IMG/VR virus record: IMGVR_UViG_3300047548_001236
Span: 186,001-250,000 of that record
Reading direction: 5' to 3' (one strand)
Length of the DNA stretch: 64,000 nt
Shown: positions 1-64,000 of the stretch, piece by piece
Position numbering within the stretch: the stretch's first letter is position 1
How the letters are laid out: each line of letters opens with the position of its first letter
Position numbers and translations under genes: made by a program
Notes under the pieces: generated by a model
The model's database searches: none
What the model saw: only the letters and a program-made list of their open reading frames with translations
What the model was told of the DNA's origin: nothing

Positions 1-260
1 GCGACGTCGTCAAACGTCTTATCGATCACCATCTGATACACCTGATCGATAGTGAATGCTTTTGCGAACTCTTGCCCAACGAAAGCTGCATCACGTGCAT
101 CATCGAAGCGAGCGATTGTCACCATCGAATAGATCCCCTTGCCACGAGTCGCCTGAGCATAGGCCGAGTAAGCCCGGATCTTCGGGTTGACAGCAGTGAA
201 TTTATATGCATTCAGCGAGTCTTGGATCGGGGAAAGTTCGAGGCCATTACGGTCATACAT
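1..260 (-). CDS. hypothetical protein (3'-truncated by window edge)
   Basis: ATG at 260 with AAGGAG RBS and promoter upstream; frame open to window edge (MYDRNGLELSPIQDS...). Confidence 0.6.
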   Translation of the reverse strand, partial: MYDRNGLELSPIQDSLNAYKFTAVNPKIRAYSAYAQATRGKGIYSMVTIARFDDARDAAFVGQEFAKAFTIDQVYQMVIDKTFDDV

Positions 261-284
261 GTTAGATCTCCTTCTTGTGAGGAA

Positions 285-313
285 GATATAGTACAGAGAG
301 CACGTTTTGACAA
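285..313 (-). promoter_or_regulatory. sigma70-type early promoter
   Basis: TTGTCA-N17-TATATC upstream of an RBS/ATG. Confidence 0.6.
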
Positions 314-490
314 CTAGTCTTTTGATAAAATCAGACCAGATTCTGTTAGTTGAACACGAATGGTATCACCTTCTTGTAGACCGAGATACTGGACGATCTC
401 GTCGGGAATAACCATGTTAACGTTATCGGGATCTCCAGGGATCTCCTGGAAGATCTCTTCGACCTTCCAGGATTTATTTTTCACGCTCAT
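314..490 (-). CDS. small AbrB/MazE-like swapped-hairpin protein
   Basis: VIPDEIVQYLGLQEGDTIRVQLTESGLILSK fits the AbrB-like pattern; start chosen at MSVKNK. Confidence 0.5.
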   Translation of the reverse strand: MSVKNKSWKVEEIFQEIPGDPDNVNMVIPDEIVQYLGLQEGDTIRVQLTESGLILSKD

Positions 491-491
491 A

Positions 492-1049
492 TCAGTTACC
501 TGCCGGACGGAGTTGCATGGGTTGTTCGATGCCGGTTTCAAACGCTTCATCAGCGCGGGCAGTCGACACGATTTGGTATTCATCAAGATCGATTCGCGGA
601 TACCCAGCAACGCTCATCCATGTACCTTGCCAGAACGAACCGAGGGAGGTTTCGTAGATACGCTTCTGGTCAACCAGCTTGGTTTGAGCAGCAGCAAACT
701 CAATGCGACCAGCTTCAATCATACGTTGCAGTTGAACGTAAACAGTCGAATCAATCTGAGGGTTTTGCTCTTGGATGAATTGGAACACAGCTCGCGATCC
801 ATCTTTCCCATAGCGACCTTCCAAAGCAGCGGTGACAACAGCGGTCAGGTCATCACGTTGCATTGCTGGAACCTGAGCAGCTTCTGCTACACGATTACCA
901 TATTGAGCAAGAATGTTGCGGTTGTTTTCATCCGTGGCAACGATCGACCGTTCCATGCGGTTTGCGGTATTGTAGGCTGAGATGTAGCTGACCGCACCAG
1001 TACCCACGAAGGCTCCGAGAACGATAGCAGCAATAAGACCAGTCTTCAT
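492..1049 (-). CDS. N-terminally anchored LemA-like membrane protein
   Basis: single N-terminal TM followed by YN and a helical-bundle-like sequence; AGGAGA RBS. Confidence 0.45.
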   Translation of the reverse strand: MKTGLIAAIVLGAFVGTGAVSYISAYNTANRMERSIVATDENNRNILAQYGNRVAEAAQVPAMQRDDLTAVVTAALEGRYGKDGSRAVFQFIQEQNPQIDSTVYVQLQRMIEAGRIEFAAAQTKLVDQKRIYETSLGSFWQGTWMSVAGYPRIDLDEYQIVSTARADEAFETGIEQPMQLRPAGN

Positions 1050-1067
1050 TTTGTTTCTCCTTGATGA

Positions 1068-2210
1068 TCAATAACGGTTGTATCGGTTAAACGGCATCTT
1101 GCCGTCTCTGATGTCATTTCTGGTCAGAAAGATAGTAGTGACAGGAGTGATGATCAACAGAATAATACCAGCAATCACATACAGCCACGTCGGAGGAGGA
1201 ATATCATCAGCCAGGTATTCGAAGTCACTCATGTCTTGCATGACGAAGTGTTGAGTAACTGCGCTCTTAATTACATCGTTGATGCGAACGGGATCGATTG
1301 TACCGATCGCGAGAATCTCGTCGCGAATAACAATGTCGACCATCTCGTTCTCGCTCCAGCTACGAACATCGACCCATTGAATACGATTTTGTTCAACACC
1401 GATGGAAACGACCACATCGTTGATGTTGTGAGCGTCCCACGCCTGGGCGAGACCTTCTGCCCAGTTCTGATCCCCACTAACAACGTTAATGATCACATTT
1501 GCGCGGGTGTTGCGGATCTCTGAGTTCAGCACGGACAGATCTTCATTCCATTGTTCCACCGTTTCCGAGTCGGCTTGTACACCGAAGTAGATCACACGGC
1601 GAGACTTATAGTAGTCGTACGTGCTAGGATATGCAATCGGTGGGACGTCTTCCAGCTTTTGGTTGAACAGGGTATCTGCTGCACCTTTAATGTAGTTGGA
1701 ATACGACACTTCCATCGTAACAGGATCACCGAGTTCAATCTCTGCAAAGCGAGGAGGAGTGATTGTGCCCTGAGCATCGACTCGGCGAATCTCATATGAC
1801 GAAGGAATATCAGACGAAACGAAGTAGCGAATCTCCCACGGATAGACTGAACGATATTGAGTCTTATACCGCGGCGTGCACGTCCTTTTCCCTTTTGAAT
1901 CTGTTGTACATGTTTGACCATCCCGTACTTGACGGGTTTGTTGATTTGTACAGAAACTATCAGGCCAGTCACGCCAAAACTGGTTGCACGATTCCCGTTG
2001 TGCGTTTGTATCGGTCACCACTCCGTTGACAAGCATCACATCAGCCGTTTGAGAATGGTATCCCGCCATCGACAGTAGAGTGATCACAATTGCTGTCAGC
2101 GCACCTTGAATTCCCATTTCAAACCACGAAAACTCGTGGTGATACTTCACCTTGGCGATCAGCACCCACGCGAAAAGAGGAATCAAGAAAAGAAGAATCG
2201 TTGCACCCAT
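1068..2210 (-). CDS. membrane protein (2 N-terminal TM, Cys-rich soluble domain, C-terminal TM)
   Basis: hydrophobic segments; RBS; adjacent to the LemA-like gene. Confidence 0.6.
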   Translation of the reverse strand: MGATILLFLIPLFAWVLIAKVKYHHEFSWFEMGIQGALTAIVITLLSMAGYHSQTADVMLVNGVVTDTNAQRESCNQFWRDWPDSFCTNQQTRQVRDGQTCTTDSKGKRTCTPRYKTQYRSVYPWEIRYFVSSDIPSSYEIRRVDAQGTITPPRFAEIELGDPVTMEVSYSNYIKGAADTLFNQKLEDVPPIAYPSTYDYYKSRRVIYFGVQADSETVEQWNEDLSVLNSEIRNTRANVIINVVSGDQNWAEGLAQAWDAHNINDVVVSIGVEQNRIQWVDVRSWSENEMVDIVIRDEILAIGTIDPVRINDVIKSAVTQHFVMQDMSDFEYLADDIPPPTWLYVIAGIILLIITPVTTIFLTRNDIRDGKMPFNRYNRY

Positions 2211-2222
2211 TGCAATCTCCTG

Positions 2223-2531
2223 TCAGTGCATTGTGGTTGATGGCATATCCAGATAATCCATCATTTTGTAGGTATGCTCCTCATACCCTTGTTTGATGAT
2301 GTCAACACACGAAACGTAATCGTCACTGTTAGTTGTGATTACGGGGAAGATCATGTTGTTGGACATCAGAGGGAGGACCGTCGCAAAGAAATCCTTTGCA
2401 TGTTCGGGTGAGTCGAATCCGAAGGCTTTGGGAATGCCAAACGGATCCGTTTTGCTGAACACAGCATAACCTGCGACGGACCCCAAGAAGATTCCCTTCT
2501 CGGGGTTGATGGCGATTGTACGTTTCTTCAT
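2223..2531 (-). CDS. hypothetical protein
   Basis: ORF coupled to upstream gene (ATGA overlap). Confidence 0.65.
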   Translation of the reverse strand: MKKRTIAINPEKGIFLGSVAGYAVFSKTDPFGIPKAFGFDSPEHAKDFFATVLPLMSNNMIFPVITTNSDDYVSCVDIIKQGYEEHTYKMMDYLDMPSTTMH

Positions 2532-3304
2532 GCGATCAATTTCACTCCTCCAGTAGGACCATCCTGCACTTCACGGTTGAAGCGGACACGGTCACCAGCT
2601 TCTTGGCCAGCCAGGTATGCACCGACGTTCACCTTCGGCTTCCCACCGCTGTAACCTTTTTTCATTTCAGCGAGGTTCAATTCTTCACGAGCAGCGCGCT
2701 CGACCAGCTGATGCTTGAGAACGATCAGTTGGTTGCCAGTAGCATTCTTCTTCACGTTTTCTTGCTTGAGTTCGGTCAGACGATTCCGCAGACGAACTGC
2801 CATCCCGATCAGGAACGACTTCCGAGCGGCTTTGCGCTGACCCGTGGGGAGACGCGACGAGAACATCTTCCATTCATATTCCATTGCAGCGTCGCAGACC
2901 TTGTAGATGTACTCTGCCAGCTCGACGTCAACTGCAAAGCCGTAGAACGTCAGATTCGAAGAGGTGTTCATGCGACGCTTGCCGTTAACGGTGCGACCCT
3001 GCTTGAACCCTGCAAACTCGAGGTCATTCCACACTTTGGTGTCAGTGTAGCGACCGATCGCCGCCGCGACGTAGTGGTCCAGAACCGACAGCTTCTTGCC
3101 ATCGTTGAAACGACGCTTGATGAAGTCCGACTGTTTGACACCTTTGTTGAGTTCTTCCAGGGTGATCCCGTGTTCAGCCATCAACTGCTCGGCACGAGCC
3201 ATTGCGCTGAATGCTTCCATTTCCGAAGCACCGTTGTCGACGGTCTTTTTCAGAAGAGCTTCGATCTTGGTGCGGACTTTGTCAAGGTTGCTCATTGTGA
3301 TCAT
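2528..3304 (-). CDS. DUF2786-domain protein
   Basis: KIEALL...GASEMEAFSAMARAEQLMAEHGI N-terminal motif; FYG..DVELAEY and RKSFLIG downstream. Confidence 0.75.
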   Translation of the reverse strand: MITMSNLDKVRTKIEALLKKTVDNGASEMEAFSAMARAEQLMAEHGITLEELNKGVKQSDFIKRRFNDGKKLSVLDHYVAAAIGRYTDTKVWNDLEFAGFKQGRTVNGKRRMNTSSNLTFYGFAVDVELAEYIYKVCDAAMEYEWKMFSSRLPTGQRKAARKSFLIGMAVRLRNRLTELKQENVKKNATGNQLIVLKHQLVERAAREELNLAEMKKGYSGGKPKVNVGAYLAGQEAGDRVRFNREVQDGPTGGVKLIA

Positions 3305-3328
3305 CTCCGTGTTTCATCACATGCCCGT

Positions 3329-3357
3329 CATATAGAGTGGCTTTGATTTCAAGTCAA
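3329..3357 (-). promoter_or_regulatory. sigma70-type early promoter
   Basis: TTGACT-N17-TATATG. Confidence 0.75.
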
Positions 3358-3761
3358 CCGAACAGTACACTCAATAATGCAGATAAAAGGTGAAGACCCA
3401 AAATACCGCCAAAGATTGCAAACAGAATCCACACAATAAGGTAGTCCCAAAACAGCGACCCGCTTGACCGTCTCTCACTCGGATCTCGGTCCCACTCCCA
3501 CGAATACATTGGCAGTGGTTCTGCAGGATTTCGTTTAGGCTTCGAATGTTTTTCCAACCGTTGTGTCGAGTATGAACCGTCCCCATACCGAGTTGTGATA
3601 GTGGTGTATGAGTGACCCTGGTTGTCGCTCGTTTGCGTCACTCTCACATTGCCTGTCTTGAGAGACGATGATTGAGTGACGCGACCGTTAGACGATTGAG
3701 TAGTTGTGTGACGACGGTTTCCGTTTGTGTGAGAATGGCGAGTGTGACGGTGCTTGCTCAT
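3354..3761 (-). CDS. hypothetical membrane protein
   Basis: C-terminal TM; start at MSKHRH overlaps upstream stop. Confidence 0.5.
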   Translation of the reverse strand: MSKHRHTRHSHTNGNRRHTTTQSSNGRVTQSSSLKTGNVRVTQTSDNQGHSYTTITTRYGDGSYSTQRLEKHSKPKRNPAEPLPMYSWEWDRDPSERRSSGSLFWDYLIVWILFAIFGGILGLHLLSALLSVLFG

Positions 3762-4210
3762 TGCTTTTCTCCCAGCTTTGCAAGGATCTCCCACATAAAC
3801 CGGTGGTAACGAGCCACGCGCTCGATGTCTTTCTCAGACACACCTTTCAGACGACGTGCGTCCGTATTGTGCGTCAGGTCAGCTTTCTTGACCTTCATAG
3901 CATCAACGTTTGAGAACACGCCAGCCTTGTATTCTTCATACGTTTGGCCGGGCATTTTCGTCAGCAGACGGACTGCCTCGATCACACGGTCCGTCATCCC
4001 TGCATCTCGCAGATCTTGGAACGACGTCTTTGTGTCTTCGATCACATCGTGCAGAAGAGCGACGCATTGCAGCTCCTCGTCCGTCTCCTCAAGTAAGGAC
4101 ATAACTTTGAACGGATGAAGGATGTAAGGATTGCCACCTTTATCGAACTGCCCGTGATGAGCATTGGTAGCAATCAGAATCGCCTTAGAGAGCAGTTCAC
4201 CTTTTTTCAT
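3758..4210 (-). CDS. small alarmone hydrolase (RelA/SpoT HD domain, Mesh1-like)
   Basis: AHHGQ.DKGG.PYILHP, ALLHDVIED and VKKADLTHN motifs. Confidence 0.85.
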   Translation of the reverse strand: MKKGELLSKAILIATNAHHGQFDKGGNPYILHPFKVMSLLEETDEELQCVALLHDVIEDTKTSFQDLRDAGMTDRVIEAVRLLTKMPGQTYEEYKAGVFSNVDAMKVKKADLTHNTDARRLKGVSEKDIERVARYHRFMWEILAKLGEKQ

Positions 4211-4521
4211 TATTTTTCTCCGATGCAGGAAAGTAGTTGGTTGGCATAGATGCCGATCCGCATGTTACCATTCTTGTCACGAACGCGCCAGTATGCAGCT
4301 TGCTTGGGGCTGAATTTCCCCGTCTTTTGAAAATACTGCGCCATCTTTGTGCCGACGGAAGCATGGCAGGGACGGAAGCCTCTGTTGTTACGATGCTTGG
4401 CGTCAAGAGCTTGCTGCTCGTCAAAGGTCTGACGTTCGTTCAGACGAACCAGAGCCCGAGCCACAGCAACGTCGTTGGTTGCGAGCAGGTCGATGATCTT
4501 TTCTTTGGTCCAGATGGTCAT
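4210..4521 (-). CDS. hypothetical protein
   Basis: AAGGAG RBS before MTIWTK. Confidence 0.65.
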   Translation of the reverse strand: MTIWTKEKIIDLLATNDVAVARALVRLNERQTFDEQQALDAKHRNNRGFRPCHASVGTKMAQYFQKTGKFSPKQAAYWRVRDKNGNMRIGIYANQLLSCIGEK

Positions 4522-4577
4522 GTGACTGTTCTCCTTTGGTAAGAAGAACATCATAGTTTCGTAAACCAAAGTCAATA

Positions 4578-5234
4578 TCAAAAAGCCACGCGCTCTCTGA
4601 TTTTTTTGAACTCATCGATGTAGTTTTCGGCTTTCTCCACAAAGATGATTGGATCTTCGTGGTCGACTGTCATCACCGTGACAATCTGGGGTATTGCCAT
4701 TCCTGTCCGCTCATAGAACATCTGAGCGTAGCAACTTTCTTGCAGGAAGTAGTTGGTGATATTCTCTTTCGTCTTGATCTTCTTACTGGTCTTAAAGTCA
4801 ACGATTGACCACACACCATCCCACTTAGCTACGCAGTCTGAACGTCCTGCCACTCTCAACGTATCAGAGTACAGAGGTATTTCAAGCCCTGCAATCAGAC
4901 CTATGTGTTTGTCAAGGAACGGTCTGATTCTATTGAAGCTCTCGATGTTAGAAGGCATATGACCCTTTTTATAGTTGGGGTCGTTCTTTAGGTAGTGCTC
5001 AGCAAGCTCATGTACAGCTGAACCTCTGATTGAGGCTCTTGTTTGAACACGTTTGACCTCCTCAGCGCCAACACGAGCTTTCCACTTTTCCAACCACGTG
5101 CTGTCTGTCCCAGCGGATAGAACAGTCGTTACCGAAGGATAACGGTTACCCTCTGGAGTAATGTAAATTCTACCTTTGTCTGTCATCTCATCTTGTAGAG
5201 ATGGCAGCTTAAGCTCTGGAACGTGTCTGAACAT
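4578..5234 (-). CDS. PD-(D/E)XK exonuclease (Cas4-like, T4-like phage family)
   Basis: YPSVTTVL, RGSAVHELAE, AGRSD, IVDFKTS, Q...YA motifs. Confidence 0.85.
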   Translation of the reverse strand: MFRHVPELKLPSLQDEMTDKGRIYITPEGNRYPSVTTVLSAGTDSTWLEKWKARVGAEEVKRVQTRASIRGSAVHELAEHYLKNDPNYKKGHMPSNIESFNRIRPFLDKHIGLIAGLEIPLYSDTLRVAGRSDCVAKWDGVWSIVDFKTSKKIKTKENITNYFLQESCYAQMFYERTGMAIPQIVTVMTVDHEDPIIFVEKAENYIDEFKKIRERVAF

Positions 5235-5698
5235 TATTCCATCAAATCCTCTACCTTGACGTAGTCGAACGTCAAAGGAAATGTTGGCAATACTTTTGTG
5301 GATATGTCAACGGGTTTACGTGCGTATGAAAGGGATATGTGAGGGATGTAGTCGTCCCATTGGTCTTGATATCCAAGATCCTCATACTTCTTACGCAGCA
5401 TAGCAAGTGCACCAGACACTTCAACTTTCATCACGGGGACGTCTTTGTTCTCACCAAGCAAGCTGAAACCAATAGGGTGGACAGTATGCTTCTCGATTAG
5501 CTTGTAGCCAGGTTCTTGTTCGCGATGGTCGACGTCATTTGATGTGTAGAACACTGTTGTGTGGAATTCATAATCGTTAGGATCTTTTGGTTCGCCACTA
5601 TAACCATATCCGAGATCGAAGCTGTTTTCTGTAGCCCATTCTCGTAGTCTATTCTGAGTTGTGTCATCATATATGACAGCCACATATTTTCTTGTCAT
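5234..5698 (-). CDS. acb1: 2H phosphodiesterase, T4 gp57B / anti-CBASS Acb1-like
   Basis: two 2H motifs FHTTVFY and YIPHISLSY in a ~150-aa protein. Confidence 0.75.
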   Translation of the reverse strand: MTRKYVAVIYDDTTQNRLREWATENSFDLGYGYSGEPKDPNDYEFHTTVFYTSNDVDHREQEPGYKLIEKHTVHPIGFSLLGENKDVPVMKVEVSGALAMLRKKYEDLGYQDQWDDYIPHISLSYARKPVDISTKVLPTFPLTFDYVKVEDLME

Positions 5699-5709
5699 GT
5701 TATATTCAC

Positions 5710-6021
5710 CTAAGATGTTGACACCGTTCCTGACGAGGATACGATTGTTGCTCTGTATGGACCGCCACCGACTGAATCGCTTTGTCTTGCTGCAAGTAAA
5801 GCAGCTTCGAGTGTAGATGAAACTTGATCAGCCGATGTAATAATTCTACTGACATGACCACAATCCGCGATCACCATATCATCTTTCCGAGCAAGTTGCA
5901 AGCCGTTAGCGCTAACTGTGCCCGATGCTGTTACTATTGTACCGCCTACGGTTATTGGCGGATCGTGTGCAAAGCATGTACCGATCGTTCGATCGTTCTG
6001 TCTCGCAACGCCTCTACTCAT
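5710..6021 (-). CDS. PAAR-repeat spike-tip protein (gp5.4-like)
   Basis: VARQND, LARKDD..CGH, AARQSD repeats. Confidence 0.8.
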   Translation of the reverse strand: MSRGVARQNDRTIGTCFAHDPPITVGGTIVTASGTVSANGLQLARKDDMVIADCGHVSRIITSADQVSSTLEAALLAARQSDSVGGGPYRATIVSSSGTVSTS

Positions 6022-6758
6022 TATACCTTACCTTTCAACGATTGTATAGTGCTATTTAACGTCGACAGCAAGGTTGTCGGTGTACTTGGATTTACAATTG
6101 ACCCTGAAAGGGTGTTACGGGTCGAAAGCACTGCGTTGTAAAGCGACGACTGTCCTAAATTTGAAGATATTTCTGAGACGCTAAGGTTATTACGGACACC
6201 GTCTATGATGACGCTTGCGCCACTAGATACCTGATTGTTTGCGACGACGCTAGCTACAATTGACGAGCTGACAGCAGGAATTACTCTAACTGTTTTTGAC
6301 AAAGCAGGTAGTATTCCGCTGATTGAGTTGTCAATGGTTGAGACCATCACTTCCGCGACTTGCGTATCGTATGAATTGATGGTTGTTACGATTGTGCTAA
6401 AATCAGCATTTATCGAAGCAATTTCTCCTGGTAGGTACGAACCATAGTTATCCAGGACATCGCCAGCCAACGAAGAGGCAACGGCAGTGTTTGAGTCTAT
6501 TGAACCAACAGCATTGATAAATGGACCAAGCTGTTGTGAAAAAGCAGATTTGCTTTGAGCGATTAACGTGTTGATTGCGTTATTCGAATATGGTGTAACG
6601 CTACCAAAAATCGTCTCTGCTGTTCCAGCGAGGATCACAGCCTGTTCAAGGTTAGAATGTATGCTGTCAACAACAAGAGCTATTCGTTCTGCTGCGTTGT
6701 TAGCAGTCGTTGGTGTGTCAAAAATCATAACGCCTCTTTGTATAAAAAGGGTCTGCAA
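6021..6758 (-). CDS. putative late/structural protein
   Basis: S/T/N/A-rich; CATAAATA late-promoter variant upstream; coupled to the PAAR gene; start uncertain (6728-6758). Confidence 0.5.
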   Translation of the reverse strand: MQTLFIQRGVMIFDTPTTANNAAERIALVVDSIHSNLEQAVILAGTAETIFGSVTPYSNNAINTLIAQSKSAFSQQLGPFINAVGSIDSNTAVASSLAGDVLDNYGSYLPGEIASINADFSTIVTTINSYDTQVAEVMVSTIDNSISGILPALSKTVRVIPAVSSSIVASVVANNQVSSGASVIIDGVRNNLSVSEISSNLGQSSLYNAVLSTRNTLSGSIVNPSTPTTLLSTLNSTIQSLKGKV

Positions 6759-6782
6759 CTAGGTGAAGCAGACCCTTTCTAT

Positions 6783-7520
6783 TTATGCGATCTCTAGTTC
6801 TCTTTCTTTAGCGATCAAGTATTCGCGGACGAGGCCCGATCTCACGATATCGTCTGTTGTGAACTCGATAACAGCAAAACCGTCCATCTTACTGATCACT
6901 CGGATGAAGTCTTTCAGACCCGATACATCAGCGCGGTGCTTTGATATCTTGAGGTCATCTTGCTTCATATCACCACAGAAGATGATCTTTGAGCTTTCGC
7001 CAACACGAGTAATTACAGTGTCGAGTTCTTGGTAGGTCATGTTCTGACATTCATCGACAATAATGATTGCATTGTCGAATGTCAGACCTCTAACAAAAGA
7101 GGTTGACATGAATTTTACCATGCCCTTACCTTTAAGAATTTGGTATGCGTCACCTCTTCCAAACAGATCGTTAACAATGTCTTGGTATGGGGTTTCATAA
7201 TATCCCATCTTCTCCGTAAGGGATCCAGGCATGAATCCTTGCTCTCTTGATTGTACTGCAGAGCGGATGATGATGAGCTGGTCGTAATTTTCATTTTCGA
7301 GAACATCTTCAATTGCAAGCGCCATTGAAAGATATGTCTTTCCTGTACCGGCGCTTCCGATGTTTGCTATATGAGAGCCATTTTGATACGCTTTGACAAC
7401 CTTCTCTTGGTTTTTAGTCATTGGCGTAATGCGCTTCATAGCAAACTTCTTATTCAATATGTTCTCAACCTCCACTTCTTGTTGTCTTTTCTGTCTACGA
7501 CTTAGACGCTTGTTGGACAT
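6783..7520 (-). CDS. phoH: PhoH-family ATPase
   Basis: GSAGTGKT, GFMPG, FVRGLTF, DECQN, CGDMKQ motifs. Confidence 0.93.
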   Translation of the reverse strand: MSNKRLSRRQKRQQEVEVENILNKKFAMKRITPMTKNQEKVVKAYQNGSHIANIGSAGTGKTYLSMALAIEDVLENENYDQLIIIRSAVQSREQGFMPGSLTEKMGYYETPYQDIVNDLFGRGDAYQILKGKGMVKFMSTSFVRGLTFDNAIIIVDECQNMTYQELDTVITRVGESSKIIFCGDMKQDDLKISKHRADVSGLKDFIRVISKMDGFAVIEFTTDDIVRSGLVREYLIAKERELEIA

Positions 7521-7540
7521 GAGGCCTCCTTGCAATCCCG

Positions 7541-7774
7541 TTAAGGATCGATTGTTGAGTGTTTATGTGCTGATTTAGCTTTTGAAAGAACATCGCGAAA
7601 CGAGTTGTCGGTCTTGCGAATACCGACACGTACCGGGTCAACGACTCCCGGAAATTTGATGAAAATTTGTTGGTGATCTGGATTGAGTTGTAGGTATTCC
7701 TGCAGCTCGGAATACTTCATGGTAACTTCAAACTCTTCGTGAGTCTGGTTATTTCGAATTGAGTAGACGGGCAT
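7541..7774 (-). CDS. small conserved T4-like phage protein
   Basis: MPVYS..N..T.EEFE N-terminus; AGGAG RBS; immediately upstream of phoH. Confidence 0.65.
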   Translation of the reverse strand: MPVYSIRNNQTHEEFEVTMKYSELQEYLQLNPDHQQIFIKFPGVVDPVRVGIRKTDNSFRDVLSKAKSAHKHSTIDP

Positions 7775-7788
7775 AAATTCTCCTAAAC

Positions 7789-7818
7789 AAAAAGGGGATG
7801 GTCACGTAGACCATCCCC
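7789..7818 (-). terminator. intrinsic terminator
   Basis: 10-bp stem GGGGATGGTC/GACCATCCCC followed by a U-run on the minus strand. Confidence 0.75.
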
Positions 7819-7857
7819 ATCAAATAAATCATATCTACTTGTGATCTACCCATGTAT

Positions 7858-8466
7858 TTATACAGGATGCAAGCTCTCTCCAGTGATATATGAGTAGATT
7901 TCTTTCCAGTTGTGTACCCTTGGAATCAAAGGGTGCTTGTAGTCCAGATTGTAGTGTTGGTTGAACAACAAAGGTTTCAACCCATATTTGAGACCATACT
8001 CTGCATTCTCTGGCACATCTTCTACCCAAAAGCATCCAGAGTTAGCATAGCTATGTAGAATTCCATCCTTTGCTTTTGAGTCTCCACACAGAATCAGACG
8101 TTCAAACGTAGTTTTTCCAAACATGTCGTGGATATTTTTCCAGCGAGCATCCCGAGAGGCAGGAATATCTGGGATTGCTGTAATGCAGTGAAACACGTAT
8201 CCATGTTCTTCGTGCAACTTGCGAATATACTTGATAGCATCTTTCATAGGCGGAAGAGTTGCCAGAGCAGCACTTTCATTGAACATCTTAGAAAGAAGAT
8301 TGCCTAGATCTGGAGTGATGTCATACTTCATATCCAGATCGTATTCGCCGGGATTGGGGCGTCCATAACCATTGGAGAACATCCACATAGCGAATGCATG
8401 CTCCCAGTATGCACACACGCCATCGTAATCCACGAGGATCACATTATCATAAAGAACGTCGGTCAC
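7858..8466 (-). CDS. HAD-superfamily nucleotidase (T4 30.2-like)
   Basis: DYDGV, ITA, WVEDVPEN, HYN motifs. Confidence 0.8.
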   Translation of the reverse strand: MTDVLYDNVILVDYDGVCAYWEHAFAMWMFSNGYGRPNPGEYDLDMKYDITPDLGNLLSKMFNESAALATLPPMKDAIKYIRKLHEEHGYVFHCITAIPDIPASRDARWKNIHDMFGKTTFERLILCGDSKAKDGILHSYANSGCFWVEDVPENAEYGLKYGLKPLLFNQHYNLDYKHPLIPRVHNWKEIYSYITGESLHPV

Positions 8467-8468
8467 TG

Positions 8469-8975
8469 TTAATCCCTTTGTGGTTGGTGAAGACTGTAGA
8501 TTTGAACAGCATCCAAAATCTGTTCAAGTTGTTTCCTCGTGCTTTTGAAATCTTTATGCTGAATCGCAATCCCGCCATGCTCACGCCACGGAATGCAATT
8601 CTTTTCAAAGTCGTCGATCAGCACATCGCCAGGAGAATGCATAAACAAACACTTGTTCTTGCCTCCCATCATGGGAATCACTGTGACATCCGGCGACAGG
8701 TGTTCATACACCCAAGCTCTCTTCTGCACCGCTGCAACTGTGTAATTTGTCTTGGGACATGCAGTAAGGATGGTTGGGTTGAGATGTTGAATGCTATTGA
8801 AGAAATCAAGAGCACCTTCACAAAGTGGTAAGTTCCTGAAGAAGTTTCCGTGGCCGTTGATCCACTTCCACAGTGTGGGGTCATCCAGCGATTCGCTAGC
8901 GACTCCAAACTGTTCGAGGAAATACCTATCAAAGTCAGCCATGACCCCATCGAGGTCAAGATATATCCGTCTCAT
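8469..8975 (-). CDS. HAD 5'(3')-deoxyribonucleotidase-like protein
   Basis: DLDGVMADF, ILTA, QK..W, LIDDFEKN motifs. Confidence 0.85.
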   Translation of the reverse strand: MRRIYLDLDGVMADFDRYFLEQFGVASESLDDPTLWKWINGHGNFFRNLPLCEGALDFFNSIQHLNPTILTACPKTNYTVAAVQKRAWVYEHLSPDVTVIPMMGGKNKCLFMHSPGDVLIDDFEKNCIPWREHGGIAIQHKDFKSTRKQLEQILDAVQIYSLHQPQRD

Positions 8976-9205
8976 AATCTTTCCTATATTAAAGACGAAA
9001 ATTATTCATCGTCTTTGTCAAATCTAGAGTATTTCTCTCCAGCCTTCTTGCGGCGCTCATCTCTCCGATGTTTCAGTTTCTGATCCTTACGACGACGGTC
9101 ATCGTCATCATCATCGCCCCACTCATCCCAGTCTTGGCGGAACTCCTTGAACGTCTTAGGCATCGTAGTAATGAACTCCTTTGTTGATGCTCTTGTTATA
9201 CTAAA

Positions 9206-9637
9206 TTATTTTGCCGTGGCAACAGCAAAATCTTCGGGGAATGCAGCTACCACCACCTCTTTAGGAATACCTTCAAAGGGCTGCTGTTTCAGCATTTTAC
9301 ACAATAGCTCTGCATCGTTATTGTCGATGTCTTCAAGCAAACTGATGAACAGATGCTCTCGCTTGACTTGATTTAGGTTGTCGTATCCACCTCCCTTGAC
9401 AAAGATACGAAGACGGCGAGCTTCGTTGTAAAGCATCCCCTCAACGCCCACGTAGCTGTTCTTTTTCCACGGTGGAGGGGTATCCGGAATCAGAAACTCA
9501 ACGTTCTCTTTGTCATAGGTGTACTTCAAAACTGTTCTCAAAGCTGGCGACGCCTTGCTTTTCAGCCAATCGATCTTTTCCTGGTCTGTTACCATCTTCG
9601 ACGCTTTGTCGACGATTTCAGAAATTGAAAGTCTCAT
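9206..9637 (-). CDS. conserved T4-like phage hypothetical protein
   Basis: LYNEARRL..F, KREHLFISLLE motif seen near rnh in T4-like phages. Confidence 0.7.
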   Translation of the reverse strand: MRLSISEIVDKASKMVTDQEKIDWLKSKASPALRTVLKYTYDKENVEFLIPDTPPPWKKNSYVGVEGMLYNEARRLRIFVKGGGYDNLNQVKREHLFISLLEDIDNNDAELLCKMLKQQPFEGIPKEVVVAAFPEDFAVATAK

Positions 9638-9824
9638 TACATGCTCTCTCTTTTCATTTTGTTAAGGATAGCGTCAAACTCTGCAATGTTCATGTCAACG
9701 TATACAGAGTTTGACGGAACACCAGAATGCACTTTGCTTTCAGCCCACATACTCTTGTAGTTGGATAGTGCAATTTCAAGAGCCTGAATCTCTTTTCTGG
9801 TGATCTTCATGAAAACATCCTCAA

Positions 9825-10685
9825 TCAGAAGTCTTGTAGATCCGGCATCAGGTTTTTCAACCCTCTCGCCATGAAGAAGTCCAGCAGACCAGACCTTGAT
9901 ACACCCTTCTCATGGTTGTATGCCTCGAGAACCATCCCGTGAAACTTCTCGGGAATCGAAGAAAGGTCGATGAGAGTCTTGTTACGTTCAAAACGCATAC
10001 GGGTAGTCTCATCCATACCTTCGGGATGGTTGCTAAACTCACTGATACGTCTTGCCGTCATAGGCTTCTGTCTTTCTCCAATGGCAATGGCATTATCTGG
10101 AGACAAGATGTTAGGAATACCATCACCCGTATCTCCTTTGAGAATGTGTTCTGTCAGATATTTATCCGGATCGGAGTTCTCGATCCATTTCTTCAACGTC
10201 GGGCTATATTGCTTGACGTTGGCATACTTATGCAATTGGATGTAGTCCTTATCACCTGACATGATGAGGAACTTTTCACTGCCGTCGTTCAACTGACGGC
10301 CGTATTGATGACATATGATACCGATGATGTCGTCAGCTTCAAGGTTATCGAACCTGAGAACCTTATATGGAAAGAAGGTATTCATCTCTTCACGGATCAC
10401 ATCCATAATCCTATACAGCTCAGCCCAATCGAGTTCTGACTCCTCACGAGACTTTCTCCGACTTGCCTTGTAATACGGAAACACCGACTTACGCCACGAA
10501 TTTTTTCCGTCGGCGCAGATCACTATTTCCCCATACTCTTTGAAGAATTTGCGGCGATAGCCACGGATTGAGTTGAGGAACATATGACGAACCATGTTCT
10601 CCTCAACTTCGACGTTTGTATGATTACCGATGTTTGCAAACAGAGATGCTATCATCACCTGGTTGAAATCAACAAGAACAGCCAT
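9825..10685 (-). CDS. rnh: T4-like RNase H / 5'-3' exonuclease
   Basis: VDFNQ, SWRK..FPYYKASR, EADDII, SGDKDYIQL, GDTGDGIPNI motifs. Confidence 0.93.
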   Translation of the reverse strand: MAVLVDFNQVMIASLFANIGNHTNVEVEENMVRHMFLNSIRGYRRKFFKEYGEIVICADGKNSWRKSVFPYYKASRRKSREESELDWAELYRIMDVIREEMNTFFPYKVLRFDNLEADDIIGIICHQYGRQLNDGSEKFLIMSGDKDYIQLHKYANVKQYSPTLKKWIENSDPDKYLTEHILKGDTGDGIPNILSPDNAIAIGERQKPMTARRISEFSNHPEGMDETTRMRFERNKTLIDLSSIPEKFHGMVLEAYNHEKGVSRSGLLDFFMARGLKNLMPDLQDF

Positions 10686-10718
10686 TATTTACCTCATTTA
10701 TAGTTATATGCAGTACTT

Positions 10719-10746
10719 ATTATAGCCGATGTACTGTAAGAGTCAA
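10719..10746 (-). promoter_or_regulatory. sigma70-type promoter
   Basis: TTGACT-N16-TATAAT upstream of rnh. Confidence 0.7.
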
Positions 10747-11687
10747 GAGGTGATTTGGCCAAGCAGCTTGTTCCACTTGTGTTCGAAGCTGGCGATCGAG
10801 TTTCGATTGAGATACCGAAGAGACTTATTTACACCACCGTTAATGAAAGTGGGCTCGCTAAGCACTTTGGCAGTCATGTGGTAAGCTCTGTTCATGTGAG
10901 CTGTCGCATCCTCTGTGTAGTCATACATCAACGTGCACTCGGAGGCAGTCTCTGGTAGAGCAGCGAGATTTGGATGGATCACTAGTACATCAGACTTAAT
11001 GGCCTCGATCATCGCAATACACGACGTTTCTGGCCAGATGCAGGGATATAAGAAAATGTGCGACTTGTCTAACGCATCTAACACTTCTGCATTCGACTTT
11101 GCGCCGTGGTAGGTGATGTTTGGATGTTGTTTAAGCTGTTCGAATAGCTTCTCATACGGTTTGTCACGCTCTTTCCATCCATAGACCTCGAAGGACGAAT
11201 AAACATCGAGATGTAGGTTGTTAAACTGTTTCGTTAAAGCATCAAACACAGGATACAAAAGATGTAACCCTCTATGAGGAGTTGTGTGATAGATGAAATT
11301 GACTGTTTCCAAGTCACGGTTGTGAGGTTGGAACTGTTTTTCGATTGCATTCTCGATCACAGTGCAGTGTGAGTATGGAATCCCGTACATCATCATGTAT
11401 TGATCGCGTTGCCAGTAGGAGACAAATACAATCTTGGCAAATTGCTTGTATCCACCGTTTGCAAGGATTTTGCTTTCAGGATCAGCTGCCAAATCGTGTG
11501 CGTAGAATACATTCGGTACACCTTGGATATTGTTTTCAGGGCGTACACGCGAGAAGTGGATTACGACTTTCTTGAGAAGATCTGGATCGACAACACGGAG
11601 CAGACGATCTCTCATCTGCTCCGTGCCACCTCTTGCATTTCGCGAAAGGTTTGTGTCAGAAATTCTCCCTTGTACAAGGGCGCTCAT
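10743..11687 (-). CDS. GT-B glycosyltransferase (GT4-like)
   Basis: GGTE, TPHRGL, YPCIWPETSCIAMIEA, LAALPET motifs. Confidence 0.85.
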   Translation of the reverse strand: MSALVQGRISDTNLSRNARGGTEQMRDRLLRVVDPDLLKKVVIHFSRVRPENNIQGVPNVFYAHDLAADPESKILANGGYKQFAKIVFVSYWQRDQYMMMYGIPYSHCTVIENAIEKQFQPHNRDLETVNFIYHTTPHRGLHLLYPVFDALTKQFNNLHLDVYSSFEVYGWKERDKPYEKLFEQLKQHPNITYHGAKSNAEVLDALDKSHIFLYPCIWPETSCIAMIEAIKSDVLVIHPNLAALPETASECTLMYDYTEDATAHMNRAYHMTAKVLSEPTFINGGVNKSLRYLNRNSIASFEHKWNKLLGQITS

Positions 11688-11688
11688 A

Positions 11689-11964
11689 TTACGCCCCTTG
11701 CATCACGAACATTTTCTTTTCACGTTCCTTGGGGTTGCCCCACAGTTCGTTTGCACGAACGCGAATGAATCGACGATTCGTTTGCTCTTTATTGGGGTTT
11801 TCAATCGTAACCCAGGGGTTCTTGTTTGCCAACCAAGCTCGTTGGATATTGATTACCTTGTCCGAGGAATCGCGATCACGACGCATACCAGCAAGAGTGC
11901 TACCCTTGACGTTGCTGTGAATGCCCTTCGAAACGTAGGTTTTACCCGAAGCCTTTTTAGCCAT
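11689..11964 (-). CDS. conserved basic hypothetical protein
   Basis: AAGGAG RBS; WVTIENPNK..TN.RFIRV motif. Confidence 0.7.
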   Translation of the reverse strand: MAKKASGKTYVSKGIHSNVKGSTLAGMRRDRDSSDKVINIQRAWLANKNPWVTIENPNKEQTNRRFIRVRANELWGNPKEREKKMFVMQGA

Positions 11965-11979
11965 TATATAACTCCTTTG

Positions 11980-12207
11980 TCATAGCTTTTTAGATTTGAT
12001 CACGTCTAATTCGCGTAAAATGTCAAAGCAGAGTAACGTGATATCTGCTTTTGGGTCGTGTCTCAGAGATGATACCAGACGATCGACAAAAAGCAACTCT
12101 TTATCTTGGTCTGTAGACGAACTCAACGATTCGAATATCGTTTCAATATCGTAAGGATTTTCTCTGAAAAGACTTCGCCTTTGAGGCGGTTTAGTTTTAT
12201 TGTCCAT
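11980..12207 (-). CDS. hypothetical protein
   Basis: ORF with RBS. Confidence 0.55.
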   Translation of the reverse strand: MDNKTKPPQRRSLFRENPYDIETIFESLSSSTDQDKELLFVDRLVSSLRHDPKADITLLCFDILRELDVIKSKKL

Positions 12208-12246
12208 TGTTTCCCTTTGCGTAGATCTTTGTAGATTGATTTCTAA

Positions 12247-12364
12247 GCGTAGGGGTGCTTATAGATATGTGTGGATCGCAAATGTTATGCAGGGATCCAT
12301 ATGGGGTCATTGCACCCCTTGACGCAGCACAGGACTTGTGCTGTGGGTATTTATGAATCCCTGC
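12247..12364 (-). other. structured intergenic element (candidate ncRNA or cis-regulator)
   Basis: 13-bp stem 12289-12301/12352-12364 (one G-U), 7-bp hairpin 12325-12343, crossing helix 12247-12258/12312-12325. Confidence 0.45.
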
Positions 12365-12374
12365 TTAGCTGTTT

Positions 12375-12578
12375 TTACGAGTGGAACAAACCGATCTTGC
12401 TCCATTCACCTGGTACGATACCTGAAAGAATGAACTCACGGTCTTCGTCGGTCAAATATGGCATCAAATCTTGCATGTTACCATATCCCTTTTCCCAGCT
12501 GATGTAATCATCAGGGTTGACTGGGATATCACGGGTCCGTTCAACCCCACTGATGGCACTCTTACGCGTGATTCTCAT
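12375..12578 (-). CDS. conserved small phage protein
   Basis: MPYLTDEDREFILSG motif; GGAG RBS. Confidence 0.7.
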   Translation of the reverse strand: MRITRKSAISGVERTRDIPVNPDDYISWEKGYGNMQDLMPYLTDEDREFILSGIVPGEWSKIGLFHS

Positions 12579-13125
12579 TGTGTTTCTCCTTCATAAACCC
12601 CAGTTTAGCTATGTAGTATGAATCGACTATGTCCGACACAGGATTCCAGTCATTAGTGTTCACAATACCCAGTTCTTGACGAATGTCAACATTTGTCTCT
12701 TGTAAGAACGCTTCATACAAGTTGTCTTTTGCTGCGTTTCCTTTACCAGTCGCAAACTTTTTGATCTCTGAGGGAGCGAACACATAAAATGGTATCCCCT
12801 TTTTCCACATCGTGTACTTTAAAAGCCCTGTGTTTTCCGCAATTTGAAACACTCTTCCAACAGCACCGAAAGCATACCCTTCAATAAAAACGATTTGAGC
12901 CTCTGACACTATGTCAATCGACCAGCGTGAGAGGTTATCGTAACGTTGTGTGTCGCTTTCAAACTTGGGATACAGGGTTCCAAAGAACCTATCGTTATCA
13001 ACAAGGTTCTTCTGTTTTGTGGTCATATAGTAAAATCTGCAGTTCTCTACAGACCACGTGTCCCCTTTATGTACTGTTATTGCAGGACTGGTCAAACTAT
13101 AGTCAATACCGCAAACGGTCATCAC
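12562..13125 (-). CDS. RuvC-like Holliday junction resolvase
   Basis: GIDYS, VFIEGY, IKKFATGKGNA.K, DIVDS catalytic pattern. Confidence 0.75.
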   Translation of the reverse strand: MMTVCGIDYSLTSPAITVHKGDTWSVENCRFYYMTTKQKNLVDNDRFFGTLYPKFESDTQRYDNLSRWSIDIVSEAQIVFIEGYAFGAVGRVFQIAENTGLLKYTMWKKGIPFYVFAPSEIKKFATGKGNAAKDNLYEAFLQETNVDIRQELGIVNTNDWNPVSDIVDSYYIAKLGFMKEKHNENHA

Positions 13126-13151
13126 TCAATACCTCTATTACTTTGTAGAGG

Positions 13152-13159
13152 TATTTATA
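13152..13159 (-). promoter_or_regulatory. T4-type late promoter
   Basis: TATAAATA about 26 nt upstream of the RuvC-like gene. Confidence 0.7.
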
Positions 13160-13166
13160 GTGAAAA

Positions 13167-13424
13167 CTAGGAGTTCTTCGTCTTAGGCACCAGTATACAA
13201 TCTGGTTCTTGACCTGTAAGTACAGACATATAATACATCACCTTGTCCATGTTACCTTGGAACATTGCCTCAAGGTAGTCTGTCGCTTGATATATGTCTC
13301 TTGGATCGACCTCACTGTCAACCATATCATCAAACAAGGCTTCGCTGAGAGTGAGATCCTCCAACATCATTCGACGGATGATAATACTTTCATATATGTG
13401 GATCTCAGACTTTGTCTTGTCCAT
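13167..13424 (-). CDS. hypothetical protein
   Basis: ORF in operon. Confidence 0.55.
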   Translation of the reverse strand: MDKTKSEIHIYESIIIRRMMLEDLTLSEALFDDMVDSEVDPRDIYQATDYLEAMFQGNMDKVMYYMSVLTGQEPDCILVPKTKNS

Positions 13425-13656
13425 AATTTCCCAGCGTGTTTTCTATTTCGGACGTGAACTGCTCATATCCTCCAATATGCCGCTGATCCCACCAGATCTG
13501 TGGAACAGTTCTGACGTTAGGAAACATAGTTTTCAATTCATTCAAGTTTTCTTGGTTGTCGGTGTCTTTCCATTGGTATTCGAGATTATACCGATCAGCA
13601 AGAGCCTTCGCTTTAACACACCATCCGCATCTTGTGTGGCCGTATATCGTAATCAT
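13405..13656 (-). CDS. glutaredoxin (NrdC-like)
   Basis: CGWC, TVPQI, IGGY motifs. Confidence 0.92.
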   Translation of the reverse strand: MITIYGHTRCGWCVKAKALADRYNLEYQWKDTDNQENLNELKTMFPNVRTVPQIWWDQRHIGGYEQFTSEIENTLGNYGQDKV

Positions 13657-13883
13657 TTGTTTACATCCTTTCTAACTATCCAGTAAGTCCAACTCCGTAG
13701 GCAGTGTTCACTATTGAGGAAGAACATTTTGTCAATAAGCCAAACAGCGTTTGGCTTTCCCTGCCTTTTCCATTCGTAATTGCGCGCTGAGAATGTCTGG
13801 TTGCTATACCCACCTAGCATAACATTAAGAAGCACGGAAAGAGCAATGCCAACTCTTTCGATATATGCTATTGCTCTTTTCAT
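13653..13883 (-). CDS. small membrane-associated phage protein
   Basis: LSVLLNVMLGG.SNQTFSAR...EHC motif. Confidence 0.6.
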   Translation of the reverse strand: MKRAIAYIERVGIALSVLLNVMLGGYSNQTFSARNYEWKRQGKPNAVWLIDKMFFLNSEHCLRSWTYWIVRKDVNK

Positions 13884-13913
13884 GTGCTTGCTCCCAGTAT
13901 AATGCTGGGGTAT

Positions 13914-14450
13914 TTATTTGACTACCTTATACGCTACAACATCCCACTTATTCATGTCATCATCTTTGTGACGGTGCATCCATTGAATTTGATACCAATA
14001 CTTGGCGTCACGGGGATCTTGTTTCATTCCACCACGCAGCTTGACTGCAATGATAGTATCGTCTGGCACGGGACGATAATCACCCCCGTGCCAGATTGTA
14101 TAGCCGTTTGAGTCTACTTCGGGTTGTTTTTGAACCTCTGGGAACAGATCGATGACATTATATTCTTCGTCAATCGTCGTCTCGAAAGCATCCAGAAAAG
14201 ATCTTTTCTGGATTGATTTGAGGTGCTCAATCGCTGAGAGCACGGGGTTAAGACAAACAACAGGCCACCCTACGATGGTACGTCCATCACTCATGGGATT
14301 ATCAAGAGCAATCAAAGCGATCGTTTGCGCGTGATCGCCCCAGCCCCCGATCTTACCACGCAGACCATCGTAACCCGTACCTGAGTGGATCACCTCGACG
14401 TAGTCGCCAAGTGCAGGAACGTCTCCTGTGTTTGCATCGTATTTAAACAT
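13914..14450 (-). CDS. hypothetical protein
   Basis: GGAG RBS; C-terminal WHGG..PV...W.H....D.VAY phage domain. Confidence 0.65.
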   Translation of the reverse strand: MFKYDANTGDVPALGDYVEVIHSGTGYDGLRGKIGGWGDHAQTIALIALDNPMSDGRTIVGWPVVCLNPVLSAIEHLKSIQKRSFLDAFETTIDEEYNVIDLFPEVQKQPEVDSNGYTIWHGGDYRPVPDDTIIAVKLRGGMKQDPRDAKYWYQIQWMHRHKDDDMNKWDVVAYKVVK

Positions 14451-14462
14451 GTCTGACTCCTC

Positions 14463-14873
14463 TCAGTCAACGATTCTCAAAATGTAGGTTTTCTTTTTGA
14501 AGAAGAAGTCACCCTTTTCAAGCGGCTTTCCCCAGCCATTCTTCTTCGCTTCGCTGGAAGACTTAAACAACTCCAGCTCAGCAAGTAGAGGTGCGAACGT
14601 AGTATAACCACAACTACTCAAAGAAACAACCTTAAGATTGATCGGGTATAGGTCACACTCGTGTTGAAACACATCCCAAGACAGCTCCCACCAGCCTGCC
14701 CATTTGCCAATGTACATTGCGTGAACATGCTGACATTCGTAAAATAACGATTTGTTGTCTGATTTTACAAGTTCTTTAAAATCATCAAAATCGGGAAACA
14801 AAGTAGATTGAGACTGGTTGCAAATCCATGCAACCAGTCGTCTTATATCACCCTTTGGTAAATCTTGCCACAT
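14463..14873 (-). CDS. hypothetical protein
   Basis: start MWQDLP coupled to the ligase stop. Confidence 0.55.
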   Translation of the reverse strand: MWQDLPKGDIRRLVAWICNQSQSTLFPDFDDFKELVKSDNKSLFYECQHVHAMYIGKWAGWWELSWDVFQHECDLYPINLKVVSLSSCGYTTFAPLLAELELFKSSSEAKKNGWGKPLEKGDFFFKKKTYILRIVD

Positions 14874-16018
14874 CAATCTCCCCCTTTCAGAAGGAACAGA
14901 TTTGAGATGCATTTGAAGCTAAAGCTCGGATCTTCGTTGCACTTCCACACGAGACCTTCACGGATTTTATGATTGATGCTCGGACCATCTGCAAGAGCAA
15001 GACCTTCTTCAACAGAAGCTGGTGCTTTGTGACTGCGCTCAAGAAGTGGAACGTGGTCCAAATTGAGATTTGAACACGCATTTCTACGCTCAAGCGGTTT
15101 CAAGTAGACGTGGTGTTTAATGTCGAAAACGTCGAACACGAAGAACTTATGTTCAACAAATCCTTCACGGTTGCCCTGAATACCCGGGCCCATCACTTCA
15201 CCTTGAAAAGCAAACCCATTTGGAATACGATCACCGATCTTGAGAGCCATAGCAACGAAGGTGTTGTCTTTGTTCTCTTCGTTGATCTTAAGTTCGAGGT
15301 TCCGACTGCAAACGCGAAGCTCGCCTTCCCAACGGAAGATCGTACAGCTCGAACCATCCAGCTTCATCGTCACTTCATAGGTCGGCTCTTGGAAGTCGGC
15401 AGGCACTTCAACCGGATGCTCTTCAAGAGTTTGTGTTTCGGCATTCCAGACCTTCTCAGTAGCGAACCGTTTAGCCCGCTTTTGGATTTCGCCAAAGCAG
15501 TTCTGGATCCGCTCTTGATCAGTCTTCGGAATCAGCGAAGTCGGGAACATACCTGCAGCTTGACCAGCAAGTTGAGCAGGGATAGGTGCTTCCCACTTTT
15601 GAATACCGAGGATTTCAGTGAGATCAGTTCCTTCTTCAAAGAGACGAACTGGTTCCAAGTCACCAAATTGCACATACCCGCCAGGAAGGTATTGGATAAA
15701 TTGCTGAGGAAGCTCGCGAATTGTCTGTTCAATAGGAAGCAGCAATCCTTGACTAACTTGCCCACGAAGTTTGATAGTTCGCAGTCGCTCGCCTTTCACA
15801 CCATTGTATTCTCGGGGTTCTTGCCCCTTGGACAGGAAAGGAGCGAGCTCATGAGGCACCCAAGAGTCGATCTCACACATAACGACGAGCTCGCCTACAT
15901 CGTATTTGCCTTTAGCATCGACAATTTTCCAACCGTCAATAACATAAGCGCAGATTTTATCTGCATTTTCAATTGGTTCTACACCACTAATTCTGCGAAT
16001 CGTTGCCAACTTTCTCAT
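14873..16018 (-). CDS. RNA ligase, DRB0094 family (N-terminal OB domain)
   Basis: MRKLATIRRI, LRGQVSQGLL, PKTDQERIQN, KLDGSS (motif I), QGE, FDVF, REG, FKCIS. Confidence 0.9.
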   Translation of the reverse strand: MRKLATIRRISGVEPIENADKICAYVIDGWKIVDAKGKYDVGELVVMCEIDSWVPHELAPFLSKGQEPREYNGVKGERLRTIKLRGQVSQGLLLPIEQTIRELPQQFIQYLPGGYVQFGDLEPVRLFEEGTDLTEILGIQKWEAPIPAQLAGQAAGMFPTSLIPKTDQERIQNCFGEIQKRAKRFATEKVWNAETQTLEEHPVEVPADFQEPTYEVTMKLDGSSCTIFRWEGELRVCSRNLELKINEENKDNTFVAMALKIGDRIPNGFAFQGEVMGPGIQGNREGFVEHKFFVFDVFDIKHHVYLKPLERRNACSNLNLDHVPLLERSHKAPASVEEGLALADGPSINHKIREGLVWKCNEDPSFSFKCISNLFLLKGGD

Positions 16019-16409
16019 TACACATCTCCAAATACTGAATGGCTCTTTTTAATATATTGATATCGTCACTTAACAACCCAATTGCTTTGTTACACGCGTT
16101 ACAAAGCAATCCACGAACGTTTCCTGTATCGTGGTCATGGTCGATAGCAACTACATCGAGCGACTGTCCTCTCGTCTTCGTGGGCTGTTTGAGTTCCTTT
16201 TCACATATACCACATTTACCATTGAAAGCAAACCACAACACATCAAACCCTGACTCATCAACGCCATACTTTTTACTTGTATGCCAAAATCTTTTGTAGT
16301 TGGGATTTGACGAGGAAGCTCTTCGTGCAATGTCACATGGCTTGCATAACTTACCATTTGTAAGATTGCTGCAACCTTCTATCTGACATACTTTCATGGC
16401 CCTAGGCAC
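15987..16409 (-). CDS. endonuclease VII-family (His-Me) free-standing endonuclease
   Basis: CGIC, IDHDH.TG.VRGLLC..CN.AIG. Confidence 0.85.
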   Translation of the reverse strand: MPRAMKVCQIEGCSNLTNGKLCKPCDIARRASSSNPNYKRFWHTSKKYGVDESGFDVLWFAFNGKCGICEKELKQPTKTRGQSLDVVAIDHDHDTGNVRGLLCNACNKAIGLLSDDINILKRAIQYLEMCNEKVGNDSQN

Positions 16410-16421
16410 GTGTTAATACCC

Positions 16422-16745
16422 TCAATCCGATGAGGAAGATGAGGATGAATAGCTGGAGCCGGAATCGTGCGAACTTGAAGACCAACTCGATCCAGAGTCG
16501 TGCGAATGCTTCGTAGGTTCGTCGTCCGACAGCATCAACGTATTGACAGGGGACAGTGGATTCATAACGCTCAGAGGGTCTGTCAACGGATCGTAAGCAG
16601 GTGAACTTTCACGGCGGGTAGAATACTTGTTCCCACCAACAATGTCACCCGATGCTCGAGCACCGCGCTGATCCACATATACAGGGTCTCGCTTTTTGCT
16701 TTCTGCTTTTTGCTCAGGCTTCTTTCTCTTGAACCAACCAAACAT
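16422..16745 (-). CDS. hypothetical protein with Ser-rich tail
   Basis: GGAGG RBS before MFGWFKRK. Confidence 0.6.
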   Translation of the reverse strand: MFGWFKRKKPEQKAESKKRDPVYVDQRGARASGDIVGGNKYSTRRESSPAYDPLTDPLSVMNPLSPVNTLMLSDDEPTKHSHDSGSSWSSSSHDSGSSYSSSSSSSD

Positions 16746-17045
16746 ATTATTCCTCCCCAAAGATATCAGCATAGAGCACATGTGCCCCTTCAACAGCATC
16801 AGGATAGTTTGCAACCATCACCAGCAAACATGCAATGATGACAGTAATTAGTGACAATTTTTCCATATTATTCTTTTCTTTGATCTTCGAGAACACGCAC
16901 GCGGTGAGCGAGCCTACGAATCTCTAGCATCGCTCGGAGCATCATGGTATACATTTCTTGAGTGTTGGGACGGTCATCGTCAGACTCCAACCGAACGGTC
17001 ATGTGAGCAATTTCGTCGGCGAGAGTAGTATGCTGTTCCATCACA

Positions 17046-17360
17046 TCAACCGTTCTTTGGGTAAATCATAAAGACGGCAGCTCGATCCGTTTCTGAGGAC
17101 TTACCATGTTTTTGATACATGTAAGTGTATGAAGCGTCAACGCGATGATCCTCACAAGTGATAATCACCATGTTGTCGATCTTACCGTAGCTACCAATAT
17201 CGGTAGCAGTGCATCCCTCAGGTAGCACGCTCTCCAGGTTTTGAATCTGTTCAGGTGAGGGAATGGCTGCTTTGCTATCATAGTAGATAGCTGCTCCGAT
17301 AATCCCTGCAACGAGGACGATGCCACCAACAACTCCCCAACCAACCACATCCATCTTCAT
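17046..17360 (-). CDS. membrane-anchored hypothetical protein
   Basis: N-terminal TM; AAGGAG RBS. Confidence 0.6.
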   Translation of the reverse strand: MKMDVVGWGVVGGIVLVAGIIGAAIYYDSKAAIPSPEQIQNLESVLPEGCTATDIGSYGKIDNMVIITCEDHRVDASYTYMYQKHGKSSETDRAAVFMIYPKNG

Positions 17361-17799
17361 TCTCCTTCTTTTGCATTAACACCACATTCGCCAGCCCACG
17401 CGAAGTCTCCGCTGTCAGGACAGTAAATGCCGTACCCGCGTTGGATTGCTTCGAGTCTCATGGAATTCGTACCATACCAGTCGCCGGCGATAAAAATCCC
17501 AACAACAATTGCTGCTAGGATAATAAGCCCTGCTTCAAAACCACTAGCTACTAACATTGCTTTGCTCCTCTTTCTGCCAAAATGGATGATCGATGATGTA
17601 TTGAGCTGAAAGGATTACCAGTTCTTTTTCTTCATTCTTTCGACGTTCGGGATCTCGATGAACAAGGTGAAATACAACACTTTGATCAAGCGACTGAGCT
17701 TTCTCAATTCCAAATACAAACATATCCTTCGTCGAAGGTTTGACCTCATGCAGAAATTGAGTAACGTTGACCAAATCGATCACTGACGTGTCTGCAAAC

Positions 17800-18075
17800 T
17801 CAACCATTTGTCGGAACCTTTCTAATCTTGAGAGTTTTCTTCTTCTTGTCAATATCGATAATTGCACCGTTTGACAATAGATGGTTGTAGAGAGCTGTAA
17901 ACAACACGACAGCTTCCGAAAGATTTTTATCGTCGAATTTCAGCTCAATCAAACCATCTCTCGACGGTTTGACTGTTTTTGTGTTAGGTTTAAAGTGGGC
18001 GATCCACACATTGAGCGCATCGCCTGAGTCCCAGATGTAAAGATCACTGTCTTCCCCAAACCGCTGATATGCCAT
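17800..18075 (-). CDS. hypothetical protein
   Basis: ORF directly after the RNA ligase. Confidence 0.55.
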   Translation of the reverse strand: MAYQRFGEDSDLYIWDSGDALNVWIAHFKPNTKTVKPSRDGLIELKFDDKNLSEAVVLFTALYNHLLSNGAIIDIDKKKKTLKIRKVPTNG

Positions 18076-18076
18076 C

Positions 18077-19201
18077 TTAACCCTCCATCCAAGCCATCAT
18101 TGCGTCATACTTAGGCCCGTTGTTCACCGACTCCTTGACCTTCTTAAGAACAAGAGGACGAAGCTCCTTACCATCAAGAGCTGAGAAAATGAACGACGCG
18201 TCTTCTTTGTTATTGAGGTTGGGGATGAAGTTGATAGCAACATCCTTCTTTACACCACCGTGCAGAACCTTAGCCAGAGTCACCAGACCCTCCAGACGGC
18301 CCAGCACATTTTCCAGAGCAGCATCGAAACGCTTCTCATACGTACGGACAATCTGCAGATCGGTCGCATCCAACAGAGGCAAAACATCATCCAACTGTTC
18401 GTTGACGATGATATCTGCAATGTTGCGATCGGTGCGGATCAGGTCCTTGGTCTTGTGAATACGAACATACCAGTCGTTTTTGATTTTGATCATGTGACCG
18501 TTCACAAAACGAATAATGTCGCCTTCACGGCCCTGCTGTTCACGAGCACGAGCGATGTATTCAGACAGGTCTCCCTTTACTGAACCGTACTGAGGAACAA
18601 TCTCAAAACGATTGGTAAACGGCATGAAGTAGTTGCCCGAAACGTTGTTACGAGCGCCGAGAAGAACCAGACGAGCTTCGGCATAATCGATCACGATCTT
18701 GTTGGTAGGCGAAATATACTCGAAGATCGGCGTAATTTCGGATTCCATCACTTCTTCAAGCCAATCATATTGATCAGGTGAAAGCAACTTTTCAGCTTCC
18801 ACAGCAATGTCGGTCACACCCATCTTCGTGGCCAGGCGAACGATACCGTTCACAAGAACAGGACGGATCATCGAACCATCCATCTTCTCCATGATAACAT
18901 GAGGCATCGACATGTCGAGCAAACGCATCTGCGTCTCTTCACGCTCATTGACGTTGAAGAACTTGTGGAAAGGGCGGGACATGATCTTGCCCTTGGTATC
19001 AAAGATGATGCCACGACATTCCCGACGAATGCGACCAGTCAGGTCATCCACGCCCGTCATATCAAAAGTGTCGGCCATGGCAACTACATAATTGATCACC
19101 GTACCAAACTCACGTTCGGCAACGATGAATTCGGACCGTCCATCAATGTGAGGGAGGACATCATCAATCGTACGAATCTCGGGAAACGTGTAGTGCATCA
19201 T
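18077..19201 (-). CDS. rnlA: T4 Rnl1-like RNA ligase
   Basis: RECRGIIF, RPFHKFFN, EKMDGS, FEY.SP.N.IV, EG, KIKNDWY motifs. Confidence 0.92.
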   Translation of the reverse strand: MMHYTFPEIRTIDDVLPHIDGRSEFIVAEREFGTVINYVVAMADTFDMTGVDDLTGRIRRECRGIIFDTKGKIMSRPFHKFFNVNEREETQMRLLDMSMPHVIMEKMDGSMIRPVLVNGIVRLATKMGVTDIAVEAEKLLSPDQYDWLEEVMESEITPIFEYISPTNKIVIDYAEARLVLLGARNNVSGNYFMPFTNRFEIVPQYGSVKGDLSEYIARAREQQGREGDIIRFVNGHMIKIKNDWYVRIHKTKDLIRTDRNIADIIVNEQLDDVLPLLDATDLQIVRTYEKRFDAALENVLGRLEGLVTLAKVLHGGVKKDVAINFIPNLNNKEDASFIFSALDGKELRPLVLKKVKESVNNGPKYDAMMAWMEG

Positions 19202-19407
19202 GGTTTATCTCACTTTTTCAAATTTAGAAGGATCGGTTTTATACTCTTCGATGATCAGCCTGGCAAACTCTTGCAGGTTTTCCTCGGTCACGACAAACCC
19301 TTGACAATAGCCAAGATTTGCCCAATGCTCTTCACACCCTGAAAGAAACAGAGCCTTGTCAAAAGGTTCGACAAGCCCCATCTCTGCCAACTGCTCGTCT
19401 GTCCACA

Positions 19408-19707
19408 TTACGACGCCATCCTGAAATCGTCAGCAGGAATCGTCCACGAACCCATAGCCTTACGCGCATCGATTGCCTTCTCCATCAAGAACTGACAGAA
19501 CTTGCAACCTTCCACGTCGATAAACAGCTCAGGAGCAACACGAGCAACCTCGGCCATATGCTTGTGATAGTGACGGCTGTTTGCAAGGTGTTCGTCAGTC
19601 ATCGTACCCAGCGTATGCATTTGCCCACGCATACTGCCCCATGGAATATCACCAAGCACACCACCAGCCCGTTCGATCATTTCGTTCAGTTTAGTTTCGA
19701 AGTTCAT
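19408..19707 (-). CDS. hypothetical protein
   Basis: GGAG RBS; MTDEHL.N motif. Confidence 0.55.
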   Translation of the reverse strand: MNFETKLNEMIERAGGVLGDIPWGSMRGQMHTLGTMTDEHLANSRHYHKHMAEVARVAPELFIDVEGCKFCQFLMEKAIDARKAMGSWTIPADDFRMAS

Positions 19708-20169
19708 TGACAATCTCCATCATGTCATAGTCGCGGCTTGTAATGGAAGTCCCGTCCAAGTTCCACACATATTTCCAGTCTTCTGTAGTAAAAAGATCGC
19801 TACAGGTTTCGTCTTCGGCTTCCTTGAAGAACGGGAAAACCATTGTATTGTCGCGCAAACGGATCAACGTCTTGACACCATGTCGTTGGTTGATGATGAT
19901 TGTATTGGTGAACTCGTTTGGCCGATTGCGATTGTAGTGTGTTGCAGGATTCAACATCGTATCACCCGAACAAGAACACGCCGGAAGCAGCCCACACAAC
20001 GAAGATCACAAGGATCCTCCAGAAGCTGTAAGAGGTGCGATACCCACGAACATACGCCTGCAGGCGTTCCATCCGAAGCTCATCCTCAGAACGAGGACGC
20101 AGCCCGTCATACGTGATCAGTAGTAGAACGATCGAGCTGATCACAAAGATAGCCCAAGCGAGGATAGTG

Positions 20170-20424
20170 CTAAACATCGTATTTCTCCCAGTATTGTTCA
20201 ATCATTTGACCGCGAGCGAGGTCGATTTCTTCGGAGGTCAACACAACTTCGTCTCCGTTATCATCCTCAGCATAGAACTTGTAAAACTCTGGATCCTTCT
20301 CGATTTCGAAATAAGGACCGGTATCTGCCCATGCATCGTGATACCCATAGCCTTCATCATACAGTTCGGCTGACACTTCAAACTCAACACCGTCACGAGT
20401 GATGTACGCAATGTAATCAGACAT
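20170..20424 (-). CDS. acidic hypothetical early protein
   Basis: AAGGAG RBS, directly after an early promoter. Confidence 0.65.
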   Translation of the reverse strand: MSDYIAYITRDGVEFEVSAELYDEGYGYHDAWADTGPYFEIEKDPEFYKFYAEDDNGDEVVLTSEEIDLARGQMIEQYWEKYDV

Positions 20425-20446
20425 GTGTATCTCCTTTGTTAACGAA

Positions 20447-20475
20447 CATATAAGACATGTGGCGTTGGTTGTCAA
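20447..20475 (-). promoter_or_regulatory. sigma70-type early promoter
   Basis: TTGACA-N17-TATATG. Confidence 0.8.
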
Positions 20476-20489
20476 CTCGAATAATAAGG

Positions 20490-20515
20490 AAAGAGCGGCC
20501 GAAGCCGCTCTTTTT
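20490..20515. terminator. intrinsic terminator (UUCG loop on the minus strand; possibly bidirectional)
   Basis: AAAGAGCGGC-cgaa-GCCGCTCTTT. Confidence 0.8.
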
Positions 20516-21135
20516 TAGCCTTCCGACGTAACTTGCATCCTTCGCTTAAGATACAATAGAAGTAGACCATAAAGTGGTAGGAACACGATTGCGCCGACAG
20601 CAATCTTAATCACAACTTGCGATGTTGCAATAGCAACCCAGTTGGCAGCCATGTAAGCATCTGCCGAGCCTTTGAATGCTACAGCAAAAAACGTGTAGGT
20701 GTCAATTACGTTACTTGCAACTGTCGAAAGAGCAGGAGCTGCCCACCAGTTCGTGGTAAACTTTTCACGAACGAGTTGGAATACGTAAACATCGAGTAGC
20801 GTACCAACGGCATATGCGGTAGCACTAGCAAGACCAATTCGCAGAGCGACTGATAGAGGAGCGCCTGTCAAAAGGACAACAGCGATAGAGCTGATGATAG
20901 CTAACGGATAAGCCGCTGCAATTGTCGAACGCGCGATGTTTTTTCCAAGCAATCTAACAGTCAAGTCAGTTGCGAGGACAACGAATGGGAAGGTGAAGGC
21001 CGACCAGTTCATCATAATTCCAAACACCGTCAGTGGAATGCCGACCAGTGCGTTAGACACTGTGATGATTACAACATGCAGTAGTGCAAGTTTTATCACC
21101 ATTGAGGTGTCTACCCCTTCAAAAAATTTCAACAT
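20515..21135 (-). CDS. yhhQ: queuosine precursor (preQ0/preQ1) transporter, YhhQ/VUT family
   Basis: SN.LV..P, W.AFTFPF..LATDLTVR..G...AR, RI..AS..AY..G.LLDV.VF, WW.AP..S, IDT..FF motifs. Confidence 0.88.
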   Translation of the reverse strand: MLKFFEGVDTSMVIKLALLHVVIITVSNALVGIPLTVFGIMMNWSAFTFPFVVLATDLTVRLLGKNIARSTIAAAYPLAIISSIAVVLLTGAPLSVALRIGLASATAYAVGTLLDVYVFQLVREKFTTNWWAAPALSTVASNVIDTYTFFAVAFKGSADAYMAANWVAIATSQVVIKIAVGAIVFLPLYGLLLLYLKRRMQVTSEG

Positions 21136-21152
21136 GATTTCTCCTTAAAGTC

Positions 21153-21383
21153 TTAGTGTTGGGCCGTTCCAAGTTGACGTCGGCCTTGTTCTGACAAGTT
21201 ATAGACGATTTGTGGTCGACCCCGCCCTTGTCGCTTGACGGTAGTAGTTTCAACAAGTCCCATATTGACTAACTTGTTCATTAGATATCTGCTGCTTGGT
21301 TGACCCATTTCCACATTCTTCAATATTGTAGCAATAGATCTCGGATCGTCAAATACAGGTCGACGCCCGCGTGGCTTATTCAT
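21153..21383 (-). CDS. small winged-helix-like DNA-binding protein
   Basis: LVNMGLVE...GRGRPQIVYNLSEQG wing motif. Confidence 0.6.
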   Translation of the reverse strand: MNKPRGRRPVFDDPRSIATILKNVEMGQPSSRYLMNKLVNMGLVETTTVKRQGRGRPQIVYNLSEQGRRQLGTAQH

Positions 21384-21928
21384 TGCGTTTTACTCCTTTC
21401 GATTGTATGTCTATTTTATCTTGTTCACAAGTAACTTTCCATTTTTCAAAGAAAAATCCATCGCCCTCAAGAACGATGGATTTATTAGGGTCTTGATATG
21501 CGGTCTTAATGTCTTCCATCATTACGGCTTTAAGGTCGTTGCATTGATCCAAAGTCATTGTTTTGGATCCCATCACAAGCACAACTGCCCCAGCATACCA
21601 TAGTGTAGCAAACATTATTTCTTGCCTCCTTGAAAGACAATCAGATCGGCGGTTTTCTTTGGTTTGGGTTGTTGTGGTGTCTTCGTCTCACCTTTGCCAA
21701 GATACACCTTACCATACTCGACTCCGTTATGTCTCGAACCCGTAAGTGTGTCTTTCTTGACGGTATCTTTGACACGTCGTTTACCACAGCACGAGCAAAC
21801 CTGATACCACACCATGTGTTTAATTGGACCCCAGTTCTTGTCTTCATATGTTGTGGTAAAGCAATCTGTCATTTCGATTGTCCGGTACTTATGCAGACCA
21901 ATAGAGCACCCTAGTTTTTGAAACACCA

Positions 21929-22657
21929 TTACATTTCCTCACACCTTGCAGATAGCAATTCGGGATAGATCTCCCATCGACGGATCATAGTTTTCATTCG
22001 GAACCCATAACTTGTAATCACGCACTTCTGCCAGCCAGGAGCGATAGGAGCAGCGATGTAGTCGGGATAAAAGAAGTTGCCTTTGTTCAACAGACTCCAC
22101 ACTTGTGCAAACTCTGTAGGCTCGATACGGAAGTAGAGACTTTCGTCTTCCGAGCATGAGAAGTTTTCACCTTCTACAACGGTTGCTTCACAACCTTGAA
22201 CTGAAAATAGATTTTCGTCGGGATTGATCTCTTGTGCATTAGACAGATACACAATCTCGTCCACACGTCCTGTTGCCAAATACAAAGTAGAATGCCACAC
22301 AAAAGACGCAATGCTAACTGCAAACCATACTGTCAGCACTGTACCAGCGAGAGTGTATGCGCCCCGCTTACGCGAGAACACGCGTTGCCCATCAACCGTC
22401 GCGTATGCAAATCGATCCCAGATCTTGCGATAATTACGCCAAAGGAACCCAATCCCCAGCCAGTAGATGATTTTCCAAACAGGAGCTAAAAACGTGTTCC
22501 ACACGATTAGTGCAGATGAAGCAATCTGCATCCAAAACGTGTGCAAAAACCCAAATTTAGTCTTGGTCTTACCCAAGAACGAATTTGCATCGTTCTTGGC
22601 CTTTTCAATCTCTTCTTGAGCGAGTTCTTTAAGAATTTGGTTGACACGATCATTCAT
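21929..22657 (-). CDS. membrane protein
   Basis: 2-3 TM segments plus a Cys-containing C-terminal domain. Confidence 0.65.
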   Translation of the reverse strand: MNDRVNQILKELAQEEIEKAKNDANSFLGKTKTKFGFLHTFWMQIASSALIVWNTFLAPVWKIIYWLGIGFLWRNYRKIWDRFAYATVDGQRVFSRKRGAYTLAGTVLTVWFAVSIASFVWHSTLYLATGRVDEIVYLSNAQEINPDENLFSVQGCEATVVEGENFSCSEDESLYFRIEPTEFAQVWSLLNKGNFFYPDYIAAPIAPGWQKCVITSYGFRMKTMIRRWEIYPELLSARCEEM

Positions 22658-22934
22658 GATTTACCCTGTTGATTGATAAAGTCTTCTAGCACTGGCCTGA
22701 TCACCCTCCGCATGATTTCAGCAGCGGTCTCATCCATTTCATCACCTCGAATATCTGAATACCAGTGGTATCGAGGATTCCCGTTCTTATCCTTTTCCAG
22801 GATAGGGATTCCTAACGACACCGAATCGTTAACATCAAATTTGAGATAATCGTCGATGGTTGTGACCTCATCTATCACAGCTTTTAGTGAAATATCAACA
22901 GCTCTTTCGAGCTGTTCTTTCGTGAGGCCGCTCA

Positions 22935-25088
22935 TCAAGCGGCCTCACTCTTACGATTGGTAAACTGTGTGTCAAACGCCTTGGTTTCTTTGTTGTAAAC
23001 AAGTTCGAGAACAGTCCCTTGGATATCGTTTTCGAGGATCATATTGACAATCAGCGGTTCGATGTTTGCAACAACATACCCCTGCAGACCACGAGCACCG
23101 TGACGAGGCTGATAGTGATCAGCACAGAATGCTTTGATGCATTCGTCTGAGTAGACAATCTCCACACCACTTTGTTTGTATGCCGACTTCAAGCCGTTCA
23201 GCTCACGCTTGACAATCTTTTCGATCGAATCCAGCCCAAGTCGATCAAAACATACGATGTTCTGCCGACCAGCGAAGCGGTTGAGGAATTCTGGACGATA
23301 GACGCTATCCAGCTCCACGTTAGCAAGACGCTCAGCCTCTTCTGGAGAAAGAGTCTCGTCGAGGAAGAACGTTTGACCGATATTGGTCGTCATGATCACC
23401 ATCGACTCCGAGAAGTTGACCGTGCGACCGTGGTTATCGGTCAGGCGACCATCCGACAGAATCTGCAGGAACAGGTCGAACACAGCAGGGTCGGCTTTCT
23501 CAATTTCATCAAACAGAATGATGCGGTGAGGGTTCTGACGCATAGCATTGGTCAGGATACCACCACGTTCGCTACCTTCATAACCAGCAGGAGCACCAAT
23601 CAGCTTTGCGACAGAGTGCTTTTCCATGTATTCCGACATGTCGAAGCGAGTCAGAGCAGATTCATCGTCCTTGAGAGCATGAGCCAATGCTTTACAGACT
23701 TCCGTCTTACCAGTACCAGAAGGGCCCATGATCAGGAACGCTGCTTGAGGCTTGCCACCATTACGACGGCCAATACGTGCGACTTTGATCGCGTTGGCAA
23801 TCTTGTGAATCACTTCCTCCTGACCAAACACACGAGCGTTCAGCAGAGCTTCTAGGTTGCGAAGTTTCACTTTCTCATCCTCATTCAGCTTGGAAACAGG
23901 AATGCCCGACAGACGGCTAAACTCAGCAAGCACTTTTTCTTTCGTCAGAGCCAGTTGAGAGTTGATCTGCTCAGTCAACATATCAAACTCGGCACGGTTC
24001 TCGTTGATCACAAGTTCGTACTGACGAATCTGATTGCGGAGCTCGCGGACTGCAGGAGATTCAAAGCCACCCGAAGCTGCAACGCTCGCAAACATCTGGA
24101 TGCGACGAGAGTTTGCATCGGCTTCAACGACATCCTTTGCAGGAGGATTCTCAGCTTCCTCTTTCTTGATAGCAGCAATTTGCTCCTCAAGATCGATGAT
24201 AGCCACCTCACCATCACGCTGCAGTTGGAATAGCTCTTTGATGCGAGCTTGCGTCTTTGCATACTCCTGATCAAGAGCAATGATACGAGGATCATCTTCC
24301 TTGACGCCAGATGCGAGAAGATACGTCACTTGTGGATGTCGCTTGTGTGCATCAAGACGGTACGTTGCAAGAGCACGGTCAAGCAGGTTGCCAGAACGTT
24401 CAGGCTGAGCGCGTGACAAGCTGGCGTCACGTGAACGATACTTGTTTGTCAACTCGATTGCGGTCAGAACTGCATCATCTTCAATACGGATGTCGTGGTG
24501 TTTTGTCAGACCAAGAGCATTCGAACGAACAATGTCAATCAGATCCTGACCAAATGGCTCGTTCAGATCAATGATCGTATAGCATTGCTTCATGTCCGAG
24601 TGAGCAGCAAGAATCATGTCCAAATCAGGATCACGAGCTTCGAGGATCACTTGCGTGTGACCAGCCTTGACGGAAGCATTGAGCGAGTTGATGAAGTGAC
24701 TGCAGCCGTTGTTGCGTGCAGCCTCGATGAAGTCCCGAGTGTCTTCGATGATCAGAATAGAATCAGGAGTGCGCTTGAGGATCGTCAGTACCCCATTGAA
24801 CCCCTTGTTGATCTCTTCGTGATTGCCCGAAGCAAACAGCTCATCAACTTTCAGCCAGAACAGTCGTTTAGAGATGATATCGAACGGAACGTTAGGATCG
24901 TTCTTAAGAGCCTGGAGACCCATCACAAGTGCCGAAGCGCCTACACCACCAGGACCGACCAGAATGACTGATGCGGCTTTATTCCGCATCAGTACAGAAG
25001 TCAGACGCTTCATATCGTCAGCACGCCCGACCAGTTTGAAGTCGGGGTACTGTTTCAGAAGCTCATTACCAGTAATCAGATACTGCAT
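22935..25088 (-). CDS. ClpB-like AAA+ ATPase (no N-domain; degenerate NBD1)
   Basis: NBD2 GPSGTGKT, FDMSEYMEKHSVAKLIGAPAGY, DEIEKA, RPEFLNR, GAR; NBD1 GPGGVGAS; coiled-coil middle domain. Confidence 0.9.
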   Translation of the reverse strand: MQYLITGNELLKQYPDFKLVGRADDMKRLTSVLMRNKAASVILVGPGGVGASALVMGLQALKNDPNVPFDIISKRLFWLKVDELFASGNHEEINKGFNGVLTILKRTPDSILIIEDTRDFIEAARNNGCSHFINSLNASVKAGHTQVILEARDPDLDMILAAHSDMKQCYTIIDLNEPFGQDLIDIVRSNALGLTKHHDIRIEDDAVLTAIELTNKYRSRDASLSRAQPERSGNLLDRALATYRLDAHKRHPQVTYLLASGVKEDDPRIIALDQEYAKTQARIKELFQLQRDGEVAIIDLEEQIAAIKKEEAENPPAKDVVEADANSRRIQMFASVAASGGFESPAVRELRNQIRQYELVINENRAEFDMLTEQINSQLALTKEKVLAEFSRLSGIPVSKLNEDEKVKLRNLEALLNARVFGQEEVIHKIANAIKVARIGRRNGGKPQAAFLIMGPSGTGKTEVCKALAHALKDDESALTRFDMSEYMEKHSVAKLIGAPAGYEGSERGGILTNAMRQNPHRIILFDEIEKADPAVFDLFLQILSDGRLTDNHGRTVNFSESMVIMTTNIGQTFFLDETLSPEEAERLANVELDSVYRPEFLNRFAGRQNIVCFDRLGLDSIEKIVKRELNGLKSAYKQSGVEIVYSDECIKAFCADHYQPRHGARGLQGYVVANIEPLIVNMILENDIQGTVLELVYNKETKAFDTQFTNRKSEAA

Positions 25089-25103
25089 TTATGTTTCCTT
25101 TGA

Positions 25104-26768
25104 TCAGAAATTGAACGGACGCTTGACTTTGGCAACGGGTTCGTCATTAGCTGCCTTTTGATCAGCCCCCATGACAATATCCGCCACCACAGCCTTGGAT
25201 TCAAGGACAGTCTGTGCGACTTCCTCAGCAGTTTTCTGCATCACTTCCAGATTCTCACGCATGGTTTGAATACCATTACGAGTGAACTCGGTAGCAACCT
25301 TGTTGACTTCGCCATACTGAGCCAGGCTCTCGATAGCCCGAACCAGATCGTTGTTGCGCTCTTGGTAGCCCATAGCAATCCGCATCGACTCCTTCTGAGC
25401 GATAACGTCAGTGTTGTTGGCCATCGCGTTCAGAGTTTCAGCTGTCATGGCATTCGACTCGGCGATAGCAGCAGCGCCGACCGCTTGGATGACAGTCGAC
25501 AGACGATCAGCAACACCAGCAACACCACGCGCGTGCATGTCACGAGCCATCTGGATCTGTTGCTGGTTCGCGTCCCGCATGTTCTTGATGCGGATCGAAG
25601 CCGAGGTCAGATCAGCGACAGTTGCAGTCGTATCGACTGCCGAAACTTCCAGCATCTGGATGTGTTCGTCAAGATCACGCTGCTTGGTTTCACGAGTGAG
25701 CTTCTGCACCATATTCTCGTTTTCACCAGGAACGAGAATCTGCTCACGCATCTTTTTGTTCTCGTTTTCAGCGCCTTTGACACCTTCACCAAGAATTGCA
25801 TAGATAAAGCTCATCTGGCCGTTCGCATCTTCCAGATTCTTCGTCTGATCGCCCATGTGAGCAAGGTGACCACGAATCGTCTCGATCTTTTCCTTGGAGG
25901 TCTGAACGAAGTTGACCGCCGACTTGATCAGATTCTCAGACCGCTTCTGGTGATCTTCGGTCGCCAGGTTCAGCATGTCTTTCAGCTTCGCCTTTGCTTC
26001 TTGGTTGGTGATCTTCGATTCAACCGTGGTCTGGTTAGCACGAGCAGCTTCCGCCTCTGCCGCAATCTTTTGCAGCTCAGCAGCAGCATTTTCCATTGCG
26101 ACTTTGTTGCGAGCAATCTTCTCGACCGATTCGGCTTTGATGCCACCGAAGCCAAAGAAGCCCTTGTTCTGCTCTTCGACACGGTTCTGAGCTTTCAGTT
26201 CATCGATGCGAGATTGCACCTTGGTGATCTGCTCATCCAGTTCACGCTGACGCTGAGCAATCGCTTCCTGACGCTTCTCTTCATCTTTGATTTCACGGAA
26301 AGCATCCAGAGTCTGATTCTCGGCACGCAGAACATGCAAAGCATCGATGATATCCGTCAGAGGCTTCATGTCGTTTTCAAAATCGATCAGAGCTGTATTG
26401 ATGTCCTCGAACACTTGCTTAAGCGTTGCGAAATTTTTGGTGTCGGACATCTTGATGATCTGCGTCGCCATCGCTTCACGCTCAGCTTGCAGATACTCTT
26501 TAAACAGATCGAACGCTTTGACACGCTCACGATTCTCTTCACGAGTACCAGCAAACGTCAGCAGCTTCGTAACGGCTGCTTGCTTGGCTTCCGGCGACAG
26601 AGCTTCATCAAAAATCGTCTTGAAGAAGGGATTGGTTTCAATATTCGCAAAGCGAGAATCCTTCGCCTTGGTTTCCTCCTTCTGCTTCGCAGTCGGAGTT
26701 GCACGACCCCGAACGGCCAGGATTTCTTCCAGCTGCTGCTGACGGGAAAGTTGTGCAGATGCGCTCAT
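25104..26768 (-). CDS. long coiled-coil protein, possibly TelA/KlaA-like
   Basis: all-helical composition, KGFFGFGG motif; upstream of the ClpB-like gene. Confidence 0.5.
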   Translation of the reverse strand: MSASAQLSRQQQLEEILAVRGRATPTAKQKEETKAKDSRFANIETNPFFKTIFDEALSPEAKQAAVTKLLTFAGTREENRERVKAFDLFKEYLQAEREAMATQIIKMSDTKNFATLKQVFEDINTALIDFENDMKPLTDIIDALHVLRAENQTLDAFREIKDEEKRQEAIAQRQRELDEQITKVQSRIDELKAQNRVEEQNKGFFGFGGIKAESVEKIARNKVAMENAAAELQKIAAEAEAARANQTTVESKITNQEAKAKLKDMLNLATEDHQKRSENLIKSAVNFVQTSKEKIETIRGHLAHMGDQTKNLEDANGQMSFIYAILGEGVKGAENENKKMREQILVPGENENMVQKLTRETKQRDLDEHIQMLEVSAVDTTATVADLTSASIRIKNMRDANQQQIQMARDMHARGVAGVADRLSTVIQAVGAAAIAESNAMTAETLNAMANNTDVIAQKESMRIAMGYQERNNDLVRAIESLAQYGEVNKVATEFTRNGIQTMRENLEVMQKTAEEVAQTVLESKAVVADIVMGADQKAANDEPVAKVKRPFNF

Positions 26769-26812
26769 ATTATAGATCTCCTCTTGAGATGAATGTTGTC
26801 ATGTAGGTAGTG

Positions 26813-26841
26813 ATATTATTGTATTTCGTTCAGGAATGCAA
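26813..26841 (-). promoter_or_regulatory. sigma70-type promoter
   Basis: TTGCAT-N17-TAATAT. Confidence 0.55.
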
Positions 26842-26850
26842 CTGCTATTT

Positions 26851-27195
26851 TTACAAAAGTGTGGACAGCATGATACCAATGATGCCAACCAACAGAAGAG
26901 CCATAGAGGTAGACCTCGACTGATGGTACTTTGTACTCAAATTCAAGTACTGTTTATGAAGAGCCCGGTACCGTTCATGGGTCAAGTTTGCCTGAGCCCG
27001 AAGAAGTGAAATTTCTTGATGGGCTTGTTTGATTGTATCGTGGTATTCCTTCATGTTTTCGTGGATAGTAGAGCTTGTATCAGCCGTTTTGGAAGGCGTA
27101 CCTCCACGCTTGCGTGCCATGCGCAAGCAAGCGATCGCTTCATCTTCGGATGACGTACTCATTGCCTTAGCTAGCAAGTCGTTCACAGTGGCCAT
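26851..27195 (-). CDS. hypothetical protein with coiled coil and C-terminal TM
   Basis: LLAKAMSTSSEDEAIACL N-terminus; hydrophobic tail. Confidence 0.65.
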   Translation of the reverse strand: MATVNDLLAKAMSTSSEDEAIACLRMARKRGGTPSKTADTSSTIHENMKEYHDTIKQAHQEISLLRAQANLTHERYRALHKQYLNLSTKYHQSRSTSMALLLVGIIGIMLSTLL

Positions 27196-27230
27196 TAACG
27201 GATCCTTTAATTTTTCGGATTGGTATCGCG

Positions 27231-27259
27231 ATCATACATCGCGGTTTGCAAGGTTTCAA
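27231..27259 (-). promoter_or_regulatory. sigma70-type promoter
   Basis: TTGAAA-N17-TATGAT. Confidence 0.65.
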
Positions 27260-27265
27260 CTGTTT

Positions 27266-27273
27266 TATAAATA
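27266..27273 (+). promoter_or_regulatory. T4-type late promoter for the plus-strand operon
   Basis: TATAAATA 30 nt before ATG 27304. Confidence 0.85.
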
Positions 27274-27303
27274 GGTCATGTGGAATTTTGTTAGGGCCTT
27301 AAC

Positions 27304-28944
27304 ATGTTGAAATTTAAGCAGTATATCGTAGAATATCTGACGGACGAGCAAAGAGCTCGCTATAAGCAGTACAAGATGACACCGAAAGCTCGTCGTGACA
27401 CCGACCATTTTTTTGGTAAGGGTGTCGATGAGGTTCACGGTGAGATTGCCAACGACGACAAGTCAGAGATCCACACACGTCTGGAGAATCACCTTGGACA
27501 GCCTGTGTCACATGAAGACTACAAGCGCGGGGCAATTAAAGACAAGTATGGGCGTGATGTTAAGATCGGACGTTTGATCAAAGACAGCTCGCTGAGAAAT
27601 CAGTTTGACCAGGATCCGTCGAGGAAGCTGGAACGGGTAATTCACAAGACACGAACTGTTCGAGGAACAGAAGTAGCTGGGCAAACAAATCCTGTCCCTG
27701 ACGCTAACCACCCGACAGGTCACTCGTGGCATGATAGTAGCTGTAAGAACCTAGAGAGTGGTATCAACCGTCATTATCTACCCAAAGAAATCCAGCATGG
27801 AACGGTAGTGCATTTTGTCCACGATAGTAACGGACAAGAGATCTACAGGGCTACACTTCAACCCCACCATAACGAAAGTGGACGAGTGGCTTATAGTGTC
27901 GATGCAGAATATGGTATCAAACACCCACATTTTACAGCTGACGCTCACCGTGTTGCAACTGCTCTTAGTGGACAGTCTCGTGGTAACATTGTGCATGAGA
28001 AGCATGATGATGTTTACAATGACAATGGTGAGGAAACTATGATTCATCCAAAAGCCAGCGACGCGCAGTTGATGAAGCATCTTAAGACAGGTAATTGGTC
28101 TACAAAGTATGCCGTGCTCAAGCACCCAAATCTAAATCACAAGCATTTGATGCAGGCTGTTAAAGATGAGGACGAAGATAACGTGATGACCGCGTTGTCA
28201 CATCCAAATATAACGCACGAACACATTGAAAAGGCTATGAACAGACCTGATGCAAGCGACGAGTTGATAGGCATTGCCGCCAGCAACCCTAAAGCGACGT
28301 TAGAGCAACTGCAAAAAGGGCTTTCGTACCGTAGTGCTAGTGTTAGATATGAGGCAATGAAAAGTCCTAACGTGACGCCGGATATGTTGTCGAAGCTACA
28401 AGATGATAAGGATCGCCGAGTACGTTCTGCGGTTATAAAGCATCCTAATGCAGACGTATCTCATTTGAACCGCGCTATCAATGACCACGACTGGATGGTG
28501 CGAGCTGCCGTCGCCCGTAACAGCAAAGCACAGCCTCATCATCTTGATCAACTTGTGAACGACGAAGACAGCGATGTGGTCCACGCAGCGTCAAACAACC
28601 GTAACCTTTCCGCGGATCATATCACAAAAATCATGAAAAGCCCATTTGCTGACGCAAAGAAAAACGTGTTGTATCACAATAACTTCAATCCATCCCATCT
28701 CGGTATTGCAATACACGATAAGGATCCTGAGATCAGTATGTTGGCAGCTACCAATCACAGAGATATGTTGACACCAGAACATCTTGAGCATCTCGCTGAC
28801 CACAATAGCTGGCGTGTTAGACATACTGTCGCCAAGCACGAGCTAACGCCTATTAAAACACTCAAAAAACTAACAAAAGACGAAGACCCTGATGTTGTCC
28901 TTGCTGCTGGACAAAACCTGAAAAACAGTGAGAACCGTAAATGA
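27304..28944 (+). CDS. putative internal head protein, paralog 1 (conserved N-domain + HEAT/LRV-like repeats)
   Basis: MLKFKQYIVE N-terminus; EVAGQTNP...HSW...SCKN...HGTVVHF domain; ~24-aa HPN...D....VR repeats. Confidence 0.75.
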   Translation: MLKFKQYIVEYLTDEQRARYKQYKMTPKARRDTDHFFGKGVDEVHGEIANDDKSEIHTRLENHLGQPVSHEDYKRGAIKDKYGRDVKIGRLIKDSSLRNQFDQDPSRKLERVIHKTRTVRGTEVAGQTNPVPDANHPTGHSWHDSSCKNLESGINRHYLPKEIQHGTVVHFVHDSNGQEIYRATLQPHHNESGRVAYSVDAEYGIKHPHFTADAHRVATALSGQSRGNIVHEKHDDVYNDNGEETMIHPKASDAQLMKHLKTGNWSTKYAVLKHPNLNHKHLMQAVKDEDEDNVMTALSHPNITHEHIEKAMNRPDASDELIGIAASNPKATLEQLQKGLSYRSASVRYEAMKSPNVTPDMLSKLQDDKDRRVRSAVIKHPNADVSHLNRAINDHDWMVRAAVARNSKAQPHHLDQLVNDEDSDVVHAASNNRNLSADHITKIMKSPFADAKKNVLYHNNFNPSHLGIAIHDKDPEISMLAATNHRDMLTPEHLEHLADHNSWRVRHTVAKHELTPIKTLKKLTKDEDPDVVLAAGQNLKNSENRK

Positions 28945-30686
28945 AAAGATTCAAGTCGTTTCTATTGGAATATCTGACCGATAAACAGCGTGAGCGCTAT
29001 CAGCATATTGAAATGACACCTAAAGCACGTGCCGACTCCGATCATTTCTTTGGACAAGGAAATGATGAGGTGCATGGTAGTTTACATTCGATGACCGACA
29101 AATCCGAGATCCACAGGAAGATTGAAAATCACCTCGGACAAGAAATATCACACGAAGACTATAGAGCAGGTCTTGCTAGAGACCATCTAGGTAGACAGAC
29201 GCGTATCGGACGATTGATAAAAGACGATTCGTTGAGGAACGAGTTTGCGAAGGATCCTACAAGAGAAGGATCGCGTAGCGGTCAATCGCAATATACAACA
29301 AGAACAGTTCGTGGAGTGGAAGTTGCAGGACAGACAAACTCTGTACCTGATGCACAACATCCAAAAGGCCATTCGTGGGGTAACATAAGCTGTAAGAACA
29401 ACGAGACGGGAATAAACAAACACTATCTCGAAGATGAAATCAAGCACGGTACCGTTACTCACTTTGTTAAGGATCACAACGGCCAGGAGATCTATCGTGC
29501 AACACTACAACCTCATCATAACGATGAGGGTCATGTTGCGTATGCAATTGATTCGGAATATGGTATCAAGCACCCATCATTCACCGAAGACGCAAAAAGA
29601 GTAGCAGCCAAACTGTCTAATGCTGATCATACGAATGGTCTGTTTAGAAAGCACGGTAAAGTTTACCATGATAGTGAAGATAGTTATATGCTGCATCCTA
29701 ATGTATCATCAGAACAGCTTCACAAGTATATAGCGGCTCCGTCAGACGAATATGACGATCGCAAGCTACTCGTGAAAAGATTGGCAATAATGCACCCCAA
29801 CTCTGACAGCACTCATATCCAACGAGTGCTGGATCAAAAGGATACCCATCCTGTACTTTTGAACCGAATTGCAAGCCACCCTAAAATAACAGATGAACAA
29901 ATCAGCCGTCTATTGGACAATCCGCGCAACGGTGTTCGAAGAACTGTTGCTTCTAATCCTAACATTAAAGATCATCACATACGCAAGGCGCTGGCAGATA
30001 CGGATAACACCGTTCGTGCGAACATCATGTCAAATCCATCGACACCTACCCATCATATAATTAATGGAACAAAAGACCGCAGCTCGTTGGTTAGAGCTAC
30101 TGCATATGCAAATTCGAAGCTTCCGAAAGAACACCTTATCAAAGGTTTGGACGACGAAAGTGATCAGGTAAAAGCTACTGTTGTGGGAAATCGTTCGATA
30201 TCAGGTCAACATTTGACAGATGCGTTAAGAAATCCTAGCGAGCATGTAAGAGCTGCTGTATTTGACAATCCAAATGCAACTCCAGCTCATATAGAGCTTG
30301 CAAAGAAAGACCCTCATTGGCAAGTACAAATGAGAGCAGCCTCTCATAAAAATGCCACGAGCGACCAGCTACACGATTTCATTGATCACGGTTTCAGAGA
30401 AACCCATGTTAGTGTAGCAAAGAACCCTAATGCAAATATCAGCCATCTTAATAAACTGTATGACGTTGGTAACACGGATACAAAATTTGATGTGCTCGCT
30501 CACCCCAATGTCGATTCCAACCTTATTCACAAAGTAGTGAGCAACGACGCAGAAACGGACGATATTAAATATCATGCTCTAAAGCATCCAAATGCAACAG
30601 TTGAAAACCTTAAATGGGCTTCGCGTAATTCAGCGAGTCCGTTCCTCAGAGACGCTGCCCGTAAAATACTTGGAGCTAGAACATGA
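28941..30686 (+). CDS. putative internal head protein, paralog 2
   Basis: MKRFKSFLLE; same N-domain; repeats; ATGA coupling. Confidence 0.75.
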   Translation: MKRFKSFLLEYLTDKQRERYQHIEMTPKARADSDHFFGQGNDEVHGSLHSMTDKSEIHRKIENHLGQEISHEDYRAGLARDHLGRQTRIGRLIKDDSLRNEFAKDPTREGSRSGQSQYTTRTVRGVEVAGQTNSVPDAQHPKGHSWGNISCKNNETGINKHYLEDEIKHGTVTHFVKDHNGQEIYRATLQPHHNDEGHVAYAIDSEYGIKHPSFTEDAKRVAAKLSNADHTNGLFRKHGKVYHDSEDSYMLHPNVSSEQLHKYIAAPSDEYDDRKLLVKRLAIMHPNSDSTHIQRVLDQKDTHPVLLNRIASHPKITDEQISRLLDNPRNGVRRTVASNPNIKDHHIRKALADTDNTVRANIMSNPSTPTHHIINGTKDRSSLVRATAYANSKLPKEHLIKGLDDESDQVKATVVGNRSISGQHLTDALRNPSEHVRAAVFDNPNATPAHIELAKKDPHWQVQMRAASHKNATSDQLHDFIDHGFRETHVSVAKNPNANISHLNKLYDVGNTDTKFDVLAHPNVDSNLIHKVVSNDAETDDIKYHALKHPNATVENLKWASRNSASPFLRDAARKILGART

Positions 30687-32110
30687 AACCATTCAAATCT
30701 TTCCTTCTTGAATACTTGACAGATGCACAACGTCAGCAGTATAGTCAGTATAAAATGACTGATAAAGCTCGTGCAGACACAGATCACTTTTTTGGTGTTG
30801 GCAACGATAAAGTTACTGGTGCCTTGGGTCATACTACCGATAAATCCGAGATCCATCGAAAAATTGAAAAACACCTTGGTGCTGAAATATCTCACGATGA
30901 CTACCGTGCAGGCATTACGAAAGACAAATACGGTCGTGATGTTCGTATTGGCAGGGTGATAAAAGACGATAAGCTGAAAGCAGAATACGCAAAAGACCCA
31001 ACAAGGGAAGGAGCAAAGGTTGGCTCGCAATTCACAACCTCTACCGTGAGAGGGATTGAAGTTGCCGGACAGACTAATCCTGAACCAAACGCTGAGCATC
31101 CGAAAGGACACTCGTGGAGAGATCTTAGCTGTAAGAACGTCACCTCTGGAATTCAACGTCATATATTAGCCAACGAAATCGAACGTGGGACTGTTGTCCA
31201 CTTTGTCCACGATCGTAACGGACAAGAAATTTACAGGGCTACATTGCACCCTCACCACAACCAAGAGGGCCATGTGGCTTATGCTGTCGATTCGGAATAT
31301 GGTATCAAGCACCCAGCTTTTATGAAAAGTGCTCGCGACACTGCAGAGAAACTATCAGGTGAGTTAAAGGGAAGCCCTGTTTTTGAGAAAGACCGCGAGG
31401 TTTATGATGATAGTGGCGTAAGCCATATGATCCACCCGTCTGTTAGCAGTGAAGGGTTGACAAATCATCTAAAGTCGTCAAAGTTTACTGAACGTTATGC
31501 TGTATTGAGACACAAAAACGTTACGCCTGAGCACATTGAGATGGCGGTTAACGATTCAAATAGACACGTGAGACGTGAAGTAGCAAAATCACTTTTGTTG
31601 AAGCCTGAACATATCACAAAGATTATGGATAACCCAAATGAGAATAGTAGAGTGAAGATGGAGGCTGTCCAGAATCCTAATGCAACTGCTGAACATATAT
31701 CAAAAGCATTAGACTCTGATGATCATGATGTCCGTCTTTATGCCATGAGAAATCCAAACGTTAATGCAGATCACATATCAAAAGCGTTGGACGTGGACCA
31801 ACCACATCATATTCGTCAGATGGCGTTACAACACCGAAAAGTCACGCCTTCACATATAGCAAAGGTTCTCAGCCATAACCCAAGAGTACTAGATAGAAAC
31901 ACTCTTGCTATACAAGAGCAGGCAGCCGCACATCCAAATGCATCGAAAGAAAATATTGATCAAGCGTTACAACACCGCGAGCATACCGTGAGAGAGTTAG
32001 CGATAAATAACAGAAATGCAACGGACGAGCAAATCAGCCGGGGGTTGGACGATCCTCACCCGATGGTCAGAATATCAGCTAGATATGCAAAGAAAGCAAG
32101 AGAACAATGA
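30683..32110 (+). CDS. putative internal head protein, paralog 3
   Basis: MKPFKSFLLE; same N-domain; repeats. Confidence 0.75.
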   Translation: MKPFKSFLLEYLTDAQRQQYSQYKMTDKARADTDHFFGVGNDKVTGALGHTTDKSEIHRKIEKHLGAEISHDDYRAGITKDKYGRDVRIGRVIKDDKLKAEYAKDPTREGAKVGSQFTTSTVRGIEVAGQTNPEPNAEHPKGHSWRDLSCKNVTSGIQRHILANEIERGTVVHFVHDRNGQEIYRATLHPHHNQEGHVAYAVDSEYGIKHPAFMKSARDTAEKLSGELKGSPVFEKDREVYDDSGVSHMIHPSVSSEGLTNHLKSSKFTERYAVLRHKNVTPEHIEMAVNDSNRHVRREVAKSLLLKPEHITKIMDNPNENSRVKMEAVQNPNATAEHISKALDSDDHDVRLYAMRNPNVNADHISKALDVDQPHHIRQMALQHRKVTPSHIAKVLSHNPRVLDRNTLAIQEQAAAHPNASKENIDQALQHREHTVRELAINNRNATDEQISRGLDDPHPMVRISARYAKKAREQ

Positions 32111-34311
32111 TTAGATTCAAAACATTCATTAACGAAGACGTTTTACTCGAGAACCGTATCGAGTTCCTCAAGCAACAAAACCCAACAATCGACACGACTC
32201 ACGACACCTTGGCTAAGCACAAGGACGCTGGGGCAATCATTGACCACTTTGCTAAGAAGGCGGACCCAACGCCAACCAAGGCTCATACTCAGTGGATCGT
32301 CAATCAATATAAGAAGCAGACAATCCGTCAGGAAGATGCCCCTCAAATCAAGTCAACGCTGAATGATTTTGAAACAGTGAAGCCTCGCCTAGAAAAGAAG
32401 GACCTCAACCAATACAAGGATATTGGTGAGTTGAGAGACGCTGTCGCTACTCAGAAGAGCCAAGCAGAGAAGGTCGTGAAGGCAAAGAAAACAACCGCTG
32501 CAAACAAGTCTGCTGATCTTGAAAAGATGTACGATGAAGACGGTGTGACTGGATATAAAATCCCCAATAAAGAGTCGAGCATCAGGAACTACGGTCCTGC
32601 TGGCGAGGTGAAACAGACACACTGGTGCACCGCTGCCAACTCAGGCAACAACATGTTCAACCACTATAAAGGTGGCAAGTATACCATGCACTTCCCTAAT
32701 GGAGAAGTGCTGCAATTCCACCACCAATCCAATCAAATCATGGACAAATACGATCGTCGCGTTGAAGAAGGCGATCCACGTTTTGCACCGTATGAGCACC
32801 ACATCACCAAATTCATCCACCAAACCAAGCCCCTCGAGAGCGATTCAAAGATCGATAGGTTCCACCACTATGAACCATACGAGATAGATGATGCGATTGC
32901 TGGATACAAGAAGAGGTTGAGTGATAGCAACAATGATCCTACTGCCAGTGGGGTCAGCTACCACCACACAACAAAAAATCTGACAGACATTAGCGAAAAG
33001 GCTAAGCTAAGTGACAAGCAATTCGATGCGATCCATTCTCTTCCTATTGGTAAAGATTACCTTAACCGACCAGAGGGCGTTCCACTCAGCCTGAGCAAAA
33101 ACAAAAAGCTGACACATGAGCAGGTGGGTAAGTTGCTAGGCGCCCATGACGAGAAGGTGCTTGATCATCACGAAGAGCAGCTTGCACAGAACCCTGTTGT
33201 GAAGGACGAACATATTGACGCATTGCTCAAATCACCGAGACTCAGCAAAGAAGCATTCCACTCGCTGGCCAACAATCCTAACTTGAAACAACATCACATC
33301 GACGCTCTTATCAAAGATCCAGAGACGCATGATAAGCTGGGTAGCAACCACGCGATCACTTTGACCAAGGATCATCAGGATCAGATAATAGATAGTGGCA
33401 AGTGGAAGGAAGGGTTTGCACATCGCAGTGACCTGCACCCTGATACCGTCGAGCATTTGCTGGGAAGTGGGTATGGAGCACACATCCATACGCACCTGGT
33501 CAACAACCCACATGTTGAGATGGATGATCGCCAGCTTCGTAGTTTGCATGCGCAGCACAATAGAGGCGAGTCTGCAATTTCTGGAGCCATCTTCGATTCT
33601 CCAAAGACGTCTCCAGAGACGAGAGAGCATGTGTTCAATACTCATATGGATCATCTTGAAAGAAGCGGTGGAGGTTCTAGCCCTGCTCTTGATACGATGA
33701 TCCGTTCCAAGCATTTCACAAAAGACCACCTCGATCGAGTGCTGGATGTTGCTGACAAAACAGATAAACAACCAGGTGCAACGAACACAATGAGAATATA
33801 CGCTTCGAGATATCTCAAGGCATCACCTGCTCAGCTTGATCGTCAGGTCAACGCTAGCAAGCAAGGCACCGCTCCAGTAGGTTATCTGCTTGACAATAAG
33901 AACCTGAAACCCGAACACTTGAAAACGTTGTTCAACGCTGCAGCTTCTAGCAAAACGGAGTATGAAAAGGAAAAGGTGATGGAGCATCCATCCATCAACG
34001 GGGATGTTCTCCATCACGTGTTCGATAGTGGACATAGCTGGGATAGAACACGTGTTCTACACCACCCAAAAGTTCAAATGTCTCACTTCCAAAAAGCTAT
34101 GGATGTGGGTCAATCCTTGCATGGCGCGATATCGTCTTCACCGAGTGCTCCGCCTTCGACTCTGAGTAAGCTGGCTGACTCGCCGTTCTCGTTCGTGCGT
34201 CAAAACATTGCGAGTCACAAGAACACACCTCAAGAAACCCTTGCTAACCTAGCAAACGATTCAGCCGAAGAGGTGTCGTCCATTGCTAAGAAGCGTTTGA
34301 AGTTGAAATAA
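32107..34311 (+). CDS. putative internal head protein with a different N-domain (WCT motif) + helical repeats
   Basis: MIRFKTFINE; THWCTAA...MFNHY...QFH..S.Q.MD; C-terminal repeats. Confidence 0.7.
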   Translation: MIRFKTFINEDVLLENRIEFLKQQNPTIDTTHDTLAKHKDAGAIIDHFAKKADPTPTKAHTQWIVNQYKKQTIRQEDAPQIKSTLNDFETVKPRLEKKDLNQYKDIGELRDAVATQKSQAEKVVKAKKTTAANKSADLEKMYDEDGVTGYKIPNKESSIRNYGPAGEVKQTHWCTAANSGNNMFNHYKGGKYTMHFPNGEVLQFHHQSNQIMDKYDRRVEEGDPRFAPYEHHITKFIHQTKPLESDSKIDRFHHYEPYEIDDAIAGYKKRLSDSNNDPTASGVSYHHTTKNLTDISEKAKLSDKQFDAIHSLPIGKDYLNRPEGVPLSLSKNKKLTHEQVGKLLGAHDEKVLDHHEEQLAQNPVVKDEHIDALLKSPRLSKEAFHSLANNPNLKQHHIDALIKDPETHDKLGSNHAITLTKDHQDQIIDSGKWKEGFAHRSDLHPDTVEHLLGSGYGAHIHTHLVNNPHVEMDDRQLRSLHAQHNRGESAISGAIFDSPKTSPETREHVFNTHMDHLERSGGGSSPALDTMIRSKHFTKDHLDRVLDVADKTDKQPGATNTMRIYASRYLKASPAQLDRQVNASKQGTAPVGYLLDNKNLKPEHLKTLFNAAASSKTEYEKEKVMEHPSINGDVLHHVFDSGHSWDRTRVLHHPKVQMSHFQKAMDVGQSLHGAISSSPSAPPSTLSKLADSPFSFVRQNIASHKNTPQETLANLANDSAEEVSSIAKKRLKLK

Positions 34312-34322
34312 GAGAGCCAAAC

Positions 34323-35297
34323 ATGGAATACGAACTCACATCTCAGAAGCTCGACAACAACACCCATCTAGTGAAGAACAAGCACACGAACGAGCCAGTC
34401 GCCATACTGAAAAGAACTGGCGGCTACAAGCGAAATGAAGTCAAGTCGGAATGGCACCCCGACTACAAGCTGTTGCACCCTGAGGTTCACGAAAACCTTC
34501 TGACGAGAAACTTCCACAAGCCACATGACAGCGTTTCTGATGCTGTTAGCAACATCACATACATATCGCAAGATCACGCATTTGGTAAAAACTCGCGAAT
34601 CGATCCTATCAAAACACGGTATGCCGGCGATTTTGATACCAAGACACCTTATGGCCAAGATACGAAAGGGCATAAGTGGCATGTGTTGGACGATGACGGG
34701 AAACACGTCGCTTCTATAACGTCATTCCACGGACCAAACCAAATTCACCGCGAGTCTCCTGTAAGTGTCGGTTGGGTCAAATCGTTCAACGATAGCGTTC
34801 CCGATAGTGTCAAAGAAGCGGCAAATTCAAAGCACGGAGGTCAGACTCTTTATGCGACGATGAACCGTATTCGTTACATGATGGACAACAAGGGTAAAGA
34901 GCCTCGCTTTGTCGGTACGCATGTCGACCCTGCGTCTAAGACTAAGATGTTCAAAACGAATCTACCACCAGAAGAAGCGTCGAAGGCGTATGAAGAGCAT
35001 CTAGCAAAGAGGCTAGGAAACGGCTACACGTTTACACGTCACGGACCCACGCTGTTTACAGCAGAGAAGCCAGCGCAAGGAAGGTACGATAGAACTTACC
35101 AACACCACGTTATAGCTATGCCTGGTCAGCTTCATCATATCGAGTCTTCGCTCCATCACCCAGACTACGATACAACGACCAACAAGAACAAGGAAGTTGT
35201 TGAGTCGTATATGCTGAATCCTAATAAGAGACCTTACCCGTTGACGCTCGAAGAGCATCTCAAGGCACAACGTTTCCTCCTTAAAAAGGCTAGATAA
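34323..35297 (+). CDS. His-rich late hypothetical protein
   Basis: ORF within the late operon, same composition; no N-terminal targeting motif. Confidence 0.7.
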   Translation: MEYELTSQKLDNNTHLVKNKHTNEPVAILKRTGGYKRNEVKSEWHPDYKLLHPEVHENLLTRNFHKPHDSVSDAVSNITYISQDHAFGKNSRIDPIKTRYAGDFDTKTPYGQDTKGHKWHVLDDDGKHVASITSFHGPNQIHRESPVSVGWVKSFNDSVPDSVKEAANSKHGGQTLYATMNRIRYMMDNKGKEPRFVGTHVDPASKTKMFKTNLPPEEASKAYEEHLAKRLGNGYTFTRHGPTLFTAEKPAQGRYDRTYQHHVIAMPGQLHHIESSLHHPDYDTTTNKNKEVVESYMLNPNKRPYPLTLEEHLKAQRFLLKKAR

Positions 35298-37391
35298 ATG
35301 CGCAGCTTCAAATCGTATCTGATAGAGTATATAACCGACAGCCAACGTGAACGTTACAAAAACGTCCACATGACCGACAAAGCTCGTGCCGATACCGATG
35401 AATTTTTCGGTGTCGGTAACGACAAGGTTCACGGCGAAATCGAACACGGTGAAAAGTCCGAGATACATAAGCAACTCGAGAACCATCTCGGGCGAGAGGT
35501 ATCTCATGAAGAATACAACAAGGGAACCGTGAAAGACAAACACAACCGTGATGTGAAGATCGGACGTTTGATCAAGGACAATGACCTACGTATTCAGTTT
35601 GACAAGGACCCATCTCGTCAGATTGCAAAAGCACCCACTCTGAAAACAACGACCGTTCGCGGTGTTGAGGTTGCAGGGCAGACAAACCCTGTACCCAATG
35701 CTGAACATCCTGAGGGACATTCGTGGAAGGGTTATAGCTGTAAGAACATTGAGTCAGGAATCAATAGGCGTTATCTCGAGCCAGAAATCAAGCACGGGAC
35801 TGTTGTTCACTATGTACATGATCACAACGGCCAAGAAATATATCGAGCAACGCTTCACCCGCACCATAACGAACATGGTGATGTTGCATATGGCTTGGAT
35901 GCTGAGTATGGTATCAAACACCCGAAGTTCACAGCTGATGCCCAGCGCGTCGCGAAGGAGCTCTCTGGTGAATATAAGCCAGGAACGTTCTGGAAGCACC
36001 CGGAAGTATACAACGACAACGGCAAGAGTAATATGTTCCACCCTGGCATATCCGAAGGGCATATTTCAGATATCTTAACACACGGTTCAACCAGTGACAA
36101 ACATGATATCATGATGCACCCTGCTTTCACAAGCGATCACGTGTCCAAGGTTCTGAAATACGAACCAAATGGAGCACTGAGAGGACACGCTTTATTGAGA
36201 AGCGATCTTGTGACACCAGAACACATCACGACAGCTTTGAACGATCCCGACGACCACGTTAAGCGTATGGCTCTACACAACGGGTCCAAAATTACAGCGG
36301 ATCATGTTAAACGAGCTCTTGAGCCTGACATGCCAGCGGACATTCGCCGTCATATGGCTAAAAACCGCCATGCAACACCTGAATTGCTTTCACAAGTTAT
36401 CAAGCACGATCCGAACTCGGAAGTTGTGCAAACGGCTGTAATGAACAAGAATGCTACCCCAGAACATATAACTCAGGCTTTACAACATCCTGACGTTTAC
36501 GTGAGACAAGCGGCATTGACGCGTTCTGACCTCGTCAATGACAGCCATCTGCACACCGCTGTCCGTGACTCCAGTCCTCGTATCACAACACATGCAGCTT
36601 TTCATCACAAAGCTAAACCAGAACATCTCGACTACATTATGGATCATGGACATAACAACGCACTCGAAGCTATGTTCCACCGTGAAAGCAACGCAACGTC
36701 TGAACACATTGGCAAAGCTCTTCGTAGCACCGATCCAAGATTCACGACAACTATAAAAGAGTTCGCTGCATCACATCCCAACGCATCTTCGGAAAATATC
36801 ATGGATGCGTTGAAACTAAACAACCCACGCATCACCTATGATGTGATCGATAATCACGATAATCTCAGCAAAGAGCATATGGATCACATAGTGAAGCATA
36901 CGCCTGATGATGACGATATGATATCCGCAATATCTCGTCACCCATCGTTGCGTGCCGAGCACATTACGCATCTTCTCGATAGACCGGGCATATCAAAGAA
37001 CATATTCGCAAGTCGTATATACAAACAGCTAGCCAACCACCGGAATCTCGCTCCGGAACATATGGAGAGACTGGCCAAGCACGACAACTGGAATGTTCGA
37101 AATATCATTGCCAATCGTCACGATGCTCCTGCTCATGTTCTCTCACATATCGTCAGACACGATCCAGAAGAAGCAAACAGATATGATGCTATCATGAACG
37201 ACAACACTCATCCGGACGATCTGGAGCATGCTGTCAAACATGATGAAAGCGTATTCAATAAGGAAGCTGCACTGCGCAACTTCAATACGCCGGTACATGC
37301 AATCAAGCACGTTTTGGATACATATAAGACAGGCGATCTGAGAAAACAAGCCATTAGCTCTCTGCGTCAAAGAGGAATACAAGCCGAATGA
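35298..37391 (+). CDS. putative internal head protein, paralog 4
   Basis: MRSFKSYLIE; same N-domain; longest repeat array. Confidence 0.75.
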   Translation: MRSFKSYLIEYITDSQRERYKNVHMTDKARADTDEFFGVGNDKVHGEIEHGEKSEIHKQLENHLGREVSHEEYNKGTVKDKHNRDVKIGRLIKDNDLRIQFDKDPSRQIAKAPTLKTTTVRGVEVAGQTNPVPNAEHPEGHSWKGYSCKNIESGINRRYLEPEIKHGTVVHYVHDHNGQEIYRATLHPHHNEHGDVAYGLDAEYGIKHPKFTADAQRVAKELSGEYKPGTFWKHPEVYNDNGKSNMFHPGISEGHISDILTHGSTSDKHDIMMHPAFTSDHVSKVLKYEPNGALRGHALLRSDLVTPEHITTALNDPDDHVKRMALHNGSKITADHVKRALEPDMPADIRRHMAKNRHATPELLSQVIKHDPNSEVVQTAVMNKNATPEHITQALQHPDVYVRQAALTRSDLVNDSHLHTAVRDSSPRITTHAAFHHKAKPEHLDYIMDHGHNNALEAMFHRESNATSEHIGKALRSTDPRFTTTIKEFAASHPNASSENIMDALKLNNPRITYDVIDNHDNLSKEHMDHIVKHTPDDDDMISAISRHPSLRAEHITHLLDRPGISKNIFASRIYKQLANHRNLAPEHMERLAKHDNWNVRNIIANRHDAPAHVLSHIVRHDPEEANRYDAIMNDNTHPDDLEHAVKHDESVFNKEAALRNFNTPVHAIKHVLDTYKTGDLRKQAISSLRQRGIQAE

Positions 37392-39319
37392 TAAAGTTCA
37401 AATCGTTTTTGTTGGAATATCTAACAGACAAGCAAAGGGAACGGTATAAAGACGTTCGCATGACCGATAAGGCTCGCGCTGACACGGACCATTTCTTTGG
37501 AGCTGGGAATGACAAGATACACGGCGAGATCGAGCATGACGACAAGTCAGAAATTCATCACCAGCTCGAAGCCCATCTAGGCCAGCCTATTTCTCACGAG
37601 GATTACAAAAAAGGAACGACTCTCGATCGTCACGGTCGAGAAGTGAAGATTGGCCGTCTGATTAAGGATAACGACCTTCGCAATCAGTTTGACCAAGATC
37701 CATCACGTAAGATAGCCAAAACGTCAACGCTCAAAACCACAACGGTACGTGGTACGGAAGTAGCTGGCCAGACAAATCCTGAGCCAAACGCAGAGCATCC
37801 AAACGGCCACTCGTGGCACGACATAAGCTGTAAAAACGTTGAGAATGGCATAAACAAGCATTATCTTGATAAAGAGATCCAACACGGCACCGTTGTCCAT
37901 TTTGTTCACGACCACAACGGGCAGGAAATCTACCGAGCAACATTACACCCACATCACAACGATGAGGGTCATACCATCTACTCCGTCGATGCGGAATATG
38001 GTATAAAACACCCCAACTTCACACAGGATGCTCATCGTGTCGCGAGCCAGCTTTCTGGCGAGTATAAAAGGGGAACATTTGTCAAAAACCGCAATGTGTA
38101 TAACGACAATGGAATGAGGTATGCTCTTCACCCAGCAGCACCTGGAGCTGAGGTTGATAAAGAAACCCACGAAGAACTCGCAAAACCGTACGAAAAGCAG
38201 AGTGCTGAGAAGCTGAGAGTGCTGCTAACACATCCAAATATTTCAGGCGAAACGTTGTCACACGTTCTACACACTACTCAGGAGACGCCTGCAGACGTAT
38301 GGGGTCTTGCAGCTAAACACCCAAATCTGAAAGGTGAACACCTAGAAAAAGCGTTGAACAGCACACATAGTCACACAGCGACTTCGGCTCTAAAGAATCC
38401 TAATGTTACAGCCGAACATCTGCATAAAGTGTTGGACGCTCCAGATACCAATCGTAACTGGGCTCAAAAACGAGCTGTGTTCGAATCCCCTGCTGTCAAT
38501 TCGAGCCACATTGAGAAAGCTCTCAAGACCGATCCTAGCGATGATTTGTTTCATGCTGCAGCACAACATCCTAAGACAACATCTGCGCAGTTGAACGTTG
38601 TCGCTCAGCATTACCCATACATTGCTCTCCAACACAGAAACGTCAAGCCATCCAACATCGATAAATGGTTGGATAGTGACGATGGTCGTCTACGTCAAGG
38701 AGCTGCTCTGCATAAAGCGGCTACTGATGCTAACCTCACAAAAGCTCTGTCACAGGATCCTGAAACGCGATCAGGCACTGTTTGGGCTGCTCTAGGCAAC
38801 CGTAACATAAAACCACATCACATCGAACCGTTTCTGAATCACAGTAACAGAGAACTCCGCATTGCGGCTGCTGAAAGTCCTGGAATCTCTCCTGAGCAGA
38901 TTGATAAAGTTCTTGACCACGAGAAAGATCGGCATGTTTTAAGTACATTGATCCACAGAACCAATACCAAGGTTACAGATGCACATCTACGCAAGGTTCT
39001 GAACGGTGATTATCCGATGAGAGTTAAAGAAAAGGTAGCAGAGCATCCGAACATATCTTCTGATACGATCAACAAGGCGTTGGATTTTGCTCATCAAAAC
39101 GATAATGGGAAGATGGCGCTCGACGCTCTTAGTCACGACCACGTAACCTCAGACAACCTACACCACGCGTTGAAACTCGACAATCCTCGCATCGAGAGCG
39201 ACGTCTTGTGGCATAATCAGGCTACACCAGAACACTGGGAATACGTTGCCAAGCACAGTAAAAGCCCAGGTAACGTTGCTGTTGCCGAGCGGTTCCTGGC
39301 AAACGGTAGAAGAGGATAA
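37388..39319 (+). CDS. putative internal head protein, paralog 5
   Basis: MIKFKSFLLE; same N-domain; repeats. Confidence 0.75.
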   Translation: MIKFKSFLLEYLTDKQRERYKDVRMTDKARADTDHFFGAGNDKIHGEIEHDDKSEIHHQLEAHLGQPISHEDYKKGTTLDRHGREVKIGRLIKDNDLRNQFDQDPSRKIAKTSTLKTTTVRGTEVAGQTNPEPNAEHPNGHSWHDISCKNVENGINKHYLDKEIQHGTVVHFVHDHNGQEIYRATLHPHHNDEGHTIYSVDAEYGIKHPNFTQDAHRVASQLSGEYKRGTFVKNRNVYNDNGMRYALHPAAPGAEVDKETHEELAKPYEKQSAEKLRVLLTHPNISGETLSHVLHTTQETPADVWGLAAKHPNLKGEHLEKALNSTHSHTATSALKNPNVTAEHLHKVLDAPDTNRNWAQKRAVFESPAVNSSHIEKALKTDPSDDLFHAAAQHPKTTSAQLNVVAQHYPYIALQHRNVKPSNIDKWLDSDDGRLRQGAALHKAATDANLTKALSQDPETRSGTVWAALGNRNIKPHHIEPFLNHSNRELRIAAAESPGISPEQIDKVLDHEKDRHVLSTLIHRTNTKVTDAHLRKVLNGDYPMRVKEKVAEHPNISSDTINKALDFAHQNDNGKMALDALSHDHVTSDNLHHALKLDNPRIESDVLWHNQATPEHWEYVAKHSKSPGNVAVAERFLANGRRG

Positions 39320-39320
39320 G

Positions 39321-39344
39321 AAAAAAGCCCCTTTCGGGGCTTTT
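39321..39344. terminator. bidirectional intrinsic terminator
   Basis: AAAAAAGCCCC-tttc-GGGGCTTTT between convergent genes. Confidence 0.88.
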
Positions 39345-39346
39345 CC

Positions 39347-39577
39347 TTAGGGACGAGCGATTAGCGTGTCCAGCTTTGCATTGATTTGTCGCAACGCTTC
39401 TGCTGTTGCCTCTGATTCAGTACGAGAAGCTTCCATCTGCGTTGTAGCAGTTTCGAGTTTGAGAAGCACTTCATCGATCCGCGGTTGGACAGTTTGCGTT
39501 GAAAGAAGATACGCAAGACCGATTGCGGCAATCGCCATAAGCGGAAGAGTGAAGAAGACAGCTTTCAAAAATGACAT
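39347..39577 (-). CDS. small membrane-anchored coiled-coil protein
   Basis: TM followed by coiled coil. Confidence 0.55.
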   Translation of the reverse strand: MSFLKAVFFTLPLMAIAAIGLAYLLSTQTVQPRIDEVLLKLETATTQMEASRTESEATAEALRQINAKLDTLIARP

Positions 39578-39595
39578 GTATTTTCCTTTCAAGTG

Positions 39596-39985
39596 TTAGC
39601 TGTAGTTAACGTGGATTTGAGCGAAGTAGTGGAAGTTACCCATCGGTTCTTTGATTGACCGAACAACAAACTCTGGAACAAAACGACCGAACCGTTCGAT
39701 GAATTGATCTTTATCAAGAATTTCGGCGCCCATTGCCATCCAACCATCAAACGTCTCGGCAAAGTCGCGAATTAAGATGTCCTCGACTTTTGTCTTTAGA
39801 ACGCCTCGATTAAACACAACCCTACCATTTTCATCTCGTTGTTCCTCGAAGTGAGGCTTAACCTCATAATCTTCATCTTTTGGGTGAAGATACGTGATCA
39901 GGATGGAAATAGTTCTACCTTCACCGGTTGCTGCGTAGTCTGATACAACGAAGTGCACTTTATCACCTTTTGAAATAATACACAA
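39596..39985 (-). CDS. hypothetical protein
   Basis: ORF in operon. Confidence 0.55.
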   Translation of the reverse strand: MCIISKGDKVHFVVSDYAATGEGRTISILITYLHPKDEDYEVKPHFEEQRDENGRVVFNRGVLKTKVEDILIRDFAETFDGWMAMGAEILDKDQFIERFGRFVPEFVVRSIKEPMGNFHYFAQIHVNYS

Positions 39986-40235
39986 CAGACGTTCCAGTCA
40001 GACCATTGCACGAGATAGTAACGTCTACAAATTCGAGATTGCCGTCCTCTGACGCGTGTTCGGAAGCCCATTTATATGCTTCCTCGAAAGAAGCAAACCC
40101 CTCTGTCAGGTGAGCATACGAGTAATGACGCCAATAGTCTTCGTCATACTCAGATGGTTTTGGTGAAGGATAGAACAGGATGGGATGGTAAGTCCCACCC
40201 TGTGTATCTTCTGCGATACAGATTTTGTTAGTCAT
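39963..40235 (-). CDS. hypothetical protein
   Basis: ATGA-coupled to the ligase. Confidence 0.55.
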   Translation of the reverse strand: MTNKICIAEDTQGGTYHPILFYPSPKPSEYDEDYWRHYSYAHLTEGFASFEEAYKWASEHASEDGNLEFVDVTISCNGLTGTSVVYYFKR

Positions 40236-41572
40236 GCGAAGCTCATTGCCATTTGCTTGATCTCCAGAGCACGCTCGAGAGTATCGGTTTCGGTTTTGTC
40301 AGTGCGAACCTCATCAAAGCGAGGGTGAGACAGAGCATAGTGCTCACTGTCACGACCACGGGTGATGTCATTGCAGGTGACGGCGATAATCTTGCCGATG
40401 TACCAATCACGATTGCTGTTGATCTTCTCGAGCTGTTCATCGCTGAACCCCGAGCACGATCCCTTGATCTTGTCATCGTCGGTCTTGTATTCAATCGCAC
40501 CAAACGTCTTCTCACGCTTGGTTCCGATCCGACCTTCCTTGAAGCCGGTGACACGAACGTCAATCGTCATCTCAAGCTTCATCTTCAACTGATGCTTGCT
40601 GGTGCCGTCCTTGAACACACCATCTGCATCCTTAAGAATGCCACCTTCAAGACCCTGTTCCATCCAAGCTGTGACTTTGTCGAATGCTTCCGGAATGCTG
40701 GACACCAGATGAGATTCGATCAGTTTCAATTGACGGTGTTCAACATTTGCAAGGATTTCGCTGAGAGTCCGAAGACGCTTGGCATACTTGGTGGTGTTTT
40801 TCACCTTACGCGAAGCATCCGTATATTCTTCGGGAGTAACATAATCCCACAGATGGAACACGATCTTATCCATCGGAGGATTGTCAGAATTCAGAAGACC
40901 GTTGCTTTCCGCACGGTTCTCAGTCCCTTCAACAATCATCTCACCCATGTAGTGACCATCAGGCAGCACGTCGATCAGATCGTTTGCAAACGTGTAGTCG
41001 TACTGCTCACCGCTACGAGACAGGAACTCGATCTTACCACCGGAGACTTGCATCTCACGATACGTCCCATCTGCCTTCAACTGAATGAAAGCAGGGAACT
41101 TGATGTCCTTTGCAGTCTTGGCAGTAAACACACCGCAACGCATGTAGACAGGTTTTGTGATCAGATCGCCGAACACTTTGTTGATCTGCGTACGGCCACA
41201 GTTAATACGCAGATCGCGATTAATCACTTTGATCAGAAGATCGCGGTCGGTAGCATCCATCGAAAGGAACACGCGCTCCATCGCCTCGATCGCATCATTG
41301 CCAGTCACGAGACGTTCAGACAGCTTGTGCTCGAGGAAGTCGAGAGCTTGCTCGAGCGTAGTCGTTGCATTTTCCGAAACTGGGAAAGGATTGCCTCCCA
41401 GTTTCTTGTACCAATGATTCATCGTCAGATAATAACGATAGATCACCTTATCGTAGGTCATTTTCAGCACACGCTGTAGCAGAGCGTTGTCTTTGTGCTT
41501 CTTCAAAACAGCGACCTTGTGGTTCGAGCTGTTGCTGGCGTTCAGTTCCTCAACAATATTGTGGATGCTCAT
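40232..41572 (-). CDS. ATP-dependent DNA ligase (T4 gp30-like)
   Basis: QLKADG (motif I), GE, FHLWD, EGGILK, KMK, SHPRF. Confidence 0.93.
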   Translation of the reverse strand: MSIHNIVEELNASNSSNHKVAVLKKHKDNALLQRVLKMTYDKVIYRYYLTMNHWYKKLGGNPFPVSENATTTLEQALDFLEHKLSERLVTGNDAIEAMERVFLSMDATDRDLLIKVINRDLRINCGRTQINKVFGDLITKPVYMRCGVFTAKTAKDIKFPAFIQLKADGTYREMQVSGGKIEFLSRSGEQYDYTFANDLIDVLPDGHYMGEMIVEGTENRAESNGLLNSDNPPMDKIVFHLWDYVTPEEYTDASRKVKNTTKYAKRLRTLSEILANVEHRQLKLIESHLVSSIPEAFDKVTAWMEQGLEGGILKDADGVFKDGTSKHQLKMKLEMTIDVRVTGFKEGRIGTKREKTFGAIEYKTDDDKIKGSCSGFSDEQLEKINSNRDWYIGKIIAVTCNDITRGRDSEHYALSHPRFDEVRTDKTETDTLERALEIKQMAMSFA

Positions 41573-41879
41573 GACGAAGGGTCTCCTGATTATTCATCTT
41601 CCTCTTCGTCATACACCCACTCTTGATCCGAGTCAACGAACCCGTCATCATACAGTGCCTCGAAAATCTCATCGACCATGTGATCCTGGCCTTCGATCAA
41701 CATCAAGCACCACTTTGCGTATTGTTCAGCTGTTGCCATTTTTCTGTTCCTCTTCCTTCAAAACATTGATTGCCTTATCCCAATACTCCCACTGCTCAAC
41801 ACCGTATGAGCGAAGGATCGCTAAGAGTTCGTGCTCCTTTAGAAGCCTTTCGTACTCTTCTCTATATATCACGACTTTA

Positions 41880-43040
41880 TCATTCATCAGAAACCCTTTC
41901 GTCGATTCTCATCCTCGTAACTTGGATCTCTCCCGACTTGTTGATCATTTTCAGATCACCAGCGCGATATGAAACCTTAAACACGTCACGGCTTGCTCCA
42001 ACTCGTGAACGAGCCTGTTTTAGATCTTTGAAGACAAACAAGTACGGGCTATTTAGTTCCTCTGTCTCCTGACCAGGAACATACACGACCTTCTTTCCGT
42101 ACGTGTTATACAACCCTGGCCCGTATGTTCCGTTCCCGTTGTCTTTCAGAACCTTGTACCCGTAGAGGCGGAACTCAGGATCGTTTTCGTTCAACAGAGT
42201 GTAGTTTTTGGGTTTGGCTTCACCTAAAAAGCGTGTTGCCACCATAGTTTCAGTATCAACGAGGAAGTATTCGCCGTCAGCGTTGACAACAACCGTTTTG
42301 AGATCACGTGAGAAAAGATCCTCCAAGTATTCCCCAGTCGACATCTCCTCTGTGATTTCTTTATCACGTTCGTAGTAGGTGAACGATTCGATGTCCGCTA
42401 ATACCTCCAGCGCACGTTCCAGTGTGAATTGTTCATCTTCGACTCGGAGACTGATCTCACGACCGTATGTTCCACCAATTTGTGATTCCAGCTCCTGCCA
42501 AGATGTGGGCAGACCCTTATCAATGGCGGTCAGAATCATGCGGATGTGTTCGGGTTTACCAATATGGTATCCCTTTGCGGTGTATTTGGTCAACCTAAGA
42601 AGACTGTTTAACGGATATCGAGTATTGGGATTGAAACGAATTGTCTTGGATGCGATGTCAGGATAAAAGTCTGGATGAAAGGTATGTTCCTTAGTATCGC
42701 AATCGAACGCGCCCATGCAAACAGTGAAGTCGAAATGCTCGAAGATCTTCTCAGCAGTCTCAAAGGTATCGTACGTCATGACTTGGATAATGCCACGTTC
42801 ACCTTTGTCATTGGTGATGTCGTTTGATTTGAACGTGACAGCACGATCGGAGATGTTGACAACAAAACACCCATCTTCTTCAATCAGAGTGTAGAATGCG
42901 TCGATCATGGCCTTATCGGTCTTGGGATACACATCATAATCGTTCGTTTCAGTCTTCGTGGCTCGAGACAGAACAGCACCGCCAGCAATGAAACATCCTG
43001 GCAGGTTAACTTCATATCCTTTGGGCATTCTACTCATCAT
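41880..43040 (-). CDS. Pol-beta-type nucleotidyltransferase (CCA/poly(A) polymerase head-like)
   Basis: FIAGGAV...NDYDVY and FDFTVCMGA motifs. Confidence 0.7.
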   Translation of the reverse strand: MMSRMPKGYEVNLPGCFIAGGAVLSRATKTETNDYDVYPKTDKAMIDAFYTLIEEDGCFVVNISDRAVTFKSNDITNDKGERGIIQVMTYDTFETAEKIFEHFDFTVCMGAFDCDTKEHTFHPDFYPDIASKTIRFNPNTRYPLNSLLRLTKYTAKGYHIGKPEHIRMILTAIDKGLPTSWQELESQIGGTYGREISLRVEDEQFTLERALEVLADIESFTYYERDKEITEEMSTGEYLEDLFSRDLKTVVVNADGEYFLVDTETMVATRFLGEAKPKNYTLLNENDPEFRLYGYKVLKDNGNGTYGPGLYNTYGKKVVYVPGQETEELNSPYLFVFKDLKQARSRVGASRDVFKVSYRAGDLKMINKSGEIQVTRMRIDERVSDE

Positions 43041-43914
43041 GCATCTCCTGTTTTGTCTAACCAATCTTTCAACTTAATGTAGTCGCTTTCCACCATGTAG
43101 ATGCAATTACCCGACCTCACGGCCTGTCCTTCGAGCACCTCAAGGAATTGATCCGATCCATCTTCCTTATACAGTCGATGACCGCTGTGAACCACAATGA
43201 TGTCCGTTCCCGTAAATGTATTCATTCGACTAATCTCCAATCACGACTGTAGTTGTTGTGTAGCATTCAAAATCGATTCGCGTTTCAGATCCATCTGCAT
43301 TGACTCGGTAGAGTTGGACAACGTGGTCGCTCTCGATCAATTCCGCAATCTCTTCGCGGACAACATTGATATCGTCTGAATCTCTCGTTGGTACGGACGG
43401 TCCACCACCACCGTAGCCTTGTGCCTTAATTCTGTACATTGTGGTATTTCCTCTTGATTTCATTTTCGATTTCTACGGCCATGATATTTACAAGCTCGTG
43501 TTCGGGATTCAGACCCATAATAACCGAGAGATCGTGAATCAATTCGTTCGATGCATTGCTTTCCAACATCAGCTCCGCACCGTTGACTACTGTTGAGAAA
43601 TTATAGCTGATATCGTTCCAGGATTTTCCCTGCCGAATGCATTTAATGAAGTAGTCGACGCCATCAACAGTTACCGTGAAATCATCAAGAGTCATGCCAT
43701 ACATCTCCAGGAAAGTCAGCTACCAAACGTTCATGATCGTTGGGATCATCGAACACAAAATAATCCCAAGGCATGTCGTCTCCAGTGCATCGGTATGAGG
43801 ATGATTTGATCCAAGTGTAGAAACGTTTGTATTTCGGTCCAAAACCTCTACTTCTATAGTGCCTGATACCATCTTCACCGTCATACCAAAGGATGCCCAG
43901 GACGTCTGATTCGT

Positions 43915-44490
43915 TCACCATATCCGCAGCTCCTCGATATTGACTGGAGTGTAATCGACTACCTCAACGCAAACATTGCGATAAGGTCCAGGAGGCGATT
44001 CCATGCTATGAATATGTCCGTGAACATTGAGCAGTTGCTTGGAGAAGTCCACGCTACTGTAGAGACCGCTTTCGTGACGTGGATCGTGAGTTAGGATCAA
44101 GCCAAACTCAGGATACTTACGCCAGAACATCACTTTCTCAAATAGCCAGCGACCTTCTGAGTCTTTGCCAGAAAGATAACGAATGTCATCGTGGTTGCCA
44201 ACAATCAGTCGCTTGTGGCCATTGAACTTACGCCAATCAACCTCGAACTTCGCCCGATGTTCAGGTGTGCGGTCATAGAAAACGTCCCCGAGGTGGTAGA
44301 CGATGTCATTGGGTTTGACAACACTATTCCAGCCTTCGAGGATGCGTTCGTTCATTTCTTCAACAGAATTGAAGTCACGAACACGACGGCCCTTGAAATC
44401 GTAGAACGTCAGTATATCCGGTTGGTTGAACCCCGGCTAATAGTGTGTATCAGAAATAACCCAAATATCACGGGCTTTTCTCGTATACAC
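43915..44490 (-). pseudogene. calcineurin-like metallophosphoesterase with in-frame UAG (44437-44439); pseudogene or recoded
   Basis: GTG 44490: MYTRKARDIWVISDTHY*PGFNQPDIL..., in frame with HLGDV, GNHD, LTH and HGHIH motifs. Confidence 0.75.
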
Positions 44491-44494
44491 ACTA

Positions 44495-44908
44495 TTAGAC
44501 CTCCTTTCTCCTAGACCATCTCTCTCCATTTTCGTACCCTTCTATATTTTTCAACGTGTCTTTTTGTTCAGGCCAATAATACGTAGTGTGCCTTATTTTG
44601 TGAAACAACTCATCTAGTGTTATAACATCATCTTGTTTTTTAGCTGATATGGAACAGTTTTTTGAATGGGTAATTATGTTACAGTTCTCGACATGGTATA
44701 ATATGTTAGGAAACACCCCAAGACGAAACCCACTGTTACGAGAAAACGTGTGGTCACGTACTACACCGGTTGGGTTAGATTTCGCGTTGAATACCCCGAT
44801 TTCGTTTATAACGGGGAACGACTCGACCATCAAATCAAACATACGGTATTTCCAGTCCGATTCAACGAAATAAATTTGATAGTCTGTTTTTTCCGAAAGA
44901 GGCAGCAT
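44495..44908 (-). mobile_element. HNH-type homing endonuclease (possibly N-truncated) inserted in the phosphoesterase locus
   Basis: RDHTFSR..GF..GV.P.IL.H..NC.II.H..N HNH pattern; AT-rich relative to neighbours. Confidence 0.65.
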
Positions 44909-44912
44909 TGTA

Positions 44913-44948
44913 ATGGGTGTCAGATATCACCCACATGTCTCTACTCAT
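44913..44948 (-). other. duplicated 5' fragment of the phosphoesterase gene (MSRDMWVISDTH)
   Basis: ATG 44948 overlaps the upstream gene end; encodes the WVISDTH metal-binding motif I. Confidence 0.75.
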
Positions 44949-45318
44949 CAGACACCTTCTTTCGTACAAACGACAATTTCTTACGGTCGATGTGGAAACT
45001 GAAATCGTTAGCCCACCGATCGCGTACTCTCTCGAGTGCGTTAGCGATTGATACGAACGCGCTGCGTTGCATCTCGTTTTTGGTCAGCTTCGATCCCTCT
45101 TCAAGAATAGCAATCTCGTCATTGAATGCTTTCAACAGCTTCGCTTCAAACGACGCAATGAACGCAATCTGTGCTTCGACCGCTTCCAGACGTTGGGTCA
45201 GCTTTTCAATCACTTCGTCTCTCGGATCGGGTTTAACCTCCGGTTTTTCATCAACCGGAGGAGGGAGCTGAGTTAGCAGCTTCTTTGAGATTGGAACTTC
45301 TTTAACCTCTGCCATCAC
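44941..45318 (-). CDS. coiled-coil hypothetical protein
   Basis: ORF track. Confidence 0.6.
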   Translation of the reverse strand: MMAEVKEVPISKKLLTQLPPPVDEKPEVKPDPRDEVIEKLTQRLEAVEAQIAFIASFEAKLLKAFNDEIAILEEGSKLTKNEMQRSAFVSIANALERVRDRWANDFSFHIDRKKLSFVRKKVSDE

Positions 45319-45508
45319 ATGAGGAACCCTTCTTTCTGAACAGCTTTCTTTTCCAGGTCAGACAGACAAACGAACTTTGCAGTGAACTTACCATCAGCAA
45401 GTTTGACAGTGGTATATTCCACATACTTCAACTGCGTCTGGTTGATCTTACGAATCAGCGAGGACAGCGTTTGATACGATTTCATTGTCGGTCTCCTTGT
45501 CTACCTCT

Positions 45509-45537
45509 AATATAGGAGAGTGAACTGACGGAGTCAA
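45509..45537 (-). promoter_or_regulatory. sigma70-type early promoter
   Basis: TTGACT-N17-TATATT. Confidence 0.8.
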
Positions 45538-45540
45538 CCG

Positions 45541-46647
45541 TCAGTTCTTTAGCAACGTGATTTTATCTGATGCACGGGTGATCGCAGTATACAACCAACG
45601 TTGCCATACATCTCTAAAACACCACGACTCATCGTAGATCAACACATTATCCCACTGACTACCTTGACTTTTGTGGCACGTGATAGCGTATCCATAGTCA
45701 AACTCTTGCGACCCTTTCAGCGTTTTCCAGTCAGGTTTAGCAGCGTCACTAACAAAGAAGCTCTTGTGGACCTTGACTTTAACAGGCAACTCATTAGTAC
45801 CATCATCACGATCCAATGTGTAATGGAAAAAGTTGGTCTTGTACTTCTGTTGGTTAATGCTCCAGATCGTAAACATTCCACCGTTGAAGATGCCCAAGTC
45901 ATGGTCATTCTTCAAACAGATTAACCGATCCCCTACAACAGGAGCGTCTGGATCCAGTTTCAACAGCTTACGGACTTTGCGATTGAGGTCATCTCTTGTT
46001 ACGTTTCGCCCGACAAGAATTTGACTCGCATTCAAAGCGTCTTGAGATGAGATCTTGCTAACGACACGACTTTCACCATAATCACCGAAATCGGGATATG
46101 TTCCGTTTCGGACTTGCGTTGCAAGATACACGATCGGGTTATCTTCTGCTTGACGGTGAATCTCTGTCAGCATCACATCAGGCTTTGCATCCGTGAAGAA
46201 ACCAGCACCTGAGACGGGAGGAAGTTGTGCAGGATCGCCGAGCACGAGAATTGGTTTTCGGAATGAAAGTAGATCCTTCGCCATTTTTTCGTCGACCATT
46301 GAACATTCGTCAATAATCAGCAAGGCAGCATCTTTCAAAATGCTACCATTCCGATTGAGACGGAATGTCACTTCGCCGGTTTTGTCATCGACATCTGCAA
46401 TATAGATCAAGCTATGGATTGTACGTGCTCCGACACATCCATTCTTTTGCATGACAAGCGCAGCTTTGCCTGTGAAAGCTGCATACAGAACATCACCATC
46501 GATTGTCTCAGCGAAATGCCTCGCGAGAGTCGACTTGCCCGTCCCTGCATACCCAAACACACGGAAGATTTGCTTCTTCTTGGATTCTTGATAGAACCAC
46601 TTATCGACAGCCTTCAAGGCTGCTTCTTGTTGGGGTGACCATTTCAT
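45541..46647 (-). CDS. dda: Dda/RecD-like SF1B DNA helicase
   Basis: GYAGTGKS, AFTGKAA, TIHSLIY, DECSM, GDPAQLPPV, HRQA, AITCHKSQGS, YTAITRA. Confidence 0.9.
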   Translation of the reverse strand: MKWSPQQEAALKAVDKWFYQESKKKQIFRVFGYAGTGKSTLARHFAETIDGDVLYAAFTGKAALVMQKNGCVGARTIHSLIYIADVDDKTGEVTFRLNRNGSILKDAALLIIDECSMVDEKMAKDLLSFRKPILVLGDPAQLPPVSGAGFFTDAKPDVMLTEIHRQAEDNPIVYLATQVRNGTYPDFGDYGESRVVSKISSQDALNASQILVGRNVTRDDLNRKVRKLLKLDPDAPVVGDRLICLKNDHDLGIFNGGMFTIWSINQQKYKTNFFHYTLDRDDGTNELPVKVKVHKSFFVSDAAKPDWKTLKGSQEFDYGYAITCHKSQGSQWDNVLIYDESWCFRDVWQRWLYTAITRASDKITLLKN

Positions 46648-46864
46648 TGTTATTTCCCGTTATCAATGAATTCGATTGCTTGAGATTCCCACTCTGCAAT
46701 ATCGGAAACATCCGGTCCAAAAACAGGACTGTAGGTCATCGATACCTGACGTTCAAGAAGAACCTTAGCACCTTCTTTAATTGTCAGCACTCCGTAAAAC
46801 TCATCTGTTTGCTTAACAGAACACTGATACTTGTTGTCCAGATCTGCTTTCCACAGAACGTCTT

Positions 46865-47119
46865 TCATAATGCATTCCTCGCTTCATTGAATGTCATCTC
46901 ATCAACGATCTGTATCTCCGAATCCGTTTCAATCCAGGCACGAGCACCGCATGAGAGTTGTGAACCATTGTATACCAATTTCGATGGTCCGTCAATCAGT
47001 ACCTCTCGGCCATACCTGACAGTTTTGCCCGTCTTGATCGTATATACAGGTCTATCTAAACCGTCCTTTGCATTCATCGCTATGTGCTGACGGTTGACGT
47101 GGATAATGTGCTTTGTCAT
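46865..47119 (-). CDS. conserved small phage protein
   Basis: IHVNRQ...LSCGARAWIET motif. Confidence 0.65.
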   Translation of the reverse strand: MTKHIIHVNRQHIAMNAKDGLDRPVYTIKTGKTVRYGREVLIDGPSKLVYNGSQLSCGARAWIETDSEIQIVDEMTFNEARNAL

Positions 47120-47120
47120 A

Positions 47121-47630
47121 TTAACCGACCCTCTTCTCTACAATAGCTTTAGGTAGAATAACAAAGCCATCAAATCCAGGGACAACATGAACAGACCACG
47201 CATTAAACACACGTCCCCTATACGGATCGTTGTAAGCAAGGTCTGTCTTAAACATCATCGGACTGTAAAAGTAAGGTGTGTTGATGTCGGATTCATGAAC
47301 CGTTTGAAAATACGTGTCTTCACCCATTACGACAACGTAATCATCTGGTGTGATTGTTGTATTGAAATCGTATTCATAGTTGTGAATTGCTTTCATGATT
47401 TTATCGGAAAGCAGCTTACACTTAGCGGGAGTGTAATCGTACATTTCAGTAACTACATCATCGTAGTAAGGTTGTAGATACCCACGTTTGACCATTTGAT
47501 TGAAAACCCAATCAAATAGATCTCGTGTCACATGCCAACCCTTGAACATGTTCGATTTCTTGTATGCATCCTCGACAAGTAGCTTTTTGCTGATTCGATT
47601 GACTTTTGCATAACGAATTGTGTCTCTCAT
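47121..47630 (-). CDS. hypothetical protein
   Basis: GAGG RBS before MRDTIR. Confidence 0.55.
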   Translation of the reverse strand: MRDTIRYAKVNRISKKLLVEDAYKKSNMFKGWHVTRDLFDWVFNQMVKRGYLQPYYDDVVTEMYDYTPAKCKLLSDKIMKAIHNYEYDFNTTITPDDYVVVMGEDTYFQTVHESDINTPYFYSPMMFKTDLAYNDPYRGRVFNAWSVHVVPGFDGFVILPKAIVEKRVG

Positions 47631-47901
47631 ATTCACCTCATAAATGTAAATGGGTGAGGAGCCGAAGCTCCTCACCCTCTGTAATGACCTACTCCCTCGT
47701 AGTCACATTCCCACTGTCCACATTCAGGACAACGATCTTTCCGATGAGGATATCCGTACCCATTCAGATCTTTACGATCCTTAAAGAACGTCTTTGGCGT
47801 TCCGTCAGGATACCGTAGACCTTTGTTGCGCTCATCGTTCATTTTCCAAATGAGCCCCATCATCACAGCATCGTCAAATGGTGTCTTTTCAGTATACATG
47901 A

Positions 47902-49347
47902 TTAGTACCTCCCAGTTTCACGAGGAATGTATTCGCTTTCCATCAAAGCAGCTCGCTTGCGAATTGCTTCGAACGTGTCTTCGATCAACAGCTCACCGTT
48001 CTTGAACACGGTCCGCAGAATGTTTTGCTTGGATACCTCCTCGGGCAGCGTTCTGAAACCGCAAGAACCAATACCACACTGGTATTCGAGAGCAAGACGG
48101 CCTTTTTTGGACTGCTTGCCCTTGTCAGTGATCGGGTCTTTACTGAAACCTTCCCACTCACCGTTGTTGATACGAATGGCCGAAGCCTTCATCGCATATT
48201 TCAGCGAATCGCGGTTCCAAGCCTGCAGAAGACCACCGCCCATACCGAAGGCGATGTTATCGGCACTGAACCCAGCAGCTTTGAGGTTCTCAAGGATAAT
48301 GGGCAACGTGTGTTCGTTGATACCATCTCCCTGAATCACTCGGATGTAAGGAGGAAGGACTTTATATCCCTTACTGTTGATCGTGTATCCAAACTTCTCA
48401 GCAAGGATCTTAACGACCTCGACAGGAACTGTTTCGGGATCACCACTGTCAGGACGTACCACCAAGGTGCCGCCCATGTTGACGATCTTATCTTTCAGCT
48501 TGTCGCCCCAAAGATCACGGCATGCCGCATAGATGTCAAAGCTGTCCGAGACACATGCAAGGATCTTGCCAGGCCCACCAAACTTGTCCAGCATGTTTTC
48601 GAATGCCTTAACTTCGTTTTCACGGCCCCAAGAAGTAATCGTGCTGTGTTCAGAAGCGGGAATTGAGAATCCAACAACCTGATCAGTGTTGTAGTACGCC
48701 ATCACCCCTTCAAGAGCTTCGAACGTGTCGGTGCCCATGAAGTTGACAAGGTGTCCCATACCACCAAGGATTGCTGTTTCACCCGAGCTGGCACCACGAG
48801 CACCAAAGTCGTGCAGTTTGAACGTCAGTTGATCCATCACAGGAACATCCGACGTTTCGTGTAGGGCTTTAGCAATAAGCACCTTCATCTTGCGGCTCTT
48901 GGTCGCAACAGTGGAAGGATACCATACACCACGCAGCAGAGCGGTTTCAATGTACGAGGTCAGCCACCACAGACGAGGATCGGTGTTGACAACCTGCACT
49001 TGAACGTTGTGAGTTTCCATGAACGTTCCTTCCGGAACAGCCTGGATCTCGAGAGGGAGAAGCCCACCATACTCTTTGACGATGATCTCCCAACCTTCAC
49101 GGTTGAAAGGCAGGCCATGTGCAGTAACAATACGCTCTGCACGATCGATATCCTTCATCGTGATCGGAGTCAGTAGGTAGTCTTTGATGAATGCTTGCAG
49201 TCCAAAGAATACCGACATATCTTCACCACCACGTGACTCGATGTACGAGCTGATGTGAGTGGTTCCCTTGGGATATTGCATCCATTGGCTGAACTTGTAG
49301 CTGTCGGTGCGAACGATGGTACTGATAAAGCTAAGTACAGTCTTCAT
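47902..49347 (-). CDS. nadV: nicotinamide phosphoribosyltransferase (NAMPT)
   Basis: TDSYK.S...QYP, WYPSTVAT, LHDFGARG, SIPASEHS, VSDS, RPDSGDP, QGDG, FGMGGGLLQ. Confidence 0.95.
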   Translation of the reverse strand: MKTVLSFISTIVRTDSYKFSQWMQYPKGTTHISSYIESRGGEDMSVFFGLQAFIKDYLLTPITMKDIDRAERIVTAHGLPFNREGWEIIVKEYGGLLPLEIQAVPEGTFMETHNVQVQVVNTDPRLWWLTSYIETALLRGVWYPSTVATKSRKMKVLIAKALHETSDVPVMDQLTFKLHDFGARGASSGETAILGGMGHLVNFMGTDTFEALEGVMAYYNTDQVVGFSIPASEHSTITSWGRENEVKAFENMLDKFGGPGKILACVSDSFDIYAACRDLWGDKLKDKIVNMGGTLVVRPDSGDPETVPVEVVKILAEKFGYTINSKGYKVLPPYIRVIQGDGINEHTLPIILENLKAAGFSADNIAFGMGGGLLQAWNRDSLKYAMKASAIRINNGEWEGFSKDPITDKGKQSKKGRLALEYQCGIGSCGFRTLPEEVSKQNILRTVFKNGELLIEDTFEAIRKRAALMESEYIPRETGRY

Positions 49348-49399
49348 AATAGAAACTCCTTCTATTGTTTGTGTTATGCCAAGACTCTCTGTCCTGGGC
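49348..49399 (-). promoter_or_regulatory. AGAGA/GGAGU two-hairpin leader motif, copy A (nadV)
   Basis: CCAGGAC-AGAGA-GUCUUGG, short linker, AAUAGAA-GGAGU-UUCUAUU-AUG. Confidence 0.75.
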
Positions 49400-49404
49400 T
49401 TTGT

Positions 49405-49704
49405 TTAAGCAGCGGCTGGTTTAGCCTCCTGCCATTCTTTAGTCCACCGATCCAGTTCTTTGTAACCAGTGGGCCAATCATTCAAACCGAGGTCGGTCAG
49501 CTTACCGCAGCAGGGGCATTTGAAACATACTGCAGGGTCGCGATAACCCCAAGTAACTTCTCCACCCGTCCCCGGAAAATACTTGAGATCGTTGAACTCA
49601 ATCTCCAACAGAGCGTTACAACCTTCGCCACCATTACCCCATGCAGTACAACGATGGCGCATAGCCCATTTTTCGCCAACTCGGCCAGGTTCGATGATTT
49701 TCAT
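49405..49704 (-). CDS. Zn-ribbon-like hypothetical protein
   Basis: C...C and CPCC motifs; GGAG RBS. Confidence 0.6.
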   Translation of the reverse strand: MKIIEPGRVGEKWAMRHRCTAWGNGGEGCNALLEIEFNDLKYFPGTGGEVTWGYRDPAVCFKCPCCGKLTDLGLNDWPTGYKELDRWTKEWQEAKPAAA

Positions 49705-49716
49705 ATTATGTTCTCC

Positions 49717-50817
49717 TCACAGTACAGGAACAAAATAGTCGATCATGAAAGCATGATCTTCGAAGAACCGATCGCGCTGCTTTCCAATCTCATTCAGTGG
49801 AACCCAAAACGCTTTTTCAGCATCATCAGATCCTTTCACTTTGGGAAGCTCGCCAACACCAAGATCGATGTAGAACGCTTGGGTGATGGTACGCCCACGA
49901 GCCGAACGATTCGGAGCATCAAAAGTCTTGGATGCCTTGATAGACCCCTTTAGAACAGCAACAGGAACCTTGATCTTGGTTTCTTCTTTCAACTCACGAA
50001 TGCAACCATCAACCATCGTCTCTTCTTGGTTGAGGAACCCTCCGGGTAATGCCCATAAATTTTTTCCCGGCATGTCACCGCGCTTGACAAGCAGGATGTG
50101 ACCCGACTGAACCACAACAGCATCGACAGTCATGAAGGTCGGCGGGAACGGTGCAGCCTTCCACGCCTCTTTGTACTTCTTGATCATCTGGTATTCAACA
50201 AGAAGTTTACCCCATGCTCCACCAGTATTACTGTTATTTGAGATAATCCGTTTCATTTCCCAATGAGATTGTGAAGGCATAACTTCCCTGATGGAATCGT
50301 ATTCCTCGTAATCAGTGGAATCAAAAAGCGACTTTCGAATGTCGGTGGCATTGATACCATCGACGTTAGGCACTTCAACATGGTTCTTCCACTTCGGGAA
50401 GATATTCAAGTAGTAGCTAGTGTGATCTTTCGAGTGACCAATCAGGCCAACATCGTTGAAATGCGGGCCGAGTGTTTCATCAACGACCTTCTGCACTGCA
50501 TTGACCCACTTGTTGTCGTCATAGGGGTAGTCAGAGACAGGGACAACGAGAACACGAGGGCTGGTTGCGAAGCCTTTGAGACTGCCAGCATCCCATGAGA
50601 CGACTTCGTCCTTATAGACAGCATCGATCATGGCCTTGCGTTCTTGGAATGTGAAGGGATTTCGAATGCTCCGAGCAGCGAAACTGGATCCGACTACAAC
50701 GACAACCTGTTTGGCTTGCTTGAGCGCGGCATCAATGACCGCCTTGTGTCCATTATGAAACGGCTGGAATCTCCCTACAAACACAAGAGCATCCCGCATT
50801 TTAGTGGTATTTGACAT
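49717..50817 (-). CDS. nadM: bifunctional NMN adenylyltransferase / Nudix (ADP-ribose) hydrolase (NadM-Nudix)
   Basis: GRFQPFHNGH, NPFT..ER, NATDIR; Nudix box GG......ET...C.RELKEET. Confidence 0.93.
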   Translation of the reverse strand: MSNTTKMRDALVFVGRFQPFHNGHKAVIDAALKQAKQVVVVVGSSFAARSIRNPFTFQERKAMIDAVYKDEVVSWDAGSLKGFATSPRVLVVPVSDYPYDDNKWVNAVQKVVDETLGPHFNDVGLIGHSKDHTSYYLNIFPKWKNHVEVPNVDGINATDIRKSLFDSTDYEEYDSIREVMPSQSHWEMKRIISNNSNTGGAWGKLLVEYQMIKKYKEAWKAAPFPPTFMTVDAVVVQSGHILLVKRGDMPGKNLWALPGGFLNQEETMVDGCIRELKEETKIKVPVAVLKGSIKASKTFDAPNRSARGRTITQAFYIDLGVGELPKVKGSDDAEKAFWVPLNEIGKQRDRFFEDHAFMIDYFVPVL

Positions 50818-50866
50818 ATTAGAACTCCTCTAATGTATAAATAGTTTCGCAATCTCTTTGCAAAAC
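50818..50866 (-). promoter_or_regulatory. AGAGA/GGAGU two-hairpin leader motif, copy B (nadM-Nudix)
   Basis: GUUUUGCAA-AGAGA-UUGCGAAAC, 9-nt linker, AUUAGA-GGAGU-UCUAAU-AUG. Confidence 0.75.
50836..50843 (+). promoter_or_regulatory. T4-type late promoter for the HNH gene
   Basis: TATAAATA upstream of ATG 50930. Confidence 0.75.
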
Positions 50867-50929
50867 GTTCTTCGCGGTAGTACCAATACCCAAGAACTCT
50901 ACGATAAACAGTTTAGGAGCATCGCAGCT

Positions 50930-51649
50930 ATGGATATTTATATTTCCAACAAGTACACTCGCACATATTTCACTATCATCAATAAGTCCCTTTCAGAAAA
51001 CAGGAAAAGGACGGATTCACGCATTTATGAGGAACATCACATTGTCCCTAAATCGTGTGGAGGCCCAAACGAAGATGCCAATCTCGTACTCCTTACCCCC
51101 AAAGAACACTACGTGTGTCATCGACTTCTCCCAAAGATGGTAACGTCTAAGACCCATTATGAGAAAATGATATACGCCTTGTGGTCACTTGTCAACGGTA
51201 ATGGCAGGTCTAAACGATACTCACCTAGCGGTAAGATATACCAGCAAATCAAAGAAGAACAAAGAACTGTACGATCTGAACGCATGAAAGGTGAGAGAAA
51301 TCACTTCTATGGTAAAACTCACTCTGACGAACTGAAAGCCAAGATGAGTATAGATAACCCCGCAAAAAGAGAAGACGTCAAGGTAAAACTTCGAGGCCCT
51401 AGACCAGGATTTATGCCTCATAATCACTACACTGGGTGGTCGGATGCTACCAAAGAGAAATTGAGGCAGGCTAACATAGGCAAGAAACTGTCAGATGAGA
51501 CCCGACAAAAGATGAGCAGAACAAGATCAAACAAAGTGTGGGTTAAAAAGGAAGGTGAAAAGTCTCGACATATACAGTCTGAATACTTACCCACCTTCCT
51601 GGCTGATGGTTGGTGTCTGGGCAGACACCTTACACGACGTAAGCCATAG
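50930..51649 (+). mobile_element. HNH homing endonuclease with NUMOD3-like DNA-binding repeats (T4 Mob-like)
   Basis: EEHHIVPKSCGG.N...NLVLLTPKEH..CHRLL; FYGKTHSDE.K.KMS and GKKLSDETRQKMS; AGGAG RBS. Confidence 0.88.
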
Positions 51650-51654
51650 TCAAA

Positions 51655-51894
51655 TCACTCGGAAGTCAAGTCTTCTGCGGGGATTTGGCTGAGAAGTTTG
51701 GTGGCGGCTTTCGTAGCGTCGTCGACCAGTGCTTGAGGAGAATACCCCAGCAGTTTAGCAACAATCAGTCCGGCGTAGACCGATGCGAGTAGATCATCCT
51801 CAGTGTTTTCACTGTTTTCCAGTCTGCCAAGCCAGTCTTCCATATGAACTGCAGCGCGGGCGCTGATCTTGGCGATTCGTTCTTGTTCATCCAT
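51655..51894 (-). CDS. hypothetical protein
   Basis: ORF directly after the NadR-like gene. Confidence 0.6.
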   Translation of the reverse strand: MDEQERIAKISARAAVHMEDWLGRLENSENTEDDLLASVYAGLIVAKLLGYSPQALVDDATKAATKLLSQIPAEDLTSE

Positions 51895-51896
51895 TA

Positions 51897-52937
51897 TCAG
51901 TTCCTTTCATATTCTCTGATAGGTGTGGTGTAGTAGTCAAACATCTTGATCACATCGTTAGCGACTTCACGACGCTGCTTGCGCAAGTCTGTGTTAGCTA
52001 CGACGGTGTATTCACAATCGAACTCTTCAAGTAGATCGATCCAGAATTGAGTTTGGCTTTCACGCTTATCGCCACCGTAACGAAGAGGATCCTGCTCAAA
52101 CGGAATCTGATCATTCATCACGATGTATAGATCGGACTTAGTTTTCTTAGCATAGTGGGTGACCAGGTCGATATCTTCATCCGTCCCACCACCCCAAAGA
52201 CGGTAGTAGCCCAGCGTGCTAAACAAGTCCGTGTCTTGGAAGATGAATGCCTTGTCATACAAGTCGTTCTGAGCTGCCTGTTGTACAGCATACTGCCCGT
52301 GAATGATTGCACGCATCTTTTCATCAGTGATTTCGGGACCAACCGTTTTGAGATATTCACGAGCCCATTCGGGAACGAAGTGCCCATAAAGCTCCTCTGC
52401 CAACCACTTGGTCATAGTAGTCTTACCGCAGCTTTCAGCTCCAAACACTGTTACCGTCTTGCGAATGTGCTTTTGGAACTCCGGAAGGATGAAGTCAAAG
52501 TTTCCGATAAGATCTTGACGTACTTCCGTTCCTCTGATCGGAACGGTCTCGCGGTAGCGATTGCACGGCATAAACTTGCACCCGAGCACGTTGGCCATAT
52601 CGATTCCGTACAGCTCGCTTGCGACAAAATAGTCGTCTGGTTTGACGTCTACAAACTCTTCCACGATATCACGCCACACTTTCCAGAAGTTTGGATGCTC
52701 GCTGGGTTGTTGAGGGACGTCACGATGAAGGTGGTGGATCTTCACACGAGAATCGGCATTATATGCCGCTCTGAAAGCGTCAACTCTATCTTTACCGTTG
52801 ACGGGCTCTCTTTCCATCGAGCCAACAATCACATGAACCGTACCACGCCACGTCACCAACGACCGTGCAAAATCGATTAGATACTTGTGCCCGAGAGTGG
52901 GCACAAGTGCTGTCATAAGAATGATTGCGTTAGGCAT
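51897..52937 (-). CDS. nadR: NadR-like NMN adenylyltransferase / ribosylnicotinamide kinase (no HTH)
   Basis: PTLGH nucleotidyltransferase motif; GAESCGKTT, PEWAREY, DTD, PFEQD..R kinase motifs; GGAGG RBS. Confidence 0.85.
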   Translation of the reverse strand: MPNAIILMTALVPTLGHKYLIDFARSLVTWRGTVHVIVGSMEREPVNGKDRVDAFRAAYNADSRVKIHHLHRDVPQQPSEHPNFWKVWRDIVEEFVDVKPDDYFVASELYGIDMANVLGCKFMPCNRYRETVPIRGTEVRQDLIGNFDFILPEFQKHIRKTVTVFGAESCGKTTMTKWLAEELYGHFVPEWAREYLKTVGPEITDEKMRAIIHGQYAVQQAAQNDLYDKAFIFQDTDLFSTLGYYRLWGGGTDEDIDLVTHYAKKTKSDLYIVMNDQIPFEQDPLRYGGDKRESQTQFWIDLLEEFDCEYTVVANTDLRKQRREVANDVIKMFDYYTTPIREYERN

Positions 52938-53222
52938 TTTTGCCTCCTCAGAGTTTCTGACGAACAAATCCAGTCGGTTGGGTCAGCATTTCGACAGCTT
53001 CGAGAACAAAGAATTGAATCCCTGGATTTGCCTTGGCAAGCCTTTCAGCTTCCCGAACTGCATCTTGACGATTAGCGTGCCGTACTTTTGGAGAATTACC
53101 GTCACCGGTAATCATCCAGAACTTTTTCGAGCTGTTTTCCATTTCATTTCCTTTCAAAACATCATCATATCCGATCCACCAGGATCTTGGTTTGCACGTA
53201 TACCAGTTTGAATCGTTTTCCA

Positions 53223-53933
53223 TCACAACCATCTCCGATTTGCATAATAATCATTTAGCCGTTCTTCCTCAGTGGAAGTGTCTTTTGTCATAGAACGCTT
53301 CCACTGAACATGACCGATAACGGTGTTTGCAAGGAAGAAGATATACTGGAAGGCAACCAGAGTCAACCCACTATAGATGAAGAATGGAATTGAAACAATG
53401 TCAATACCTGCCCAAAGAGTCCAGTTTTCAAGCTTCTTGTTATCCAGCATCAACTGAGCAACGCCGCTAGCGACAGCAAGACCTACGTCGATTGGGTTCA
53501 GACCGGCAAGGCCAGCAGGGTTGAACAACATATTTGCAACAAGGAATAGACCGAGAATTGCAAGACCGACAGCACCGTATCCTGCATACCATTTCAGAGG
53601 AATGCGAGTGACGGGCCGAGTGTTGTCGTCGCTCCCCCAACGGAACCAACCGTAGATCAGCGAGAACACTAGGTAGAGGTTGAACACCGCAAGTGCCAAC
53701 ATACCCCATTGGTAAAAGAGAACGGAATAAGCAGCGGTTGTTACAATACCGATTGGATAGTTCCATCGGGACTGGCGAGTGCACAACCAGGTGCAACTAT
53801 ATGAAGTGAAAACCGCAAACACTTCCAGCCAGTTGAGAGCCACGATCCATCCCATCCAGAGACCGACACCGTAGCTGAGAGCAGTAAGCACCACTGCAAG
53901 GGCGATAGATTCAAGAATATACTTGGTAGTCAT
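53223..53933 (-). CDS. pnuC: nicotinamide riboside transporter PnuC
   Basis: multi-TM; WNYPIG, YGWFRW, AQLML..KKLENW.LW...D motifs. Confidence 0.88.
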   Translation of the reverse strand: MTTKYILESIALAVVLTALSYGVGLWMGWIVALNWLEVFAVFTSYSCTWLCTRQSRWNYPIGIVTTAAYSVLFYQWGMLALAVFNLYLVFSLIYGWFRWGSDDNTRPVTRIPLKWYAGYGAVGLAILGLFLVANMLFNPAGLAGLNPIDVGLAVASGVAQLMLDNKKLENWTLWAGIDIVSIPFFIYSGLTLVAFQYIFFLANTVIGHVQWKRSMTKDTSTEEERLNDYYANRRWL

Positions 53934-53935
53934 CT

Positions 53936-53981
53936 GCAAAAACTCCTTTTGCTATGAAACGTAGACCTCTCTGGTCCACGT
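53936..53981 (-). promoter_or_regulatory. AGAGA/GGAGU two-hairpin leader motif, copy C (pnuC)
   Basis: ACGUGGACC-AGAGA-GGUCUACGU, 6-nt linker, GCAAAA-GGAGU-UUUUGC-AG-AUG. Confidence 0.75.
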
Positions 53982-54739
53982 GCTTGTTTTGTATCACCAG
54001 ATAGGATCTGGTGCACCATCAATTATCACTTCTGTGATGAAGTATGCTCGGAACAGCCGCAGTTTCGTTTGTTCGAACATAGCCTCTGCTTCAACGGCTT
54101 TGTCGTGAGACGAGTATACACCCAACACGTAGGAACCATCATATCCCATGTCTCCACGAAGGACAAATACTTTATCACCGCTCATTGCACATATTCCCAT
54201 TTCTCTTCTTCGATATACATACCCTTCATCTCAGGATACATATTCTCGTAAAAGTCTTTCCATTGTTCCGCGTCACCCAGCAAAGCAAATGCGGCTACCG
54301 GACCTAGCGTGGGACATTTGACAGTGTAACGCATCAGAAAAACTTCTCCTCAAGAGTCGTCATCCAATATTCGAAGTCACCCCAGCCCATCTGTTTGGGG
54401 GTAACCAGACCCAATCGATCAGTAACCTTGTATTTGATCTTCTTGTACTCCAGCATAGATGCCATGCAGAATACTGTATGAGTCTCGTCGGCAACGACAG
54501 TACAAGTCTTACCCCATTCGGGTTCATACCAAGTGATCATTCGCATTTGTTCACCTATTTGTTGAATACAAATAATGGATAACCCTTTTGACGGCACTCG
54601 TCAACGGCTTCTTCATATGTGATAGCATTTAATTTGGTTTTTTCGTTCAAACGAACAGTACACCATCCCGTTGTGTGTGGATTGACGTGACTCTTACAGT
54701 ACACCCACACTCCTGAACCAAAGAAGCGTTCATCGTCTG

Positions 54740-55120
54740 TCATTGCTTGATAAATCCCCAAGCAATGCAGCCACCTCGAACATCTTTATCGCACGCTGCT
54801 AAAGTATCGTGATTGTCCATGATCGATGTAACGGTTTCACTACCGTCCATAAACCCGACCAACCAAAGTGGGATCAGAATTAGATTGCCGTCCCAATTTC
54901 CAAAACCAAACTCGTATAGGGTTTCACGATCCAGTTGTTTCAGCTCATTCTGTGTAATCGTTGGGATCTCTTCATATCCAAAATCCTTGGCGCGGGAGAG
55001 ACCTCGAGCGAGTTCTTGGAACGCAAACTCCACACTCCATGAGTTGTGATATTCATTGACCGACGATGCAGCATTCAGCACACGACGACGAGCTCTTTTC
55101 AGTTTTTCAATCGTATTCAT
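54740..55120 (-). CDS. hypothetical protein
   Basis: AGGAG RBS; D.R.GC.AWG phage motif. Confidence 0.6.
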   Translation of the reverse strand: MNTIEKLKRARRRVLNAASSVNEYHNSWSVEFAFQELARGLSRAKDFGYEEIPTITQNELKQLDRETLYEFGFGNWDGNLILIPLWLVGFMDGSETVTSIMDNHDTLAACDKDVRGGCIAWGFIKQ

Positions 55121-55772
55121 TTAGCTTTCTCCTGTCATCCAAAAGGTTGGTTATCACCACGAGTGATGGCAAGAATCTGTCGATACTTCTCTGCTTGGTC
55201 TTTTTCAATTTGAGTTGGAGAAGCGTGCACTTCATGTTCATACGATTCACTATCAGCAATCCTACCGATCGCGAAAGCATAGTTTTTAGCAGCCATCTCT
55301 TTCATGATAGCGAGTCTCTCCGCCAGACTGGGGTTATTCTCATATCGAATAAGAATACTTTGAAGGTCGAGCAGAATTTGGACATCTCTTTTCGTCAGCA
55401 TCACGCGTTCTCCCGCATCCGAAGGTATTCGTTGATGTCGTCCTGGATTTCATTCAGAGTCACGAGCCCCGCCTGCCAATCGGCATAGATCCGTTGATAC
55501 ACTTTGTTCTGATCAACGGGGATCTTCCCATATTGTGCATTGACGTGTTGAACATGGAGAAACACCAATTGGCGAATCTTCCGCTGAACGAGTTGTGTGG
55601 GTTCGGTCATCACATGGTTTCCTTCAAGCGCTTGTTGATGATTTGATTGATCCTATCGGTGATCAATTTTTTTGCCCACTCGGGTGCGGGATCGGAGGGG
55701 ACAAGAGTCAGAGCCTTCCGCAACTGAGCATTTGTCAGGGCATTCAGACGAGCCAGTTCTTTTTCCATTTGA

Positions 55773-56105
55773 TCACTCCTCGTCTTCATCATCTTCATCC
55801 TTCCAGCGATTCTTCCACAGCCATTCGTGGCTGCCTGGCTTACGTCCCATGGCGCGACCATCCACCCACTCTCCCACGGTACGAGCCGTAAACGAAAGGG
55901 TACCCGTGTTGGCATACACCTCAACACTATCCTCCATGGTGATCTTGCCCTCGCTCAGGAGCTTGGTCAGCAGAGCCAGGATGGGCGAACGGTACGACAC
56001 AGCCGTCACTCCCAGAGCCGTAGCTGCCGGCTTCATGGTGTACTCACTCTTACCCCGAGTCTTCTTGACCGAGCCGGTATCGATGCGGATCACGTTGTTG
56101 GTCAT
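55773..56105 (-). CDS. early hypothetical protein
   Basis: AAGGAG RBS after an early promoter. Confidence 0.65.
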   Translation of the reverse strand: MTNNVIRIDTGSVKKTRGKSEYTMKPAATALGVTAVSYRSPILALLTKLLSEGKITMEDSVEVYANTGTLSFTARTVGEWVDGRAMGRKPGSHEWLWKNRWKDEDDEDEE

Positions 56106-56130
56106 CTTTTATCTCCTTGCTTATGAATAC

Positions 56131-56159
56131 AATATAGGCCAAACCTCGATCCGGGGCAA
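56131..56159 (-). promoter_or_regulatory. sigma70-type early promoter
   Basis: TTGCCC-N17-TATATT. Confidence 0.6.
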
Positions 56160-56174
56160 GAGCTGTTTTCAAAA

Positions 56175-56951
56175 TTATAGAATGAAATTGACTCTTTGCT
56201 CGATGGGCAGATCACCAAAGAATCCCACATCGACAGTCATAATTTGACGTCGAGTAACAAGCAGATCAGTGGGCCATTTGTTTTCGGGAATGTTCTGCAG
56301 TTCTTCACTAGTCAAATAGGATTCCACCTTGACTGGCTTGACATAGGCCCCATACTTCCATTGATTGGGGATCTTGTCCCACCATACGTCATATTCATTC
56401 TCAAGAATGGTGGTCATACTTTCTCCATTCAGGCCATGCATTAGCTTGGCTCCTGCTGTCCAACGAAACAAAGAAGAAATGCTGTTTTTACGTGCGTCCT
56501 GGGCTCGCCATAGCAACACATTTGAGGCTTCGATGTCAGAAGGAATTTCCCAGGTTCTACAATCAAAATAGGCCAGTCTATCGACAGGAATGTGGCCCAT
56601 AGTCTGGATCAGCACGTTGAAGTGTGCAGTTGCCATGGAAGCAAACACTGAGTTGATCTTGGATACTTTACCATTAAAGATCCGCTCGCCTTCAACGGGA
56701 GGGTATAGTAGGGTGATTTCGTCCGACTGTGTATAACCTACAGAGGCATGAGTCTCTTCAACCAGACGCTTGGTTGTGGTCACCATAGCGTTGGTAATTC
56801 CGTGATCGAAGGGTTTCTTGAAGCCCTTCGTGAATTTGCTAAAGCCCTTGCCATCAATTCGCACAGCCATCCACTTGTTGGGATCGATCTTGGCAGACGT
56901 GTAGGCCTGCTCATACTTCTTCATTCGATCACCAAATTCATCATTTTTCAT
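56175..56951 (-). CDS. tRNA-His guanylyltransferase (Thg1)-like 3'-5' nucleotidyltransferase
   Basis: GDRMK.YE, RIDGKGFSKFT, YTQSDEI, FDCR, WR.QD..KNSI. Confidence 0.92.
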   Translation of the reverse strand: MKNDEFGDRMKKYEQAYTSAKIDPNKWMAVRIDGKGFSKFTKGFKKPFDHGITNAMVTTTKRLVEETHASVGYTQSDEITLLYPPVEGERIFNGKVSKINSVFASMATAHFNVLIQTMGHIPVDRLAYFDCRTWEIPSDIEASNVLLWRAQDARKNSISSLFRWTAGAKLMHGLNGESMTTILENEYDVWWDKIPNQWKYGAYVKPVKVESYLTSEELQNIPENKWPTDLLVTRRQIMTVDVGFFGDLPIEQRVNFIL

Positions 56952-57425
56952 CTTGAAATTTCCTGTTTGATCGATTCCATCGAATCAGGTTGTGTTAGAG
57001 CTTCTTCTAAAAATTCGGACACAAACGAGACGATCGCTGGACTACCTCGTTTGTGGAAGGATAGTGTATCTGAGGCGAGATTGAACCTGGAAATATCCGC
57101 AACAGCAAATCCAAGTTCTGTGTATTTGTCTTTCAGTTGTTTGAGATTTTCCTCTATTGTTATCATTGAGCCTGGTCCTGTTGCTTGAGGTTTTCAATGT
57201 AAATCACCCGATCTGTGATTGTGCCTGCGCAGAACTCGCGAGTGACGTAGTGGACCATTTCATCACGATTGAATGCATATTCAGCACCACAAGATTGAAT
57301 CATGGCCATATTCTCATCGTGAGTCTGAGATCCCGAAAGGTAGAACAACGTGGCAATCCCCAAGATTACCACGACAATGGCAATAGCAACGCCGATCCCA
57401 AATACAGCTTCCCAACCCTTCTCAC

Positions 57426-58046
57426 TCATTGGCCTTCTCCCTTCACTAGATTTGCGAGCGCGATTGATAAGTCGATCCCATTCAGCACGCTCTCGTAGAA
57501 CTCTTTGTGCTTCGGATCTCGACTGACGTTCGTAAGCACGCGCTCTCGCAACCCTTGCATAAACACTGCACTTTGGCTTGCGAATGCTTTTGGATCGATA
57601 GAGTAAAGATTGCATGATTCTTCCATGATGTTGGCAAAATTACGAATGGTTGATGAAGTATCTGTCAGACCATGTAGATCTGCCCTGATGATGGCAGAAA
57701 GATCAGGCGACGTAACAAGATGATCAACAGTACCATAGATCATCTCGGACCCACGTGCAAGAACATAATCATTGATCTTGTATTTGGGGATGTTCCCATT
57801 GAACGTCAGCATGATGGCAGAACGCTTTTCCTTCTCTGGGAGTTTGTCATACACAATATCATGAAATAACACAGCCCAGTCAAGAGCCTCATCATAGGGC
57901 TCATTGGTTTTCTCCAGATAGGCATACATTGATTGAACATGATCGTAGTTGTGATACGTCAACCCCAAATCCTTGGTGTAGTGTTGGATAGCTCCAACAG
58001 CATCTTTTGCAAGATCGAGGTCTGTGATACGAGACCAATTATTCAT
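57426..58046 (-). CDS. HD-domain phosphohydrolase
   Basis: YHN..HV, FHDIVYD, E..SA, T..H, ADL motifs. Confidence 0.8.
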   Translation of the reverse strand: MNNWSRITDLDLAKDAVGAIQHYTKDLGLTYHNYDHVQSMYAYLEKTNEPYDEALDWAVLFHDIVYDKLPEKEKRSAIMLTFNGNIPKYKINDYVLARGSEMIYGTVDHLVTSPDLSAIIRADLHGLTDTSSTIRNFANIMEESCNLYSIDPKAFASQSAVFMQGLRERVLTNVSRDPKHKEFYESVLNGIDLSIALANLVKGEGQ

Positions 58047-58698
58047 CATCTTCATCCTCTTCGTCGCCGATGAACACAATACGAGCAGCGACGATCTCTC
58101 CTTTGTCATTGCGACCCACGTAGCAATTGTACCCACCATCACCATAGCCCGAATGAGTAGCAACGCCAAACCCTACGTTGGCGATACCAAGATAGTTTGG
58201 CTCAGAGCGAACACGTGTAGCAGTCCTCATGGAGTCGATGATATCACGGACTCGCTCGTTGGAAAGTTCTTTTGATTCTGTGTAAATCTTTTCCAATCTC
58301 TCAATCATATCTTCGGTATAAAGGGGTTCTTCCCAAATCCTTTCATCACCGGCGGTCCCGGAGCAGACCTTTCCGTAGAACGTATCCAAATTCATGTATT
58401 CGCCAGTCTCGCCTTCGGGATACTGGGTTTCATCAAAGAATCCGGCCTGGCCACTATCAACACCAACATGAATTTCTGTCAGTTCGTGCGCATCGACATT
58501 ACCGATAAAGTCACCATGCCAAATGCACAGTTCAGCAATCCGATCACCCCAACCAGTTTGTTCATGAGACGCGACAACCTTCTCAGCAATCCATGCACCA
58601 GGAAGAACATTTTCAAGAACACCGGCACACCACGTTCCCTTGGTGTAACAGGGATCGGTGACACGGAGTTGGTTAGAAGTCAAGTGAAAAACGGTCAT
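58039..58698 (-). CDS. DUF4241-like protein
   Basis: VTDPCY, VGVDSGQAGFFD, SGYGDGGY motifs. Confidence 0.6.
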   Translation of the reverse strand: MTVFHLTSNQLRVTDPCYTKGTWCAGVLENVLPGAWIAEKVVASHEQTGWGDRIAELCIWHGDFIGNVDAHELTEIHVGVDSGQAGFFDETQYPEGETGEYMNLDTFYGKVCSGTAGDERIWEEPLYTEDMIERLEKIYTESKELSNERVRDIIDSMRTATRVRSEPNYLGIANVGFGVATHSGYGDGGYNCYVGRNDKGEIVAARIVFIGDEEDEDDE

Positions 58699-58712
58699 AA
58701 TATATCCTTATG

Positions 58713-59220
58713 TTAGATTGGCTGTCCGTAGATATCATAGAGGGTAACCGAGTGGAACCCCTCATCAACAGAAGGTTCAACATAGCTGCGAACCATACTC
58801 TCGATCACGTTATCGGGAATGGTTTTCCCGGGACGATTGGCGAGACGACGGCGCAGCTCATCCCACTCCGATTGATCTCGGGGCGGCACCATGCAAATGC
58901 AATGCCTGGTGTAGATTTTGGGAGTCTTGGCCAAGATGCTGGCTCGCTTCTTGGGGGACATATTGGTCTGATCCCAGTATACGTCAATTTTACATTCAAA
59001 CGCCATAGTCAGCAACTCATTCATGCGTTTGGTTGCAGGATCAATATACTTGGAGAATCCGAAGTCATAGCTCCATCCATTAACATTGGACCACTGTTCA
59101 ATCAGGGCATCGGTGCTGTATACGAATACGTCTCCTCCGAACTCAGGATCATCAACGAACTTCAGAAAAGACGACTTGCCAGAACCAGGCAACCCCCACG
59201 AGAACAGTCATGTTACGCAT
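58713..59220 (-). CDS. P-loop kinase (polynucleotide-kinase/AAA_33-like), apparent +1 frameshift at the G5 run 59193-59197
   Basis: MRNMTVLVG|LPGSGKS, YSTD, DQTN...R, RR..R, IP..VI..M motifs. Confidence 0.75.
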
Positions 59221-59426
59221 TCAGCGAATCCCTCCAATATTTTGCTCACACCACACACTGTGGAGCTGCTCCATAACAGCCTTGATATCTCGGTTCTCAC
59301 GATCAGACAAGCGGATTTCATTGCCGTTGACCATATTGACAACTCCTCGGTCAATATTAACCGAGGAGACGTTATCCAAATTGATGATGTGGGTTTGGGT
59401 AAAGAACAGTCTCATTAGGTTTCCTC

Positions 59427-59714
59427 TCAGAACATAACAGAACGAACGATTTCGACGGGAGCGCCAAGATCGCGAACACGAAACTTTTTGCGAATCGAAC
59501 AGCCGTGCTTGTTGCAGAAGTCGGCGTACCACTGCTCATCACTACGGCACTGGTTGTTTGCAGCTTCTTCGGTGGTGAACGACCACTTCAACTGCCAGTA
59601 GTTGTCAGGATCAATTCCGTTCAGACGCATTTGAGCTTTGTGCTCGGCCGGAAGATCTTCAAGATACTCGACCACGAACTGGTTGATACGCTCGATGTAG
59701 GTTTCGTTTTCCAT
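59427..59714 (-). CDS. early hypothetical protein
   Basis: AAGGAG RBS after an early promoter. Confidence 0.65.
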   Translation of the reverse strand: MENETYIERINQFVVEYLEDLPAEHKAQMRLNGIDPDNYWQLKWSFTTEEAANNQCRSDEQWYADFCNKHGCSIRKKFRVRDLGAPVEIVRSVMF

Positions 59715-59740
59715 GGCTGATCTCCTTTGCCTATGCAATG

Positions 59741-59769
59741 GATATAGGATTAAAACGTAGTGAAGTCAA
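59741..59769 (-). promoter_or_regulatory. sigma70-type early promoter
   Basis: TTGACT-N17-TATATC. Confidence 0.8.
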
Positions 59770-59776
59770 CCAGCTT

Positions 59777-60418
59777 TCACCGATTGACTTCAACTTCCAT
59801 GAAATAATTTGCAGAGCCTTCGTCGATAAGATCACGAATCTCATCAGCGGTATCAGTGATCGAGTACTTGTAGCTGGTCGAAGTGTACGATTTCTTTTTA
59901 CCTTCGATGATATCCAGCATCAGCCGCTTGAGAATGTGCCAGGTGTAGGAGAAGTCTGAGAACCAGATCTTCTCTTCGGCCAGCCGCAGCATCTGCTTGT
60001 CGACCCCTTTCGGAGCCCACCCTCGAGCAAACATCTCATCGAGATTATGGTCCCAACAGTGCTCCTTGACATAATCATTGACGAGGATTGCATAGTCGTT
60101 GTACTGATCAGCCAGTTTCTCAACCGAAATCACAAATGTATCGCTGGCACCCACATAGCTATGATCGCAGCAACGACATTCCGTGTAGACTGTCTCCGTG
60201 ATTGCGGCTCGTTGATCGCGGAAAGTCGTGGGATCGACGATGGGTAGTTGAGGAATATGTTTGTAAACTCCAAGGGTACGGAACCCCCAGGCAGTCAACA
60301 AACCGCTGCTATCCACATAACCGTTACGTTTCAGAGACCGAAGCGTCCGACCGTCAATTTGACCACCTCCGTGAATTGTTTGAAGGTGGGTGATGATCGC
60401 AGCGTTGTTCATTTTCAC
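59777..60418 (-). CDS. early hypothetical protein
   Basis: AAGGAG RBS after promoter. Confidence 0.65.
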   Translation of the reverse strand: MKMNNAAIITHLQTIHGGGQIDGRTLRSLKRNGYVDSSGLLTAWGFRTLGVYKHIPQLPIVDPTTFRDQRAAITETVYTECRCCDHSYVGASDTFVISVEKLADQYNDYAILVNDYVKEHCWDHNLDEMFARGWAPKGVDKQMLRLAEEKIWFSDFSYTWHILKRLMLDIIEGKKKSYTSTSYKYSITDTADEIRDLIDEGSANYFMEVEVNR

Positions 60419-60438
60419 ATTCTCCTTTTGTCTAAACA

Positions 60439-60467
60439 GATATAGGAGGGTTCGTATACAGATTCAA
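60439..60467 (-). promoter_or_regulatory. sigma70-type early promoter
   Basis: TTGAAT-N17-TATATC. Confidence 0.7.
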
Positions 60468-61080
60468 CAAGTATATTGTAAATGATCACCACTCAACCAC
60501 GTTGACACGGAACGATGCAAACGATGAGATGTCGATCACGCAATTGTGGATATTGATGTACCCATTACCATCGCTGCTGTTGAACACTTGTTTGATCAGG
60601 TTCTTAATCTGATCGATCCCCTCTTGAATCTGTTCAGCGTCAGCTTCATCATCGATGGGAGCTGTTTCAAGCAGCACCCAGTGGACACCACCATTCTTGA
60701 GAAGACCTTCGATGCTCAGCGATTTCTTTGCCATGATTCAGCTCCAATCCATTTCCACAAATTCGGTGCGACCACCGGGTTCAATGCGTTTGCCTTCAAC
60801 GATGATGGCAACGGGACCATTCCACTCGTACCACATACCATCGCGAACGGTTTCACGAGACGACCATCCAATATCACGGAAGTCGCCGATGCACAGACCA
60901 TACGCATAGCCAGATGCATCAATCACTTCGATAACTTCACCGGCCTTGATCTTTTCGATTGCTTCGGCCAGCAGTTGCTTCTTTTGTTGGTAGGCTTCGA
61001 TCATTGTGTTGTCTCCCATCGACAGCAAAGGTCCTGTCATCACTGCTCAGTCCTTTGCTGTCGTTGTAGGAGATATAGGA

Positions 61081-61731
61081 TCACTCTTCTGGAGTGTCAA
61101 CAGTCTCAATGACTTTTTTCTGAGCTTTTTTCTTAGCACCTTGTTGCTCAGACTTCTTTTGGCGAGCCTTGAGTCGCTTGATCACCTCATGACCATCCAT
61201 CCAGATGTCCTTGTTATTGAGGATGGATACGATTTCTTCTGGAGACAGGAAGTCGTTGTAGATCTCTTTGAGAAGACGCTCAGACCACTTGCGTTCATGC
61301 TGTAGCTGGTCGAACATCTCACCACCTTTACCAAACACGCCTGAGCTGTAGTTATGGAACATGAACATCGAATGCTCAGATACTTCGAATGTTTCAGCAC
61401 AAAGGAAAATCATGGTTGCCGCTGACATGCATGCACCTTCGACAGACATGATCACTGTTGCTGCAGTCTCTTGTAGCACTCTCATAAACTGAATTGCAGT
61501 GAACACATCACCGCCATATGAGTTGATGTAGATCTTGACAGCATCATTCTCACCAGCATGACGGATCGTATCGAACCATTGGATATATTCATCTGCTGAT
61601 TCAATATCACCGCTGAGGTAGAACTCGTGGACGTTGATGATAGGCTTTGTGAAGAACCTTTCATCCTGTTTTTGCGATTTCCCAAATATGTCCAGTAGGT
61701 CTAGCTTGCCGCCTGTTTTGTTATTCTTCAC
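61081..61731 (-). CDS. ClpP-like serine protease
   Basis: YINSYGGDV, G.CMSAAT (Ser), FMFH (His), D.W motifs. Confidence 0.85.
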   Translation of the reverse strand: MKNNKTGGKLDLLDIFGKSQKQDERFFTKPIINVHEFYLSGDIESADEYIQWFDTIRHAGENDAVKIYINSYGGDVFTAIQFMRVLQETAATVIMSVEGACMSAATMIFLCAETFEVSEHSMFMFHNYSSGVFGKGGEMFDQLQHERKWSERLLKEIYNDFLSPEEIVSILNNKDIWMDGHEVIKRLKARQKKSEQQGAKKKAQKKVIETVDTPEE

Positions 61732-61744
61732 GTTGATGTCCTTC

Positions 61745-62317
61745 TCAGAAGTTGTGATTTTCTTTATATTGCTTGAGCCACTTCAACGCGGCTTCTCTCT
61801 CTCTTTCCCAACGGGGAATGTGTATGTCCCAACCAACAGAGTCAGGCCATGTATCCGATTTTTTATATTCCGGGATTTTCTCAAGATTGGCAATAGCTTC
61901 GTCAATGGTGAGGTTACCATCCTTACCAAATGCACCACGAACCTTGTAAGCGGGGTGCTTACCAAGCCCTTCAAGGGTACTGATCCCCAATGCTTCTTCG
62001 ACGTGACAACGGATACAGGAGCAGGGAACACATATACAATCACCCATATGTTCGGCGTTCAGATAACTGAGGAACGAGGTGACTTCTTCGGACTCGGTTG
62101 TCATGTTGCAGATGGGGCCCCATTTGGCGAGTTTATTACTGACAGCTTCGAGAGTCGGGATGTTGTCTTTATCGATTTTGCCATCGAGCCACATATGGAC
62201 GGAACATAGAATTTCAGTATATTCTTCATTTTGTAAGTAGAGAACGACACGTTCCTTGTCACGTTCGTCGACCTCTATAGTAGTGTTGAATGGGTTTGGT
62301 TGCCAGTTAATTTTCAT
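61745..62317 (-). CDS. hypothetical protein with His/Cys cluster
   Basis: HMGDC...PCSCIRC; GGAG RBS before MKINWQ. Confidence 0.6.
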   Translation of the reverse strand: MKINWQPNPFNTTIEVDERDKERVVLYLQNEEYTEILCSVHMWLDGKIDKDNIPTLEAVSNKLAKWGPICNMTTESEEVTSFLSYLNAEHMGDCICVPCSCIRCHVEEALGISTLEGLGKHPAYKVRGAFGKDGNLTIDEAIANLEKIPEYKKSDTWPDSVGWDIHIPRWEREREAALKWLKQYKENHNF

Positions 62318-64000
62318 TCGTCGTATATCTCCAGTCTCGCTTGCTTTGCACGGTATCCTCCGTCGTGCCAACGTTGGATGCGAATCGACAGTTCGCCCTC
62401 ATCTAAAGGTACAAGATTAGTTTGGCAGTGCTTTCTCCAGGCTTGTCTAGCTGTCTGAGCAAACGTGCCGTGACTCATTTCGGGCCAGATTTTGTCTTTA
62501 TGTTTGACGTCCCACGGAGAAAGTGGAGGTACAATCACCCACCCATCGAGATAGTATGTTTTGGTTTCATTTGGTTTCGTCATATGGTGTCACCTCAAAA
62601 CGGCAATGCGATAGCCACTGCGGCTCTATATACTGTTTGGCTACTTCATGGAATCGTTCTTTCCATCTCTCAACACCTTCATCTGACAGACGACTAAACG
62701 TATAGTCTACTTTATGCGGAGGAACGATGGATCTCCAGAACACCTTTTCGTAATTCTGGGTGATTAGGATTCTCTCAATGTTTGACAGAGCTTCATCGCC
62801 TGTAAACGGAATAGTCACTTTCAGCTTGTTACTTGGCATCCCAATAGTCCTTTGGCATATTGGTCCAAGGAGTAGACCAGTAGAACACGATCCAGTACAG
62901 ATTCAATTGAGCGTGAGGGCAATCGTACCAAAACTTGTGTAGGCCAAACACAGGCCATCCTAGCACTGTTTTGAACCAACCATCATCCGAGCTTTTTCTC
63001 AATGCATCGCGCATCTCTTTATCGATTCGACCGACTTTGAAGTAGTAGAAGTAGTGATCAGTGCCGAGTGTCTTCTCGGTCTGGTAGAATTCAATCCCTT
63101 CACGGACGATCTTAAAATTCCAGGGATACTGTTTCAACTTTCCTGATCCTTCTTTGAACTCATCGTATTGAGGTAAAGCTCGTATGCAGACTCGCACGCA
63201 TCACATTGTTTACCATCTACTTCTCCATAACCACCATTACAGGTGTTGTTTCCACACTTACCGCATATGACAACGTCGTGCTCACATAAACTACAGTAGT
63301 CCCAGTAATGATTCATCATCAGTCCTTTTCATACACATAAAACGTTGGCTCGTAATCAAGCTCGAACGAGAAGTCGGTGGGTTTGTTAACGCCCTGCTGT
63401 TTGACTCGAACAGTAGACTTGCCGTTATCGTTACGCATCCACTCCCAACCATCCATGTTGCTGTGAGCATATTGAAGGAACTTTTCAGCGACCAACGACT
63501 CCCACCCAGGGTATTCCATCATTGTCCAGTGCTCATCGTCGTCATCTTCATCGCCGACAATCCAAGCCTGATACTCAACCTGCGAGCCCATCAATACACC
63601 TCTCTATGATTCGTATGTTCTACAAATCCACACAACGCGCATGTTCTAACGTCGTAATAACCGTCAAGTCTTCCATATTCATCATCTGTTGACTTATGCT
63701 GGACATTGACAAAGTTGTCGGGGTGAGGACACGCAGCCTGAAAATCTTTAATCTCCTGACGAAGACCTTTGATCGCTTGCTCGTGATCCTCTATATCTTT
63801 ATATATCTGAACCAACGGTCTCTTTGCTTTAACCATTCTTCTTTTTCTCCAATCGGTAGGCGCCTTCTGGCTTATCAAGGGATGCAAGAAAATCGTCGAA
63901 CATGTCAGGAGACATAACGATTTCAACATGATTGTCGATATCCTCATTCCATTGACGAATGATAATACAGTCATCGTATAGGTTAAACGTCACGTCTTCA

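Follow-up and report, generated by a model that had tools for sequence, protein, structure and literature searches.

What are the products of a seven-gene operon that runs against its early surroundings in a T4-like jumbo phage, and where would they act? The phage is known here from a metagenomic contig alone (282,855 bp), of which a stretch of 64 kb, hereafter the window, contains the operon. We propose that six repeat proteins encoded in the operon are internal head proteins of the phage, loaded by a tag and ejected as binders, and we assign this reading a probability of roughly 0.6. Judging from the sequences, the six proteins most likely enter the head by means of a T4-style tag, to be delivered together with the DNA.

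A Seven-Gene Operon Behind a T4-Type Late Promoter Box

The first-pass annotation had described TATAAATA followed by seven coupled plus-strand genes and a bidirectional terminator, all lying among minus-strand early genes, and we recovered every element of this layout at its place:

27266-27273, plus strand: late promoter box of the T4 type, TATAAATA, 30 nt 5' of the gene 1 ATG
27304-28944, plus strand: gene 1, 546 aa; leader MLKFKQYIVE, N-domain (approximately residues 11-250), 26-aa LRV/HEAT-like repeats
28941-30686, plus strand: gene 2, 581 aa; leader MKRFKSFLLE, N-domain, repeats
30683-32110, plus strand: gene 3, 475 aa; leader MKPFKSFLLE, N-domain, repeats
32002-32009, plus strand: possible internal late promoter, GATAAATA, about 100 nt 5' of gene 4, with one mismatch to the consensus
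32107-34311, plus strand: gene 4, 734 aa; leader MIRFKTFINE, a distinct 330-aa N-domain, then LRV repeats
34323-35297, plus strand: gene 5, 324 aa; no leader
35298-37391, plus strand: gene 6, 697 aa; leader MRSFKSYLIE, N-domain, repeats
37388-39319, plus strand: gene 7, 643 aa; leader MIKFKSFLLE, N-domain, repeats
39324-39343, both strands: bidirectional hairpin resembling an intrinsic terminator, AAAGCCCC-TTTC-GGGGCTTT, separating the operon from convergent minus-strand genes

The seven genes are translationally coupled over positions 27304-39319, with ATGA overlaps at four junctions and gaps of 11 nt and 0 nt at the rest. Together they code for 4,000 aa, of which leader-bearing products make up 3,676 aa. 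All flanking genes are on the minus strand and include those for a ClpB-like ATPase, RNA ligases, the gp30 DNA ligase and the Dda helicase. The operon is three small genes away from the gp30 ligase gene, a position resembling that of alt in T4 and one that favours the reading proposed above.

TATAAATA occurred five times in the window, compared with a chance expectation of 0.81, and none of 100 shuffles contained at least five copies. In the same genome it is located 18-45 nt 5' of each of three head-module genes (gp21, gp22 and a gene for a 502-aa protein). Since the box also precedes these head genes, a late (gp55-type) promoter is predicted for the operon, which would be transcribed from it late in infection together with the head genes. 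Sigma-70-like promoter matches were no commoner in the operon than in shuffles (18 versus 20.6) and therefore give no evidence for early promoters within it. The sequence of the possible internal promoter, GATAAATA, likewise precedes the gp23 gene of this genome. At the distal end, the hairpin is GC-rich, with an A-run on its 5' side and a T-run on its 3' side. Direct folding yielded energies of -16.7 kcal/mol for the plus strand and -18.4 kcal/mol for the minus strand; the hairpin was absent from the output of a simple terminator scan.

The Leader Resembles the T4 Capsid-Targeting Sequence

Six products had been described as starting M-x-x-F-K-x-[F/Y]-[I/L]-x-E. Scanning all six frames of the 64 kb for M..[FYWLIM]..[FYW][ILVM].E at the head of a long open frame returned exactly six instances, all at the starts of operon genes, in agreement with that description. 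The frames concerned open just 0-10 codons 5' of the start. A seventh match to the motif was a minus-strand fragment of four codons broken by a stop and was discarded. Gene 5 starts with MEYELTSQK and lacks the motif.

By mutagenesis of the T4 leader, residues 4 and 7 have been linked to targeting and residues 8 and 10 to processing (PMC9026906). The six operon leaders have F at position 4 and F/Y at position 7, the aromatic pair associated with targeting, and their I/L at position 8 and E at position 10 would form a processing site for gp21. Family-wide, the comparison covered 163 members, selected for beginning with a start residue and having E as their tenth residue. F occupies position 4 in 150 of them, F/Y position 7 in 151 and L/I position 8 in 153, while positions 2, 3, 6 and 9 vary. 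The decapeptide MKTYQEFIAE, which the earlier annotation had attributed to the T4 internal proteins in general, is indeed the start of IPII and IPIII; the attribution fails for IPI, which starts MKTFKEF and has a leader of 19 aa. Directly behind the predicted cleavage site the operon proteins have Tyr or Asp, whereas the three T4 internal proteins compared have Ala. The leader is predicted to be disordered, with AlphaFold pLDDT values below 50 for residues 1-8 of the N-domain model and residues 1-12 of the gene 4 model, and confident folds beyond.

The Leader on Other Proteins and the Head Machinery of the Genome

Members of the N-domain family invariably have an equally conserved YLTD behind the leader, and inside this family alone the leader is indistinguishable from the domain's own N-terminus. 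About 113 kb of the genome contained just nine ORFs starting with the leader, six of them the operon genes. The other three encode a 626-aa paralogue, a 135-aa protein (MKTFKQFITE) for which tblastn returned no match, and the above-mentioned 502-aa protein (MKKFRQIISE), whose gene sits between the portal and protease genes of the head module. Every transcription unit of the nine ORFs has an xATAAATA box 33-45 nt 5' of its first gene. In related contigs, the leader heads an ADP-ribosyltransferase (PF03496, 32.9 bits with a cut-off of 23.4; MKTFKNFLAE) and is also present on an L5-gp82-like protein and on a protein with a weak methyltransferase match. In total, seven unrelated kinds of protein have it in common, including the head-module protein and the Alt-like ADP-ribosyltransferase. 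Judged by this distribution of sequences, the leader is modular.

The proteins that would act on such a leader are encoded by the same 282,855-bp contig, namely a prohead protease of the gp21 family (Peptidase_S77, PF03420; phrog_207, 4e-72) and a gp22-type scaffolding core (T4_CASP scaffold, PF25623), alongside Portal_T4 and Gp23.

A Conserved N-Domain Joined to Fast-Diverging Repeats

The cargo behind the leader of genes 1-3, 6 and 7 consists of an N-domain of about 250 aa and a fast-diverging array of 26-aa LRV/HEAT-like repeats. The 26-residue period, HPN-x-T-x-E-H-I-x-K-A-L, is visible in these five proteins and in part of gene 4, and is absent from gene 5. Pfam models for LRV/HEAT matched gene 1 (HEAT 39.7 bits, LRV 38.9 bits), gene 4 (LRV 26.9 bits) and gene 6 (HEAT 26.3 bits) over the gathering cut-off and genes 2 and 3 just under it; gene 7 had no Pfam LRV/HEAT match. 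These model matches point to a tandem two-helix alpha-solenoid of the LRV/HEAT type. Pairwise identity among the paralogues is 62-74% in the N-domains, compared with 25-40% in the repeat regions.

Searches of all seven proteins against PHROGs, Pfam and NCBIfam returned repeat matches alone, and a sequence search of the PDB returned none. Profile searches and Foldseek found no enzymatic, catalytic or anti-defence domain, and near-identical DNA was not found among cultured phages. The N-domain, modeled for gene 7 with a pLDDT of 84, matched neither a Pfam family nor a solved structure. Its profile matches 987 clusters (50% identity) at E <= 0.001. In N-domain relatives, the domain is nearly always joined to a repeat array, for example of HEAT, LRV or DUF4116 units. 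Contigs related to this phage are frequent in metagenomes. Paralogue copy number ranges from 1 to 14 across related phages, with 14 tandem paralogues in one related contig. From T4-like to jumbo-phage members, W143, S147 and C148 (W-x3-S-C), D104, R183, Y204, Y238 and D240 are invariant. A lead from ESM Atlas features to a PcfJ-like domain (PF14284; 0.82-0.87) was dropped: hmmscan up to E 10 gave no PcfJ match for the N-domains or the jumbo-phage homologues, and a literature search on "PcfJ" returned names of C. elegans plasmids alone.

In gene 4, the N-domain of 330 aa is modeled as mostly helical with a small sheet, and Foldseek found nothing in the PDB with E <1. It has 79 homologues of about 735 aa, and relatives of gene 4 start MKSYQSLLES or MKTYQSLLES; the family is conserved in length and, from the sequences, appears to be single-copy. 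Gene 5 encodes a protein with a pI of 9.25, no known domain and 32 homologues of about 320 aa, and the order gene 4 to gene 5 is kept in a related contig. Comparisons by hhalign among the N-domain, the gene 4 domain and gene 5 were not significant (E 0.076, 0.2 and 0.14), and we therefore treat the three as putatively separate families.

Distant Homologues in Jumbo-Phage Virions

Distant homologues of the N-domain have been detected by mass spectrometry in virions of the cultured jumbo phages Atu_ph07 and RsoM2USA. Atu_ph07 AUZ95153.1, with a computed mass of 55.10 kDa, matches gp394 in Table S5, which was identified by 18 peptides with 41% coverage. RsoM2USA ORF132 was among the ten virion-gel bands excised as most abundant; it starts MKTFKQFLNTLME and has AATAAATA upstream. 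Jumbo-phage homologues were matched at 2e-7 to 5e-12 by tblastn and at 1e-11 to 5e-15 by Foldseek. Homologous N-domains with a common W-x3-S-C core are found in Atu_ph07 gp394, RsoM2USA ORF132, Lu11, JA29 and the Alexandra/Yoloswag relatives. However, these proteins are just 20-25% identical to the operon proteins and, ORF132 excepted, have a longer and different N-terminal extension in place of the T4-type leader, which is absent from the homologues of JA29, Lu11 and Atu_ph07. Their C-terminal regions gave no LRV/HEAT match. Like the operon described here, Lu11 (0207-0209) and Dickeya phage JA29 (178, 179) carry tandem paralogues, which are uncharacterised. Further uncharacterised relatives are present in the Erwinia Alexandra/Yoloswag group.

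A Model for Packaging and Its Alternatives

T4 internal proteins are the classic example of proteins delivered with phage DNA, and for just a few, all of them small, is a role known, as for IPI*, which counters GmrSD. Foreign proteins fused to a capsid-targeting sequence are also packaged. In common with the T4 system, the operon has a 10-residue leader in which residues 4 and 7 are aromatic, residue 8 is I/L and residue 10 is E, the late promoter type, the gp21-family protease with a T4-type scaffold, and the use of one leader on unrelated cargo. It differs in that its paralogous genes form one tandem array, oriented against the early genes, and in its cargo, which combines a novel N-domain with an alpha-solenoid. 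While T4 internal proteins are of 8-20 kDa and basic (pI 8.9-9.5), the tagged operon proteins are of 54-83 kDa and near neutral (pI 6.7-8.8), and thus lack the small basic character that is typical of, though not strictly defining for, IPI-III. The cargo is new, and the proposed delivery would follow the known principle of the T4 internal proteins.

On this basis we propose the following route. The 10-residue capsid-targeting sequence on six of the seven products would bind the prohead scaffolding core through its aromatic residues 4 and 7. The gp21-family protease would then cut after [I/L]-x-E (positions 8-10), giving mature proteins that start at Y11 (YLTD...) inside the head and that would exit with the DNA at infection. 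The fast-evolving alpha-solenoid is the presumed target-binding part, so that the paralogues would amount to a ready-made set of binders directed at different partners in the host (or in the phage). Capsid packaging has good in silico support. The earlier proposal that the operon is late and that its products are targeted to the capsid by a leader of the T4 type was strengthened by the agreement with T4 at positions 4, 7, 8 and 10, by the protease and scaffold of the same genome, by the presence of the leader on a head-module protein and on unrelated proteins, by its predicted disorder, and by the distant N-domain homologues identified as virion proteins. Features that speak against the model are the Tyr or Asp behind the presumed cleavage site, the conserved YLTD that follows the leader, the size and near-neutral charge of the cargo, the leaderless gene 5 and homologues of JA29, Lu11 and Atu_ph07, and the failure to find a catalytic or anti-defence domain.

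It is very improbable that the proteins are never packaged and act as late cytoplasmic proteins, the decapeptide being merely a conserved family start. The invariable YLTD behind the leader, which could make the leader part of the domain, and a size and charge unlike those of T4 internal proteins would fit such a role. Against it, the decapeptide pattern recurs on seven unrelated protein kinds, among them a head-module gene product and an Alt-type ADP-ribosyltransferase, it matches the T4 targeting sequence at four functional positions with predicted disorder, and distant homologues are found in virions. Also unlikely, in our estimate, is a structural role after packaging, as an inner scaffold or DNA-spooling body of a large head comparable to the paralogues of the phiKZ-type inner body. 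A 283-kb genome needs a large head, the RsoM2USA homologue is among the ten most abundant excised virion bands, the N-domain is strongly conserved and no enzymatic domain was found. Internal head proteins of giant phages also come as paralogue sets (PMC5694885, PMC7411985). In phiKZ and SPN3US a protease related to gp21 cleaves such paralogues behind Glu, and they are ejected into the cell (PMC5694885, PMC7411985, PMC9026906); these two phages use other cleavage motifs and lack TATAAATA late promoters, and their inner-body proteins are not described as solenoid repeat proteins. Against a structural role, T4-type heads require no such body. Copy number varies from 1 to 14 between related phages and the repeats have diverged while the N-domains have remained steady, a pattern more readily explained by changing targets than by a constant structural fit.

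An enzymatic N-domain (a GNAT-like acyltransferase or a Cys-dependent modifier), steered to its substrate by the solenoid as in an Alt-like injected modifier, is unlikely. It would draw on the invariant W143, S147 and C148 with D104, R183, Y204, Y238 and D240, and on weak Foldseek and ESM Atlas matches of the second N-domain half to GNAT-like folds (E ~0.1, TM 0.33-0.41). None of the GNAT matches is significant, those by Foldseek reaching E 0.08-0.5 over 50-85 columns with no match at the sequence level, and no motif for acetyl-CoA binding was recognised. The wider family lacks an invariant His, and hence the N-domain has no Cys-His pair; Pfam, NCBIfam and PHROGs likewise gave no N-domain match.

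Returning to packaged and ejected binders, we infer from the sequences that they may be injected effectors forming a counter-defence or host-takeover system, as had been suggested. A more specific version, which we put forward tentatively, is a new repertoire of injected effectors in which a cleavable tag, a common novel N-module and a fast-evolving solenoid "reader" would hit host proteins before phage gene expression, each paralogue neutralising or redirecting a different host defence or housekeeping protein. Such an array, which in some phages has grown to 14 copies, would be comparable to the sets of effectors that cellular pathogens deploy.

Implications and Related Delivery Systems

This very large unannotated family appears to send cargo 5-10 times larger by the T4 delivery route, and to do so from multi-gene arrays that expand. 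Confirmation of the proposed packaging would widen the repertoire of pre-packaged phage weapons and give a biological context to the ~250-aa N-domain and the gene 4 domain, both unlike any solved structure. It would also account for "hypothetical" jumbo-phage virion proteins found by mass spectrometry, and provide natural cases of large cargo on a 10-residue tag, of use in phage-based protein delivery.

A precedent for a large packaged protein is T4 Alt (682 aa), which is packaged in the head, is processed by gp21 and has a short N-terminal propeptide ending in Glu. The leader-tagged PF03496 protein of a related contig provides a further parallel. Kinship of the operon proteins with Alt was rejected (BLASTP E 0.38, no sequence similarity), and none of the seven contains a Pfam ART domain. 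A Pfam MuF domain is likewise absent from all seven. The MuF-fused "polyvalent" effectors packaged in phage heads follow the same concept, a packaging module joined to cargo that varies and that accompanies the DNA into the cell (PMC9503650). Whereas that module is the MuF domain, in the operon it would be the putative cleavable 10-residue peptide.

An operon of leader-bearing proteins

The operon and its putative promoter consist of the following features:

27266-27273, plus strand, TATAAATA box (T4-type late promoter box), 30 nt 5' of the first operon ATG
27304-28944, plus strand, gene 1
28941-30686, plus strand, gene 2
30683-32110, plus strand, gene 3
32107-34311, plus strand, gene 4
32002, near copy GATAAATA of the box, ~100 nt 5' of gene 4
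34323-35297, plus strand, gene 5
35298-37391, plus strand, gene 6
37388-39319, plus strand, gene 7

Four of the gene junctions are ATGA overlaps; at the remaining two, the genes are 11 and 0 nt apart. The TATAAATA octamer was found five times in the window (0.81 expected), with 27266-27273 being the single exact copy inside the operon region. A hairpin (39324-43) lies 3' of the last operon stop codon, preceded by an A-run and followed by a T-run, and folds on both strands (-16.7 and -18.4 kcal/mol). The genes flanking the operon all lie on the minus strand. The products of all operon genes but gene 5 (six of seven) start with M-x-x-F-K-x-[F/Y]-[I/L]-x-E, hereafter the leader. In a six-frame scan of the 64 kb, those six gene starts were the only places where the motif leads into a long open frame, and there the frame is open for just 0-10 codons 5' of the start. 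The first-pass annotation had described a box, seven coupled plus-strand genes and a two-way hairpin within minus-strand surroundings, which ORF coordinates, junctions and folding energies confirm, as well as six products sharing this N-terminus, which the six-frame scan confirms. We consider the observation secure because ORFs, box, hairpin, flanks and leader scan agree.

The leader as a detachable tag

In the T4 record, the internal proteins IPII and IPIII start with MKTYQEFIAE and IPI with MKTFKEF. Mutagenesis assigned capsid targeting to residues 4 and 7 and processing to residues 8 and 10 (PMC9026906; PMC8442874). Family members were selected by a start residue in the first position and Glu in the tenth (163 in all); of these, 150 have F at position 4, 151 have F or Y at position 7 and 153 have L or I at position 8, with free variation at positions 2, 3, 6 and 9. 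At the level of sequence, the conserved leader positions thus coincide exactly with the functional ones. Relatives of gene 4 start with MKSYQSLLES or MKTYQSLLES and have five consecutive residues in common with T4. In contrast to the T4 internal proteins, where Ala follows the cut, the leader-bearing operon proteins have Tyr or Asp behind the proposed site, and they are far larger and less basic. AlphaFold models of the conserved domain following the leader (N-domain; mean pLDDT 84, pTM 0.77) and of gene 4 (mean pLDDT 88) showed pLDDT < 50 for residues 1-8 and 1-12, respectively, and confident structure thereafter.

Within the 113 kb of sequence examined from this genome, nine ORFs start with the leader, the six operon genes among them, and an xATAAATA box is found 33-45 nt 5' of the first gene in every leader-bearing transcription unit. 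The additional ORFs (L002 and L027, other stretches of this contig) and one from a related contig (L016) are:

L002 9992-11872 (~45-47 kb of the contig), 626-aa paralogue and eighth family member, GTG start, VFGFKTFLLE, CATAAATA 42 nt 5'
L002 13463-13870, 135-aa protein, MKTFKQFITE, AATAAATA 33 nt 5'
L027 15750-17258, minus strand, 502-aa head-module protein, MKKFRQIISE, TATAAATA before the gene
L016 1879-2682, 267-aa ADP-ribosyltransferase (PF03496, 32.9 bits, above cut-off), MKTFKNFLAE followed by a Lys run

The 626-aa paralogue is solitary, near topoisomerase II genes and in the same orientation as the early genes. The 135-aa protein, with no homologue in cultured phages or Pfam, looks like a small cargo of the internal-protein type, though acidic (pI 6.2). 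The 502-aa gene lies between portal and protease genes, the place of the core proteins gp67 and gp68 in T4, and its product matches only PHROGs of unknown function. The ADP-ribosyltransferase is probably a packaged Alt-like enzyme. Other leader-headed proteins in related contigs include an L5-gp82-like protein and one with a weak methyltransferase match. Since position conservation, the variety of leader-bearing proteins and the AlphaFold pLDDT point the same way when taken jointly, we conclude that the leader acts like a detachable tag rather than a portion of a single fold.

Head module and phage type

The sequence comes from a 282,855-bp metagenomic contig (IMG/VR UViG_3300047548_001236), of which the window covers 186001-250000. 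An 18-kb walk to the left revealed the head module: sheath, tube, Portal_T4, the 502-aa protein, an 85-aa protein, Peptidase_S77 (the gp21 family; phrog_207, 4e-72), T4_CASP scaffold and Gp23. TATAAATA lies 18-45 nt 5' of the protease, scaffold and 502-aa genes; therefore, as in T4, the box is a mark of head genes in this phage. Directly after gp23, in the place of T4 gene 24, is a 461-aa HNH/homing-endonuclease-like gene (L027 10852-12237, minus strand), and the stretch examined showed no gp24-like vertex gene.

Among the gene products of the window are a DNA ligase of the T4 gp30 type (44.6% identity in the best tblastn matches), a Dda helicase, two RNA ligases (one of them RnlA-like), an RNase H-type exonuclease, a ClpB-like ATPase and enzymes of NAD salvage. 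Like alt in T4, the operon is located next to the ligase gene, but its proteins show no similarity to Alt.

Cargo domains and their relatives in virions

The N-domain (~250 aa) of genes 1, 2, 3, 6 and 7 is 62-74% identical among paralogues. It is followed by 26-residue repeats (HPN-x-T-x-E-H-I-x-K-A-L; Pfam LRV and HEAT matches) with just 25-40% identity from one paralogue to another, and the products contain 7-9% His and are near-neutral in charge. A profile search returned 987 clusters (50% identity) at E <= 0.001, in which the N-domain almost always starts at residue 1; four of five long members scanned carry HEAT, LRV or DUF4116 repeats after it. Gene 4 has a separate 330-aa N-domain without a match in the PDB, in a family of constant length (~735 aa). 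Gene 5 has neither leader nor recognisable domain, and its order after gene 4 is kept in a related contig. Profile-profile comparison gave no link between the three families. Array size is variable: related contig IMGVR_UViG_3300044940_000646 (L003, L004; 40 kb) carries 14 tandem N-domain/LRV paralogues over more than half its length, an expansion far exceeding that in the window.

Using tblastn and Foldseek, we found N-domain relatives among uncharacterised proteins of the jumbo phages Dickeya JA29, the Erwinia Alexandra/Yoloswag group, Pseudomonas Lu11, Ralstonia RsoM2USA and Agrobacterium Atu_ph07, several with tandem paralogues. In the alignment, W143, S147 and C148 as well as D104, R183, Y204, Y238 and D240 are kept across both groups (T4-like and jumbo-phage members). 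The computed mass of Atu_ph07 AUZ95153.1 (55.10 kDa) and that of its upstream neighbour (11.3 kDa) match the entries gp394 and gp393 in the ESI-MS/MS table of virion proteins, where gp394 is covered to 41% by 18 unique peptides (PMC6102473 supplement). RsoM2USA ORF132 (76.64 kDa) is one of the ten most abundant virion bands by LC-MS/MS (PMC8504454). Therefore, members of the N-domain family are physically present in virions. ORF132 (L031 2468-4492) starts with the T4 IPI-like MKTFKQFLNTLME, with AATAAATA 24 nt 5', which suggests that tag and N-domain travel jointly outside the T4-like lineage too; most jumbo-phage N-domain homologues have no T4-type leader.

Proposed mechanism

The best reading, from sequence logic and T4 precedent, is that the operon would be transcribed late with the head genes, the leader would bind the scaffolding core and a gp21-type protease would cut after E10. 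We further infer that the cargo would be kept in the head and released with the DNA, the N-domain providing a common function and the divergent solenoids differing binding specificities. Points that weigh against this reading are the Tyr or Asp behind the proposed cut, the size and charge of the cargo, and the missing tag in gene 5 and in most jumbo-phage homologues.

The main rival is a structural role of the operon proteins within the large head, which fits the abundance of ORF132 in RsoM2USA virions and agrees less well with the variation in copy number and the rapid evolution of the repeats. That the N-domain is an enzyme is possible but unsupported; it had no match in Pfam, PHROG or NCBIfam and nothing significant in the PDB, where weak GNAT-like partial matches reached E ~0.1.

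For delivery of tagged cargo, it is established that diverse proteins can be brought into T4-type heads by a short tag, and internal-protein loci are known to vary (PMC3012670; PMC9026906). New are the cargo family, with two domains lacking structural relatives, the cargo size and solenoid architecture, and the organisation as an expanding tandem array; we found no published description of this family or array in the literature.

Other genes in the window

Next to the operon on its upstream side, the early strand encodes a 717-aa ClpB/Hsp104-like double-AAA+ ATPase (22935-25088, minus strand; phrog_4871) and a 554-aa Glu/Lys/Ala-rich protein (25104-26768, minus strand) of coiled-coil appearance by eye and without a PHROG match. 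A connection of the unfoldase with refolding of injected proteins would be pure speculation. TATAAATA at 13152-13159 (minus strand) lies 27 nt 5' of a gene for a RuvC-like resolvase (12562-13125), which fits late expression of a resolvase associated with packaging, by analogy to T4 gene 49. The NAD-salvage cluster (47902-52967) encodes a nicotinamide phosphoribosyltransferase, an NMN adenylyltransferase-Nudix fusion and a second adenylyltransferase, and is split by a plus-strand homing endonuclease gene (50858-51649) carrying its own TATAAATA. The product of 5234-5698 (minus strand) matches Pfam Acb1, the anti-CBASS phosphodiesterase family, and the neighbouring ORF (5710-6021) has a weak PAAR-motif match.

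What the first reader, a model, noticed from the sequence alone, without database searches (positions are those of the whole stretch)
44435..44501. Long hairpin burying the second start codon and the UAG
Seen: a perfect 14-bp inverted repeat (44437-44450 / 44485-44498) continues inward with AGAAA/UUUCU and AGCCCG/UGGGUU. The stem holds the HNH stop codon, the GTG start and the internal UAG, and abuts the SD. Inference: only ribosomes finishing the HNH ORF could open it (coupling or a recoding signal). Alternatively a template-switch event created the insert by extending the palindrome.
Basis: partly seen in the sequence, partly recalled or inferred. Interest (0 to 1): 0.6.

Follow-up and report, generated by a model that had tools for sequence, protein, structure and literature searches.

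The report
Hairpin of a mobile ribosome-hop cassette
The hairpin is real and is a conserved part of a mobile homing-endonuclease cassette inserted in a jumbo phage's phosphatase gene; relatives suggest it helps ribosomes skip a stop-led gap, which would be a second large natural family of translational bypassing after phage T4 gene 60.

Summary
Observation confirmed: a 26-nt-arm hairpin with 14 perfect outer pairs, -34.9 kcal/mol, z -5.6, on the minus-strand RNA. It holds the UAA of the upstream ORF, a GUG start and an in-frame UAG.

It is the 3' end of a ~480-nt mobile cassette (window 44428-44907) inserted 14 codons into a metallophosphatase gene of a 283-kb phage. A relative (L001) has the gene uninterrupted. 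Another phage (L043) carries the cassette at 99.2% identity amid 72-87% flanks.

The 'HNH ORF' is a 5'-truncated remnant of a 299-aa NUMOD3/HNH-like endonuclease. The cassette supplies SD, GUG and a recoded copy of the lost N-terminus, then UAG CCG GGG UUC.

Across 79 unique junctions, this endonuclease family always sits in the 5' end of such phosphatase genes. About 55 are interrupted at S-D-x-H-F-G, typically as codon X, stop, 0-20 nt, same or synonymous codon X'. Two types carry the T4 gene 60 take-off stem-loop core.

The hairpin occurs with stop-type gaps (median z -4.4, n=38), not in uninterrupted genes (z +0.2, n=23), and it covaries.

Best reading: a driver stem for short translational bypassing. 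The window's own site lacks a cognate landing codon and is in frame, and the phage encodes tRNA(CUA), so suppression remains possible here.

The parts
44862..44948 (-). Orphan native 5' end of the metallophosphatase gene (ATG 44946-44948; MSRDMWVISDTHYN then out-of-gene residues and TGA). The native part runs to about 44908.
   Evidence: Matches the uninterrupted gene of L001 39/40 nt up to ...CATTACAA.
44428..44907 (-). Mobile cassette (deletion derivative): endonuclease remnant plus recoding module.
   Evidence: Absent from L001. Only 4 differences in 477 nt against L043, while the flanks are 72-87% identical and the first flank difference is at 44419. Other runs hold the cassette at 95-99% with flanks at 77-85%.
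44904..44907 (-). Deletion junction: relatives have 531 more nt here (N-terminal 162 aa of the endonuclease plus its SD).
   Evidence: read laying joint in X3 and loose end in X4; L043 sequence; P0002 is 299 aa against the window's 137 aa.
44495..44908 (-). Remnant ORF (137 aa), the C-terminal nuclease half of a NUMOD3/HNH-like homing endonuclease.
   Evidence: 99% identical to residues 163-299 of P0002. Family of 78 proteins. Invariant D-H...N...N. Weak fold matches to HNH domains. No Pfam HNH hit.
44500..44505 (-). Shine-Dalgarno AGGAGG for the cassette-borne start; its last GG can pair with CC 44435-44436.
   Evidence: Sequence; MFE structure; same arrangement (GGCUAA with UUAGCC) in L047 and L049.
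44440..44490 (-). Cassette-borne start (GUG 44488-44490) and recoded copy of the lost N-terminus (VYTRKARDIWVISDTHY). UAU 44440-44442 is the putative take-off codon.
   Evidence: Encodes the same RD(I/M)WVISDTHY as the native copy, with most differences at third codon positions. This copy is inherited with the cassette in L046, L047, L049, L050, L112 and L121.
44435..44501 (-). The hairpin: 5' arm 44485-44498, 3' arm 44437-44450, inner helices 44471-44481 with 44452-44463, loop 44464-44470.
   Evidence: conservation and covariation.
44428..44439 (-). Stop-led gap UAG CCG GGG UUC (12 nt, in frame). Skipping it restores the native DTHY|NQPDIL; reading it through adds X-P-G-F.
   Evidence: Alignment with L001; junction census. 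UUC stands where the native gene has UAC.
43915..44427 (-). Body of the calcineurin-like metallophosphatase, native sequence from AAC CAA (N-Q-P-D-I-L...).
   Evidence: Pfam PF00149 2e-9 and PHROG 547 1.6e-37. 85% aa identity to L001. 91 of 125 differences against L043 are at third codon positions.

Best explanation
The hairpin is the conserved RNA stem of the recoding module at the 3' end of a mobile homing-endonuclease cassette.

Shown: the cassette sits 14 codons into a phage metallophosphatase gene. It cuts off the native start and supplies a new SD, a GUG and a recoded copy of the lost N-terminus. That copy ends in a sense codon followed at once by a stop and a few extra bases, after which the native gene continues. 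The same design, at the same spot, occurs in dozens of diverged cassettes. The hairpin accompanies the stop-led gaps and covaries.

Inferred: the extra bases break the endonuclease's DNA target, giving self-immunity as in T4 mobA/gene 60. The protein is rescued at translation. When the ribosome stalls with the take-off codon in the P site and the stop in the A site, the 5' arm is already outside the ribosome. Zipping of the stem drags the 3' arm (take-off codon and stop) out through the mRNA exit, so the peptidyl-tRNA slides forward a few bases, re-pairs and translation resumes.

In this window the hop would be 12 nt, from UAU to UUC, which is not a cognate codon. It would give exactly the native DTHY-NQPDIL. 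Because the gap is in frame and the phage encodes a tRNA(CUA), amber suppression (adding X-P-G-F) may act beside or instead of the hop here.
For: Insertion and mobility:
- L001 has the uninterrupted gene.
- Window against L043: the cassette is 99.2% identical with sharply bounded 72-87% flanks. Other runs show the same contrast.

Family-wide design:
- Almost every endonuclease locus with enough 3' sequence has the phosphatase right downstream.
- Orphan native 5' ends lie upstream of the endonuclease in all eight loci read by eye.
- In the census of 79 unique junctions, about 55 are interrupted inside S-D-x-H-F-G.
- Every insert that is not a 1-nt slip starts with a stop codon, in all but L060 (CAU G CAU) directly behind the take-off codon.
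- Most inserts are flanked by identical or synonymous codons: CAU UAG C CAU; CAU UGA C CAC; ACU UA ACU; CUU UGA CUC; CAG UGA CAA; AUC UAG CGAGG AUC; UUC UGA A UUU.
- Each skip restores the D-x-H-F-x-H motif. Plain readthrough would break D-x-H in the in-frame cases and cannot work in the +1 and +2 cases.
- L054/L055 and L064 carry GGU UAG CCUUCGGGCUAA. Its core is the T4 gene 60 take-off stem-loop (GGA UAG CCUUCGGGCUA).

Intact bodies:
- The gene bodies stay open in one frame over about 140 codons in the interrupted genes.
- L047 and L049 share the junction, while the endonuclease (71% aa) and the body (74% aa, catalytic motifs intact) have diverged alike.

Hairpin:
- Stop/hop class: median dG -23.4, z -4.4 (n=38).
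- Uninterrupted: dG -9.8, z +0.2 (n=23); Mann-Whitney p 1.6e-9.
- UUU-slip class: z -0.15.
- Columns of the 3' arm are paired in 32-37 of 38 loci, with 2-5 Watson-Crick pair types each.
- In the closest 8 cassettes, 97.9% of cells are paired, 5 of 12 pairs have changes on both sides, 0 of 500 shuffles reach the covariation score, and slid controls pair in 20-59% of cells.

Literature: pairing of mRNA leaving the ribosome is proposed as the forward driver of gene 60 bypassing (10.1101/2024.12.09.627546).
Against: - No expression or protein data: nothing shows that a single polypeptide is made.
- The window's own site is the least convincing of the family. Its landing codon UUC mismatches tRNA-Tyr at the middle base, there is no gene-60-type take-off stem-loop, and the gap is in frame.
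- The phage has a tRNA(CUA), so suppression could do the job without any hop.
- Matched flanking codons could partly reflect target duplication at insertion: 14-16 nt direct repeats flank the cassette in L050 and L071.
- Loci are not phylogenetically independent, and I assigned the classes myself.
- Partners come from per-sequence MFE folds, which favours pairing.
- The geometry (stop at the 3' end of the stem) differs from every tested gene 60 element.
- A -35 kcal/mol stem over the start codon should also depress initiation.
Confidence: 0.62

Rival explanations
1. Amber suppression plus gating. In this phage the UAG is simply read by the phage's own tRNA(CUA), giving a phosphatase with four extra residues. 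The hairpin only hides the GUG start, so the gene is translated when ribosomes finishing the endonuclease ORF, or other events, open it (coupling or timing).
For: - tRNA with anticodon CUA at genome 21238-21313.
- The gap is in frame only in the window/L043 lineage among its closest relatives.
- There is no cognate landing codon.
- TAG ends only 16 of 271 well-scoring ORFs, as expected if readthrough is costly.
- The UAA of the upstream ORF and the GUG lie in the 5' arm.
Against: - There is no genome-wide sign of in-frame TAG use.
- The suppressor's anticodon stem has two mismatches.
- The closest relatives of the cassette (L046, L047, L049, L050, L112, L121) have the body in the +1 frame, where suppression cannot work, yet keep the same hairpin.
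- Uninterrupted loci with the same gene order lack the hairpin.
- The endonuclease ORF in the window is a remnant without an SD.
Confidence: 0.2
2. Dead gene. The endonuclease insertion, or sloppy repair of its cuts, has inactivated a dispensable phosphatase. The stop-led inserts are scars that merely destroy the target site. The hairpin is a terminator, an RNA end-protector or a relic.
For: - The cassette spread recently in this lineage (99% identity), so the intact body is uninformative here.
- The endonuclease is already decaying in the window.
- Gene callers annotate only the 146-aa internal ORF.
- Direct repeats at the junctions could arise at insertion.
Against: - About 55 interrupted genes each have a single interruption at the same few codons and an otherwise open, conserved body.
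- L047 and L049 have co-diverged with motifs intact.
- Every non-slip insert begins with a stop (chance about 3/64 each), and most have matched codons.
- The recoded N-terminal copy keeps its amino acids across cassettes whose endonucleases are 46-66% identical to the window's.
- There is no U-run after the stem, so it is not an intrinsic terminator.
- The hairpin covaries.
Confidence: 0.12
3. Mutational palindrome. A template switch or snap-back during break repair made the inverted repeat, and it has no function.
For: The 5' half of the stem is close to the reverse complement of the codons W-V-I-S-D-T-H-Y-stop. Breaks made by the endonuclease would give the opportunity.
Against: The stem exists in cassettes with different arm sequences and keeps pairing through changes on both sides. 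It is specific to one class of junction. A single recent accident cannot explain this.
Confidence: 0.03

Closest known systems
Phage T4 mobA / gene 60 cassette (50-nt translational bypass; Bonocora et al. 2011 from my own knowledge; Manning & Atkins 2022, bioRxiv 10.1101/2022.08.31.505936)
   Same: - An HNH-type homing endonuclease and a non-coding gap travel as one mobile element that splits a host gene.
- The cassette gives the downstream part a new start and N-terminal extension.
- The gap begins with a stop directly after the take-off codon.
- In most relatives the take-off and landing codons match.
- The element decays progressively, endonuclease first.
- L054/L055/L064 even share the UAGCCUUCGGGCUA stem-loop core.
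   Different: - The target gene is a metallophosphatase, not Topo II; Manning & Atkins found MobA elements only in Topo2L.
- The endonuclease family differs: tblastn against the phage collection, which holds T4, returned no T4 record, and there is no direct comparison with full-length MobA.
- The gaps are very short (1-26 nt, 12 here) instead of 50.
- The new N-terminus is a recoded duplicate of the lost one rather than a novel tail, and only one polypeptide is needed.
- The conserved structure is a hairpin upstream whose 3' arm ends at the take-off codon and stop. It is not a stem-loop that starts there.
- The window lacks a cognate landing codon.
Low-level 'stop hopping' and +5/+6 hops in E. 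coli (Weiss et al. 1987, from my own knowledge; referred to in 10.1101/2024.12.09.627546)
   Same: A peptidyl-tRNA leaves a codon next to a stop and re-pairs with a like codon a few bases on, as in CUU UGA CUC or ACU UA ACU.
   Different: Those were inefficient events in reporters without stimulators. Here they would be natural, recurrent, gene-restoring sites with a conserved stimulatory hairpin.
prfB (RF2) +1 frameshift site CUU UGA C with upstream SD-like stimulator (my own knowledge)
   Same: There is a stop in the A site and slippage of the P-site tRNA. L071 even reads CUU UGA CUA, and the UUU-C-GGN class looks like classic +1 slippage on a hungry CGG codon.
   Different: In L071 and the like, the +1 frame is closed and the body is in frame, so a 6-nt hop is needed rather than +1. 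The window's site has no slippery re-pairing.
Byps in Magnusiomyces mitochondria (Lang et al. 2014, my own knowledge)
   Same: Many short mobile inserts lie inside coding regions, with matched take-off and landing codons and hairpins, and are bypassed at translation.
   Different: Those are 27-55 nt, mitochondrial and not tied to an endonuclease gene. They have no cassette-borne start or duplicated N-terminus.
MobE-split nrdA of phage Aeh1 (cited)
   Same: A homing endonuclease is inserted inside an ORF without an intron or intein, and function is kept by added termini.
   Different: There two polypeptides assemble. Here the N-terminal piece is replaced by a copy carried in the cassette.

Membership tests
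Programmed translational bypassing cassette (T4 gene 60 kind) | Two parts of one protein's coding sequence separated by a non-coding gap | tested here: met
   Alignment with the uninterrupted L001 gene: 12 extra nt between ...THY and NQPDIL. About 55 relatives have gaps of 1-26 nt at the same place.
Programmed translational bypassing cassette (T4 gene 60 kind) | Stop (or hungry) codon immediately 3' of the take-off codon | tested here: met
   UAU UAG in the window. All non-slip inserts in relatives start with UAG, UGA or UAA; in all but L060 (CAU G CAU) the stop follows the take-off codon directly.
Programmed translational bypassing cassette (T4 gene 60 kind) | Landing codon matched to the take-off codon | tested here: not met
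   Window: UAU to UUC, a mismatch at the middle base. The only cognate UAU/UAC downstream are out of frame or would delete conserved NQPDILTF. The feature is met in most relatives.
Programmed translational bypassing cassette (T4 gene 60 kind) | Take-off stem-loop beginning at the take-off codon or stop (tetraloop-capped) | tested here: not met
   There is none after the UAG in the window. It is present in L054/L055/L064, with the same core as T4. The window instead has an upstream hairpin ending at the UAG.
Programmed translational bypassing cassette (T4 gene 60 kind) | Nascent-peptide signal, and a single polypeptide shown experimentally | not testable with these tools
   No proteomic or reporter data. 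The nascent chain is only 17 residues at take-off.
Programmed translational bypassing cassette (T4 gene 60 kind) | Linked to a homing endonuclease as one mobile element | tested here: met
   Presence/absence polymorphism and a 99.2% identical cassette in 72-87% flanks. The same linkage holds in 98 loci.
HNH homing endonuclease | beta-beta-alpha-metal motif (H-N-H / H-N-N) recognised by sequence profile | tested here: inconclusive
   No Pfam HNH hit and no PDB profile hit. However, D214-H215, N237 and N246 are invariant in 29 sequences.
HNH homing endonuclease | HNH fold | tested here: inconclusive
   AF2 model pLDDT 88. The best matches for residues 180-275 are HNH domains (BrxU, Cas9, ScoMcrA), but only at Z 2-3.5 and Foldseek E 0.2-3.
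HNH homing endonuclease | DNA-binding modules typical of phage homing endonucleases (NUMOD) | tested here: met
   NUMOD3 PF07460 is recorded for many members and passes the cut-off in P0021 (26.2 bits). It is below the cut-off in P0002. This part is deleted in the window.
Stop-codon reassignment / natural amber suppression | Suppressor tRNA in the genome | tested here: met
   ARAGORN finds tRNA(CUA), 76 nt, CCA-encoded, with a weak anticodon stem.
Stop-codon reassignment / natural amber suppression | In-frame TAG in many genes | tested here: not met
   TAG is not enriched between long same-frame ORFs. Only 2 of 16 TAG-ended good ORFs continue in frame.
Group I intron with endonuclease ORF | Ribozyme core | tested here: not met
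   No Rfam match at E<=1 in 43500-45500. Only about 70 nt lie outside the ORF, and a cassette-borne start and duplicated N-terminus would be pointless in an intron.
Start-codon-sequestering hairpin for translational coupling | Start codon in the stem, upstream ORF's stop inside the stem, and the structure present wherever the gene pair is coupled | tested here: inconclusive
   The first two points are met. The third is not: 23 uninterrupted loci with the same endonuclease-phosphatase order have no such hairpin.
Calcineurin-like metallophosphoesterase (host gene) | Profile match and D-x-H, GD, GNH(D/E) motifs | tested here: met
   PF00149 2e-9; PHROG 547; own HMM 8e-60. D-T-H is supplied only by the cassette-borne or the orphan N-terminus.

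The most novel reading that the evidence does not exclude
A large, so far undescribed family of homing-endonuclease cassettes in freshwater and wastewater phages carries natural short-range translational bypass sites: hops of 4-26 nt and +1 slips at one spot of a metallophosphatase gene. An upstream 'driver' hairpin ends at the take-off codon. The window holds a decaying member whose 12-nt gap is crossed without a cognate landing codon. This would be a second broad natural family of programmed bypassing in phages. It would also be a ready-made natural mutant series for the exit-side mRNA-pairing model.
Probability: 0.55. Interest if true: 0.92.

Novelty: new variant of a known kind. Interest (0 to 1): 0.85.

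Why it matters
Programmed translational bypassing has rested on essentially one system, T4 gene 60. Its 2022 survey still called that cassette unique and confined to topoisomerase genes.

Here the same evolutionary logic reappears in another gene with another endonuclease family: an endonuclease protects its own insertion by breaking its DNA target with extra bases that ribosomes then ignore. It comes in dozens of natural variants that differ in gap length, stop codon, take-off codon and frame.

The hairpin geometry is exactly what the 'pairing of exiting mRNA drives the ribosome forward' model predicts: the 5' arm is free behind the ribosome and the 3' arm holds the take-off codon. That makes the model directly testable with short natural sequences.

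There are two practical consequences. These genes are mis-annotated as truncated ORFs. And stop-led micro-gaps next to homing endonucleases deserve a systematic search.

Tried and rejected
- megablast of the locus against 50,697 phage records: no match. tblastn finds only distant phosphatases (at most 53%) and C-terminal endonuclease fragments in jumbo phages, so there is no cultured carrier.
- Rfam on 43500-45500: nothing relevant. Group I intron rejected.
- The 137-aa ORF as query found only itself, because relatives are 270-310 aa. The cluster look-up gave the 299-aa member that opened the family.
- TAG=Q was named once as a device for a family scan. The genome does not show TAG reassignment, and no conclusion rests on that translation. 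Later searches used the body alone.
- No hop-joined (spliced) protein was built or sent to any tool. The joined products are described in words only.
- I looked for a cognate UAU/UAC landing site in the window. The candidates are out of frame or would delete conserved residues.
- I looked for +1/-1 frameshift at UAU UAG. The shifted frames are closed.
- Reinitiation at the internal ATG 44355 was rejected. That Met is a conserved internal residue (EEMNE), and the product would lack D-x-H.
- The genome search on L043's record, to ask whether it also has tRNA(CUA): the record is not held.
- The PDB profile search was blank and genome contigs uninformative.
- The script machine was lost. The census of orphan 5' ends upstream of the endonuclease was therefore done by eye in eight loci only.
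- Read laying showed contigs only, so there is no information on RNA ends or expression.
Full report
**1. The observation**

All genes in this part of the window are on the minus strand.

- The inverted repeat is real. Its arms are 44437-44462 and 44473-44498 (26 nt, 81% complementary), and the outer 14 bp are perfect.
- As RNA, 44425-44515(-) folds at -34.9 kcal/mol. Shuffles give -18.1 +/- 3.0, so z is -5.6, and 0 of 200 shuffles fold as well.
- The 5' arm holds the UAA of the upstream ORF (44495-44497) and a GUG (44488-44490).
- The 3' arm ends in UAU UAG (44437-44442).
- AGGAGG (44500-44505) lies just outside the stem.
- Rfam finds nothing relevant.

**2. What the locus is**

The frame that starts at GUG reads VYTRKARDIWVISDTHY, then UAG, then PGFNQPDIL... 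It continues as a calcineurin-like metallophosphatase (PF00149; PHROG 547).

A second copy of MSRDMWVISDTHYN lies 470 nt upstream (44948-44908), followed by unrelated residues. The two copies differ mainly at third codon positions.

An IMG/VR relative (L001, 85% aa) has the gene in one piece, MSRDIWVISDTHYNQPDILTF.... Aligned to it, the window's upstream copy is the native 5' end, up to ...CATTACAA. The native sequence resumes at AAC CAA CCG (44427 downwards).

So 44428-44907 is an insert. It consists of the 'HNH' ORF, an SD, a GUG, a recoded copy of the lost N-terminus and 12 extra bases, UAG CCG GGG UUC.

**3. The insert is a mobile element, and the ORF is a remnant**

- The 137-aa ORF found only itself in the protein index, but its cluster holds a 299-aa member, P0002.
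- P0002's locus, L043, lies on an independent 297-kb contig. It has the same insertion with 531 more bases at 44904/44907. These encode an N-terminal Cys-rich/NUMOD3 part and the ORF's own SD.
- Window against L043: there are 4 differences in 477 nt of cassette, and none between 44428 and 44538. The flanks are 72-87% identical, and the first flank difference comes 9 nt beyond the junction.
- Contigs of other public runs show the same contrast, and the same extra 531 nt.
- The full-length protein has 78 relatives of 190-316 aa, many recorded with NUMOD3.
- D-H...N...N is invariant.
- An AF2 model (pLDDT 88) gives only weak matches, but they are consistently to HNH domains. Pfam HNH and PDB profiles are blank.
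- I therefore call it an HNH-like homing endonuclease, with the fold unproven.

**4. The genome**

The window lies in a single 282,855-bp contig with 51 tRNA genes. One of them is a tRNA(CUA).

TAG is not reassigned:
- It is not enriched between long same-frame ORFs.
- It ends only 16 of 271 well-scoring ORFs, and 2 of those continue in frame.

**5. The family**

With an alignment of the endonucleases (A2) I fetched 61 loci from IMG/VR and 80 from JGI metagenomes.

*Layout.* A phosphatase HMM built from uninterrupted genes hits right downstream of almost every endonuclease with enough sequence. In the eight loci read by eye, the orphan native 5' end lies upstream of the endonuclease. In L050 and L071, 14-16 nt of target are repeated at both junctions.

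*Junction census.* Of 79 unique junctions, about 24 are uninterrupted and about 55 are interrupted. The interruption always falls within the codons S-D-x-H-F-G. The classes are:

| Skip | Examples |
|---|---|
| in frame, +6 or +9 | UCA UGA UCG; CUU UGA CUC/CUA/CUU; CAG UGA CAA; CAA UGA CAA; CCG UGA CCG; CUU UAG UGA CUU |
| +5 | ACU UA ACU, ACU UG ACU, ACU UA ACC/ACA |
| +7 | CAU UAG C CAU; CAU UGA C CAC; UUC UGA A UUU |
| +8 | CUU UGAGA CUU |
| +11 | AUC UAG CGAGG AUC |
| +7/+10, landing on UAU (a G.U pair for tRNA-His) | L046, L061, L121, L150 |
| +4 | CAU G CAU |
| +1 on UUU-C/U, often before CGG | 16 types |
| +22 / +26 | GGU UAG CCUUCGGGCUAA...GGU/GGA |

*What the skips do.* The core of the last class is that of the T4 gene 60 take-off stem-loop. 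Each skip restores the D-x-H-F-x-H motif. Readthrough would break D-x-H in the in-frame cases and is impossible in the shifted ones.

*Bodies.* The gene bodies are open in one frame over about 140 codons. L047 and L049 share one junction, while the endonuclease (71% aa) and the body (74% aa, motifs intact) have diverged alike. This argues that interrupted genes stay under selection.

**6. The hairpin in the family**

- A stem whose 5' arm holds the start codon, and whose 3' arm ends at the take-off codon or stop, recurs with different sequences.
- I folded 90 nt ending 9 nt after the Asp codon:

| Class | n | Median dG | Median z |
|---|---|---|---|
| stop/hop | 38 | -23.4 | -4.4 |
| UUU-slip | 16 | -15.4 | -0.15 |
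| uninterrupted | 23 | -9.8 | +0.2 |

- Stop/hop against uninterrupted gives p = 1.6e-9.
- Anchored on the Asp codon, columns -8 to -1 are paired in 32-37 of 38 loci, with two to five pair types each.
- On a MAFFT alignment of the eight closest cassettes (A3), 97.9% of cells pair and five of twelve pairs change on both sides. No shuffle of 500 reaches the covariation score, and slid partners pair in 20-59% of cells.
- The conserved UAGCC is explained as well: it pairs with GGCUA(A) at the SD and endonuclease-stop region.

**7. Mechanism**

*Shown:* the mobile cassette; the cassette-borne start and duplicate N-terminus; stop-led gaps at one spot; a hairpin specific to them, with covariation.

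*Inferred:*
- The gap breaks the endonuclease's target, as in mobA/gene 60, and the protein is restored by a short translational hop.
- At take-off the 5' arm is 43-56 nt upstream of the P-site codon and free. The inner helix has just left the ribosome.
- Zipping of the outer stem would pull the take-off codon and stop out through the exit. This is the driver proposed for gene 60.

In the window the hop would be 12 nt, UAU to UUC. UUC stands where the native gene has UAC, so the landing codon is one base from cognate.

Because the gap is in frame here and the phage has a tRNA(CUA), suppression (adding X-P-G-F after an intact D-T-H-Y) is a live alternative or partner. I cannot separate the two computationally.

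Coupling to the endonuclease ORF may add to this in full-length cassettes. It cannot be the conserved reason for the stem, since uninterrupted loci lack it.

**8. Rivals**

- *Dead gene or repair scars.* Against this: the stops at the start of every insert, the matched codons, the single interruption per gene, the co-divergence and the covariation.
- *Template-switch palindrome.* Contradicted by covariation.
- *Intron.* There is no ribozyme and no room for one.

**9. Known or new**

The held literature has no report of bypassing in phosphatase genes or with this endonuclease family. The 2022 survey found the gene 60 cassette only in Topo2L and called it unique. No cultured phage in the collection carries a full-length member.

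I class it as a new variant of a known kind. The window's copy is a decaying and atypical member.

**10. Limits**

- There is no expression or protein evidence.
- I assigned the classes by hand.
- The loci are related to one another.
- Script access was lost.
- One early scan used TAG=Q as a device, and nothing rests on it.

Noticed in passing
genome C1:21238-21313 (outside the window; L044:239-314, minus strand): Amber-suppressor-type tRNA (anticodon CUA, 76 nt, CCA encoded, discriminator G). Its anticodon loop CUCUAAA resembles a tRNA-Trp loop with one change, and its anticodon stem has two mismatches. The amino-acid identity is unknown.
   Followed up: partly
genome C1:18681-18757 (L045): ARAGORN calls a tRNA with an 8-nt anticodon loop and four-base anticodon UGCA (Ala/Cys ambiguous). 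It is a possible frameshift-suppressor-like tRNA or a mis-call, in a phage that may use recoding.
   Followed up: no
whole genome (282,855 bp, one contig; window = 186001-250000): Jumbo phage with 51 tRNA genes in two clusters (12-42 kb and 67-69 kb). TAG ends only 16 of 271 well-scoring ORFs. Runs holding the DNA are freshwater, sediment and wastewater metagenomes.
   Followed up: partly
genome C1:28651-28890 (+), inside the tRNA cluster: A second, distant copy (32% aa over 83 residues) of the nuclease half of the same endonuclease family.
   Followed up: no
L054, L055, L115, L116 and L064, L134 (junction about 40 nt after the endonuclease stop): Phosphatase genes with GGU UAG CCUUCGGGCUAA...GGU/GGA. 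This is a 22-26 nt gap whose stem-loop core is the same as the T4 gene 60 take-off stem-loop, but in a different gene and with a different endonuclease.
   Followed up: partly
L068/L069/L147 (junction region): The start-codon frame needs a shift in a run of seven U (the hairpin loop) as well as the CUU UGA CUC hop to reach the gene body. Either two recoding events are needed, or there is a homopolymer error.
   Followed up: no
window 41880-43064 (-), 394-aa ORF two genes downstream: Its homologue in L043 (400 aa) is recorded with PF26128 (Gad2), a family named after an anti-Gabija protein. This is a possible anti-defence gene next to the cassette.
   Followed up: no
L051-L053, L056/L117, L063, L129, L145, L159: A recurrent UUU C GG(N) one-base insert puts a CGG codon in the A site after UUU. 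It looks like classic hungry-codon +1 slippage and comes without the hairpin.
   Followed up: partly
window 45541-46647 (-): Dda-like/RecD-like helicase (PHROG 325, 1e-109), syntenic in L001 and L043. The neighbourhood is a DNA-metabolism module.
   Followed up: no

Follow-up and report, generated by a model that had tools for sequence, protein, structure and literature searches.

A mobile endonuclease cassette in a phage phosphoesterase gene carries a replacement gene start with a 12-base insert that may be skipped by ribosomes

The locus lies on the minus strand of a 64,000-nt stretch of jumbo phage DNA (positions 186,001 to 250,000 of the IMG/VR record IMGVR_UViG_3300047548_001236), hereafter the window. 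The first 14 codons of a metallophosphoesterase (MPP) gene (MSRDMWVISDTHYN; copy A) are found at 44948-44907, from the ATG at 44948 to CAT TAC AAT. The frame of this stub runs on into junk and stops at 44862. It is followed by a 137-codon open reading frame (44908-44495) encoding the C-terminal part of a putative homing endonuclease. A GGAGG ribosome-binding site (44504-44500) lies inside the last codons of this frame and precedes a GTG start at 44490, from which a second copy of the gene start (copy B, GTG + 16 codons, (M)YTRKARDIWVISDTHY, ending ..RDIWVISDTHY) is read to 44440. An in-frame upstream ATG at 44529-44527 is an alternative start. Copy B is followed by the 12 bases TAG CCG GGG TTC (44439-44428), located between TAT (Tyr) and AAC (Asn), in frame and in the codons that follow metal-binding motif I. 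The body of the MPP gene (NQPDILTF ... ELRIW, 170 codons and a stop) then continues in frame from 44427 to 43915. It is native to this phage and intact, with the GD, GNHD, H and GHxH motifs, and was assigned to the calcineurin-like phosphoesterases by profile searches (Pfam PF00149, 27.8 bits, above the cut-off; phrog_547). Motifs II-V are thus in the body, while motif I is present only in copy A or copy B, each separated from the body by the element or by the insert.

To exclude an assembly error, which had been named beforehand as a refutation, the source sequencing run, from a freshwater sample, was examined. An independent assembly of this run spans the region identically at a word depth of 172, and identical pieces occur in two other studies, including an identical 194-nt contig across the insert in one run. 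The observation made in the preliminary description therefore holds, with all elements where they had been placed.

We next compared the locus with related phage loci (designated L and a number). Four relatives (L005/L050, L048, L049 and L051; 66-85% protein identity) carry the intact gene, MSRDIWVISDTHYNQPD, and continue ..TAC AAC CAA CCA where the window is interrupted. Copy A is identical to the intact gene of L005 at 39 of 40 nt, although the flanks are about 75% identical. The window thus carries a 482-nt insertion after codon 14 (44909-44428), lying between 44909/44907 and 44428/44426, with ends ambiguous by 3 nt because CAA occurs on both sides. The preliminary description had correctly calculated a 482-nt join, but had taken SDTHFN as the usual sequence and TAT TAG CCG GGG as the removable bases. 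Since intact relatives read DTHYNQPD, the native sequence is SDTHYN and the extra bases are TAG CCG GGG TTC. Copy B, described there as a synonymously diverged second start, is not a recoded version of copy A but part of the mobile element, and resembles another natural allele (L048).

A 297-kb relative (L128) carries the full-length cassette with the identical 12-nt insert. Window positions 44904-44425 are identical to L128 at 476 of 480 nt (99.2%), against 71-77% in the flanks, and identity then decays gradually into the downstream gene (28, 26, 23, 25, 23 and 20 per 30 nt). The element is therefore mobile. The intact endonuclease has 299 aa (P0002), and the window retains only residues 163-299, the C-terminal 46%. 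A 531-nt deletion (531 letters between 44904 and 44907 in the relative) removed the leader, the promoter-like TATAAATA, the ribosome-binding site and the zinc-finger/NUMOD3 N-terminal half, and created the ATG of the remnant, which has no ribosome-binding site of its own. The three substitutions against P0002 inside the remnant are all non-synonymous. The GGAGGTCTAAT..GTG arrangement preceding copy B is also seen in L128 and L131. T4-type late promoters were sought in the window, but TATAAATA is not enriched.

The assignment of the protein as an HNH endonuclease, as made in the preliminary description, is unproven. Pfam searches gave no HNH hit and only a weak NUMOD3 match (E = 0.004), and phrog HNH hits were weak. 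Foldseek found no significant match in PDB, and in BFVD it found uncharacterised phage proteins (some named DUF7487) and only weak HNH matches. The family has an invariant R-D-H ... N ... N on a predicted strand-strand-helix unit, which fits an HNN variant. An alignment of the family compared by hhalign with the HY03 MobA homologue gave a probability of 0.1%, and tblastn against phages gave no T4-like hit, so that homology to MobA was rejected. Megablast against GenBank phages found no close cultured relatives, and the endonuclease has only distant partial matches in cultured jumbo phages.

Loci of the endonuclease family, which comprises 704 representative clusters, were surveyed. At least 30 of 38 IMG/VR loci sit directly upstream of an MPP gene, and L131, L277, L278 and L280 are further cases. 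A DNA pattern built from the endonuclease 3' end plus the ribosome-binding site returned only chance hits. In about 25 distinct cassettes copy B is interrupted at the motif-I codons and nowhere else, either by one base (UUU_C or UUU_U), by 4-12 bases starting with a stop and mostly with matched flanking codons, or by 22-26 bases carrying the take-off hairpin of T4 gene 60. Skipping the insert restores a full-length MPP with all motifs in all 19 interrupted loci tested, while all of more than 110 endonuclease-free homologues are uninterrupted. Two relatives that lost the endonuclease (L186 and L221) keep the gap and an intact gene.

The inserts show non-random features that would be expected of recoding sites. 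Of 17 inserts of 4 nt or more, 16 begin with a stop, mostly UAG-C or UGA-C. In 11 of 17, the codon before the stop and the last triplet of the insert share their first two bases, for example CUA UAG CUA, CUU UGA CUC, UCA UGA UCG, AUC..AUC, GGU..GGU, CAU UAGC CAU/CAC and UUC UGAA UUU, and three more are CAU to UAY. For the 11 inserts scored first, p is about 1e-6 for the codon match and about 1e-15 for the leading stops, although matched flanking triplets could in principle arise from the way the inserts are generated. All eight 1-nt inserts are C or T after UUU, the only bases that let tRNA-Phe re-pair in the +1 frame. Several insert lengths (1, 4, 5, 7, 10, 11, 22 and 26 nt) rule out read-through, and in the three 6-nt cases read-through would break the D-x-H spacing. 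Two cassette types (L143 and L152) carry GGT + TAGCCTTCGGGCTA, which is letter for letter the T4 gene 60 take-off hairpin after a Gly codon. However, the same 14-mer is common as a hairpin in phage intergenic regions, so its identity to that of T4 may be convergence and is weakened as proof of common descent. The 22-nt gaps of the L143 group differ at 0-2 of 22 positions, against 25-43% at third codon positions, but since copy B is also little diverged, recent spread explains this and we dropped it as evidence of RNA-level selection.

In the window, a predicted RNA hairpin (44497-44437) spans all of copy B. Its 5' arm (44497-44485, endonuclease stop and GTG start) pairs with the 3' arm (44450-44438, AT ACA CAC TAT + TA of TAG), giving a 13-bp stem plus an inner stem, with the 3' arm ending at the codon before the stop (minimum free energy -26.6 kcal/mol, z = -7.4, 0 of 200 shuffles as stable). 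The same feature, with co-varying arms, occurs in L130, L131, L147, L149, L161, L164, L277, L278 and L280. In 66-nt windows the median was -24.8 for the hop class, against -13.7 for the +1 class and -7.6 for 67 native genes. A take-off stem-loop that includes the stop, as in gene 60, is absent, since 3' of the stop the window has only a weak hairpin (-7.1 kcal/mol, z = -1.0). A matched landing codon is also absent: the codon before the stop (UAU) and the triplet before the resume point (UUC) mismatch at the middle base, and only L154 and L153 are comparably poor. Published data nevertheless indicate that P-site re-pairing tolerates mismatches (10.1101/2022.08.31.505936).

Taken together, our results suggest that the region is a decaying copy of a mobile homing-endonuclease cassette of the gene 60 kind, inserted into a gene not previously associated with such cassettes, just after the codons for metal-binding motif I (S-D-T-H). 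The analysis itself establishes that the cassette displaces the native first 14-15 codons, carries the endonuclease gene, supplies at its 3' end its own ribosome-binding site, start codon and replacement copy of the displaced codons so that the MPP frame is rebuilt downstream, moves between phages, and has lost the promoter, ribosome-binding site and DNA-binding half of its endonuclease here. What follows is inferred from sequence alone, as no translation, protein or cleavage data exist for any member. Rebuilding the gene would also rebuild the target of the endonuclease, and the 12-nt insert in copy B would break this target and protect the carrier from its own nuclease, which is the established role of the 50-nt insert for T4 MobA. 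To make MPP, ribosomes would have to pass the insert, most likely by a stop-hop: with UAU in the P site and the poorly terminating UAG-C in the A site, peptidyl-tRNA would leave the message and decoding would resume at AAC 12 nt downstream, giving the native ..DTHYNQPD... The 13-bp hairpin may favour this, as its 3' arm is exactly the stretch of mRNA held between the P site and the ribosome's exit and could re-zip behind a ribosome that slides forward. We are highly confident of the cassette anatomy and mobility and fairly confident of programmed recoding in the family, but only marginally inclined to believe that this particular copy still yields useful MPP; the explanation as a whole is favoured with moderate confidence.

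The interpretation given in the preliminary description, in which an endonuclease gene and a UAG-containing insert form a gene 60-like cassette whose insert protects the cleavage site and is skipped by bypass, read-through or RNA excision, is thus partly supported. The split gene, the duplicated 5' end, the 12-nt insert and the mobility of the cassette are confirmed, and the gene 60 analogy gains strong support at the level of the family. RNA excision and the SDTHFN sequence are not supported, and the endonuclease is a truncated remnant and no MobA homologue. Its own caveats, the lack of a matched landing codon and possible pseudogenisation, still stand.

The strongest alternative is that the MPP gene of this phage is simply dead, the insert protecting the DNA from the endonuclease or being a repair scar, and terminating translation. 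This remains possible, although we consider it less likely than not. Besides the unmatched landing codon, the cassette is very young (4 differences in 480 nt against L128), so that an intact body does not show selection after insertion, and the element is already in decay. A dN/dS test, which had been proposed beforehand, was uninformative, since synonymous sites are saturated between lineages and pN (about 0.09-0.13 for the body against relatives) is not raised. The hairpin buries the GTG start, and its opening probably depends on ribosomes finishing the endonuclease frame, which has lost its ribosome-binding site, so copy B may be poorly translated. The phosphoesterase is probably dispensable, as no essential role is known. 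On the other hand, this copy keeps every family feature that has no use in a dead gene, namely the ribosome-binding site, the start, a conserved N-terminal peptide, a stop in the weakest termination context and a hairpin ending at the codon before the stop. The intact bodies and recoding signatures of the family, the retention of the gap in L186 and L221 and the identical insert in L128, with its intact endonuclease, also argue against this view.

A second route, UAG read-through by a near-cognate tRNA or a phage-encoded amber suppressor, would give a phosphoesterase with four extra residues (X-P-G-F) after DTHY. The insert is in frame, UAG followed by C is the leakiest context in E. coli, TAG is the rarest stop among the long open reading frames of the window (8 of 65), and jumbo phages often carry many tRNAs. 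However, no tRNA was found in the 64 kb scanned of the 283-kb genome, long frames are intact under the standard code, and TAG ends ordinary genes here, including the gene just upstream, so that genome-wide TAG reassignment or suppression finds no support in the window. Furthermore, the cassette of the closest relative (L277, endonuclease 66% identical, same gene subtype) has a 10-nt insert that read-through cannot rescue, and most family inserts are out of frame. We therefore regard read-through as unlikely. Termination followed by reinitiation was rejected, as there is no in-frame start codon between the stop and 44355 and the product would lack motif I. Removal of the 482 nt from the RNA by a group I intron or another ribozyme would restore the frame, and the candidate boundaries end in U and G, but this is very improbable: Rfam searches with permissive filters (E up to 10) found no intron or other relevant RNA in the window or in the 1-kb full-length element, only about 68 nt lie outside the reading frame, an intron would not need its own ribosome-binding site, start and gene 5' end, and the 531-nt deletion would have destroyed a 5' intron core. 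Nothing was found in favour of an assembly or sequencing artefact, which is all but excluded by the data above and by the same insert in a diverged relative.

The closest known system is the MobA/gene 60 bypass cassette of T4 (Bonocora et al., 2011, cited in PMC5009743; Manning and Atkins, 10.1101/2022.08.31.505936). In both, an endonuclease gene is inserted inside a conserved catalytic motif of a phage enzyme gene, the element carries a stretch homologous to the displaced target (HomR in T4, 67-81% DNA identity; copy B here), and this stretch is followed by a short non-coding insert that starts with a stop. In both, insertions are recent within clades although the element is old, and the endonuclease is progressively lost while the insert stays. 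In contrast to T4, the target is MPP motif I rather than the topoisomerase II large-subunit gene (Topo2L), the endonuclease is unrelated, and the gene is not split into two working subunits, since the whole 5' end is duplicated and one stub is discarded. The inserts are 1-26 nt rather than 50 nt, spanning +1 frameshift sites, short stop-hops and medium gaps, and the short-hop class has its hairpin 5' rather than 3' of the stop.

Synthetic stop-hops and classical +1 frameshift sites (Weiss et al., 1987; E. coli prfB CUU UGA C; yeast Ty1 CUU AGG C), reviewed in PMC5009743, share matched codons flanking a stop, a slippery P-site codon followed by a stop or by CGG (UUU CGG), a codon decoded slowly in some bacteria, and a weak termination context, with C after the stop. 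The present sites would be natural, utilised cases tied to a mobile element, although the site in the window has non-matching flanking codons and a 12-nt step. In the nrdA gene of Aeromonas phage Aeh1, split by the gene of the free-standing endonuclease MobE (Friedrich et al., 2007, discussed in 10.1101/2022.08.31.505936), function is kept by a work-around rather than by an intron or intein, as is inferred here, but there the two halves associate as proteins, whereas a 14-residue stub cannot complement and the element supplies a new 5' end instead. In Allomyces mitochondria, an endonuclease gene reportedly travels with a copy of the adjacent end of its target, creating a hybrid atp6 and leaving the resident end as a remnant (Paquin, Laforest and Lang, 1994); that case involves the 3' end, and no recoding insert. 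Yeast mitochondrial byp elements (Lang et al., 2014, cited in PMC5009743) are short inserts in coding sequence skipped by ribosomes, with tolerance of imperfect take-off/landing matches, but they are 27-55 nt GC-cluster-like elements scattered over many genes and not tied to an endonuclease or a single target motif.

On present evidence it is more likely than not that a large family of phage endonuclease cassettes, not found described in the literature searched, protects itself from its own nuclease by placing a tiny insert in a replacement gene start, and relies on three grades of programmed recoding to keep the gene working: UUU_Y +1 frameshifts, 4-12-nt stop-hops driven by a hairpin that re-zips behind the sliding ribosome, and 22-26-nt gene 60-like bypasses. 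This would make gene 60 one instance of a general strategy and provide the first natural, utilised stop-hops. Translational bypassing has for decades rested on one phage example, T4 gene 60, whose relatives all lie in topoisomerase genes; the 2022 survey says that the cassette "remains unique", and the 2016 review of recoding (PMC5009743) states that no natural in-frame stop-hops are known. If the inference holds, the family supplies dozens of natural variants with different step lengths, codon pairs and hairpins, with or without the endonuclease, which could be used to dissect how ribosomes leave and re-find a message and to test the idea that mRNA re-pairing at the ribosome exit drives forward sliding. 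The cassette would also show a third way, besides introns/inteins and split subunits, for a selfish nuclease to sit inside a gene without destroying it, namely by carrying a spare gene start. In practice, these phosphoesterase genes are currently called as N-terminally truncated open reading frames, as in L128, where the call is a 146-aa frame from an internal ATG.

To assess whether the arrangement proposed in the preliminary description is present, we first read the minus strand of the window across the locus. An ATG at 44948 opens MSRDMWVISDTHYN (copy A), followed by a 137-codon ORF at 44908-44495, while a GGAGG at 44504-44500 and a GTG at 44490 open a second version of the gene start, (M)YTRKARDIWVISDTHY (copy B). 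Copy B is followed by TAG (44439-44437) and CCG GGG TTC, after which AAC CAA.. continues in frame to 43915. The preliminary observation was therefore confirmed. The downstream part encodes a calcineurin-like metallophosphoesterase (MPP), as indicated by matches to PF00149 (27.8 bits) and phrog_547 (E = 2.5e-34), and is about 50% identical to the phosphoesterases of Sinorhizobium phages phiM12 and phiN3. The window belongs to a 282,855-bp IMG/VR contig, a jumbo phage. An independent assembly of the probable source run spans 43400-45600 without a difference at a word depth of 172, and a run from another study holds an identical 194-nt contig across the insert, showing that the structure is real.

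To determine what the intact gene looks like, we compared the locus with four relatives that have an uninterrupted gene beginning MSRDIWVISDTHYNQPDILTF (..DTHFYDEDMITY in L051), namely L005/L050, L048 and L049, with 85% protein identity, and L051, with 66%. These relatives have neither an endonuclease gene nor the extra 12 nt. It follows that the native motif is DTHYN and not DTHFN as had been assumed in the preliminary description, that the window carries a 482-nt insertion between ..TAC AA and C CAA.., and that the surplus bases inside copy B are TAG CCG GGG TTC. Copy A matches L005 at 39 of 40 nt although the genomes are about 75% identical, while copy B resembles the L048 allele at synonymous sites.

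The 137-aa product of the ORF clusters with a 299-aa protein (P0002) encoded in a 297-kb phage scaffold (L128), which shows the complete arrangement. In L128, copy A (..CAT TAT AAT CAA) is followed by a 38-nt leader with TATAAATA and AGGAGG, the 900-nt endonuclease gene, GGAGGTCTAATAGTG, copy B with the identical 12-nt insert, and the body of the MPP gene. The window lacks 531 nt of this arrangement, comprising the leader and the zinc-finger/NUMOD3 half of the protein, and the ATG of its ORF was created at the deletion junction, so that the ORF is a remnant of a larger endonuclease gene. From 44904 to 44425 the two phages are identical at 476 of 480 positions, whereas immediately downstream the identity falls to 28, 26, 23, 25, 23 and 20 per 30 nt, and the wider flanks are 71-77% identical. 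This is the signature of a recently transferred homing element with co-conversion of the adjoining exon, and it also shows that copy B and the insert belong to the element.

The endonuclease belongs to a large, almost wholly uncultured family with 704 representative clusters at E up to 1e-3. No full-length homologue was found among GenBank phages, and no relationship to MobA was detectable. The N-terminus weakly resembles the I-TevI DNA-binding domain and NUMOD3, while the C-terminal domain has an invariant R-D-H..N..N on a predicted strand-strand-helix unit but matches no solved structure. The HNH assignment made in the preliminary description is therefore plausible but unproven. In at least 30 of 38 IMG/VR loci, as well as in the further loci L131, L277, L278 and L280, all from metagenomes and some possibly not independent, the gene sits directly upstream of an MPP gene in the same architecture: a stub of the native gene ending just after the second His of S-D-x-H-x-x-H, a leader with TATAAATA, the endonuclease, an RBS and start, a replacement N-terminus, and the body.

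In about 25 distinct cassettes the replacement N-terminus is broken at the motif-I codons and nowhere else, with insert boundaries set by homology to the expected protein. The interruptions fall into three classes. Class A is one extra base, always C or T after UUU, and was found in eight loci (UUU C GG in L140, L146, L151 and L157; UUU C UCG in L150; UUU U in L144, L173 and L174). Class B comprises inserts of 4-12 nt in 15 cassettes, for example CUA UAG CUA (L161), CUU UGA CUC (L158), UCA UGA UCG (L155), CAU UAGC CAU (L278), CAU UAGC CAC (L280), CAU UGAC CAC (L130), UUC UGAA UUU (L164) and AUC UAGCGAGG AUC (L147). L131, L149 and L277 have CAU to UAY landings, and poorer matches are seen in L153, L154 and the window/L128 (UAU UAG CCG GGG UUC). 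The L158 cassette seems to need two events, a +1 shift in a run of seven T right after its ATG and the CUU UGA CUC hop (L158:3340-3400). Its start region forms a perfect 10-bp hairpin (GUCCGAAGUA / UACUUCGGAC), although a homopolymer sequencing error is an alternative explanation for the first event.

Class C inserts are 22-26 nt long, begin with GGT TAGCCTTCGGGCTA, end with GGT or GGA, and were found in L143, L241, L186, L221 and L152. The 14-mer TAGCCTTCGGGCTA, a UUCG tetraloop hairpin, is identical to the take-off hairpin of T4 gene 60. However, it occurs in 98 viral contigs (IMG/VR loci L179-L258), mostly as extended intergenic hairpins (GGGTAGCC..GGCTACCC). One occurrence lies in a Topo2L gene 60-type site (L210) and six loci are in phosphoesterase genes, namely L186, L191, L221, L226, L241 and, tentatively in view of its atypical upstream peptide, L219. 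The phosphoesterase genes of L186 (gap near L186:606) and L221 (minus strand) keep the 22-nt gene 60-like gap and the replacement N-terminus but have lost the endonuclease and the native stub, with different deletion end-points, while their bodies are intact (177 and 173 codons). This parallels the states reported for MobA in which the endonuclease is lost and the bypass is kept.

Six cassettes (L156, L160, L162, L163, L165 and L168) have an uninterrupted replacement N-terminus whose residues differ from the stub. In L156, L160, L165, L168 and L174, where the replacement N-terminus is uninterrupted or the cassette looks old, the native stub upstream has decayed (for example SDTDFGH, ITEVHVVH and ISETHIRH), which fits older insertions. 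Skipping the insert in silico restores a complete MPP with all five motifs in 19 of 19 loci tested, and none of more than 110 endonuclease-free homologues is interrupted. Sixteen of 17 inserts of 4 nt or more start with a stop, mostly followed by C, and in 11 of 17 the flanking triplets share their first two bases. For the first 11 inserts scored, the corresponding chance values are about 1e-15 and 1e-6, respectively. Many of the lengths are not multiples of three, so read-through cannot explain them, and in the 6-nt cases read-through would break the D-x-H spacing.

We next analyzed the predicted RNA structure around the inserts and found a hairpin specific to class B. The stretch immediately 5' of the stop, ending exactly at the preceding codon, pairs with a stretch that contains the start codon of copy B and the endonuclease stop. 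In the window, 44497-44485 pairs with 44450-44438 (13 bp), and the 61-nt segment folds at -26.6 kcal/mol (z = -7.4) with none of 200 shuffles as stable. L149 (-33.5, z = -9.0) and L131 (-27.4, z = -6.4) behave alike. Contiguous stems of 9-14 bp whose 3' arm ends at that codon, or one nucleotide short of it in L164, occur in ten cassettes, while the best stems average 6.5 bp in 68 native genes. For 66-nt windows the median energy is -24.8 kcal/mol in the class B/C set, -13.7 kcal/mol in class A and -7.6 kcal/mol in native genes. The arms differ between cassettes but stay complementary, with two to four Watson-Crick pair types at pairs 4-11. We infer that the hairpin may first couple the start of copy B to ribosomes finishing the endonuclease ORF and that, because its 3' arm is the mRNA held between the P site and the ribosome exit, it could then re-zip as the ribosome slides forward. 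This is the kind of driver proposed for gene 60 (bioRxiv 10.1101/2024.12.09.627546). An in-frame ATG also lies about 13 codons upstream of the GTG of copy B (window 44527-44529, with equivalents in L128, L130, L131, L147, L155 and L158), inside the conserved ..EYxNGxRW.. codons of the endonuclease read in another frame. It gives a semi-conserved extension (M-E-x-D/N-G-x-E-R-R-S-N), is the only in-frame start in L131, and could act as a nascent-peptide element or be a by-product of the overlap.

Taken together, these results suggest a mechanism in which the element would target the most conserved DNA of the gene, insert just downstream and supply a new gene start, so that the host gene is rebuilt. 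Since rebuilding would also recreate the target, a small insert would break it, and ribosomes would compensate by +1 slippage or hopping. The immunity role is established for T4 MobA and its 50-nt insert (Bonocora 2011, as summarised in 10.1101/2022.08.31.505936), whereas here it is inferred. For the window, the anatomy, the mobility and the truncation of the endonuclease are demonstrated by our analysis, while immunity and passage of the 12 nt are inferred from sequence alone, as are translation and cleavage throughout the family. Two routes of passage are possible, a UAU-to-UUC hop giving the native DTHYNQPD, or read-through, since the insert is in frame. However, three points count against function in this particular copy, namely the mismatched landing triplet, the buried start codon now that the upstream ORF has no RBS, and the youth of the insertion, which makes the intact body uninformative. 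The interpretation in the preliminary description is partly supported, with strong family-level support for the gene 60 analogy.

The logic of the arrangement is that of the T4 MobA/gene 60 cassette, from which it differs in the endonuclease, the target gene and the insert length. In the literature searched, bypass cassettes are described only in topoisomerase genes and the cassette is called unique, it is stated that no natural stop-hops are known, and nothing was found on phosphoesterase genes with endonuclease-linked recoding. The copy in the window is a partly decayed member of the family.

Comparison of the surrounding region showed that about 0.7 kb directly downstream of the phosphoesterase gene (window 43201-43934) is absent from both relatives, as L005 and L128 join 43934/43927 to 43201/43222. 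This stretch holds three small ORFs (78, 92 and 77 aa), of which the 92-aa one has a marginal Pfam hit to a fragment of T4 Gp23 major capsid protein (E = 1.8e-5), and it may be another insertion. The 400-aa gene next to the phosphoesterase in L128 (L128:7668-8870) carries a precomputed Pfam Gad2 (PF26128) hit, while its 394-aa homologue in the window (41880-43064) gave no Pfam hit at E up to 1e-3. A 96-nt island (window 49308-49402, L128:721-816) is 95.8% identical between the two phages within flanks that are 80-86% identical, and could be a regulatory element or a recent exchange. The neighbourhood (window 47902-49347, 49717-50817, 40232-41572 and 45541-46647) encodes NAD-salvage enzymes (NAMPT and an NMNAT-like nucleotidyltransferase fused to NUDIX), an ATP-dependent DNA ligase and a Dda/RecD-like helicase.
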